A DNA stretch of 63,112 bases, counting the filler. It is 6 parts of 6 records of this genome, joined end to end, with 100 filler letters (N's around TTAATTAATTAA, not from the genome) between each part and the next. Parts side by side here need not be neighbours in the genome. Positions count along the whole stretch, not along the records: positions 56,848 to 59,759 come from SRR11831585_559; 5 more parts are not named here. One strand, given 5' to 3'. Under the pieces are notes generated by a model. The model was not told the origin of the DNA. It did no database searches and saw only the letters and a program-made list of their open reading frames with translations. Shown here piece after piece: positions 1 to 63,112 of the stretch (positions are counted from its first letter, which is position 1; every line of letters starts with the position of its first letter). Both the position numbers and the translations under genes were made by a program.

Positions 1-1179
1 CCGTAAACCAAGCTGGGCGATTTCCGGCGCGCGTTTTGGCGAAATAGCCGAAAATGCGCCAACGACAACACCGATAGAACCAAAGTTAGCAAAACCACAA
101 AGCGCAAAGGAGATAATCGCAATGGTTTTCACTTCCAGCGTGCCGCCCGTTTGCAGGTATGGGGAGAAACTCAGGTAAGCGACGAATTCGTTAATCGCCA
201 GTTTCTGCCCAATCAGGCTACCCGCAAGATTGGCATCACTCCAGTCCACACCCATGATCCACGCCAGCGGTGCCAGCACATAGCCAAAAATACTTTCCAG
301 AGAGGCATTGGCGAAACCAAACCAGCCGCCAATTCCGCCGATAATGCCGTTGATCAGCGCAATAATTGCGACAAACGCCATTACCACCGTCGCCACACCA
401 GCGGCGATTTTTAGCCCGGTCATCGCACCGCTCGCCGCCGCTTCGATAAAGCTTTTTGGCGGCGTTTCGCTGAACGACAGATTTTCAAATGTGACCTGCG
501 AAGGCTCGGTTGCCGGGCTAAGAATACGTGCAAACAAAATCCCGCCAGGGATCGCCATCAGCGATGCCGCTAACAGGTAGTCAATTGGTACGCCCATTCC
601 GGCATAACCAATCATCATCGAACCAGCAATGGACGCCATCCCGCTACAAATTGCGGTAAACAACTCGTTGCGATTCATGCGATCGATAAACGGTTTAACG
701 ATCGCCGGGATCTCATTTTGCCCGAGGAAAATAGTAGTAACCGCAACAAAAGATTCGATTTTGCTGATGTTGAGGGCTTTCTGGAAAATGCTGCCAAGGA
801 TGCGAATCAGCAGCCCCATCACGCCAATGTAGTACAGCAGACTGATGAGCGCAGTAACGAAAATAATCGCCGGAAGTACGCGAAAGGCGAAGATAAAACC
901 CGCACCGTCAAACAGGACATCCATTTTCGGCCCAACCAGCGAACCAAAAATGAAGGCGCTACCGGCATCACTGTAAGACATCACTTTATGAACGCCTAAT
1001 GCCGCCTGTTCTACTGCCCATTTTCCCGGTGGGAAGTAGAGCATGATGCCACCAATAGCGATTTGCAGCAGCAGTGCGGCTCCAACCGTGCGCAAACTGA
1101 TGCTCTTTTTATTCACTGACAACAGAAATGCTATTGCCAGTAACACCACCATCCCCACAACACTTCTCATTATATCCAT
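1..1179 (-). CDS. psuT: Pseudouridine/nucleoside transporter (NupC/CNT family), 3' end outside window
   Basis: Read manually from ATG at 1179: MDIMRSVVGMVVLLAIAFLLSVNKKSISLRTVGAALLLQ...; hydrophobic CNT-type protein directly downstream of psuG. Confidence 0.93.
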   Translation of the reverse strand, partial: MDIMRSVVGMVVLLAIAFLLSVNKKSISLRTVGAALLLQIAIGGIMLYFPPGKWAVEQAALGVHKVMSYSDAGSAFIFGSLVGPKMDVLFDGAGFIFAFRVLPAIIFVTALISLLYYIGVMGLLIRILGSIFQKALNISKIESFVAVTTIFLGQNEIPAIVKPFIDRMNRNELFTAICSGMASIAGSMMIGYAGMGVPIDYLLAASLMAIPGGILFARILSPATEPSQVTFENLSFSETPPKSFIEAAASGAMTGLKIAAGVATVVMAFVAIIALINGIIGGIGGWFGFANASLESIFGYVLAPLAWIMGVDWSDANLAGSLIGQKLAINEFVAYLSFSPYLQTGGTLEVKTIAIISFALCGFANFGSIGVVVGAFSAISPKRAPEIAQLGLR

Positions 1180-1272
1180 AATGATTTTCCCTTCATGCCG
1201 GTAAACCCGGCGTCAGCGCCAGGTTTTGGTATGCTTGATGAGTACGGGCGACGGCTTTCTGCCCGTCAGAAA

Positions 1273-2210
1273 TTAACCCGCGAGACGCTGATATTCTTTG
1301 GCAATTTCGCTCGCCAGAATGGCGTTGTTGAACACCAGCTGGATGTTGGATTTCAGGCTGTCACCGCCGGTCAGTTCAGCAACGCGCGCCAGCAGGAATG
1401 GCGTACTTTCTTTACCAATGACTCCCTGAGCTTCAGCTTCAGCTACCGCCTGATCGATCGCCGCATTGATAGTGTGTTCCGGCATAGCAAACTGTTCCGG
1501 GATCGGGTTCGCTACCACGAGGCCACCGTTCAGACCGCTTTGCCATTTCACCACCATTGCACGGGCAATTTCGCTGGCGCTGTCGAGACGAATGCTGACG
1601 TCAAACGGGCTGGTGCGGCAGAAAAACGCAGGCAGCGCTTTAGTCTGATAGCCAATTAACGGCACACCGAAGGTTTCTAAATACTCAGTGGTTAATCCTA
1701 AATCGAGAATAGATTTCGCCCCGGCACAAACAACGGTGACATTAGTATTTGCCAGTTCTTGCAAATCGGCAGAAATATCGAAGGTATGTTCCGCCCCGCG
1801 ATGCACACCACCAATTCCCCCGGTGGCAAATACTTTAATTCCGGCAAGCGCCGCAATAATCATCGTTGAAGCCACAGTGGTTGCGCCATTTTTTCCGGCG
1901 GCAACAACAAAAGGTAAATCGCGACGACTAACTTTGGTCACGTTATGCCCTTCACGACCCAGTAATTCAATTTCTTCTTTGCTTAACCCCACTTTCATCA
2001 CGCCGCCAATAATGGCGATCGTGGCAGGTACAGCGCCCTGTTTACGAATAGTTTCTTCAACTTCAATTGCGGTCTGGGCATTTTGTGGGAACGGCATCCC
2101 GTGAGAAATAATGGTCGATTCCAGCGCCACAACCGGTTTTTGTTTTTTAAAGCGTCCTGCACTTCCGGGGAAATTTGTAATAATTCAGGGGAAATTTTTA
2201 ATTCAGACAT
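1273..2210 (-). CDS. psuG: Pseudouridine-5'-phosphate glycosidase, split by an apparent 1-nt loss in a homopolymer at 2137-2141
   Basis: ORF 1998-2210 gives the N-terminus MSELKISPELLQISPEVQDALKNK; ORF 1273-2130 continues ALESTIISHGMPFPQN; adding one A joins them. Confidence 0.93.
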
Positions 2211-3139
2211 TCTGCGTTCTCCACTAACGATATAACGTTGGCAATCGATAAATCGGGGTTATTGGTGTATTCACAGGAGAGCGCCATTGACGAACATCCC
2301 TGTGCGAAACGAACAGATTCGGCAAACGGCATTCCGTCTACCCAACACGAAGCAAGTCCCGCCATCATGGCATCGCCCGCTCCGGTAACATTAATAACAT
2401 TGGTTTTGATCGGCGCAGACCAGCCACTTTCACCGCTGATATCGCTGTAATAAACGCCGTCGCCGCCCATGCTCAATACCAGTCGGTTCAGGCCATGTTG
2501 ATGGAACCAGGCAGCAACTTTTGCCACATCTTCACGCCCTGACAGCGCAATCCCACTCAGGGTTTCCGCTTCAAGGCGGTTTGGCTTGAGAGTGTGGATC
2601 TGATTTAGACGGTCGCGCACTTTGACACATTTCCATGCCGAAACCGGATCGACAAATACGGGTACGTTGGCGGCATTATCCAGAATCCATGCCAGTGCCT
2701 CTTCACTGATATTACAGTCCGCGACAATGACCTTTGCCCTCTGAATAAATTCACCGTGCTGTGCGAGATATTCAGCTGTAATAGCGTTGCTAATATTCAT
2801 GTCATTTATAGCAACCAGCATTTCACCGGTATTATCGAGTAATGATAAATAACTCGACGTATTTTCTCCCGGCACAATCAGGCATTTATCGACATAAACG
2901 CCAGATTGATTGGTTTGCGTTAGCAGCGATTGACCATAAAAATCACTGCCTACGGCGCTCAGTAGCCAGGCTTTGTTACCCAGCAACGCCAGGTTTTGTG
3001 CAATATTGCGCCCTACTCCACCAGGCGTAAATTTTATTTTACCTGGATTTGAATCCGCATAATTTAATGATTCATGTGAATATCCGGCGACATCAATATT
3101 CGCCGAACCTATAATTACGACATAATCCTTTTCGCGCAT
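2198..3139 (-). CDS. psuK: Pseudouridine kinase (PfkB family)
   Basis: 313 aa; GGVGRNIA and NVTGAGDA PfkB motifs; operon with psuG/psuT. Confidence 0.96.
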   Translation of the reverse strand: MREKDYVVIIGSANIDVAGYSHESLNYADSNPGKIKFTPGGVGRNIAQNLALLGNKAWLLSAVGSDFYGQSLLTQTNQSGVYVDKCLIVPGENTSSYLSLLDNTGEMLVAINDMNISNAITAEYLAQHGEFIQRAKVIVADCNISEEALAWILDNAANVPVFVDPVSAWKCVKVRDRLNQIHTLKPNRLEAETLSGIALSGREDVAKVAAWFHQHGLNRLVLSMGGDGVYYSDISGESGWSAPIKTNVINVTGAGDAMMAGLASCWVDGMPFAESVRFAQGCSSMALSCEYTNNPDLSIANVISLVENAECLN

Positions 3140-3519
3140 AGCACGTCCTCTGGTAAAAAATTACCAACCCTGTCAATCCACAAGAATATAGATACTGCAA
3201 AGACGGTTTAAACATGTGTTCATATTTAAACATGTGCTCATAGTATGCATGTTTTACGTAAAGTAAATTACCGCCAGAGAGGCAAAATGGGCAGATTTGA
3301 GCAGGCTCACAAAATGCGATTAAATGCCTGAATTACAAAAGCGAGGAATTTGTGACGGGATGCACAGAACAGAACAATAAAAAAGGGCAGAAAATAATCT
3401 GCCCTTGAGGAAATAACCTGAGTGTTTGATGAACGTTTGAAGTTTCTACTGAAAGATAAAACCATTTAAATTCATAAAATTACATTCACAAACCGGTCAT
3501 TCTCTTTGCGCTCATCAAA

Positions 3520-3552
3520 TGTTACAGGACAGGAAATTTCTGCCCTGTAACA
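3520..3552 (-). terminator. Hairpin downstream of fruA
   Basis: TGTTACAGGACAG-GAAATTT-CTGCCCTGTAACA imperfect inverted repeat just after the fruA stop. Confidence 0.6.
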
Positions 3553-3561
3553 CACCTTTTA

Positions 3562-5253
3562 TTACGCTGCTTTCGCTACTGCGTCCACTTCCGGACGTTT
3601 CAGGAAGGCATAGGCCAAACCCGCCACCAGCGTACCGGCAATAATTGCTACCAGGTAACCCAATACCGGCGTAATAGCGCCAGGGATCAGCAGAACAAAC
3701 AGACCACCGTGCGGTGCCATCAGTTTCGCACCAATCGCCATTGAGATTGCGCCAGTCAGCGCCCCACCCACGATACAGCACGGCAGCACACGCATCGGAT
3801 CACGAGCAGCAAACGGAATTGCACCTTCCGAAATGAAGCACAGTCCCAATACCAGAGCGGCTTTGCCACCTTCCTGCTGCGCTTTGTCGAATTTGCGACG
3901 CGCCACCATTGTTGCCAGACCCATTGCCAGCGGTGGCACCATACCTGCCGCCATAATCGCCGCCATCGGGCCATAGGTTTGAGTACTCAGCAGACCCACA
4001 CCGAATGCGTACGCTGCTTTGTTTACCGGACCGCCCATGTCAGTACACATCATGCCACCGAGGATCGCCCCCAGCAGAACCGCATTCGCAGTCCCCATGG
4101 TCTGCAGCCAGTGAGTCAGCCCTTCGAGAATGCCAGCAACTGGTTTACCGATCAGGTAGATCATCGCCAGACCGACCACCAGACTGGAAATTAGCGGAAT
4201 GATCAGGATCGGTTTCAGCGCCTCCATACTCTGTGGCAGTTTCAATTGCGTACTGATTAACTTCGCAATGTAACCAGCCAGGAAGCCCGCAATAATACCA
4301 CCAATGAAGCCAGAACCGGTGCTGACCGCCAGCATACCGCCAATCAGACCCGGAGTGAGGCCCGGACGATCGGCAATGGAAAAGGCAATATAACCTGCCA
4401 GTACCGGCACCATCAGCGCAAAGGCTGAACCACCACCAATCTGCATCAGCGCCGCAGCCAACGTACCCGGCTCTTTAAACGCTTCGATACCAAAAGCAAA
4501 AGAAAGCGCGATACACAGACCACCTGCAACGACCATCGGCAGCATGTAAGAAACGCCCGTCAGCAAGTGACGGTATGCGCCTGCACTCTCTTTCTTACTT
4601 TCAGTGGTCGCCGTTTGAGCTTTGCCCGCCGGTTCATACGGCGTTGCTTCAGCAACCGCTTTATCCAGTTCCTGCGCGGTTTTCTTCAGCGCCAGACCGG
4701 TAGAGGTACGATACATCGGTTTACCAGCAAATTTCGCCAGATCCACTTCGATATCTGCCGCCACAATCACCAGATCCGCTGCTGCGACTTCTTCGGGAGT
4801 GATTGCATTACCCGCGCCAACAGAACCACGGGTTTCAACTTTCACCCACCAGCCACGTTTTTTCGCTTCGGTTTCAATGGCTTCAGCCGCCATAAAGGTG
4901 TGTGCTACGCCAGTCGGGCAAGCAGTCACCGCAACTACGCGTTTCGGACCGCTGGCGGCAACTGGTGCTGTCGCAGCGACCGGCGCAGTGTAAGGTTTCG
5001 CATGGCCTTTGGCTTCACTCAGGAACAGCTCAGGGTGCGCAACTGCCCGGGAAATATCGCCCAGCCAGACATTTTTACCGTTCAGCGCGCTGTCGTTCGG
5101 GATGGAATCACCGAGAACAATCGCCATTTCAGCGTCGTTCGGATTGTCGATGATTTCCAGTTTTGCTTTTCGCGCCGCCGCGCCCAGCAGGGTCTTCGCC
5201 ATATAGGCGCGTGCCTGACCGAGATTAGCGTCAATAATCAGCAGCGTTTTCAT
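3562..5253 (-). CDS. fruA: PTS fructose-specific EIIB'BC
   Basis: 563 aa; VTACPTGVAHTFMAAE EIIB motif plus membrane EIIC domain. Confidence 0.98.
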   Translation of the reverse strand: MKTLLIIDANLGQARAYMAKTLLGAAARKAKLEIIDNPNDAEMAIVLGDSIPNDSALNGKNVWLGDISRAVAHPELFLSEAKGHAKPYTAPVAATAPVAASGPKRVVAVTACPTGVAHTFMAAEAIETEAKKRGWWVKVETRGSVGAGNAITPEEVAAADLVIVAADIEVDLAKFAGKPMYRTSTGLALKKTAQELDKAVAEATPYEPAGKAQTATTESKKESAGAYRHLLTGVSYMLPMVVAGGLCIALSFAFGIEAFKEPGTLAAALMQIGGGSAFALMVPVLAGYIAFSIADRPGLTPGLIGGMLAVSTGSGFIGGIIAGFLAGYIAKLISTQLKLPQSMEALKPILIIPLISSLVVGLAMIYLIGKPVAGILEGLTHWLQTMGTANAVLLGAILGGMMCTDMGGPVNKAAYAFGVGLLSTQTYGPMAAIMAAGMVPPLAMGLATMVARRKFDKAQQEGGKAALVLGLCFISEGAIPFAARDPMRVLPCCIVGGALTGAISMAIGAKLMAPHGGLFVLLIPGAITPVLGYLVAIIAGTLVAGLAYAFLKRPEVDAVAKAA

Positions 5254-5269
5254 TATGCCTCTCCTGCTG

Positions 5270-6208
5270 TCAGTTAAAAGGTTGTAAGTCGACGCGCGCC
5301 ATCATTGCGGCCAACTGCGGACGATCGGTAATACCCACATTGCTTTGACTTACCGCCAGGGCTGCAACAGCTGTCGCCAGACGCAGTGTGTGTTCACTGG
5401 ATTCACGCATCAGCAAGCCATAAATCAGGCCACCAACCATAGAATCCCCTGCGCCAACGGTGCTTACGACATCGACTGACGGTGGTTTGGCGATCCATTC
5501 GCCGGAGGCATTAACCCAAAGCGCGCCTTCGGCACCCAGTGAAATAACAACATGCGCGATGCCTTGTTCACGTAGCGCATGTGCAGCTTCAATCACATCT
5601 TTCATTTCAGGCAGTTTACGGCCTGCCCAGATTTCCAGCTCGCGGCGGTTAGGTTTCACCAGCCACGGTGCCGCTTTCAAACCTGCTACTAACGCTTCAC
5701 GGCTACTATCAAAGATAATGCAAGGACACTGACTACGCAGGCGAGTCATCCAGTCGGTGAACGCTTCCGGGCTGACGCCTGACGGTAAGCTTCCGCTGAC
5801 ACAGACCATATCGAACTGACCGAGCCAGCTCAGAGAATCAGTCACAAAGCGTTCCCAGTCGGCGGGGGTGACTTCAAAACCCGAGAAGTTGAAGTCGGTC
5901 ACTTCGCCGTCTTTTTCCGTCAGCTTAACGTTAATTCGGGTGCGCCCCTGTACAACCTGGAAACGGTTGGCAATGCCCAGCTCGCTGAACAGTTGCTGAA
6001 AACCATCCTGATTGTCTTTACCCAGGAAGCCGCCAACGGTGACATCAATTCCCAGGTCTTTTAATACTTTGGCCACGTTGATGCCTTTACCCGCCGCATG
6101 CAGACCGGTGGTTTTCACCAGGTTCACTTCGCCGCGTTCAATTTCCGGGCAGAAACCAACAAGGTCATAAGCCGGATTAAGGGTGATAGTAGCAACACGT
6201 CTGCTCAT
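5270..6208 (-). CDS. fruK: 1-phosphofructokinase
   Basis: 312 aa PfkB family; GKGINVA and STVGAGDS motifs. Confidence 0.98.
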   Translation of the reverse strand: MSRRVATITLNPAYDLVGFCPEIERGEVNLVKTTGLHAAGKGINVAKVLKDLGIDVTVGGFLGKDNQDGFQQLFSELGIANRFQVVQGRTRINVKLTEKDGEVTDFNFSGFEVTPADWERFVTDSLSWLGQFDMVCVSGSLPSGVSPEAFTDWMTRLRSQCPCIIFDSSREALVAGLKAAPWLVKPNRRELEIWAGRKLPEMKDVIEAAHALREQGIAHVVISLGAEGALWVNASGEWIAKPPSVDVVSTVGAGDSMVGGLIYGLLMRESSEHTLRLATAVAALAVSQSNVGITDRPQLAAMMARVDLQPFN

Positions 6209-7338
6209 TATGCGCCCTCCCCAAGACCAGCAGCGATAGCGTCGCCGATTGCTTTCAGCGCCTGTTCAGCATCTGCACCCTGGGCGGTAAAGCGTAGGCG
6301 ATGACCTTTCTTAACGCCAAGTGCCACAACTTTCATCAGACTACGTCCGTTTGCCGGTTTGCCGGTACCATCAAGGTTTGTCACGGTAATATCACTGTTA
6401 AATTGTTTAATGGTATTGACCAGCATGGTACCTGGACGAGCATGCAGGCCGTGTTCATTGCGCACCACAAACTCCGCGCTTAACACGTCGTCGGTCGGCG
6501 CATCATCGCTGGTCAGCAGCGCCAGCAACGTTGCCGCATCCGCTTTCAGCAAGCGGTCAGCTTTATTGTCGAGCAATAAATCAGCGAGACGCTTAAGAAC
6601 CGCGATGGGCTGATCGTCATTCATCGCCACACTCACCAGCATGGCTGCCGTTTCGCCGTCCACATCAAAAGCATTTGCCGCACGGCTTACCGCAATCGCG
6701 CTACGCAGATTGCCTTCGGCGCTATCGCTCAGCCAGATACCCTGTCCGAGATTCAGCGGTTGTTCATTGATGGCTTTGGTGACGAAAGTGGCGTCAACTG
6801 CCCCCGCCTCTTTCAGACGCGCAGCGTTCAGCGCCTGAAGAGTCAGCAGATCGCTGGCGACGATATCCAGTGTCAGCATTTCGTTGTCGAGCTTCAGCTG
6901 CTCACTCTGCTTTTCGCCCATCAGTAATGCGCGAAGTTCTTCTGCTGTTGTTGCTGACTTCAGTTGTTCAGCAACGGAATCATCGCTCAGTACGTGGGTC
7001 AGCTGGCGTAGCAGGCCCAGATGTTCATCCGAGCTGGCAGCAATACCGATTGCCACGTACGCTACCTGACCGTCACCCCAGGTGACGCCTTCCGGGAACT
7101 GAAATACCTGAACGCCGGTTTTCAGCACCTGATCGCGGGTGTCGGTAGTGCCGTGTGGAATAGCAATACCATTGCCGAGGAACGTTGAGGTTTGCTGTTC
7201 GCGCGCCAGCATGCCATTGACGTAGCCTTCTGCTACATTACCGGCCTGCACCAGCGCCGCAGCGACCTGGCGAATCGCCTCTTCTTTGTCTCCGGCCTTT
7301 TCGCCCGGATGGATGTCCTGTACGGATAACTGGAACAT
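6208..7338 (-). CDS. fruB: Fused fructose EIIA / FPr (HPr-like)
   Basis: 376 aa; GIAIPHG EIIA motif and C-terminal HGLHARP HPr motif. Confidence 0.98.
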
Positions 7339-7359
7339 AGTTCTCCTCTCTTGCTGAAT

Positions 7360-7438
7360 TGAAACGATTCAGCCTCTATGAGAAAAAAAGCGCCAACCTG
7401 GCTTAGGGTTAAAGACAAGATCGCGCTGAAACGTTTCA
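7360..7438. promoter_or_regulatory. Two Cra (FruR) operators upstream of fruB
   Basis: TGAAACGATTCAGC at 7360-7373 and GCTGAAACGTTTCA at 7425-7438 match the Cra palindrome. Confidence 0.85.
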
Positions 7439-7705
7439 AGAAAGCATAATACTTCTGTTTCAGCACGCAAGGAAAGCCGTAAAGTTATGAGCAAAAGTTT
7501 GATGTGCTGCACAATTTTTTGCCATTTTTCCTAATTGCTGATGGGAAAATCCGTTATCAGCAATTTCATTTCAGCAGCGTCAGCAGCCAATCAGCAACAG
7601 TGAAATGGCATTTTGACTATTCGTGGCGCTTTTGATTTCGCTGTCTGTTTATTTTCTGACAAGCAGCGTAAACTCCGCGTCTTCCTCTTCCAGTGATCGA
7701 CCAGC

Positions 7706-8887
7706 ATGCATAACTCCCCCGCAGTCTCCAGCGCGAAATCGTTTGACCTGACCTCGACGGCGTTTTTAATCGTTGCCTTTCTCACCGGTATTGCGGGCGC
7801 TCTGCAAACCCCGACACTCAGTATTTTTCTTACCGATGAAGTACATGCCCGTCCGGCGATGGTGGGATTCTTCTTTACCGGCAGCGCTGTCATTGGGATT
7901 CTGGTAAGTCAGTTTCTCGCCGGGCGCTCTGATAAGCGCGGCGATCGCAAATCGCTGATTGTCTTTTGCTGCCTGTTAGGCGTGCTGGCCTGCACCCTTT
8001 TTGCCTGGAATCGCAACTACTTTGTTTTGCTATTCGTTGGCGTCTTTCTTAGCAGCTTTGGCTCGACCGCTAACCCGCAAATGTTTGCCCTTGCCCGTGA
8101 ACATGCCGACAAAACCGGACGTGAGGCGGTGATGTTCAGCTCTTTTTTACGCGCTCAGGTTTCACTGGCATGGGTCATTGGCCCACCGCTGGCTTATGCC
8201 TTAGCGATGGGTTTCAGCTTTACGGTAATGTATCTGAGCGCAGCGGTAGCGTTTATTGTTTGCGGTGTGATGGTGTGGCTGTTTTTACCGTCGATGCGAA
8301 AAGAGCTTCCGCTGGCGACCGGCACGATCGAAGCGCCGCGCCGTAACCGTCGCGATACGCTGCTGCTGTTTGTCATTTGTACATTGATGTGGGGCTCGAA
8401 CAGCCTGTACATCATCAACATGCCGCTATTTATTATCAACGAACTGCATCTTCCCGAGAAACTGGCCGGTGTGATGATGGGGACCGCCGCCGGGCTGGAA
8501 ATCCCGACGATGTTGATTGCCGGATATTTCGCCAAACGTCTGGGTAAGCGTTTCTTAATGCGCGTTGCTGCCGTGGGTGGCGTCTGTTTTTACGCAGGAA
8601 TGCTGATGGCGCATTCACCTGTCATTCTGTTGGGCTTGCAGCTGCTAAATGCTATTTTTATTGGCATTCTGGGCGGCATCGGGATGCTCTATTTTCAGGA
8701 TCTGATGCCCGGTCAGGCGGGTTCAGCCACCACGCTCTATACCAACACTTCGCGCGTGGGCTGGATCATCGCAGGATCAGTGGCGGGCATCGTCGCCGAG
8801 ATCTGGAATTATCACGCTGTGTTCTGGTTTGCGATGGTGATGATTATCGCCACTCTGTTTTGCTTACTGCGGATTAAAGATGTTTAA
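7706..8887 (+). CDS. setB: Sugar efflux transporter B (MFS)
   Basis: 393 aa hydrophobic MFS protein; divergent from fruB. Confidence 0.95.
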
Positions 8888-9138
8888 GGCGCGGTCAGCA
8901 TTTCCAGATCGATAAGCCAGGTCATGGCCTGCTGACGCGAGTTACCGCACATTTCAGCGCTGGCTTGTAAGCCTGCACAGACTTTCGGTCGCAGTGGCGA
9001 GGTGAAAATTTTACAGCGTTGCTGTTCATCAAGCTGAATGCAGGGCGTATTGGCGGGCTTGCCATCTGGCATACCGGGAATAGGGCTGGAAATTGAAGGG
9101 GCAGTGCAACACGCCCCGCAACCCGGACGGCATTCCAT
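8884..9138 (-). CDS. yeiW: YkgJ-family Cys-cluster protein
   Basis: [11 protein letters not shown]...RPKVC motif; start set at ATG 9138 (84 aa). Confidence 0.88.
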
Positions 9139-9292
9139 ACGTTGTTCTCTTAAGGTTAACCACCGGATTGATGAGCGCGCACAGTACCACCTTTTTTGCA
9201 CCAGCAAAAGTGCGAATACCACTTGCCCGAAAGGCCCGTCGCGAGTACTTTGTCGCGATATTTTTGACATTTTCGACTACAGGAATTTTTCG

Positions 9293-9865
9293 ATGCCAAG
9301 AGCGAACGAAATTAAAAAAGGTATGGTACTGAATTACAACGGCAAACTGCTGCTGGTTAAGGATATTGATATTCAGTCGCCCACTGCCCGCGGTGCCGCT
9401 ACGCTGTACAAAATGCGTTTTTCTGATGTCCGTACCGGGCTGAAAGTAGAAGAGCGTTTCAAAGGTGATGATATCGTTGACACCGTGACGCTGACCCGCC
9501 GTTACGTTGACTTCTCCTATGTCGATGGCAACGAATATGTCTTTATGGATAAAGAAGACTATACCCCGTATACCTTCACCAAAGATCAGATTGAAGAAGA
9601 GTTGCTGTTTATGCCAGAGGGCGGCATGCCGGACATGCAGGTGCTGACCTGGGACGGTCAACTGCTGGCGCTTGAGCTGCCGCAGACCGTTGATCTGGAA
9701 ATCGTTGAAACCGCACCAGGCATCAAAGGGGCATCTGCCAGCGCCCGTAACAAACCGGCGACATTGAGCACTGGTCTGGTGATTCAGGTACCAGAATACT
9801 TAAGCCCGGGCGAAAAAATTCGTATCCATATCGAAGAACGCCGTTATATGGGGCGTGCTGACTAA
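9293..9865 (+). CDS. yeiP: Elongation factor P-like protein EfpL
   Basis: [10 protein letters not shown]...SPTARGAAT loop; 190 aa from ATG 9293. Confidence 0.96.
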
Positions 9866-9881
9866 CTTCAGCCGCATGCAG

Positions 9882-9910
9882 AAAAGGGATAGCTCAGGCT
9901 GTCCCTTTTT
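9882..9910 (+). terminator. Intrinsic terminator after yeiP
   Basis: AAAAGGGATAGC-TCAG-GCTGTCCCTTTTT. Confidence 0.8.
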
Positions 9911-10086
9911 AATTTATTATACCAATCTTCTATTTTGCGCTTCCTGAACACCTTACGCCCTCAATTTTCACTCGTTGATTGATCGCCCTCACACTTCATC
10001 GCATTAACAATCCAGACCAATTTCAATTGCTGTCATATAACTTTACACTGTCGTTGTTAATTAATCGTTACTAAGACGTGACTCCT

Positions 10087-11553
10087 ATGAATACAATCGC
10101 CTCCGTTACGCTCCCGCATCATGTACACGCTCCACGCTATGATCGCCAGCAGTTGCAATCACGTATCGTTCATTTTGGCTTTGGAGCCTTTCACCGCGCT
10201 CATCAGGCGTTACTGACCGATCGTGTGCTGAATGCCCAGGGCGGCGACTGGGGGATCTGTGAAATCAGCTTGTTCAGCGGTGATCAACTGATGAGCCAGC
10301 TCCGCGCACAGAACCATTTATATACCGTGCTGGAGAAAGGTGCGGACGGCAATCAGGTGATAATTGTCGGTGCCGTTCACGAATGCCTTAATGCAAAACT
10401 GGATTCCTTAGCGGCAATTATTGAGAAATTTTGCGAGCCACAGGTGGCAATTGTTTCCCTGACGATTACCGAAAAAGGCTATTGTATTGACCCGGCCACC
10501 GGTGCACTCGACACCAGTAATCCGCGGATTATTCACGATCTACAAACCCCTGAAGAACCTCACTCCGCACCGGGTATTCTCGTCGAAGCACTGAAACGCC
10601 GCCGTGAGCGCGGCCTTACACCGTTTACCGTGCTCTCCTGCGACAATATTCCCGACAATGGTCATGTGGTGAAAAACGCGGTGCTGGGAATGGCAGAAAA
10701 ACGTTCGCCAGAACTCGCCGGGTGGATAAAAGAGCACGTCAGTTTTCCGGGAACCATGGTCGACCGCATTGTTCCGGCTGCAACCGACGAATCACTGGTG
10801 GAAATCAGCCAGCATCTGGGGGTGAATGATCCCTGCGCGATTAGCTGCGAACCGTTTATCCAGTGGGTGGTGGAAGATAACTTCGTCGCTGGGCGTCCTG
10901 CCTGGGAAGTCGCAGGTGTACAAATGGTGAATGATGTCCTGCCATGGGAAGAGATGAAACTGCGGATGCTTAATGGCAGCCACTCTTTTCTCGCTTATCT
11001 GGGTTACCTCTCAGGATTCGCCCATATCAGTGATTGCATGCAGGATCGCGCATTTCGCCATGCCGCCAGAACATTAATGCTGGATGAGCAAGCGCCGACA
11101 CTGCAAATTAAAGATGTCGATTTAACACAATATGCGGATAAGTTAATTGCACGTTTTGCTAATCCGGCGCTGAAACATAAGACCTGGCAAATCGCGATGG
11201 ATGGCAGCCAGAAATTACCGCAACGCATGCTGGCAGGTATTCGCATACATCAGGGGCGCGAAACGGACTGGTCGTTGCTGGCATTAGGCGTTGCAGGCTG
11301 GATGCGTTACGTCAGCGGCGTTGATGATGCCGGAAATGCCATTGATGTTCGCGATCCGCTTAGCGATAAAATTCGCGAACTTGTTGCGGGCAGCAGCAGT
11401 GAACAACGCGTAACCGCCCTGCTTTCCCTGCGTGAAGTTTTCGGTGATGATCTGCCAGATAACCCGCATTTTGTGCAGGCCATCGAACAAGCCTGGCAAC
11501 AAATCGTACAATTCGGCGCACATCAGGCGCTATTAAACACCCTCAAAATTTAA
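10087..11553 (+). CDS. yeiQ: Mannitol/mannonate dehydrogenase family oxidoreductase
   Basis: VHFGFGAFHRAHQ, SCDN, MVDRIVP and KLRMLNGSH motifs. Confidence 0.94.
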   Translation: MNTIASVTLPHHVHAPRYDRQQLQSRIVHFGFGAFHRAHQALLTDRVLNAQGGDWGICEISLFSGDQLMSQLRAQNHLYTVLEKGADGNQVIIVGAVHECLNAKLDSLAAIIEKFCEPQVAIVSLTITEKGYCIDPATGALDTSNPRIIHDLQTPEEPHSAPGILVEALKRRRERGLTPFTVLSCDNIPDNGHVVKNAVLGMAEKRSPELAGWIKEHVSFPGTMVDRIVPAATDESLVEISQHLGVNDPCAISCEPFIQWVVEDNFVAGRPAWEVAGVQMVNDVLPWEEMKLRMLNGSHSFLAYLGYLSGFAHISDCMQDRAFRHAARTLMLDEQAPTLQIKDVDLTQYADKLIARFANPALKHKTWQIAMDGSQKLPQRMLAGIRIHQGRETDWSLLALGVAGWMRYVSGVDDAGNAIDVRDPLSDKIRELVAGSSSEQRVTALLSLREVFGDDLPDNPHFVQAIEQAWQQIVQFGAHQALLNTLKI

Positions 11554-11670
11554 CGATTTCTGCGGTTAAAGCGGATGAAGCTCACCTTCGTCCGCTCTCC
11601 CCTTCTCTTTTCTGCCTTTTTTAGCCAGGATTAACGCTCAGTTAACTTACCAGAGTATTGCGGAGCCGTT

Positions 11671-26265: not shown

Positions 26266-27690
26266 TTACTGCATTAACAGGTAGATGGTGCTGTCGCCGC
26301 GCTGAATGTTGAGTGCCAGCACAGACGGTTTGCTGTCGAGAACTTTACGCAGTTCAGCGATGTTTTTCACTGCCTGCTGGTTCGCGCCAATAATCACATC
26401 ACCTTTCTTCAGGCCGATCTGCGCAGCCGGAGTGCCCGTTTTCACGTTGTTCACTACCACGCCCTGATCTTTGCCTTTGTTGCTCATCTCAGCGCCTTCA
26501 ATGCCGTTGAAGATGGAGCTGGAATCAACCTGATTCTGGCTGCTCTGCTGCAGTTCCAGGTTCACGTTAACCTGCTTACCGTCGCGCAGTAAGCCCAGGG
26601 TCAGTTTGCTGCCTACCGGCATAGTACCCACCTGAGCACGCAGTGCGGCAAAGCTGCTGATCGGCTTACCGTTCAGTGAGGTGATCACATCACCCGCTTT
26701 AATGCCCGCTTTTGCAGCGGAGGAATTAGGCAGAACCTGGCTTACGAAAGCACCGCGCTGGGCGTCAACTTTCATCGCTTTCGCCAGTTCGGAGTTCAGC
26801 TCAGTCCCCATAATACCCAGCTCACCGCGTTTCACCTGGCCGTATTCCACCATCTGCGAGGTCAGGTTTTTCACCATGTTACTCGGGATAGCAAAACCGA
26901 TACCGATGTTGCCGCCGTCCGGTGCGAGGATCGCGGTGTTGATACCGATCAGTTCGCCGTTCAGGTTAACCAGCGCACCACCGGAGTTACCACGGTTGAT
27001 CGCTGCATCGGTCTGGATGAAGTTTTCGTAGTTTTCGGCATTCAGGCCGCTACGCCCCAGCGCAGAGACAATCCCGGAAGTTACCGTCTCGCCCAGACCA
27101 AACGGGTTACCAATCGCTACGGTGTAATCACCCACGCGCAGTGCATCAGAATCCGCCATCTTAATTGCGGTCAGGTTTTTCGGGTTCTGGATTTGGATCA
27201 GCGCGATATCAGAGCGCGGATCTTTGCCAACCATCTTCGCGTCGAACTTACGGCCATCGCTCAGTTGAACTTTAATGACCGTCGCGTTATCAACAACGTG
27301 GTTGTTGGTGACGACATAGCCTTTATCGGCATCAATGATGACGCCGGAACCCAGCGCCATGAATTTCTGTTGCTGGCCGCCACCATTACCGCCCTGGCCA
27401 CCCTGGCAGAACGGAGAGCTCTGGAACGGAGAACCTTCCTGGCAGAACGGAGAATCATCACCGAAGAACTGCTGGAAATTACGCGGCATACGCGGCGTAT
27501 TAACGGTTGTGCTACCTTCTACGTTAATGCTGACCACTGAAGGCATCACCTTTTCGAGCATCGGTGCAAGGCTTGGCATCTGCTGGGCTGTCGTTGCTGA
27601 AGAAGTCTCAGCCGCCGTTGCAGAGAGCGGAGATAACGCCAAACCTAAACTCAGAGCCAGTGCACTCAGTGCTAATGTGGTTTTTTTCAT
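26266..27690 (-). CDS. degP: Periplasmic serine protease DegP/HtrA
   Basis: 474 aa; TNNHV and GNSGG catalytic motifs, two PDZ domains. Confidence 0.99.
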   Translation of the reverse strand: MKKTTLALSALALSLGLALSPLSATAAETSSATTAQQMPSLAPMLEKVMPSVVSINVEGSTTVNTPRMPRNFQQFFGDDSPFCQEGSPFQSSPFCQGGQGGNGGGQQQKFMALGSGVIIDADKGYVVTNNHVVDNATVIKVQLSDGRKFDAKMVGKDPRSDIALIQIQNPKNLTAIKMADSDALRVGDYTVAIGNPFGLGETVTSGIVSALGRSGLNAENYENFIQTDAAINRGNSGGALVNLNGELIGINTAILAPDGGNIGIGFAIPSNMVKNLTSQMVEYGQVKRGELGIMGTELNSELAKAMKVDAQRGAFVSQVLPNSSAAKAGIKAGDVITSLNGKPISSFAALRAQVGTMPVGSKLTLGLLRDGKQVNVNLELQQSSQNQVDSSSIFNGIEGAEMSNKGKDQGVVVNNVKTGTPAAQIGLKKGDVIIGANQQAVKNIAELRKVLDSKPSVLALNIQRGDSTIYLLMQ

Positions 27691-27735
27691 GTATTTCAGT
27701 CTCGATTAACAGATAACGCAAAATTGCTGTGTTCT

Positions 27736-27762
27736 TCAGATTCGTTTTATAGCCTGAAGTTC
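27736..27762 (-). promoter_or_regulatory. Sigma-E promoter of degP
   Basis: Minus strand GAACTT-N16-TCTGA. Confidence 0.9.
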
Positions 27763-27819
27763 CGAACTAAAGTTTCTGCAAAAGGTAAAAATTTATTGTT
27801 CGTCTTTACAAAAGCCTGG

Positions 27820-29336
27820 TTATTGTTCTACGGCCATCAGACGTCGGTATTCATCCCACGCATAGAGGTCGGTCATACCGCTGATATAATCCTGCAGCAG
27901 GCGGCAACGGTAATAATATTCCCATAGCGGAAACTCAGGAGAATCTGACGGTAATTTACTGACAGCCTCGACATAGGCCAGCCGATGGCGCGTCGAGAGT
28001 TTGTGGAATAAGCGCGATTCAATAGGGAAACGTTTCACCCGTTCTTTTCTACCAGTTCAGTAAAGTCTGATAACGACAGGCTTAATAAAGGACGATAAAT
28101 CTCTAATAATCCGCTAATGACCCGATAGCCCTGCAATTCAAGCCGCTCGACATCTGGATGGCTAAACACATGTTTTACAGCGACATTTTTATATAGCTTA
28201 AGAAGATCGCTGCATTCGCTGGCATCTTCCAATAATGCATGATTAAACGTTCCGGCGAAAATCGCAGGCAGATTATCAATAAATCGTTGTGCCGCGTAGG
28301 GTACCAGTTTATTTAGGGTGTTTACCCGTAAATACATAAAAAACTGATCTTCCGTACTGCGGCTTAAACTATTTGAGCGTGATTTTTCCCAGGCATTTTC
28401 AACCACCAGCGAAAAGAGCGAACCTTTCTCATGCTGGCCCCACGCTTCGTGCAAATGATGATAAAGCTGCTCAACGGTAAATATTCTTTTCTCTACCGCA
28501 TCTTCAAGGTCTGCCACACAATAGGAGATGTCGTCGGCAGCTTCCATAATCCACGTTAATGGAAAACGACTGTAAAGCGCCAAATTAAGTTCTTTACGCA
28601 ACCGGGCAATATAGGCTTCTTCAGAAAGATAATAACCCGGCTTTTTCATTAAATAGTGATGTGTCTCAGGCGTTTCGCCACGCCACCACGCCGGACGGGT
28701 ATATTTTAAAATACCGCCAACCTGTGCCCAGGTGAGATTCATCCGCATCAATGTATGCACCAGGCGAATGCCTTGTGCATTCCCCTCAAAATGACATAAG
28801 TCCTGACGAATCTTGCGCCGCAGCTCGTTAAGCGGTTCTTCCCCGTCCCGTAAACGTAGTGCCGCCACGCTGCAGCGATCGTCAGTCAGAGGCTGGCTTT
28901 CGGCATCTTCCGGGTGCAAACGTTGGCGAAACCAGTCATTTATCGCCGCTTCGCCAAAATGACCAAACGGCGGATTGCCGATATCGTGCATCAGGCATGA
29001 CATCTCAACAATGCTTTCAAAGGGACCGGTCAGTTCATCCAGGCCGTATGCTTCCAGTAATTTAAGCTCTTTCAGACGGCTTAAAATTTCTTTGGCGATG
29101 TAGCGCCCCACCTGCTGGACTTCCATCGAGTGGGTAAGACGCGTGCGCACGGCGGCATTGCGCTCCAGTGGAAAAACCTGGGTCTTTTGTTGCAGACGAC
29201 GAATTGCCGGAGAGTTGATGATACGCCCGCGATCGCTCTCGAAGATCCGCAGGATCTCATGTTCGGTTTTAACGCCCTGCGGTGAACGGTAACGACGATG
29301 CCAGTTTATTTTTTTTCGGAAATCAATCTGTGCCAT
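27820..29336 (-). CDS. dgt: dGTP triphosphohydrolase, split by an apparent 1-nt loss at 28045-28048
   Basis: RTRLTHS and HD motifs; ORF 28035-29336 ends ELVEKNG and ORF 27820-28038 supplies the C-terminus; adding one A gives [12 protein letters not shown]. Confidence 0.94.
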
Positions 29337-29419
29337 GTCCTCTCCCGCGTGAGAAATACGCTTCCCCGTAAGCGCATGGTAAACTATGCCTTCAAATCGG
29401 GCTTATCGCGAGTAAATCT

Positions 29420-30118
29420 ATGAAAATCGGCATCATTGGTGCAATGGAAGAAGAAGTTACGCTGCTGCGTGACAAAATCGAAAACCGTCAAACTATCAGT
29501 CTCGGCGGTTGCGAAATCTATACCGGCCAACTGAATGGAACCGAGGTTGCGCTTCTGAAATCGGGCATCGGTAAAGTCGCTGCGGCGCTGGGTGCCACTT
29601 TGCTGTTGGAACACTGCAAGCCAGATGTGATTATTAACACCGGTTCTGCCGGTGGCCTGGCACCAACGTTGAAAGTGGGCGATATCGTTGTCTCGGACGA
29701 AGCACGTTATCACGACGCGGATGTCACGGCATTTGGTTATGAATACGGTCAGTTACCAGGCTGTCCGGCAGGCTTTAAAGCTGACGATAAACTGATCGCT
29801 GCCGCTGAGGCCTGCATTGCCGAACTGAATCTTAACGCTGTACGTGGCCTGATTGTTAGCGGCGACGCTTTCATCAACGGTTCTGTTGGTCTGGCGAAAA
29901 TCCGCCACAACTTCCCACAGGCCATTGCTGTAGAGATGGAAGCGACGGCAATCGCCCATGTCTGCCACAATTTCAACGTCCCGTTTGTTGTCGTACGCGC
30001 CATCTCCGACGTGGCCGATCAACAGTCTCATCTTAGCTTCGATGAGTTCCTGGCTGTTGCCGCTAAACAGTCCAGCCTGATGGTTGAGTCACTGGTGCAG
30101 AAACTTGCACATGGCTAA
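29420..30118 (+). CDS. mtn: MTA/SAH nucleosidase
   Basis: [12 protein letters not shown] and VEME motifs; 232 aa. Confidence 0.98.
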
Positions 30119-30911
30119 GTCACTGTTCAGGGCGCTGGTCGCCCTGTCTTTTCTTGCGCCACTGTGGCTCAACGCCGCGCCGCGCGTCATCACGCTTTCT
30201 CCCGCCAACACTGAACTTGCCTTTGCCGCCGGGATCACGCCGGTTGGGGTCAGCAGCTATTCCGACTATCCTCCACAAGCGCAAAAGATTGAGCAGGTTT
30301 CCACCTGGCAGGGGATGAATCTGGAACGCATTGTCGCGCTGAAACCCGATCTGGTGATTGCCTGGCGTGGAGGTAATGCCGAGCGGCAGGTTGACCAGCT
30401 GGCTTCGCTGGGAATAAAAGTGATGTGGGTCGATGCGACAAGCATTGAACAAATTGCCAATGCGTTACGTCAACTGGCCCCCTGGAGTCCGCAACCAGAC
30501 AAGGCCGAACAAGCCGCGCAATCCCTGCTGGATCAGTACGCGCAATTGAAAGCGCAATATGCTGATAAACCTAAAAAACGTGTTTTTCTGCAATTCGGCA
30601 TTAATCCGCCATTTACCAGTGGAAAAGAGTCGATTCAGAACCAGGTACTCGAAGTTTGTGGCGGAGAAAACATCTTTAAAGACAGCCGGGTTCCCTGGCC
30701 GCAAGTTAGCCGCGAACAGGTGTTAGCACGCTCGCCACAGGCGATTGTCATTACAGGCGGACCGGACCAAATTCCTAAAATCAAACAATACTGGGGTGAA
30801 CAGCTCAAAATTCCCGTTATTCCTCTCACGAGTGACTGGTTTGAACGTGCAAGCCCACGTATTATCCTCGCTGCACAACAGCTCTGTAATGCGCTTTCAC
30901 AGGTAGATTAG
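30111..30911 (+). CDS. btuF: Vitamin B12 periplasmic binding protein
   Basis: [12 protein letters not shown]...[11 protein letters not shown]; 266 aa. Confidence 0.97.
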
Positions 30912-30948
30912 CGCCTGACCTTTTCAGGTGCTCAGTGGGGATTGAACA

Positions 30949-31572
30949 ATGCTCGTCTATTGGCTGGATATAGTCGGCACAGCGGTATTTGCCATCTCCG
31001 GCGTTTTGTTAGCCGGAAAATTGCGTATGGACCCTTTTGGTGTTCTGGTACTGGGCGTGGTAACCGCAGTAGGCGGCGGGACAATTCGCGACATGGCGCT
31101 GGATCACGGCCCGGTATTTTGGGTGAAAGATCCCACCGATCTGGTCGTTGCAATGGTCACCAGCATGCTGACCATCGTGCTGGTGCGCCAGCCAAGACGC
31201 TTACCAAAATGGATGTTGCCGGTGCTGGACGCCGTTGGTCTGGCGGTGTTTGTCGGCATTGGCGTGAATAAAGCCTTTAATGCGGAAGCCGGTCCGTTAA
31301 TCGCGGTTTGTATGGGCGTCATTACTGGCGTTGGCGGCGGGATCATTCGTGATGTTCTGGCCCGCGAAATCCCCATGATTTTACGTACAGAAATCTACGC
31401 AACTGCCTGTATTATCGGCGGTATTGTCCACGCTACGGCTTATTACACATTTTCCGTACCACTGGAAACAGCCAGTATGATGGGCATGGTCGTGACGCTA
31501 TTGATTCGGCTGGCGGCTATTCGTTGGCATCTTAAGCTACCGACGTTTGCGCTGGATGAGAATGGGCGTTGA
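30949..31572 (+). CDS. yadS: TRIC/UPF0126 membrane protein
   Basis: Duplicated GGGxxRD motif. Confidence 0.93.
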   Translation: MLVYWLDIVGTAVFAISGVLLAGKLRMDPFGVLVLGVVTAVGGGTIRDMALDHGPVFWVKDPTDLVVAMVTSMLTIVLVRQPRRLPKWMLPVLDAVGLAVFVGIGVNKAFNAEAGPLIAVCMGVITGVGGGIIRDVLAREIPMILRTEIYATACIIGGIVHATAYYTFSVPLETASMMGMVVTLLIRLAAIRWHLKLPTFALDENGR

Positions 31573-31581
31573 AGAGAGAAG

Positions 31582-31608
31582 ATGTGCCGGATAGTTTATC
31601 CGGCACAT
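31582..31608. terminator. REP-like hairpin between convergent yadS and erpA
   Basis: ATGTGCCGGATA-GTT-TATCCGGCACAT perfect inverted repeat. Confidence 0.65.
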
Positions 31609-31618
31609 GAACAACAGA

Positions 31619-31963
31619 TTAGATACTAAAGGAAGAACCGCAACCGCAGGTGCTTTTCGCGTTCGGGTTGGTCACGATGAAACGAGAACCTTCCAGACCT
31701 TCGGTATAATCAACGGAACCGCCGACCAGATATTGCAGGCTCATCGGATCAACCACCAGGCCAACGCCCTGTTTTTCGATGGTCATATCGCCTTCGTTCA
31801 CCTGATCATCAAAGGTGAAACCATACTGGAAGCCGCTGCAACCGCCACCGGTGATATACACGCGTAATTTCAGATTCGGGTTATCTTCGTCAGCGATCAG
31901 GCTTTTAACTTTGTTGGCTGCTGCGTCGGTAAACTCCAGCGGCAGTGCTACGTCATCACTCAT
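31619..31963 (-). CDS. erpA: Fe-S cluster insertion protein
   Basis: GGGCSG and TCGCGSSF motifs; 114 aa. Confidence 0.97.
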
Positions 31964-32021
31964 ATTTTGCTCCAAACGACATCGGCAATTGGGCAAATTC
32001 TAACCCAATAATAATCGCCAT
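31956..32021 (-). CDS. yadW: 21-aa small ORF overlapping the erpA start
   Basis: Read manually: [21 protein letters not shown]; matches my recollection of the small protein YadW. Confidence 0.6.
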
Positions 32022-32044
32022 TATCTAATACCCTGGTATTTCGT

Positions 32045-33484
<1,440 letters not shown>

Positions 33485-33690
33485 TCATACAAATAAGATG
33501 ACGGCATTTTACTCGCACGTTCCATGAAAATCCTTTGCAAAGCGTAATGTTTCAAATGCACAAAACTTTTATACTCTAAGAAATCAGGATTGCACCAGTA
33601 CAAGCAGCCTGATGTTTGACGAGTATTTAACTTGTTATGAATAACATAGAATAGCAGCCATTCACTTTTTCTACGAATCAGGAACCCTCC

Positions 33691-34971
33691 ATGAGTAAGT
33701 CTGAAAATCTTTACAGCGCAGCGCGCGAGCTGATCCCTGGCGGTGTGAACTCCCCTGTTCGCGCCTTTACTGGCGTGGGCGGCACTCCACTGTTTATCGA
33801 AAAAGCGGACGGCGCTTATCTGTACGATGTTGATGGCAAAGCCTATATCGATTATGTCGGTTCCTGGGGGCCGATGGTGCTGGGCCATAACCATCCGGCA
33901 ATCCGCAATGCCGTGATTGAAGCCGCCGAGCGTGGTTTAAGCTTTGGTGCACCAACCGAAATGGAAGTGAAAATGGCGCAACTGGTGACCGAACTGGTCC
34001 CGACCATGGATATGGTGCGCATGGTGAACTCCGGCACTGAAGCGACCATGAGCGCCATCCGCCTGGCCCGTGGTTTTACCGGTCGCGACAAAATTATTAA
34101 ATTTGAAGGGTGTTACCATGGTCACGCTGACTGCCTGCTGGTGAAAGCCGGTTCTGGCGCACTCACGTTAGGCCAGCCAAACTCGCCGGGCGTTCCGGCA
34201 GATTTCGCCAAATATACCTTAACCTGTACTTATAATGATCTGGCTTCTGTACGCGCCGCATTTGAGCAATACCCGCAAGAGATTGCCTGTATTATCGTCG
34301 AGCCGGTGGCAGGCAATATGAACTGTGTTCCGCCGCTGCCAGAGTTCCTGCCAGGTCTGCGCGCGCTGTGCGACGAATTTGGCGCGTTGCTGATCATCGA
34401 TGAAGTGATGACCGGTTTCCGCGTAGCGCTAGCTGGCGCACAGGATTATTACGGCGTAGTGCCAGATTTAACCTGCCTCGGCAAAATCATCGGCGGTGGA
34501 ATGCCGGTAGGCGCATTCGGTGGTCGTCGTGATGTAATGGATGCGCTGGCCCCGACGGGTCCGGTCTATCAGGCGGGTACGCTTTCCGGTAACCCGATTG
34601 CGATGGCAGCGGGTTTCGCCTGTCTGAATGAAGTCGCGCAGCCGGGCGTTCACGAAACGCTGGATGAGCTGACAACACGTCTGGCAGAAGGTCTGCTGGA
34701 AGCGGCAGAAGAAGCCGGAATTCCGCTGGTCGTTAACCACGTTGGCGGCATGTTCGGTATTTTCTTTACCGACGCCGAGTCCGTGACGTGCTATCAGGAT
34801 GTGATGGCCTGTGACGTGGAACGCTTTAAGCGTTTCTTCCATATGATGCTGGACGAAGGTGTTTACCTGGCACCGTCAGCGTTTGAAGCGGGCTTTATGT
34901 CCGTGGCGCACAGCATGGAAGATATCAATAACACCATCGATGCTGCACGTCGGGTGTTTGCGAAGTTGTGA
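33691..34971 (+). CDS. hemL: Glutamate-1-semialdehyde aminomutase
   Basis: [19 protein letters not shown] and GKIIGGG motifs. Confidence 0.99.
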
Positions 34972-34980
34972 TCCAGCATG

Positions 34981-35011
<31 letters not shown>

Positions 35012-35111
35012 NNNNNNNNNNNNNNNNNNNNNNNNNNNNNNNNNNNNNNNNNNNNTTAATTAATTAANNNNNNNNNNNNNNNNNNNNNNNNNNNNNNNNN
35101 NNNNNNNNNNN
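35012..35111. other. Artificial contig spacer
   Basis: 44 N + TTAATTAATTAA + 44 N. Confidence 0.99.
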
Positions 35112-35130
35112 ACTCCTATTATCGGCACCA
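35112..35130 (+). mobile_element. 3' end of tRNA-Thr (thrW) sequence; att core / ptwF remnant at the CP4-6 prophage boundary
   Basis: ACTCCTATTATCGGCACCA equals the thrW T-arm, acceptor stem and CCA; lies ~127 bp from the yagP stop. Confidence 0.75.
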
Positions 35131-35256
35131 TTAAAATCAAAGAGTTACCCCATATTTAAATACACCACGTTTCCTCCTGTGCCGTATTTGTGCCATTGTA
35201 ACCTTGGCAATTCATCAAAATACTGTTCTGACATCAGGCAGTGCAGGTGCAGACAT

Positions 35257-35667
35257 TTAAGCCAATTGCTGCCGCCATTCTTTGACGTAGTCAATCAGGG
35301 CGCGGAGCTTTGGTGCAATATTGCGACGCTGTGGGAAATACAGATAGAAGCCCGGAAATTGTGGAAGAAAGTCATCAAGCAGCGATACAAGCTTACCGCT
35401 TTCAATATATGGCCTGAAAGTTTCCTGAGTGGCAATTGTTATTCCTCCGCCGGCAAGAGCCAGCCTCAACATCAGACGCAGATCATTAGTCGTAATCTGC
35501 GGTTCAATCGCAAGGTCGAAAGTTCTCCCGTTTTCTTCAAATGGCCAGCGATAAGGCGCAACCTCCGGGGACTGACGCCAGCCGATACACTTATGGGTAT
35601 TTCCCCCGGAGGCGAGAAAGCACTCTCCACGCCCGGCCGCAAGGATCAGGACGACGGGGGCAGGCAT
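35257..35667 (-). pseudogene. yagP: yagP: LysR substrate-binding C-terminal fragment behind an unrelated N-terminus; no HTH
   Basis: 136 aa from MPAPVVLILAAG; C-terminus ...GKLVSLLDDFLPQFPGFYLYFPQRRNIAPKLRALIDY is typical of LTTRs. Confidence 0.8.
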
Positions 35668-36602
35668 GAATCCTCCTCCTGATGGAGACGTACAGAGGCG
35701 ACTTCTGCCAGCACGGAGAGTGCCAGAGTATGCGCATCCCGGGCTTTGGGGAATATCCCGACGGGTGCCCGGATTTGCGTTGTTTCCTCCCTGGACCATC
35801 CCAGCTCGTGGAGCTTTTGCAGACGTAACGTGTGGGTTCGATAGCTGCCCAATGCGCCGAGATAAAAGGGTTTTGCTTCTCGCGCGGCCTGCAACACTGG
35901 CAGCTCCCGGTTGAGATCATGGCACAGCAAAATGACCGCCGTATCGGTATCGATCTGAGCGCTGGCTGAGGCCGGAAAAAGATCGAAGATATGGCTGTCA
36001 TAGCCTGTGGCTGCTGCAAGACTCGCGGTTGCCTGCGCCTCAAGAGAACGTCCGTAAATCATCAGCCTGACGCATGGCCTGAACCCCACCTCAAAGCCAT
36101 TGAGATTCCAGCCCGTCCGGGTTTGCGTGGGCAGGCACACCAGCGATTGTGCTTGCGGATCGTAGCGCAGCCCCACCGGTTTTCTCTGTTCCAGGCGGTT
36201 CAGCACGGCGAGCAGAGGCTGTGCCGAGCGTAGTTTATGGAGCGTCAGCGTGATCCCACCGCCGCAGGGCAGAACGATGTCAAACCACGGCGAACCTTCG
36301 CCATAGCGAATTTCGCGATCGCGGCCTGAGCCCATCATCTCCAGCGCTTCAAAAGCGGCAGCGGCCTCCACGCAGCCGCCAGAGACAAAACCGCAGTAAC
36401 GACCATCTTCGCGCACCACCATCTGCGCCCCGAGCGGGCGCGCCGCGCCGCCGCGTATCTCCACCAGCGTCACCAGCACCGCTCCTTTACCGGACATTAG
36501 CGCCTCTACGGCGAAGCGCAGAATGGTCCGGTGGTCATCGGTGAGAAACGCCTGCTCTGGCTTATGCCAGTGTTCGTCTTTGTCAAAAAGCGGGTATGAC
36601 AT
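35646..36602 (-). CDS. paoD: XdhC-family Moco insertion chaperone
   Basis: GFVSGGCVE, LPCGG and YLGALGS motifs. Confidence 0.95.
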   Translation of the reverse strand: MSYPLFDKDEHWHKPEQAFLTDDHRTILRFAVEALMSGKGAVLVTLVEIRGGAARPLGAQMVVREDGRYCGFVSGGCVEAAAAFEALEMMGSGRDREIRYGEGSPWFDIVLPCGGGITLTLHKLRSAQPLLAVLNRLEQRKPVGLRYDPQAQSLVCLPTQTRTGWNLNGFEVGFRPCVRLMIYGRSLEAQATASLAAATGYDSHIFDLFPASASAQIDTDTAVILLCHDLNRELPVLQAAREAKPFYLGALGSYRTHTLRLQKLHELGWSREETTQIRAPVGIFPKARDAHTLALSVLAEVASVRLHQEEDSCLPPSS

Positions 36603-36611
36603 TGTTCCTCC

Positions 36612-38810
36612 TTAAACCACATCCGGCAGCTTATCGAGCAGCTTATCCAGAGTGATGGGATAATCCCGTACCCGAATACCGGTGGCGTTATACACCGCGT
36701 TGGCGATAGCCGCGCTCACGCCGCACAGGCCCAGCTCACCGACACCTTTGGCCTTCATCGGGGAGGATATGGGGTCGGTATCATCCAGGAAAATCACCTC
36801 CTGTTTTGGGATATCCGCATGAACCGGCACCTCATACCCCGCCATATCGTGATTAACGAAGTAGCCCAAACGGTCATCCACCGCCAGCTCCTCCATCAGT
36901 GCCGCGCCCATGCCCATAGTCATTGCGCCAATGACCTGGCTGCGCGCAGTTTTCGGATTCAGGATGCGTCCTGCAGCACACACAGCGAGCATACGCCGGA
37001 CCCGAACTTCTCCCGTCGCGCTATGCACGCCGACCTCCACAAAATGCCCGGCAAAGGTCGACTGCTGGTACTCTTTGCTCAGTGTTCCGAATTCAATGCT
37101 CTCTTCCGCTGTCAGTCTGCCGCCTGCGGTGGCTTCATGTAGCGTGGCGCTTCGGGTACCGTTGGTAATCTTGCCGTCGGCAAACTGCGACTGCTCAGGA
37201 TCAAACCCGACTGCCGAGGCAATCATTTCGCGAAGCTTCATACAGGCGGCGTAAACGCCGGAGGTGGAGGTATTCGCGCCCCATTGTCCACCAGAACCCG
37301 CAGAAACCGGGAAACTGGAATCGCCGAGGTGAACCGCAACCTGCTCCAGCGGTACGCCAAGCATTTCCGCTGCCGTCTGGGCCAGAATGGTGTAGCTGCC
37401 GGTGCCAATGTCGGTCATGTCCGTTTCTACGGTAACGGTGCCGTTTTGTTCGAGGTGAACCCGAGCACCCGATTTTTCCAGCAGATTATTGCGAAAGCCC
37501 GCCGCAACACCGTGGCCGACTAGCCACTCCCCGTCGCGCACCTGTCCGGGTGTGGCGTTGCGCTGCTTCCAGCCAAATTTATCCGCTCCGGTGCGCAAGC
37601 ACTCGATAAGCTGACGGCGAGAGAAGCAGCGCGTCGGGTCGGCGGGGTCAACCTGAGTGTCATTCAGGATGCGAAACTCGACGGGATCGATGCCCGCTTT
37701 TTCCGCCAGTTCGTCGATCGCGATTTCGAGCGCCATCAGACCGGGGGCTTCGCCGGGCGCACGCATGGCGTTCCCTTCCGGCAAATCAAGCGTGGCGAGC
37801 CGCAGGCCGGTATGACGATTCGCCCCGGCGTAGAGTAATTCGCTTTGCTGTACCGCCGTTTCCGGCGTGCCGCCGGGCAGGTTTCCAGACCAGCTTTCAT
37901 GTGAGATAGCGGTGATTTTCCCGCTCTGGTCGGCACCGATACGCAAGTGCTGAAGGGTGGCGGGGCGGTGCGTGGTGTTATTGGGAATAGAGGGGCGGGG
38001 GAGCATCACTTTAACCGGACGTTTCACCGCTCGGGCGGCGAGGGCCGCCAGCAGCGCATCGCTTCTCAGGAACAGCTTGCCGCCAAACCCTCCGCCGATA
38101 TACGGGGAGATAATACGCACATTCTCCACGGGAACTTTCAGCGTTTTTGCCAGATCGGTGCGGCACCAGTCAATCATCTGATTTGAGGTCCAGAGGGTAA
38201 GCTTATTTCCATCCCAGACGGCCATCGAGGCATGCGGCTCCATCGCCATATGGCTCTGGTCCGGGGTCGTGTAGGTAGCATCAATCTTCACCGCAGCGGA
38301 GGTGAAAGCCCCGTCAAAGTCACCGACGTTTTTGTCGGGCGTGTCTTCCGGCGGCTGATTGACGGCCTGTTTTTCGTCCGCCAGGGAGTAAGCTCCTTTA
38401 TTACGGCGATAGTGTGCCTGCACCAGCGAGGCCGCCGCTCGCGCCTGTTCGAAGGTCTCGGCCACTACCAGCGCAATGGCCTGATGATAGTGCTCAATAG
38501 TGGGGCCGCCTAACAGCCTGGCGGTGTTTTTGTCGCCTTTGCCGAGTGCCCCGGCGTTACTGGCGGTAATGACAGCCAGTACGCCCGGCGCTTTTTGCGC
38601 GGCGTCCGTATCAAGGGCGGTGAGGCGTCCTTTGGCAATGGCGGAACCGACGATATAGCCATAGGCGGCGTTGGGGGCTTCTTCATGCCATTCGTAGGCG
38701 TAGCGTGCCGTGCCGGTAGTTTTCAGCGGTCCGTCGATGCGGTCATGGGGACGACCGACAACCTTCAGCTGATCGATCGGGTTTTCCCCTGCGGGTTTAT
38801 CAAATTTCAT
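36612..38810 (-). CDS. paoC: Aldehyde oxidoreductase, molybdenum-binding subunit
   Basis: 732 aa; GGGFGGK, MRAPG and KGVGE motifs. Confidence 0.96.
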
Positions 38811-39017
38811 GCCTGTGCCCTCGCTTCAGCCAGTACGGAGGCAAGCGTTCGCTTCGCCAACAGGAGTTTAAAGGTGTTTTCAGCGGTGGGATGGGCGCTG
38901 GCGAACAGCGTGTCATATACGGCCTGCGCCCCCTGGGATAGCTGAGCATCCGCAGCCTCAATGCGCCAGGGCTTATGTGCTACTCCGCCCAGCGCGACGC
39001 GCCCGCTGCCGTCAGGC
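38807..39017 (-). CDS. paoB: Aldehyde oxidoreductase FAD subunit, 3' fragment
   Basis: ...[17 protein letters not shown]...[11 protein letters not shown]...; stop overlaps the paoC ATG. Confidence 0.9.
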
Positions 39018-39117
39018 NNNNNNNNNNNNNNNNNNNNNNNNNNNNNNNNNNNNNNNNNNNNTTAATTAATTAANNNNNNNNNNNNNNNNNNNNNNNNNNN
39101 NNNNNNNNNNNNNNNNN
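39018..39117. other. Artificial contig spacer
   Basis: 44 N + TTAATTAATTAA + 44 N. Confidence 0.99.
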
Positions 39118-39279
39118 TTTTGGTATTTTTCTGCTTAAAATCCATGCCATTTGTTCATTAACAGCTGAGAATTTGACCCAGGAAAGCATAACTCGATACC
39201 CGTCATAGTTCATGAAGTTGCCACTGCGCGATGAAGTATGACGAGTATGAAAGAGTGATGCGGATACAAAGGAGTAACT

Positions 39280-40485
39280 ATGTTTCATCTCGATACTTTA
39301 GCAACGCTTGTTGCCGCAACGCTGACGTTGCTGCTCGGGCGTAAGTTGGTCCATTCCGTCTCCTTTTTGAAGAAATACACCATACCGGAACCTGTTGCGG
39401 GTGGTTTGTTGGTGGCGCTGGCGCTACTAGTACTGAAAAAAAGCATGGGCTGGGAAGTCAACTTTGATATGTCCCTGCGCGATCCGTTAATGCTGGCTTT
39501 CTTCGCCACCATTGGCCTGAACGCCAACATTGCCAGTTTGCGTGCCGGTGGGCGTGTGGTTGGCATCTTCTTGATTGTGGTTGTTGGTCTGTTGGTGATG
39601 CAAAATGCCATTGGCATTGGTATGGCTAGCTTGTTAGGGCTTGATCCGCTGATGGGGCTGTTGGCCGGTTCTATTACTCTTTCCGGCGGTCACGGTACGG
39701 GCGCTGCGTGGAGTAAATTGTTCATTGAACGTTATGGCTTCACCAATGCGACGGAAGTGGCGATGGCCTGTGCAACGTTCGGTCTGGTGCTGGGCGGCTT
39801 GATTGGCGGTCCGGTGGCGCGCTATCTGGTGAAACACTCCACCACGCCGAACGGTATTCCGGATGACCAGGAAGTCCCGACGGCGTTTGAAAAGCCGGAT
39901 GTGGGACGCATGATCACCTCGTTGGTGCTGATTGAAACTATCGCGCTGATTGCTATCTGCCTGACGGTGGGGAAAATTGTTGCGCAACTTTTGGCTGGCA
40001 CTGCTTTTGAACTGCCGACCTTCGTCTGTGTACTGTTTGTTGGCGTGATTCTGAGCAACGGTCTGTCAATAATGGGCTTTTACCGCGTCTTTGAGCGTGC
40101 GGTATCCGTGCTGGGTAACGTAAGCTTGTCGTTGTTCCTGGCGATGGCGTTGATGGGGCTGAAACTGTGGGAGCTGGCTTCGCTGGCGCTGCCGATGCTG
40201 GCGATTCTGGTGGTACAGACCATCTTCATGGCGTTGTATGCCATCTTCGTTACCTGGCGCATGATGGGCAAAAACTACGATGCGGCAGTGCTGGCTGCGG
40301 GTCACTGTGGTTTTGGCCTCGGTGCAACGCCAACGGCAATCGCCAACATGCAGGCGATCACTGAACGCTTTGGCCCGTCGCACATGGCGTTTTTGGTGGT
40401 GCCGATGGTCGGTGCGTTCTTTATCGATATCGTCAATGCGCTGGTAATTAAGTTGTATTTGATGTTGCCGATTTTTGCCGGTTAA
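39280..40485 (+). CDS. gltS: Sodium/glutamate symporter
   Basis: 401 aa; GGHGT motif. Confidence 0.97.
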   Translation: MFHLDTLATLVAATLTLLLGRKLVHSVSFLKKYTIPEPVAGGLLVALALLVLKKSMGWEVNFDMSLRDPLMLAFFATIGLNANIASLRAGGRVVGIFLIVVVGLLVMQNAIGIGMASLLGLDPLMGLLAGSITLSGGHGTGAAWSKLFIERYGFTNATEVAMACATFGLVLGGLIGGPVARYLVKHSTTPNGIPDDQEVPTAFEKPDVGRMITSLVLIETIALIAICLTVGKIVAQLLAGTAFELPTFVCVLFVGVILSNGLSIMGFYRVFERAVSVLGNVSLSLFLAMALMGLKLWELASLALPMLAILVVQTIFMALYAIFVTWRMMGKNYDAAVLAAGHCGFGLGATPTAIANMQAITERFGPSHMAFLVVPMVGAFFIDIVNALVIKLYLMLPIFAG

Positions 40486-40526
40486 CCGATGAAGCGGCGG
40501 TAGAAGTGCCGCCGCAACAAAGACAA

Positions 40527-40608
40527 ATGCCTGATACGCTTCGCTTATCAAGCCTGCGTATTGATTCATAATTTATTGAATTTGTAGGGTGATGAATCGC
40601 ATCCGGCA
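40527..40608. repeat. Degenerate REP pair (BIME-like) between gltS and recG
   Basis: ATGCCTGATACGCTTCGCTTATCAAGCCT, AT-rich linker, TGTAGG...GCATCCGGCA. Confidence 0.65.
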
Positions 40609-40653
40609 GGAAGGTAGGGTAACCTGAAATGGCGGTCTTCTCACTGCCGCCTT

Positions 40654-42735
40654 TTACGCATTCGAGTAACGTTCCGTCTCCGGCATCCAGCGTTCTATCA
40701 GGGCTTTTGCCTGTTGTGGGTAACGTTCGTGAATATGGCGTGCCAGGCGCTGAACTTCCGGGATCATCGCCTGATCGCGCAGTAAATCCGCCACTTTAAA
40801 TTCAGCATTACCCGTCTGACGCGTGCCTAACAATTCGCCAGGGCCGCGAATCTCCAGATCTTTTTGCGCAATCACAAAACCGTCGTTACTGTCGCGCAGC
40901 ACTTGCAGGCGAATTTGCACCGTTTTAGAAAGCGGCGTTTTGTAGAGCAGCACGCAGTGAGAAGCCACCGCGCCACGACCTACGCGCCCGCGCAGCTGGT
41001 GTAACTGCGCCAGACCCAGACGCTCCGGGTTTTCGATAATCATCAGACTGGCGTTAGGCACATCAACGCCGACTTCAATAACGGTTGTGGCAACCAGCAG
41101 GTGTAGCTCACCTTGTTTAAACGACGCCATCACCGCCTGTTTCTCGGCAGGTTTCATCCGCCCGTGTACCAGGCCAACGTTCAACTCTGGTAGCGCCAGT
41201 TTCAACTCTTCCCAGGTAGCTTCCGCCGCCTGCGCTTCCAGCAATTCCGACTCTTCAATCAACGTACAAACCCAGTATGCCTGACGACCTTCAGTTATGC
41301 AGGCGTGGTGCACGCGGTCAATGATGTCGGTACGGCGGGTATCAGGAATAGCGACCGTAGTCACTGGCGTGCGGCCTGGCGGCAGCTCATCTATCACCGA
41401 GGTATCGAGATCGGCATACGCAGTCATTGCCAGCGTGCGGGGGATCGGCGTGGCGGTCATGATCAACTGATGCGGATGGAAGCCCTGCTGCTGGCCTTTC
41501 TCCCACAATGCCAGACGCTGATGCACGCCAAAACGATGCTGTTCGTCGATAATCACCAGCGCCAGGCCGTTAAACTGCACCTGTTCCTGGAAGATGGCGT
41601 GTGTACCGACAATCATCTGCACCTGACCGCTGGCGATGGCTTCCTGCTGTGCCAGCCGTGCTTTACCTTTCTGCTTACCGGCGAGCCAGCCCACTTCGAT
41701 ACCGAGCGGTGCAAACCAGTTGCGGAAGTTATTGGCGTGCTGCTCGGCGAGTAATTCGGTTGGTGCCATCAATGCTACCTGTTTGCCGTGGGCAATCGCA
41801 CGCAACGCGGCGAGGGCGGCGACCAGCGTTTTACCGGAACCTACATCGCCCTGCACCAGACGCATCATCGGCACATCCAGCGCCATATCGCGCTCGATCT
41901 CCGCCACTACGCGTGCCTGTGCGCCCGTTGGCTTGAACGGTAAGGCGGCGAGGAGTTTATTTTTCAGCGTGTCATTGGCGCTCAGCGGCTGGGCATGAAA
42001 ACGCTGTGCTCCGGCACGTAAGGCTAACATGCTGAGGTTGTGCGCCAGCAGTTCTTCCAGAATCAGACGACGTTGCGCCGGATGCTGCCCGGTTTCCAGA
42101 TCGCTAAGCTGTAGCGTCGGTGGCGGGCGGTGCAAAGTGCGCAACGCTTCCGGTAGCGTCATCATTCCTTGTGACAGTTCCGGCGGCAGGAGTTCTTCAA
42201 TGGCGCAGGTGTCGAGCAGATCCAGCGCCTGGTCGGTTAATTTACGCAGCGTGGCCTGCTTTACGCCTTCCGTTGTTGGATAAACCGGCGTGAGCGTTTC
42301 CTGTAATTCTGGCGTGCTGAGATCGCCCTGCACGCGGTATTCCGGGTGGATCATCTCCGCACCATATTTACCGCGCTTTGCTTCGCCATAAGCCAGTACA
42401 CGGCGGCCCGCCGCCAGGCTATTTTTCATTGCCGCGCTGAAATTGAAAAAGCGCATGGTGAGGATGCCGGAACCGTCGCTGATCTGGCAGGTCATCATCC
42501 GCCGACCGCCGAAGGAGATATTGCAGTTCAGCACTTCGCCTTCCACCGTGGCATAAACGCCCGGCAGTAGTTCTCCGATGGGGTAGAGATGGGTGCGATC
42601 TTCGTAGCGCAGGGGAAGGTGTAAGAGTAGATCCTGCACGGTATGCAGGTTGATTTTCGCCAGTTTGTTACTAAGTGCTGCGCCAACGCCCGTTAGGGAA
42701 CTGAGTGGGACAGCATCTAACAGGCGACCTTTCAT
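40654..42735 (-). CDS. recG: ATP-dependent DNA helicase RecG
   Basis: GDVGSGKT, DEQH and QLRGRVGR motifs; 693 aa from MKGRLL. Confidence 0.98.
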   Translation of the reverse strand: MKGRLLDAVPLSSLTGVGAALSNKLAKINLHTVQDLLLHLPLRYEDRTHLYPIGELLPGVYATVEGEVLNCNISFGGRRMMTCQISDGSGILTMRFFNFSAAMKNSLAAGRRVLAYGEAKRGKYGAEMIHPEYRVQGDLSTPELQETLTPVYPTTEGVKQATLRKLTDQALDLLDTCAIEELLPPELSQGMMTLPEALRTLHRPPPTLQLSDLETGQHPAQRRLILEELLAHNLSMLALRAGAQRFHAQPLSANDTLKNKLLAALPFKPTGAQARVVAEIERDMALDVPMMRLVQGDVGSGKTLVAALAALRAIAHGKQVALMAPTELLAEQHANNFRNWFAPLGIEVGWLAGKQKGKARLAQQEAIASGQVQMIVGTHAIFQEQVQFNGLALVIIDEQHRFGVHQRLALWEKGQQQGFHPHQLIMTATPIPRTLAMTAYADLDTSVIDELPPGRTPVTTVAIPDTRRTDIIDRVHHACITEGRQAYWVCTLIEESELLEAQAAEATWEELKLALPELNVGLVHGRMKPAEKQAVMASFKQGELHLLVATTVIEVGVDVPNASLMIIENPERLGLAQLHQLRGRVGRGAVASHCVLLYKTPLSKTVQIRLQVLRDSNDGFVIAQKDLEIRGPGELLGTRQTGNAEFKVADLLRDQAMIPEVQRLARHIHERYPQQAKALIERWMPETERYSNA

Positions 42736-42740
42736 GGCAC

Positions 42741-43430
42741 TTACCCTGCAGCCTGCATAGTAGCCCACCAGTCGGCATCAGCTTCGATCTCGCCTTGCTG
42801 ATTGACGTGGGGATAAGGCAGGCCTTTGCGTTTTGCGACTTTCGCCAGCACCGGATAGCCGCCTTCAAACAACAGGCGTTGTTGCTCTGCTTCCGGCAAC
42901 ATGCTGTTTTCACGCAGGTACATGCCTGCATTTTGCCGCTGACGCTGGGCTTCGTAAAGAATGAGGGCTGAGGCAACGGAAACATTCAGCGACTGCACCA
43001 TGCCGATCATCGGAATGATGATGTCCTGATCCGCCAGGGCCAATGCTTCCTGCGTGATGCCCGTTTTCTCCTGTCCCATCAAAATGCAGGTCGGGCGAGT
43101 GTAATCAATTTCGCGGAAATCGACAGCGTTATCAGAAAGATGGGTTGCCAGAATCTGCATGCCCTGGCCTTTGAGATGAGCGACGGCATCGCCAATGGTG
43201 CGGTGTGTTTTCACCTGTACCCAGCTGTTACTACCCGCCGCTGCCGAAGCCATGGTGCGCATGCGGCTACCAGGCCAGACGGCGTGAACTTCATGTACGC
43301 CAACGGCATCTGCGGTACGAATAATCGCAGAAACGTTATGAGGTTTGTGGACCTGCTCCATGCAGACGGTCAGATCAGGCTGCCGCCTGGCGAGCATTTC
43401 GCAGATGCGTGCATAACGTGTTGGGTTCAT
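42741..43430 (-). CDS. trmH: tRNA Gm18 2'-O-methyltransferase
   Basis: SpoU motifs HNVSAIIRT and SLNVSVA. Confidence 0.97.
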   Translation of the reverse strand: MNPTRYARICEMLARRQPDLTVCMEQVHKPHNVSAIIRTADAVGVHEVHAVWPGSRMRTMASAAAGSNSWVQVKTHRTIGDAVAHLKGQGMQILATHLSDNAVDFREIDYTRPTCILMGQEKTGITQEALALADQDIIIPMIGMVQSLNVSVASALILYEAQRQRQNAGMYLRENSMLPEAEQQRLLFEGGYPVLAKVAKRKGLPYPHVNQQGEIEADADWWATMQAAG

Positions 43431-43436
43431 AAAACA

Positions 43437-45545
43437 TTAATTTCGGTTTCGGGTGACTTTAATCACGTCTGGCATCACGCGGATTTTGCGCATGATATTC
43501 GCCAGATGCACACGGTCACGAGCGGTCAGACGAATAAAGGCGCTGTAGACGCGACCATCTTTCTCTTCCGTATTCAAACTTTGAATATTCGAAGTCGTGG
43601 TGTTAATTGCCGCCGTCAGGTTTGCCAGCGCACCCTGATGATTGAACATCTCCACCTTGATTTCGGTGATGAACTCCTGCGCCGTCTCTTTATCCCATTC
43701 CACAGCCATAAACTTCTCTGGCTCTTTCTGGTAGCCACGGATATTACGGCAGGATTCATGGTGGATCACCAGACCTTTACCGGGGCTGACGTGGGCGATA
43801 ATCGGGTCGCCAGGAATAGGGCGGCAGCATTTCGCAAAGGTGATCAGCACGCCATCGGCACCTTTAATGGGCAGATGTCCGTGGCTTTGGGTTGCCGGTG
43901 GAATGGAGGCGTCCCCATGTTGCAGATTTTTCGCGACCACCACGCTCATTGCGTTACCAAGTCCGATTTCTGCCAGCAGATCGTCAAGCGTTGCCAGCTT
44001 CATGCGATCCAGCTCGCGCTGAATATTTTCCTGCGGGATTTCATTCAGCTTACGGCTACCACCCAAAGCATGGTTGAGCAGACGACGGCCCAGGCTTACA
44101 GAATCATCACGCTTGAGGTTTTTCAGCAACTGACGAATTTTGGCGCGCGCTTTCGAGCTAACGACAAAGTTCAGCCAAGCGGCATTCGGGCGAGCGCCCG
44201 GAGCGGTAATGATTTCAACGGTTTGACCGCTGGTAAGCGGCTGCGACAGCGGGTAAGGCTGGCGGTCAACGCGTGCGCCCACGCAGGCATGACCGATATC
44301 GGTATGCACTGCATAAGCGAAGTCGACGGGCGTTGCACCGGCAGGCAGCTCGACAATGCGCCCTTCCGGTGTGAAAACGTAAATCTCATCCGGGAAGAGA
44401 TCGGATTTAACGCTCTCGATAAATTCAAACGAACTACCGGCGCTCTGTTGCAGCTCCAGCAGGCTTTGCATCCAGCGCTGGGCGCGGATTTGTGCGGTAG
44501 TACTGGTTTCGCCGTGCTCTTTATAAGCCCAGTGCGCGGCAACACCCATCTCCGCCATCTGGTCCATATCTTCGGTACGGATCTGGACCTCAACCGGCAC
44601 ACCGTGCGGGCCGATCATCGAGGTGTGCAAAGACTGATAGCCGTTCGCTTTTGGAATGGCGATATAGTCTTTCACGCGGCCCGGACGCGGCTTGTACAGG
44701 CTGTGCATCTGGCCCAGCACGCGATAACAGGTGTCAGAATCATTGACGATCACGCGGAAAGCGTAGATGTCCATGATCGAGTGAAAACGCTGCTCTTTGA
44801 GCACCATTTTGCAGTAAATCGAATAAAGATGCTTCTCGCGACCACTGACGCGGCACGGTATTCCCGCTTCCTGCAAACGCCCTTCGATTTCAGAAAGAAT
44901 CTTCTGGATCATCTCTTTACGGTTGCCGCGCGCGGCTTTCACCACTTCTTTGATTACGCGATAACGGTTGGGATACAGCGCCTCAAAACCCAGCTCTTCG
45001 AGTTCGGTTTTAATGTGGTGGATACCTAAACGGTGCGCCAGCGGGCTATAAATTTCGAGAGTTTCACGGGCGATGCGGCGACGTTTGTCCGGGCGAAGTG
45101 AGCCCAGCGTGCGCATGTTGTGGGTACGGTCGGCAAGTTTGATGAGGATGACGCGGATATCCTGCACCATCGCCATAATCATCTTGCGAAAGTTTTCGGC
45201 CTGCGCCTCTTTCTTATCGCGGAACTTGAGTTTATCAAGTTTCGACACCCCCTCTACCAGCTCGGCGACGCTTTTACCAAAAAGCTGTTCCATATCCTGG
45301 TAGGTGGCGGGAGTATCTTCAATCACGTCATGCAGCAGCGCCGCCATCAGCGTTTCATAGTCGAGTTTCATCTCGGCCAGAATGCAGGCAACCGCTACCG
45401 GGTGCGTGATATAGGGTTCACCGCTTGAACGTGTTTGCCCCTCGTGAGCATCACGTGCAACGAGATACGCCTGCCGCAGACGCTTGATTTGGTCTTCCGG
45501 CAGGTAGGTTTGAATCAGTTGATTCAGGCTTTCAAACAGATACAA
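43437..45545 (-). CDS. spoT: (p)ppGpp synthetase/hydrolase
   Basis: 702 aa; HD hydrolase, synthetase, TGS and ACT domains. Confidence 0.99.
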   Translation of the reverse strand: MYLFESLNQLIQTYLPEDQIKRLRQAYLVARDAHEGQTRSSGEPYITHPVAVACILAEMKLDYETLMAALLHDVIEDTPATYQDMEQLFGKSVAELVEGVSKLDKLKFRDKKEAQAENFRKMIMAMVQDIRVILIKLADRTHNMRTLGSLRPDKRRRIARETLEIYSPLAHRLGIHHIKTELEELGFEALYPNRYRVIKEVVKAARGNRKEMIQKILSEIEGRLQEAGIPCRVSGREKHLYSIYCKMVLKEQRFHSIMDIYAFRVIVNDSDTCYRVLGQMHSLYKPRPGRVKDYIAIPKANGYQSLHTSMIGPHGVPVEVQIRTEDMDQMAEMGVAAHWAYKEHGETSTTAQIRAQRWMQSLLELQQSAGSSFEFIESVKSDLFPDEIYVFTPEGRIVELPAGATPVDFAYAVHTDIGHACVGARVDRQPYPLSQPLTSGQTVEIITAPGARPNAAWLNFVVSSKARAKIRQLLKNLKRDDSVSLGRRLLNHALGGSRKLNEIPQENIQRELDRMKLATLDDLLAEIGLGNAMSVVVAKNLQHGDASIPPATQSHGHLPIKGADGVLITFAKCCRPIPGDPIIAHVSPGKGLVIHHESCRNIRGYQKEPEKFMAVEWDKETAQEFITEIKVEMFNHQGALANLTAAINTTTSNIQSLNTEEKDGRVYSAFIRLTARDRVHLANIMRKIRVMPDVIKVTRNRN

Positions 45546-45563
45546 GGGCGACCCGCTTTGTGA

Positions 45564-45839
45564 TTAACGACGACCTTCAGCAATAGCGGTAACGGCTTGT
45601 AATTCAGCGGCTTCCTGCTCTTGCTGTTCCTGGCGTTCGCGAACGTCGAGGATCTGGTTGTTGATCAGACCTTCTTCGATTTCGCGCAGCGCGATTACAG
45701 TGGTTTTATCGTTTTCTTCCGGTACCAGCGGATCCTTTCCGCCTACCTGCATCTGACGAGCGCGACGCGCGGCGACCAGTACCAGGTCAAAACGGTTACC
45801 AATTTTCTCTACAGCGTCCTGAACAGTTACGCGTGCCAT
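45564..45839 (-). CDS. rpoZ: RNA polymerase omega subunit
   Basis: [19 protein letters not shown]. Confidence 0.99.
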
Positions 45840-45893
45840 ACTTAAAAAGCTCCACAGGTGAAGAAATGACTGGGCATGATACTGAAATCAGGT

Positions 45894-49071
<3,178 letters not shown>

Positions 49072-49360
49072 GGTTCTCTCCCTAAAAATCTGTCTGGCAG
49101 GGTAGCGATTTGTGCGCATTGTCACGATTGAGATTTTTTAAGGGGAGGGGAAATTGATAACTTGTAGTTATGTGAAATCGCTATTTTCTGTAGCAGAGAT
49201 GCATTCTTCTGACTTCTTGTCTGAGAAAATGCATAAGAAAAAATAGGTTAAAACTGAGGGGGAAAAGAAAGGTGCAATATTTAGCCATTGTGTTCACTGC
49301 ACCTGGACCTTGGCTTACGCATCGGGTGTCTCAATCAACAAAAAGAGTTTTTAGTTTCTG

Positions 49361-50185
49361 CTATTTCTTCTCTGTAATTTTTACACTGTTTTCCAACTGC
49401 TTGATGCTGACCTGCGGGGTCGGCAACTCCTCAGGCATGGTTCCGCCAAGTTCCTGAATGGTTTGCCTCACCTTGCGACCCACGTCAAAGTGTGTGGTGT
49501 TTGCTTGCTGTTTTGAATTCACGCCATCCCGCTTGAGTTTTTCTTCTGTTTGGGTAGCTCGAAAGAGATTAGCCGCCAGTTCTGTTGAACCCATATGATC
49601 CAGGATCTTCTGATTCTTTTTCAGCCCCTTCCGCTGATGAATAGCTTTCTGATCTAATCCACCATACAGCCCCTGGTAACCATGATTCTGAAATATGGCG
49701 AAATCAGTAGCTGTCGCTACCCCAGCTTGCTGTGCTGCCTCAACCAATTGTTTGTTATGTTCTTTCAACTCATTTCTCAGAAACAGACGCTTTTCGTCTT
49801 CACGAAGTTGCTTAAATGCTTCATCGTCAGCAAGCTCCTGCCGTCGGGTCTGGATAGCAAAATAAGTCTGCCCTGCCGCAATGACCGGTTTCGCAGGGTC
49901 GCCGTTTTGTACTACCAGGTAACAGGCATAGCGGGAGAGTACGATGTCTTTTAATGCTCTTTTGGCATTTGAGCCAATTTTGACCATATCGAGGATCTCC
50001 TCGAAATGGTCATCAATTGTGTGACCACTGTTCTCACAGGCTTCTTTGGCGCGCGTTAATACAGGTATAAAGTGACGATACTCTGAATAACCCAGTAGTT
50101 TCCCAAGTTGTCTTGCTGACCATTGTTCTGCTCCGTTTGCATTAATCAGTTTTATCTCTTCAAAAGGTTGATGATGTTCGTTCAT
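49361..50185 (-). CDS. dinD: DNA damage-inducible protein D
   Basis: WSARQL...LSRYACYL (Bro-N-like); upstream SOS box. Confidence 0.96.
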   Translation of the reverse strand: MNEHHQPFEEIKLINANGAEQWSARQLGKLLGYSEYRHFIPVLTRAKEACENSGHTIDDHFEEILDMVKIGSNAKRALKDIVLSRYACYLVVQNGDPAKPVIAAGQTYFAIQTRRQELADDEAFKQLREDEKRLFLRNELKEHNKQLVEAAQQAGVATATDFAIFQNHGYQGLYGGLDQKAIHQRKGLKKNQKILDHMGSTELAANLFRATQTEEKLKRDGVNSKQQANTTHFDVGRKVRQTIQELGGTMPEELPTPQVSIKQLENSVKITEKK

Positions 50186-50228
50186 TGCCCACTCCATGTG
50201 ATATCAATTGCAAAGAAAGTAAATCTGT

Positions 50229-50248
50229 AACTGTATTTATATACAGTT
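50229..50248. promoter_or_regulatory. LexA (SOS) box of dinD
   Basis: AACTGTATTTATATACAGTT fits CTG-N10-CAG. Confidence 0.93.
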
Positions 50249-50405
50249 GTGAGTATCTCACGTTCTCAGTGTGCTGGGCAAAAAAACATCGCAAAATCTG
50301 GAGCAGGCACGCAAAACAGAATTGAATGTTGCGGGGAAGAAAAATGCCGCTCTGTTTGAGTGGCGGCATTTGTGAAGGCGGAAAAGTAAGAATTGGCGTT
50401 ACGAG

Positions 50406-51269
50406 TTATTCGATGTTCTGAATCTGCTCGCGCATCTGCTCAATCAACACTTTCAGCTCGATGGCGGAGTTTGTCACTTCGGCATTGATAGACTTCGACG
50501 CAAGAGTGTTCGACTCGCGGTTGAACTCCTGCATCATAAAATCCAGACGACGACCAACCGCTTCTTTTTTCTTCAGAATGTTGTAGGTCTCTTTGACATG
50601 CGCTTCGAGGCGATCCAGTTCTTCGGCAACGTCAATTCGTTGTGCCAGCAGAACCAGTTCCTGCTCCAGACGGTTGTTTTCCAGTTGCACCTGAGCATCT
50701 TCCAGCTTCGCGACCAGACGCTCACGCTGCCATTGCAGGATTTCCGGCATATGGGAGCGGACTTTGACCACTTCGGCGGTGACGCCTTCCAGACGCTGCT
50801 CGATCAATGCTTTCAGTGCCTGACCTTCGGTTTCGCGCGCGACAATAAAGTCGTCCAGCGTACCATCCAGCGCCGCGAGAATTTCAGCGGCAATGGCGTC
50901 AAGATCCTGCTCCTGGGCTGCCATCACGCCCGGCCAGCGTAGAATATCAACCGGGTTGATTTCCCCTTCGTCACTCTGCATTTTTACCCAGTTCGCGGCA
51001 GTTACCAGCTGTTTAGCCAGTTTTTCGTTGAGGATCAGCTCACCTTGCGCGCTAACATCTGGCTCATAGCGCAGGGTACATTCCACTTTACCGCGCGTCA
51101 GGCGAGAACGAATACGCTCGCGAACGACAGGTTCAAGGCTACGGAACTGCTCCGGCAGACGAAAGTAAGTTTCCAGATAACGCTGGTTTACCGAGCGCAT
51201 TTCCCAGGTTGCGCTCCCCCATTCACCCTTGATTTCACGCCGGGCGTAGGCGGTCATACTGCGGATCAT
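50406..51269 (-). CDS. yicC: YicC/YloC family endoribonuclease
   Basis: MIRSMTAY...QEFNRESNT...REQIQNIE. Confidence 0.96.
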   Translation of the reverse strand: MIRSMTAYARREIKGEWGSATWEMRSVNQRYLETYFRLPEQFRSLEPVVRERIRSRLTRGKVECTLRYEPDVSAQGELILNEKLAKQLVTAANWVKMQSDEGEINPVDILRWPGVMAAQEQDLDAIAAEILAALDGTLDDFIVARETEGQALKALIEQRLEGVTAEVVKVRSHMPEILQWQRERLVAKLEDAQVQLENNRLEQELVLLAQRIDVAEELDRLEAHVKETYNILKKKEAVGRRLDFMMQEFNRESNTLASKSINAEVTNSAIELKVLIEQMREQIQNIE

Positions 51270-51395
51270 AGACGTTCCTGTTTATAAAAGGAGAGGTGGA
51301 AGGATTATAGCCATCGATGCCTTGTCAGGATAGGAATAACCGCCGGAAGTCCGTATAATGCGCAGCCACATTTGTTTCAAGCCGGAGATTTCAAT

Positions 51396-52112
51396 ATGCG
51401 TCCAGCAGGCCGTAGCAATAATCAGGTGCGTCCCGTTACCCTGACTCGTAACTATACAAAACATGCAGAAGGCTCGGTGCTGGTCGAATTTGGCGATACC
51501 AAAGTGTTGTGTACCGCCTCTATTGAAGAAGGCGTGCCGCGCTTCCTGAAAGGTCAGGGCCAGGGCTGGATCACCGCAGAGTACGGCATGCTGCCACGTT
51601 CTACCCACACCCGTAACGCTCGTGAAGCGGCGAAAGGTAAGCAGGGTGGACGCACAATGGAAATCCAGCGTCTGATCGCCCGTGCTCTTCGCGCGGCAGT
51701 AGATTTGAAAGCGCTGGGTGAGTTCACCATTACGCTGGACTGCGACGTGCTTCAGGCTGATGGTGGCACGCGTACCGCGTCGATTACGGGTGCCTGCGTG
51801 GCGCTGGTAGATGCGCTACAGAAGCTGGTGGAAAACGGCAAGCTGAAAACCAATCCGATGAAAGGGATGGTAGCCGCAGTTTCTGTCGGAATTGTGAACG
51901 GCGAAGCGGTTTGCGATCTGGAATACGTTGAAGACTCTGCCGCAGAGACCGACATGAACGTAGTGATGACCGAAGACGGGCGCATCATTGAAGTGCAGGG
52001 GACGGCAGAAGGCGAGCCGTTCACCCATGAAGAGCTACTCATCTTGTTGGCTCTGGCCCGAGGGGGAATCGAATCCATTGTAGCGACGCAGAAGGCGGCG
52101 CTGGCAAACTGA
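51396..52112 (+). CDS. rph: RNase PH, full length (238 aa)
   Basis: [10 protein letters not shown] motif; ends [16 protein letters not shown]. Confidence 0.97.
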
Positions 52113-52117
52113 TTTTT

Positions 52118-52145
52118 AAGGCGACTGATGAGTCGCCTTTTTTTT
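52118..52145 (+). terminator. pyrE attenuator
   Basis: AAGGCGACT-GATG-AGTCGCCTTTTTTTT between rph and pyrE. Confidence 0.92.
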
Positions 52146-52177
52146 GTCTGTAGAAAAGTAAGATGAGGAGCGAAGGC

Positions 52178-52819
52178 ATGAAACCATATCAGCGCCAGTT
52201 TATTGAATTTGCGCTTAGCAAGCAGGTGTTAAAGTTTGGCGAGTTTACGCTGAAATCCGGGCGCAAAAGCCCCTATTTCTTCAACGCCGGGCTGTTTAAT
52301 ACCGGGCGCGATCTGGCACTGTTAGGCCGTTTTTACGCTGAAGCGTTGGTGGATTCCGGCATTGAGTTCGATCTGCTGTTTGGCCCTGCTTACAAAGGGA
52401 TCCCGATTGCCACCACAACCGCTGTGGCACTGGCGGAGCATCACGACCTGGACCTGCCGTACTGCTTTAACCGCAAAGAAGCAAAAGACCACGGTGAAGG
52501 CGGCAATCTGGTTGGTAGCGCGTTACAAGGACGCGTAATGCTGGTAGATGATGTGATCACCGCCGGAACGGCGATTCGCGAGTCGATGGAGATTATTCAG
52601 GCCAATGGCGCGACGCTTGCTGGCGTGTTGATTTCGCTCGATCGTCAGGAACGCGGGCGCGGCGAGATTTCGGCGATTCAGGAAGTTGAGCGTGATTACA
52701 ACTGCAAAGTGATCTCTATCATCACCCTGAAAGACCTGATTGCTTACCTGGAAGAGAAGCCGGAAATGGCGGAACATCTGGCGGCGGTTAAGGCCTATCG
52801 CGAAGAGTTTGGCGTTTAA
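52178..52819 (+). CDS. pyrE: Orotate phosphoribosyltransferase
   Basis: [10 protein letters not shown] and VDDVITAGT motifs. Confidence 0.99.
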
Positions 52820-52826
52820 AGAAACT

Positions 52827-52850
52827 CGCCGGATGAAAAGTCATCCGGCG
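52827..52850. terminator. REP-like hairpin between convergent pyrE and slmA
   Basis: CGCCGGATGA-AAAG-TCATCCGGCG. Confidence 0.65.
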
Positions 52851-52855
52851 TCATA

Positions 52856-53452
52856 TTACTGCAACTGTGCCGCAATTAGCGGCCAGCGGGCGTCAAAATC
52901 ATCCGTCGGGCGGTATTTAAATTCGCTGCGGACAAAACGTGACAGCATACCTTCACAGAAGGCCAGGATCTGGCTTGCCAGCAGGGTTTCATCGGTGGTG
53001 TAACCTTCACCCTCACGCATTCTCTTTTCACGCAATACCTGGCGCAGCTGCGCTTCAATACGCTCGAACAGCTGGTTGATGCGCCCTTGCAGGCGATCCT
53101 GTTCAAACATTAGCGCATGACCAGTGAGGATGCGGGTCAGGCCAGGATTACGCTCACCAAAACCGAGAAGCAGCAACACAATCAGACGCAGGCGCGCTGT
53201 GGTGTCTTTCTCATCTTTCAGAATCAGGTTGATGCGAGTAATCAGGCTATCTTCGATAAACTCAATCAGGCTATCGAACATGCGGGTCTTACTGGGGAAG
53301 TGGCGATACAGTGCCGCTTCGGAAACGCCGACAGAGGCGGCCAGTTTTGCCGTCGTGATACGTTGGCTTCCATCGCTGGATTCCAGCATCAGCGCCAGAG
53401 ACTGAAGTATTTCCTCGCGACGGTTCCTTTTCGCAGTTTGTTTTTCTGCCAT
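52856..53452 (-). CDS. slmA: Nucleoid occlusion factor (TetR family)
   Basis: [31 protein letters not shown]. Confidence 0.97.
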
Positions 53453-53558
53453 GTTACAAAATACCCCTGAAAATAAGCACTTGCCAGGCGGCACCCACGC
53501 TATGACCGCAAACGAAATGTTTGCGGCTATGTTATGACGTTATTCGGATGCGTATGTG

Positions 53559-54017
53559 TTACTGACGACCAGAGTGACCAAAGCCGCCTTCACCGCGGTC
53601 GGTGGCGTCGAAATCTTCCACCAGATTAAATTCAGCCTGTACTACCGGAACAAAAATCATCTGGGCGATGCGTTCGCCAGGTTGAATGGTGAAGCTGTCC
53701 TGACCACGGTTCCACACGGAAATCATCAACTGGCCCTGATAGTCAGAATCGATCAATCCTACCAGGTTACCAAGCACGATACCGTGCTTATGTCCCAATC
53801 CGGAGCGCGGCAGCATCATTGCCGCCAGTGAAGGATCGGCAATATGAATCGCCAGCCCGGTCGGAACCAGCGTAGTGTCACCCGGAGCCAGTTCTACGGC
53901 GTCGTTGAGACAGGCACGCAGGTCAAGTCCGGCAGAGCCAGAGGTGGCATAAGTCGGGAGCGGAAATTCCTTCCCAACGCGCGGGTCCAGAATCTTAACG
54001 TCGATTTTTTTCATCAT
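53559..54017 (-). CDS. dut: dUTPase
   Basis: [18 protein letters not shown] and [10 protein letters not shown] motifs. Confidence 0.99.
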
Positions 54018-55215
54018 AACGGGTCACGATCTCGTCGAGTAATAATTGGCCAAGGAGCTCTTTGCGCTCAAGCGGTAAGACTTTATCTCCGTCCTGCCAG
54101 AAAAGGTGTAATGCGTTGTTGTCGCTGTTAAATCCTTGAGTTGGCTGGGAAACATCGTTCGCGCAGATCAGATCAAGGTTTTTACGGATACGTTTTTGCC
54201 GGGCGTATTCTTCCACATTATTTGTTTCGGCGGCAAATCCAACGACGTAGGGTCGATGGTCTTTTAGTGCGGCAACGCCTGCGACGATATCGGGGTTTTT
54301 AACCATTTTTATTGTTAATTCATCACCCTGCGTGGCCTGCTTTTTGATTTTCTCTGGGGCCACGGTAGCTGCGCGATAATCCGCCACGGCGGCGCAGCCG
54401 ATAAAAATATTTTGCTGCTGTACAGAAGCATTCACGGCGGCTTCCATTTCCAGCGCGGTCATCACATCAACACGTTTAACAAACGGTGGCGTCGGTAGTG
54501 AAACCGGACCTGATACCAGCGTGACGTTCGCGCCACGACGGGCAGCGGCGGCGGCGATAGCAAAACCCATCTTGCCGGAGCTGTGATTAGAGATATAACG
54601 CACCGGATCGAGCGGTTCACGCGTCGGGCCGGCGGTAATCATAATGTTCAGATGTTTCAGGTCGTTGACGGGCGAAAAATGCGCTACCGCCATATCCACA
54701 ATGGTTAACGGATCGAGCATTCGCCCAGGACCGATATCACCACAAGCCTGACTGCCACTGTCTGGCCCCCAGATGAGCAAACCACGGGAAGCAAGCACCT
54801 CTAAATTATGCTGCGTGGCAGCGGCACGGTACATCTGCTGGTTCATGGCGGGGAGCACGGCTACAGGCGCAGGTGTAGCCAGACAAATCGTCGATACCAG
54901 GTCATTCGCCATTCCGGCAGCAACACGGGCAATCAAATCTGCCGTGGCAGGGGCGAGAATCACTAAATCAGCCCATTTACCCAGCTCAATATGGCCCATA
55001 GCGGCTTCGGCTGCCGGGTCCAGCAGACTGTCGGAAACGGGATAACCAGAAACCGCCTGCAAGCTAAGTGGGGTGATAAAGGCTTTTGCCGCTTCGGTCA
55101 TGGCTACGCGGACGTCGGCCCCGCGATCGCGCAAACGACGCACCAGTTCAGGGGTTTTATAGGCAGCAATACCGCCGCTAACGCCGAGAACGATTTTTTT
55201 ACCGGCCAGGCTCAT
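53995..55215 (-). CDS. dfp: CoaBC (PPC synthetase/decarboxylase)
   Basis: GGIAAYK, PAMN and SNHSSGKMG motifs; 406 aa from MSLAGKK. Confidence 0.97.
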
Positions 55216-55386
55216 GATGATTTTTCCTGTAGGGTGACACCAGAAGTTGGCGATTTTATCACAATACTTTTGTTGTCGTGCCTTCACCTGAGATTCACTT
55301 TGCGAGGCGCTTTCCAGGATTGAAAACTGGCCGTCGATTTAACGAAACGGCTATGACAGGATGCGAGCACCACAAAGGAGGTGAAG

Positions 55387-56055
55387 GTGAAAAACAATTC
55401 ACAGCTGTTGATGCCGCGCGAAAAAATGCTGAAGTTTGGTATTAGCGCCTTAACGGATGTCGAGCTGCTGGCGCTATTTCTGCGTACCGGAACGCGCGGT
55501 AAAGATGTATTAACCCTGGCAAAAGAGATGCTGGAGAATTTCGGCTCTCTTTATGGCTTGTTAACCTCTGAATATGAACAATTTAGTGGCGTTCATGGAA
55601 TTGGCGTGGCGAAATTTGCCCAGTTAAAGGGGATTGCTGAACTGGCGCGGCGTTACTACAACGTGCGGATGCGTGAAGAAAGCCCTTTACTCAGCCCGGA
55701 GATGACGAGGGAATTTTTACAAAGCCAGCTCACGGGTGAGGAGCGGGAGATCTTTATGGTGATCTTTCTCGACTCCCAACACCGGGTTATAACGCATAGG
55801 CGTCTTTTTTCCGGCACGCTAAACCATGTTGAAGTCCATCCTCGGGAAATTATCCGCGAAGCGATAAAAATAAACGCCTCGGCGCTGATCCTTGCACATA
55901 ATCACCCTTCGGGTTGTGCTGAACCCAGTAAAGCGGATAAACTCATTACTGAACGGATAATAAAGAGTTGTCAGTTCATGGATTTACGCGTGCTCGACCA
56001 TATCGTGATTGGGCGTGGAGAGTATGTTTCTTTTGCCGAACGCGGCTGGATTTAA
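55387..56055 (+). CDS. yicR: RadC-like JAB domain protein
   Basis: HNHPSG...D JAMM motif. Confidence 0.95.
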
Positions 56056-56250
56056 CCCGCTATGCGCGATCCTTCGGGATCTTTGTCTGTTCGGGACTTG
56101 AGCACATCGCTGAGTCAGCGTATACTACGCCACCTTTGAGAATCTCGGGTTTGGCATTTGGGCCTGGCAATCGAGAGTTCACATAGAACTGCGATGACCG
56201 GGCTGTAAAGCCTGACGAGGCGCCAATACCCCATACGAAGCTCGAGCTAA

Positions 56251-56508
<258 letters not shown>

Positions 56509-56525
56509 GTACTTAGAGGAAATAA

Positions 56526-56696
<171 letters not shown>

Positions 56697-56710
56697 TTCT
56701 CGCTTTGATG

Positions 56711-56746
56711 TAACAAAAAACCTCGCTCCGGCGGGGTTTTTTGTTA
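56711..56746 (+). terminator. Intrinsic terminator after rpmG
   Basis: AACAAAAAACCTCGC-TCCG-GCGGGGTTTTTTGTT. Confidence 0.85.
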
Positions 56747-56747
56747 T

Positions 56748-56847
56748 NNNNNNNNNNNNNNNNNNNNNNNNNNNNNNNNNNNNNNNNNNNNTTAATTAAT
56801 TAANNNNNNNNNNNNNNNNNNNNNNNNNNNNNNNNNNNNNNNNNNNN
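56748..56847. other. Artificial contig spacer at the E. coli / eukaryote boundary
   Basis: 44 N + TTAATTAATTAA + 44 N. Confidence 0.99.
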
Positions 56848-56910
56848 GTGTGTGTGTGTGTGTGTGTGTGTTCGTGAGTGTGTATGTGTATGCTTATGTT
56901 TGTGTGTTTG
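56848..56910. repeat. (GT)n microsatellite and GT-rich intron end
   Basis: Perfect GT run at the contig start that decays toward the acceptor TTCAG at 56911-56915. Confidence 0.9.
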
Positions 56911-56915
56911 TTCAG

Positions 56916-57300
56916 CTGCCGTGCGTCCTGCAGCCCTCGTACTCGATACCACCGCCACCAAGACCGCTGCACGCCCACACCCTTATACACTTATTGCACC
57001 GCAGAGTCCTACTAGCCCCACTGTCGGTATGCATCCCCGTGTTGTCCGGTTCTGGTTTTTGTATTCTGTGTGCGGGTTCGAATGATTGGGTTAGGTTTAG
57101 GGTTAGGGTTATGATGTTTTCCTTGCCGAGTTTGTGTGTTGCTGTTGATTGGCGTTTCGGAATGTGGTTGCTGACATGTGCTCTGCGAAGGAACTGCTCG
57201 TGGCGACCGATTGAGCTATCGCATCGAGACGCTGCGTCAAAAATGTGAACAAGAGCTCTCTGATGACGTGTTTATGGGCATATACCGGCGGATGCGATCG
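56916..57300 (+). CDS. Two internal exons of a eukaryotic gene, possibly a NIMA-related kinase C-terminal region
   Basis: Exons 56916-57026 and 57191-57300, GT-AG and phase-compatible; ...PQSPTSPTVGTARGDRLSYRIETLRQKCEQELSDDVFMGIYRRMRS. Confidence 0.5.
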
Positions 57301-57331
57301 GTATGCGTTGTGGTAGTTTATGAGTGATCCC

Positions 57332-59011
57332 TCACTCTTCCTTTAATGTGGGCCTATGTGCGTACGTGTCTTTGTGCTGTAAGAGCAGTGCGTCCTTTCC
57401 ATCTATCCGTTTCTTTTGCGTGACACACACACACACACACTCTCTCTCTGTCTCTCGCGCGCGCACACACACACATATATATTCTGGCACACACACACGC
57501 ACACACATCATACAATCACTCGCGCACACACCTCCCACGGTGACGAGCGGCCGCCGCAAGTACTCCGCCGCGATGGACGACGGCTGCTGTGACATCAATC
57601 TCCGATAGCGTACGAGGTCCTCATGGTGCCGGTTCACAAACCGAAGCGCCGACTCCAGGGCCCCGATGGTGATTTGAAACTCGTCCGGTGCCATGCGCTG
57701 GTGAGCGACGGCGAGCAGAAGGTCCGCGTAGTGTGGTTTGGAGGTGGGTGCGGGGAGCGCGAAGGAGGAGAGAGGTACGGGACTCTGTGTAAGTGTGAGT
57801 GAGTGAGTGAGAGTGTGTGACGGGGAAGGGACGGACGGAGGGAGAGAATGAGTGAGTAGGAGAGGTGTGTGCGCCTCGTGAGTGCTACTGGAGTCACCGC
57901 CTCCACGTAAAGTCCCAAACACATGCACACACACACAGAAACAGAGGCTGCGCAAAGATGCAGAGGGTCTCACGGTACGGACACACCCCATACGAGCCAT
58001 GTATGATCAAAAGAGGTGCAACAACGTGTTATAGAGGACGTGCTTTGTTGAGTACCTTGACGGACGGCTTGGCGTCAGCTTCCTCATTGTCCTACGCGCA
58101 TCAAAAGAGTGAGAGAGGACACGCACATACACACAAACACGGATGCGCATACAGCCGATCTCATACACTCGCAATCTTCCCATCACAAACTCGCTGTCTA
58201 TCTCGACTTTCATCTATCACACCCTGACAACATCCTGCACGCGCTGCTCCACGCTACTTAAAATCAAATTCCTCTACATTCGACAGTACAATACGCGGGC
58301 AACACACCCTCCCAACGTTACAGCGCGTAATGTAAACCCCTCAACTCCTTAACCTTCTACAGAGTACATACCGCTGTGCCGGTGCCTGCCGCTCGCACAC
58401 GAAGCGCAAGCAGAGACGGAGGCGCGCCCGTCAGTTCAATACGCATGAATCGGCCCGTTGCGTGGACAGGCATCAGCTACATACAGCGCAACGAAGAAGA
58501 ACATAAACGTAAGCCGGCTCGCGGGGTTTAAGGGAAGCGAGCCGAAGAAGGACACGAACATGCGCGAAGGCGGGATCACCGTGCGGGAGTGATGGTGGGG
58601 TGCAATTCTGCGCAAACGTACAAGAAAAGAGAAGGGGAGCACATGCTGCCGCGGAATGAAGGTGGTCCAGCCGCCCACAGATGTGTTGGAGATGGACCTA
58701 CAAACACATGTGAGAACGCAGCAATGGCATGCAAAAAGATTGCAGTGGAGTACCATTCCCATGACGTGCTTCTCCAGTTGTGCACCTCAATCTCGGAACA
58801 ATTCGCGATGCGCCCAAGGTCAATCACAAGACTTCCTGTCTCCGCACCGGCAATCCACGCTGCTTATTGAAAACGTAAGAATTTACTGTAGAAGTGAATA
58901 CGTGGTCAATATACGTTCGACCGGGCATTCCAGTGACAAGCATGCGGCGTATTCTGCTGTTGAGCTGACCACAGCACCATTATGAGGACCGAACACCTCC
59001 TCAGCACTCAT
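57332..59011 (-). CDS. Predicted 8-exon eukaryotic gene (~257 aa) with an N-terminal discoidin/galactose-binding-like domain
   Basis: Exons 59011-58915, 58862-58754, 58697-58643, 58607-58560, 58476-58372, 58091-58056, 57784-57532, 57402-57332; all GT-AG, 774 nt, no internal stop; exon 4 and the last exon are least certain. Confidence 0.6.
57423..57531. repeat. Compound (CA)n(CT)n(CG)n microsatellite
   Basis: Seen directly in the sequence. Confidence 0.9.
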
Positions 59012-59221
59012 TTGCGGATTCACCCAGCTCGTTGCTCACACGAAAACCGGCAGAGAAGAGATAGAGGAGAAATTGACTCTGCAAATGTCTGCATGTTTGA
59101 AATTCGCGCGTGAATTTGAAACTGTCTGTCAGACTTCGGCGGTTCGCGAAAGTGGACTAGTCAGACTTGAGGACTTCGCATGCATTTGCGGCCCGCCGTA
59201 ACATCGTCACATTCTTCTGTC

Positions 59222-59709
59222 ATGGCGGAGCATAACTCGAAGAATAAGCATGCACCGGATCGGTTATTTGATCAAAAGATGAAAAAACTTTGTTGGGAAC
59301 AGGTAAATTGGCGTGCTCGCTCCTCCGTGGCGTTACGTAATGCAGTGTAGGCAACTGTTGTGCCAGGACGTGACCCGTCACGATGGAGAGCTGACCCTGC
59401 CGGCAATGTGGTTTGTCAGAAATTGAACGGATGTGAGGGACCACTGTGTGTTCAGTACGTTACGCTTGATTTTCTCTCGTCTGATTTTAACGTATCCGTA
59501 GGTACGACCACATTGTTCCGTACTCGAAAGGTTGGCATTGCAGTGTTTGCATGTGTTGCAGACTTCTCACGCAGCTAGGTGCGCAGGCGGAAAGACAGAG
59601 GTCACCAACTGCCAAATCTTGCAGAGTCGTGTGAATTTGCTCAAGAGCAATCGCACAGACGTGGGTGCGGCCGAACTGCAAGGATTCAGCGTGGACGTCA
59701 AGTACTCGG
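59222..59709 (+). CDS. HNH endonuclease domain protein (eukaryotic, spliced), 3' end missing
   Basis: Exons 59222-59302, 59351-59454, 59502-59530, 59587-59709; spliced product contains YDHIVPYSKGGKTEVTNCQILQSRVNLLKSN. Confidence 0.85.
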
Positions 59710-59759
59710 GTGTGTGGCGTTCTCATATTGTTGTGTCGCCATTGCCGGGAACGAGCGTT

Positions 59760-59859
59760 NNNNNNNNNNNNNNNNNNNNNNNNNNNNNNNNNNNNNNNNN
59801 NNNTTAATTAATTAANNNNNNNNNNNNNNNNNNNNNNNNNNNNNNNNNNNNNNNNNNNN
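59760..59859. other. Artificial contig spacer
   Basis: 44 N + TTAATTAATTAA + 44 N. Confidence 0.99.
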
Positions 59860-62800
59860 AGGACCAAGGCACACCGCCCAACGTCAACCTCTACGGCTTC
59901 CACCCGTTCTATATGCAGATGCGCACGGCGTTGTCCAACGCGCACGGTGTGTTTCTGCTCAACAGCAACGCTATGGACGTGGTGGTACGTCCGTGTGTGC
60001 ATGTGCGAGTGTGTGCGTGTTGTGTGTGTGTGCGCGAACCTGTGTTGTCTCTGCGGTCACCCATCTATGCTGGTGTACGTGCTGGCGGGGATTACAGATG
60101 GGGATGTGTGTATTGTATCGTGTGATGTTTGTTCTGTCGTGACCGTGCATATGTTATGATAACGAACCACCATTTACACGTTTTGCAGCTGTCTCCGGGT
60201 ATGCTTCAGTTTCGTACGATTGGCGGCATCATCGACCTGCGTGTGTTTATGGGTCCGACCCCACAACAAGTTGTGGCTCAGTATACCAATGTGGTGGGGC
60301 GCCCTCACATGCCTCCTATGTGGGCCCTGTACGTACCCTGACAATGCTGCATCATGTGTGTTAACAGTGTTGAATGATGTATGGGTGATGTATGTATTGG
60401 TGGTGTGCACTGTTGGCATACGCATTAAGAGTGTTGTATGTACGGGGCCGTGTTTCCACTGCCCGTCGTCCCCTATGTCCTTCCTCTCATCTTGATTGCG
60501 CTAGCGGCTTCCACTAGTGCCGTTGCATCATGTGTATGTGGTGCCAGTGTTGAATGATATACGGGCGATGTATGTATTTGCGCTGTGTACTGTAGGCATC
60601 CACACGATTCCCTCTGTCCTTCTTCTCATCTTGATTGCACTAGCGGCTTCCACCAGTGCCGCTGGGGCTACCACACGTTGCAGGACGTTGAAACCGTAGT
60701 GCAGCAGTACCAGGCCCACAACCTGCCCCTCGACACCATGTGGACTGATATCGATTACATGGACCAGTTCCGCTGCTTTACGTTCGATCCGATGGTGCGT
60801 GTCGAGTGAGTGCGTTTCTTCCGAGCCGTTGTGGTTTTTTTCACCTCCGCGAAACCCATTGCAGGTTATTCCGCGTCTTGTTTTCTTGCGTTGGGCGTGT
60901 TGCTATCAGTGTGGACGGTTGCCCTATGGTGTCTCATTATTGTTCTTTCTTGCATTAGCGGTATCCCCCCACACAAATGGCGGCTTTTGTGGACGGGCTG
61001 CACAAGGCCGGCATGCACTACATCCCCATCACAGACCCTGGCATCTTCATCGACAACAGCTACTTCGCATACCAAGCGCTCATCAATTCATCGTACGCAC
61101 TCACGGCTCCCTGTAGTCTCTGTGTGCGTGTGTTTGTCGCGGGCTGTGTTTGTCGTTGATGTCTTCCCTCTGCTCTGCGTTGTGCGTTGTTTGGGCTTTC
61201 TGCATGCTGTTACTGTTTCTTTCTGCATATCAAGCTTCGTTCTCTTTCATCGCTCCATACGTCACTCCTCATGCGCTTTGATTTGTGTGTTTGTTTGCCC
61301 TCTCCACCAGTGCCTATGTGCGCGATGCTGCCGGGAACCCCTTCCAAGGAAAAGTCTGGCCTGGACCCACAATCTACCCTGATTTTTCCAATCCGGCTGC
61401 ACGCGCGTACTGGGCTGACATGCTGCGTGGGTTCCACGCCACCGTCCCTGTGGACGGCCTGTGGATCGACATGAACGAGGTGTGTGCACCGTGCTCTGAT
61501 GCTCGACGTTCGGAGCAGAGCAACCGAGTGAAGAGGCTGCGCTTGCGTATATCTTTTTGATGATGTGTTTCTTTTAGTATCTGTGCGCATATATTGCGTG
61601 TGTGTGTGCGTGTACGTGTGCGCGTGTGTTGATAATGGAGCTCCTTGGTTGCAGGTTTCCAATTTCTGCGATGGCGAGTGTCCAAGCTCAACCCCGGCAC
61701 CTCACCGTCGACCTGCCGACTCACTCGGGTTCGATCCGAACAACCCGCCCTACGTTCCCGGTACGTGCTGCAACGTGTGTGTTTTAACTGGTGTACCTTC
61801 ACACATACGTATACATGTACGTATCCGTATGCAGATATGTTAAGCACTGCAGTGCAGCATCGTCTTGGGTGTCTCATTGTGTGTGTGTGTATGTGTGTGT
61901 ATGCGTATTTCTGTTTGTGTATGTGTGCGCGCGTGTACGTAGGGGGATCTGTGCTTGACAGCAGAACCCTATCCATGGACGCACAGCACAACGCCACGAT
62001 TGAGTACAACATGCACAACCTGTTCGGGTACACAGAGGGCTGGGCCACCAAGGAGGCGTTGGAGAGTATCCGCGGTGCAAGAAGTGTGGTGATCTCCCGG
62101 TCTACCTTTAGCGGCTCCGGGTATCATAACGGACACTGGTTGGGTACGTACGCCGTGCGAGAAGTTGCGTGTTAGTGTTCGCCTCTGATCCGCTTACTGA
62201 AGTTTCTCTGTGTGCGCGCTCTGTACTCCATACGGAGAATACCAGGGTAAACTATGCATATTCGTGATCGTGGTCGTGTGTATGTATGTGTTTATATGAA
62301 CCACATAGTCATATCGTGCGATATAACGTGTATGTATGTGTTGTGTGTGTGATTGTGTGTGTGGCAACAGGCGACAACGACTCCACCTTTCAGTCCATGA
62401 AAGAGTCCATTGCGGGGATTCTCGACATGAGCATCTTTGGCATCCCGCTTGTGGGTGCGGACATCTGCGGGTTCAGCGGGAACACCACGGAGGAGCTGTG
62501 CACACGATGGATGCAGCTGGGCGCTTTCTACCCATTCAGGTATGTTGTAAGTGTTTGTGTGTGTCTTCATGTACTCTATGTATTCGGCATGGGCATTGCC
62601 TGTGGGGTTCGTTTCGAGTCGCGGCCCGATGCTCTTGGACCGTCTCTATCGTGTCCCGCTTGTTCCGTGCTATTTGTTATATTCTCTCACTCCTCACTCA
62701 CCCTTCTTCGCCCCGCCACCTCTCTCTTGTTTCCCCACAGCCGCAACCACAACTCGATCCTCATGAACCCGCAAGAACCCTACGTGTTCTCGCCCGCAGC

Positions 62801-63043
62801 CGTCGACATTATGCGCGCGGCCTTGCAGACCCGCTACTCCCTGCTGCCCTTCCTCTACACGCTGTTCGTGGGCGCACACCAGTCCGGTTCCTTAGTTGCC
62901 GCACCGTTGCTGTACGCGTTCCCACAGGATCGCAACACGTGGTCGGTGGATGAGCAGTTTATGTGGGGCCGTGAGCTGCTGATCAGCCCTGTGCTGGAGG
63001 AGGGAGCGAGCTCGGTGCAGGCGTATATGCCGCAGGGGCTGTG
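59860..63043 (+). CDS. GH31 alpha-glucosidase (lysosomal acid alpha-glucosidase/maltase-like), internal fragment of 9 exons
   Basis: Exons ~59860-59984, 60189-60328, 60644-60794, 60959-61092, 61311-61479, 61655-61760, 61943-62143, 62371-62539, 62741-63043; motifs [30 protein letters not shown] (nucleophile), HWLGDN (acid/base), GADICGF, FSRNHN. Confidence 0.95.
60348..60661 (+). repeat. Imperfect tandem duplication covering an intron 3' end and exon start
   Basis: Copies at 60348-60522 and 60524-60661 both begin TGCATCATGTGT and end CTCATCTTGATTGC(G/A)CTAGCGGCTTCCAC(T/C)AGTGCCG. Confidence 0.88.
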
Positions 63044-63112
63044 GTATGTGGACGAACGCTGTGGTTGGAGTATGTGTGCGTTTGTGTATGTGTGTGTGTG
63101 TGTGTGCGTGTT

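Follow-up and report, generated by a model that had tools for sequence, protein, structure and literature searches.

A known, barely studied family of eukaryotic HNH proteins gains a new member, truncated in the assembly, from the window described here (the whole stretch of DNA that was analysed, 63,112 bases). Judged by its exons and by its homologues, the locus is very likely a real four-exon eukaryotic gene belonging to that family. With good but slightly less confidence we regard it as a genuine nuclear gene with spliceosomal introns, cut short on its 3' side by the end of a contig, and encoding a small stand-alone protein of the HNH (beta-beta-alpha-metal) type. The family spans protists to crops, and it is associated with one genetic phenotype (rice wsl9, cold-sensitive chloroplast development) and is not known to have a biochemical activity. 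The copy in the window adds a probably non-plant family member and offers a clean case of a catalytic dyad carried on a 29-nt micro-exon that is missed by ORF-based callers; together with read-through models from other species, it provides evidence for an ancient gene structure.

Composition of the stretch and structure of the gene

The window is not one locus. It is composed of six contigs parted by five artificial joints, with boundaries given by the N-linkers:

1-17539: contig 1
17640-35011: contig 2
35112-39017: contig 3
39118-56747: contig 4
56848-59759: contig 5 (2.9 kb), carrying the HNH gene at its 3' end
59860-63112: contig 6, carrying an exon of a GH31 gene
59760..59859, no strand: artificial contig joint N44-TTAATTAATTAA-N44, one of the five

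Contigs 1-4 carry long ORFs placed back to back that encode bacterial domains, and they are 100% identical to laboratory strains of E. coli K-12 over their full length. They are most likely carry-over of the cloning host in the source assembly, which is of concern to any user of that assembly. The last two contigs look eukaryotic. No E. coli match was found for the HNH contig (56848-59759), and the HNH and GH31 contigs, unlike the E. coli contigs, have GC contents of 0.526 and 0.535 and CA/TG-repeat contents of 84 nt and 96 nt, respectively.

The sequence-only reading had proposed an HNH-type gene hidden by three tiny introns, with the catalytic Asp-His on a 29-nt micro-exon. When the exons were translated, the pieces agreed one by one with the protein that it had given, and the third exon indeed reads YDHIVPYSK. 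The gene model is as follows:

59180..59182, plus strand: alternative upstream in-frame ATG, 42 nt upstream, which would add 14 residues
59222..59302, plus strand: exon 1, 81 nt, 27 aa, start of the N-terminal module (R-x-F ... C-W)
59303..59350, plus strand: intron 1, 48 nt, GTAAAT..GTGTAG, phase 0, ending with an in-frame TAG
59351..59454, plus strand: exon 2, 104 nt, 34 aa and a split Q codon (CA/G)
59455..59501, plus strand: intron 2, 47 nt, GTACGT..CCGTAG, phase 2 in the Q62 codon
59502..59530, plus strand: exon 3, the 29-nt micro-exon with the catalytic Asp-His
59531..59586, plus strand: intron 3, 56 nt, GTTGGC..GCGCAG, phase 1 in the G72 codon (G/GC)
59587..59709, plus strand: exon 4, 122 nt and the first base of a split codon, GKTEVTNCQILQSRVN.. 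with Asn79 and Asn88
59710..59759, plus strand: probable start of intron 4, GTGTGTGG..., donor-like G/GTGTGT, cut by the contig end

The exon lengths (81/104/29/122 nt) total 336 nt, which is divisible by 3, and all three introns are of the GT..AG type. Exon 1 was aligned to homologues from residue 13 onward, and exon 2 encodes VPGRDPxRWRxDxxGN and the conserved Cys pair that lies ahead of the catalytic strand. The domain is not encodable from unspliced DNA, since intron 1 closes with a TAG in frame and the reading frame is shifted by introns 2 and 3. At the 5' side, the frame 59171..59350 reads ...RMHLRPAVTSSHSSVMAEHN... and includes the ATG at 59180; the homologues differ at the N-terminus, and the start codon is thus uncertain by 14 codons.

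At the 3' side the earlier description of the gene needs correction. Base 59709 is not the gene end but the first base of a split codon that follows ..KYS. A stop codon is absent and the frame is open to the contig end at 59759. In view of the missing stop codon, the fourth donor-like site and the contig end, the HNH protein is therefore C-terminally incomplete, with approximately 40-70 residues missing. The C-terminal exons gave no match elsewhere in the window when it was searched with nine homologues by tblastn (E<0.01). An inactivating lesion may lie in the missing 3' exons.

Homologues, host and inheritance

Exon 2 only (34 aa) was used as the query in a HMMER search of 1.84 billion representative proteins at E<=1e-3, which returned 132 proteins with identity up to 79%. 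The exons were joined by their coordinates and the spliced protein was compared with these 132 matches. Of the 132, 121 aligned to the whole spliced protein. HSPs extended across junction 1 (109), junction 2 (116) and junction 3 (65); 59 covered all three junctions, 41 of these free of gaps. Because exons 1, 3 and 4 were not used to retrieve the matches, this constitutes independent support for all three junctions, and the spliced gene model is far beyond chance. The other 11 of the 132 matches (ten long repeat proteins of 820-5792 aa with several matches each, and P0128) were dropped as non-homologous, as they match the Cys-rich stretch only and not the whole protein.

A tblastn search with nine homologues, which is independent of the earlier gene model, placed the exons within 59198-59717 in three different reading frames, with exon 3 at 59500-59529 in a separate frame and exon 4 at 59586-59708. 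No second copy was detected in the window by this search (nothing at E<0.01 outside 59198-59717). The best matches of the spliced protein were one from Andalucia godoyi with 63% identity across 100 aa (E 4e-44) and one from Cannabis with 57.6% across 99 aa (E 4e-45). None of the 249 family members compared exceeds 64% identity to the window protein. A word-indexed protein search with exon 4, or with exon 2 plus 6 residues, gave no match (33 and 4 word-sharing candidates, respectively); the exons are too short for this kind of search and its nulls are not evidence of absence.

Thirty family clusters were looked up, 18 of which carry an organism name. Among the members are angiosperms (Cannabis, Erythranthe, Centaurea, Syzygium/Eucalyptus, Vanilla, Diospyros, Primulina and Ipomoea), the moss Ceratodon, the streptophyte algae Klebsormidium and Closterium together with a JGI 'Mesen1' entry (presumably Mesotaenium), and the red alga Cyanidiococcus. 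Further members are the jakobid Andalucia godoyi, Rozella allomycis, the aphelid Amoeboaphelidium protococcarum and Diphylleia rotans; another one comes from the transcriptome of the ciliate Pseudomicrothorax and could derive from prey. A profile of 30 sequences matched 659 of 8,000 scored candidates at E<=1e-5. The best 120 of these 659 have lengths of 160-260 aa and go under the names 'HNH domain-containing protein', 'HNH endonuclease' or 'uncharacterized'; where an organism is given, it is an angiosperm or else one streptophyte alga. The small plant HNH family to which the sequence-only reading had pointed is thus a real one, and most of the family is from plants. The closest cluster in the ESM Atlas consists of eukaryotic (Streptophyta) HNH proteins, and bacterial HNH clusters come next.

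In phylogenetic analysis with a more careful tree, the window protein lies outside both plant clade A (support 94/97) and plant clade B (100/99), but its exact place is unstable between trees. The quick tree joined it with Andalucia and P0112 (SH-aLRT 92), whereas the careful tree placed it beside a divergent Centaurea paralogue (94/39) and did not recover the Andalucia grouping. As the placement differs between the two trees, no sister or donor lineage is claimed for the window protein.

The host had been described as an apparently non-plant eukaryote. A land plant is argued against by the introns of 47-56 nt and by the identity of at most 64% to the 249 members, and by the GH31 exon of the neighbouring contig, for which human lysosomal alpha-glucosidase gives a score of 116 bits vs 71 bits for the sugar-beet enzyme. 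The host is likely not a plant, although a green alga is possible. The GC3 of the HNH gene is 0.55 vs 0.82 for the GH31 exon, from which it follows that the two contigs may differ in origin. This difference, the small size of the HNH contig (merely 2.9 kb) and the 100% identity of four of the six contigs to E. coli K-12 would also fit a eukaryotic contaminant that is not the target organism of the assembly. We consider such a contaminant unlikely, since the HNH and GH31 contigs are alike in GC and in CA/TG repeats, and the modest identity to all members compared points to no known plant contaminant.

Taken as a genuine nuclear gene, the window copy can be compared with its relatives in intron positions, which were read in those relatives from read-through or retained-intron protein models and not from genomic DNA. 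Three of the four intron positions in the window (intron 1, intron 3 and the putative intron 4) recur in other members in the comparison that the sequence-only reading had called for. At the intron 1 site (codons 27/28, phase 0), P0023 has a 17-aa V...Q insert in the same place and phase. The insert in P0112 falls in the same codon as intron 2 (Q62), but its phase reads 1 and not 2. At the intron 3 site (codon 72, phase 1), P0017 has an in-frame insert of 21 aa within the same codon and phase, the flanking residues of which (G, L, G) fit a 63-nt GT..AG intron in the phase of intron 3, and several plant clade-B models diverge immediately past PYSK. The putative intron 4 site (after ..K-Y-S, phase 1) was located by positional pattern in 164 family proteins: the residue that follows is D in 126 of them and G in 18 others, and in 15 of the 18 models with G it is followed by non-family sequence. 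These read-through models include Cannabis, Diospyros, Centaurea, Rozella and a second Diphylleia transcript isoform. Retained introns at this site were seen in P0009, P0095 and the Diphylleia isoform P0151, with family sequence resumed in P0095 and P0009, and the retained-intron models of clade A also have their intron at the putative intron-4 position of the window gene. Another intron, after C-Q-x-L-Q, is present in several members and absent from the window gene. The intron positions common to other members point to vertical descent of an old eukaryotic gene and away from a recent transfer.

Bacterial relatives were collected by scanning 185,579 prokaryotic species genomes with the pattern D-H-I-V-P-x-S-K-G, and the best 80 of 411 tblastn relatives were kept. 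These 80 loci encode HNH proteins of the ordinary CxxC type, in many cases with additional domains fused to them, and bacterial HNH cores reach 50-70% identity over approximately 30 aa. The core HMM matched all 80 loci. The N-module HMM (48 residues) matched none of the 4,862 ORF pieces from these best 80 of 411 loci, and the N-module looks specific to the eukaryotic family within this pattern-seeded bacterial sample. In a viral fold library searched with the Andalucia model, the best match was a small protein of the giant virus Bodo saltans virus (E 3.7e-4, 85 columns, 20% identity), and many other entries named HNH had weaker scores.

Mobility is commonplace among HNH genes, and the similarity of the bacterial cores and the giant-virus match could be taken to indicate a mobile HNH homing endonuclease or a recent acquisition of a bacterial or viral HNH gene. 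That origin is extremely improbable in our estimate: the spliceosomal introns occupy positions common to plants, Rozella and Diphylleia, the N-module is absent from the best 80 of the 411 bacterial loci, the window contains no second copy, and the viral match is confined to just 85 columns at 20% identity. In place of the features of a homing endonuclease, such as residence in a group I/II intron or intein or a free-standing, multi-copy and patchy occurrence with near-identical copies, a single locus in the window was found, with GT..AG introns and orthologue-like relatives across eukaryotes. The gene had been called a domesticated copy, and nothing points to a mobile ancestor. An old eukaryotic family, which had also been suggested, is in accordance with the occurrence of members in a jakobid, Rozella, an aphelid, Diphylleia, a red alga, streptophyte algae, a moss and angiosperms, and with the shared intron positions. 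On the sequences compared, the family is old and broadly eukaryotic.

Conserved residues and possible function

The window protein keeps 22 of 22 residues that are invariant and 10 of 11 that are near-invariant among 23 gap-free members, the exception being L89 in place of R. All 23 of these members have D64 and H65; N79, C80, Q81 and Q84 are likewise invariant, and N88 is conserved in at least 90% of the 23. The N-module HMM constructed from the 23 members gives the window protein 89.6 bits (E 4e-30), and the module pattern R-x-F..C-W..A..V-P-G-R-x-P-x-R-W-R-x-D-x-x-G-N is present. The core HMM gives 73.0 bits, and the core D-H-I-x-P-x-S-K-G-G-x5-N-C-Q-[IV]-L-Q..N..K is kept. The D-H dyad that closes the first strand, the downstream N79 and the helix residue N88 are aligned to the HNH domain of Cas9, and with this degree of conservation the earlier assignment of an HNH-type DH..N..N core is well founded.

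Pfam searches with single exons gave 0 families, the domain being split over three exons. In the homologues, PF01844 was found at E<=0.01 in 17 of 20, a borderline assignment given that 9 of the 20 reach the 21.4-bit gathering cutoff. The family profile, searched against the PDB, matched the HNH domains of Cas9 (E 0.017) and ZRANB3 (E 0.093) with the DH, N and N residues aligned. In an AF2 model of the Andalucia homologue, used as a 63% identical stand-in (pLDDT 84.3), strands 58-62 and 77-81 and helix 82-88 form a strand-strand-helix unit that carries the DH, N and N residues. A Foldseek search of the PDB with this model found nothing at E<1, and its top rows were HNH domains at E>=1.4 over approximately 45 columns. 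Core-level matches were also obtained to the PHROG HNH / endonuclease VII families (E down to 3e-7) and, both of them weak, to Cas9d in NCBIfam (~15 bits) and to type II REase models in PADLOC (14-22 bits). Outside the catalytic core of ~35-45 residues, the protein, in these sequence and model comparisons, resembles nothing solved. The canonical CxxC...CxxC zinc finger, which is typical of many HNH members and not universal, is absent in the window protein. There is C-x5-C-x4-C upstream, and Q-S-R-V-N is found where the bacterial relatives carry C-x-x-C-N. An alternative set of cysteines (C24, C55, C60 and C80) is conserved in the family.

This conservation bears on whether the locus could be a decaying pseudogene or gene fragment, for which one could cite the lack of a stop codon and of a 3' end in the window, the GC3 below that of the GH31 exon, and the failure of the word-indexed protein search to find a gene model with these exons. 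We think that decay is very improbable here, because the four exons are open, the three introns are GT..AG, all of the invariant residues are retained, and the truncation coincides exactly with the contig end and with a family-wide intron position.

The earlier reading had called the family uncharacterised and its function undefined. Rice WSL9 (Os03g0169800) is a white-stripe-leaf gene, and in the wsl9 mutant a G-to-T change at nucleotide 383 converts Cys to Phe (PMC7354284). The mutant has cold-sensitive white-striped leaves, defective chloroplast development, a defect in rpl2 splicing and altered rpoB editing, and WSL9 is required for plastid RNA maturation in the cold (PMC7354284). The authors report that nuclease activity was not detected with the recombinant protein (PMC7354284). 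At3g47490 is entered in a table of a 2026 review as a plastid HNH endonuclease whose CaaX motif is CRIQ (PMC13533914).

Translated by hand in the frame of codon 128, the WSL9 dCAPS primer, which has its end at the SNP, gives Q-G-G-K-S-T-L-E. This agrees with the family block S-K-G-G-x-S-T-L-E-N-C-Q, and the Cys128 mutated in wsl9 would therefore be the invariant N-C-Q cysteine (C80 in the window protein). The cloning and RT primers of WSL9, also translated by hand, start with M-V-G-R-K-P and end with G-G-C-R-I-Q-stop, and the members of the streptophyte clade B end with GGCRIQ, GGCKIQ or GCRMQ. From three primer-encoded peptides and one table entry, WSL9 and At3g47490 very probably belong to clade B. 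Most of the family is indeed little studied (no study beyond WSL9 was found in the literature searched, and PMC11712025 has no passage on HNH), but the term uncharacterised does not fit these two probable members. A defined function exists in part, as the wsl9 work supplies a phenotype and not a biochemical activity.

As to the molecular function, we lean slightly towards an active nuclease, on the pattern of conserved residues. His65 would act as the general base that activates water, Asp64 and Asn88 would bind one divalent metal, and Asn79 would brace the hairpin, as in the HNH domains of Cas9 and ZRANB3. The four conserved cysteines C24, C55, C60 and C80 probably form a structural zinc site instead of the usual CxxC..CxxC finger, and the Arg/Trp-rich N-module (R34, R38, W39, R40, D42, G45 and N46) probably grips nucleic acid. 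The missing C-terminal helices, which in the family include the motif E-L-D-x-I-E-x-A-x-Y-G-[DN]-V, and the CaaX-like end found in many relatives, may serve localisation. The enzyme would most likely nick or cleave DNA or RNA in the maintenance of genomic or organellar nucleic acid.

Chief among the alternatives is a cofactor that binds nucleic acid but is catalytically silent, such as a helper of RNA splicing or editing, in which the HNH fold is a scaffold. The endonuclease assay of the WSL9 authors, who detected no activity, and the RNA phenotype of wsl9 in rpl2 intron splicing and rpoB editing (PMC7354284) speak for such a cofactor, as does the missing second CxxC of the HNH zinc fingers. 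We judge it rather unlikely, as one negative in vitro assay is weak evidence and as the conservation of D64, H65, N79 and N88 from plants to protists is hard to explain without catalysis.

There is also a wider and tentative proposal, which we hold as possible, somewhat short of probable: the family would be an ancient, possibly LECA-age, eukaryote-specific group of HNH nucleases with its own Arg/Trp-rich N-module lacking a counterpart in the bacterial loci compared, with introns that predate the split of plants, Holomycota, CRuMs and Discoba, and with a CaaX-like, possibly prenylated tail in many lineages, and its ancestral job would lie in some as yet undiscovered transaction on nuclear or mitochondrial nucleic acid. 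Because the family is present in the plastid-lacking Andalucia, Rozella, aphelid and Diphylleia, that ancestral job would not be the plastid RNA maturation seen in rice. To our knowledge, stand-alone housekeeping HNH nucleases are rare in eukaryotes.

Comparison with known systems

The angiosperm members of clade A (160-190 aa; for example the Citrus 'F6A14.21 protein', Eucalyptus and Leersia) are 50-58% identical to the window protein over approximately 100 aa and have the N-module, the core and the Cys pattern in common with it. They carry a conserved C-terminal tail, ELDxIEMAVYGDV..CRC..C, and the window contig ends before that region. No functional study of clade A was found in the literature searched, in which there was no mention of At1g18680 (which we take to be the Arabidopsis member of clade A) or At2g23840.

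With WSL9 and At3g47490 the window protein shares the NCQ cysteine (C80) and the DH..NCQ core. It differs from them in lying outside clade B, in having no N-terminal extension and in a host that is probably not a plant. WSL9 and At3g47490 have a CaaX-like C-terminus, and the window contig ends before the corresponding exons. The highest identity is to the 'endonuclease' ANDGO_03134 of the jakobid Andalucia godoyi (EukProt; 63% over 100 aa), which likewise has no N-terminal extension; its full length is 179 aa with a C-terminal helical region, whereas the window protein is 3'-truncated.

Among HNH domains outside the family, those of Cas9, human ZRANB3 and the Geobacter Gme nicking endonuclease have the same D-H ... 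N ... N arrangement on a beta-beta-alpha unit, with ~35-45 residues aligned at E values from 0.017 to above 1. These domains are without the Arg/Trp-rich N-module, and they are parts of large proteins or carry CxxC zinc fingers.

C-terminal ends and unusual architectures in the HNH family

In many members of the HNH family, across different lineages, the last four residues form a C-a-a-X-like motif (CRIQ, CKIQ, CRMQ, CFIS, CGIM, CPIM, CLIM, CKTM and CSIQ); the database relatives with such ends are P0071, P0081, P0004, P0156, P0094, P0085, P0160, P0015, P0041, P0051, P0040 and P0129. These ends in the relatives suggest that the HNH protein may be prenylated, the window copy itself being truncated before its C-terminus.

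Some family models carry additional or repeated parts. In some asterids (models P0111, P0057 and P0090), the HNH domain is preceded by other sequence: in Primulina by an N-terminal portion of HCF136 (PSII_BNR), a photosystem II assembly factor, and in Erythranthe and Ipomoea by a twin-arginine-like leader, R-R-Q-L-I. Such architectures come either from exon shuffling or from the fusion of gene models. P0004 (276 aa) contains the Arg/Trp-rich N-terminal module in three tandem copies, and in P0008 (406 aa) the HNH domain is accompanied by a weak match to RVT_2, which at 16.9 bits falls short of the 31.6-bit cutoff. For both, the probable explanation is tandem duplication or a chimeric gene model.

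When the 34-aa exon 2 of the window gene was used as query, ten very long proteins (820-5792 aa; P0005, P0006, P0007, P0010, P0014, P0028, P0037, P0059, P0100 and P0115) were also matched, only over the G-N-x-V-C..G-C-x-G-x-x-C stretch, with three to nine matched stretches in eight of them and none listed for P0005 and P0028. They were rejected as family members and look like Cys-rich repeat proteins with no relation to the HNH family.

Joints and E. coli K-12 contigs in the window

Five identical artificial joints, in which TTAATTAATTAA is a six-frame stop linker, are present:

17540-17639, artificial joint, N44-TTAATTAATTAA-N44
35012-35111, artificial joint, N44-TTAATTAATTAA-N44
39018-39117, artificial joint, N44-TTAATTAATTAA-N44
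56748-56847, artificial joint, N44-TTAATTAATTAA-N44
59760-59859, artificial joint, N44-TTAATTAATTAA-N44

The window joins separate contigs end to end, so that sequences flanking a joint are not neighbours in the genome. Four contigs match E. coli K-12 laboratory strains (MG1655, DH5alpha, ER1709 and C600) and most likely entered the source assembly as contamination from a cloning host; their genes include fruA, glnD, degP, clcA, paoC, recG and spoT.

1-17539, E. coli K-12 contig, 100% identity, full length
17640-35011, E. coli K-12 contig, 100% identity, full length
35112-39017, E. coli K-12 contig, 100% identity, full length
39118-56747, E. coli K-12 contig, 100% identity, full length

The HNH and GH31 contigs

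On the HNH contig, no second gene was recognised among the ORFs searched against Pfam in 56848-59200, a region with CA/TG microsatellites whose frames read H-T-H-T or C-V-C-V.

57332-58000, minus strand, ORF of 222 aa, no Pfam match
between 58532 and 59201, plus strand, three ORFs, no Pfam match

The last contig carries a gene interrupted by several TG/CA repeat-rich introns:

59860-63112, plus strand, partial GH31 alpha-glucosidase gene, Pfam Glyco_hydro_31 domains

GC3 is 0.82 in the GH31 exon versus 0.55 in the HNH gene, and one GH31 exon scored 116 bits against human lysosomal alpha-glucosidase versus 71 bits against the sugar-beet enzyme.
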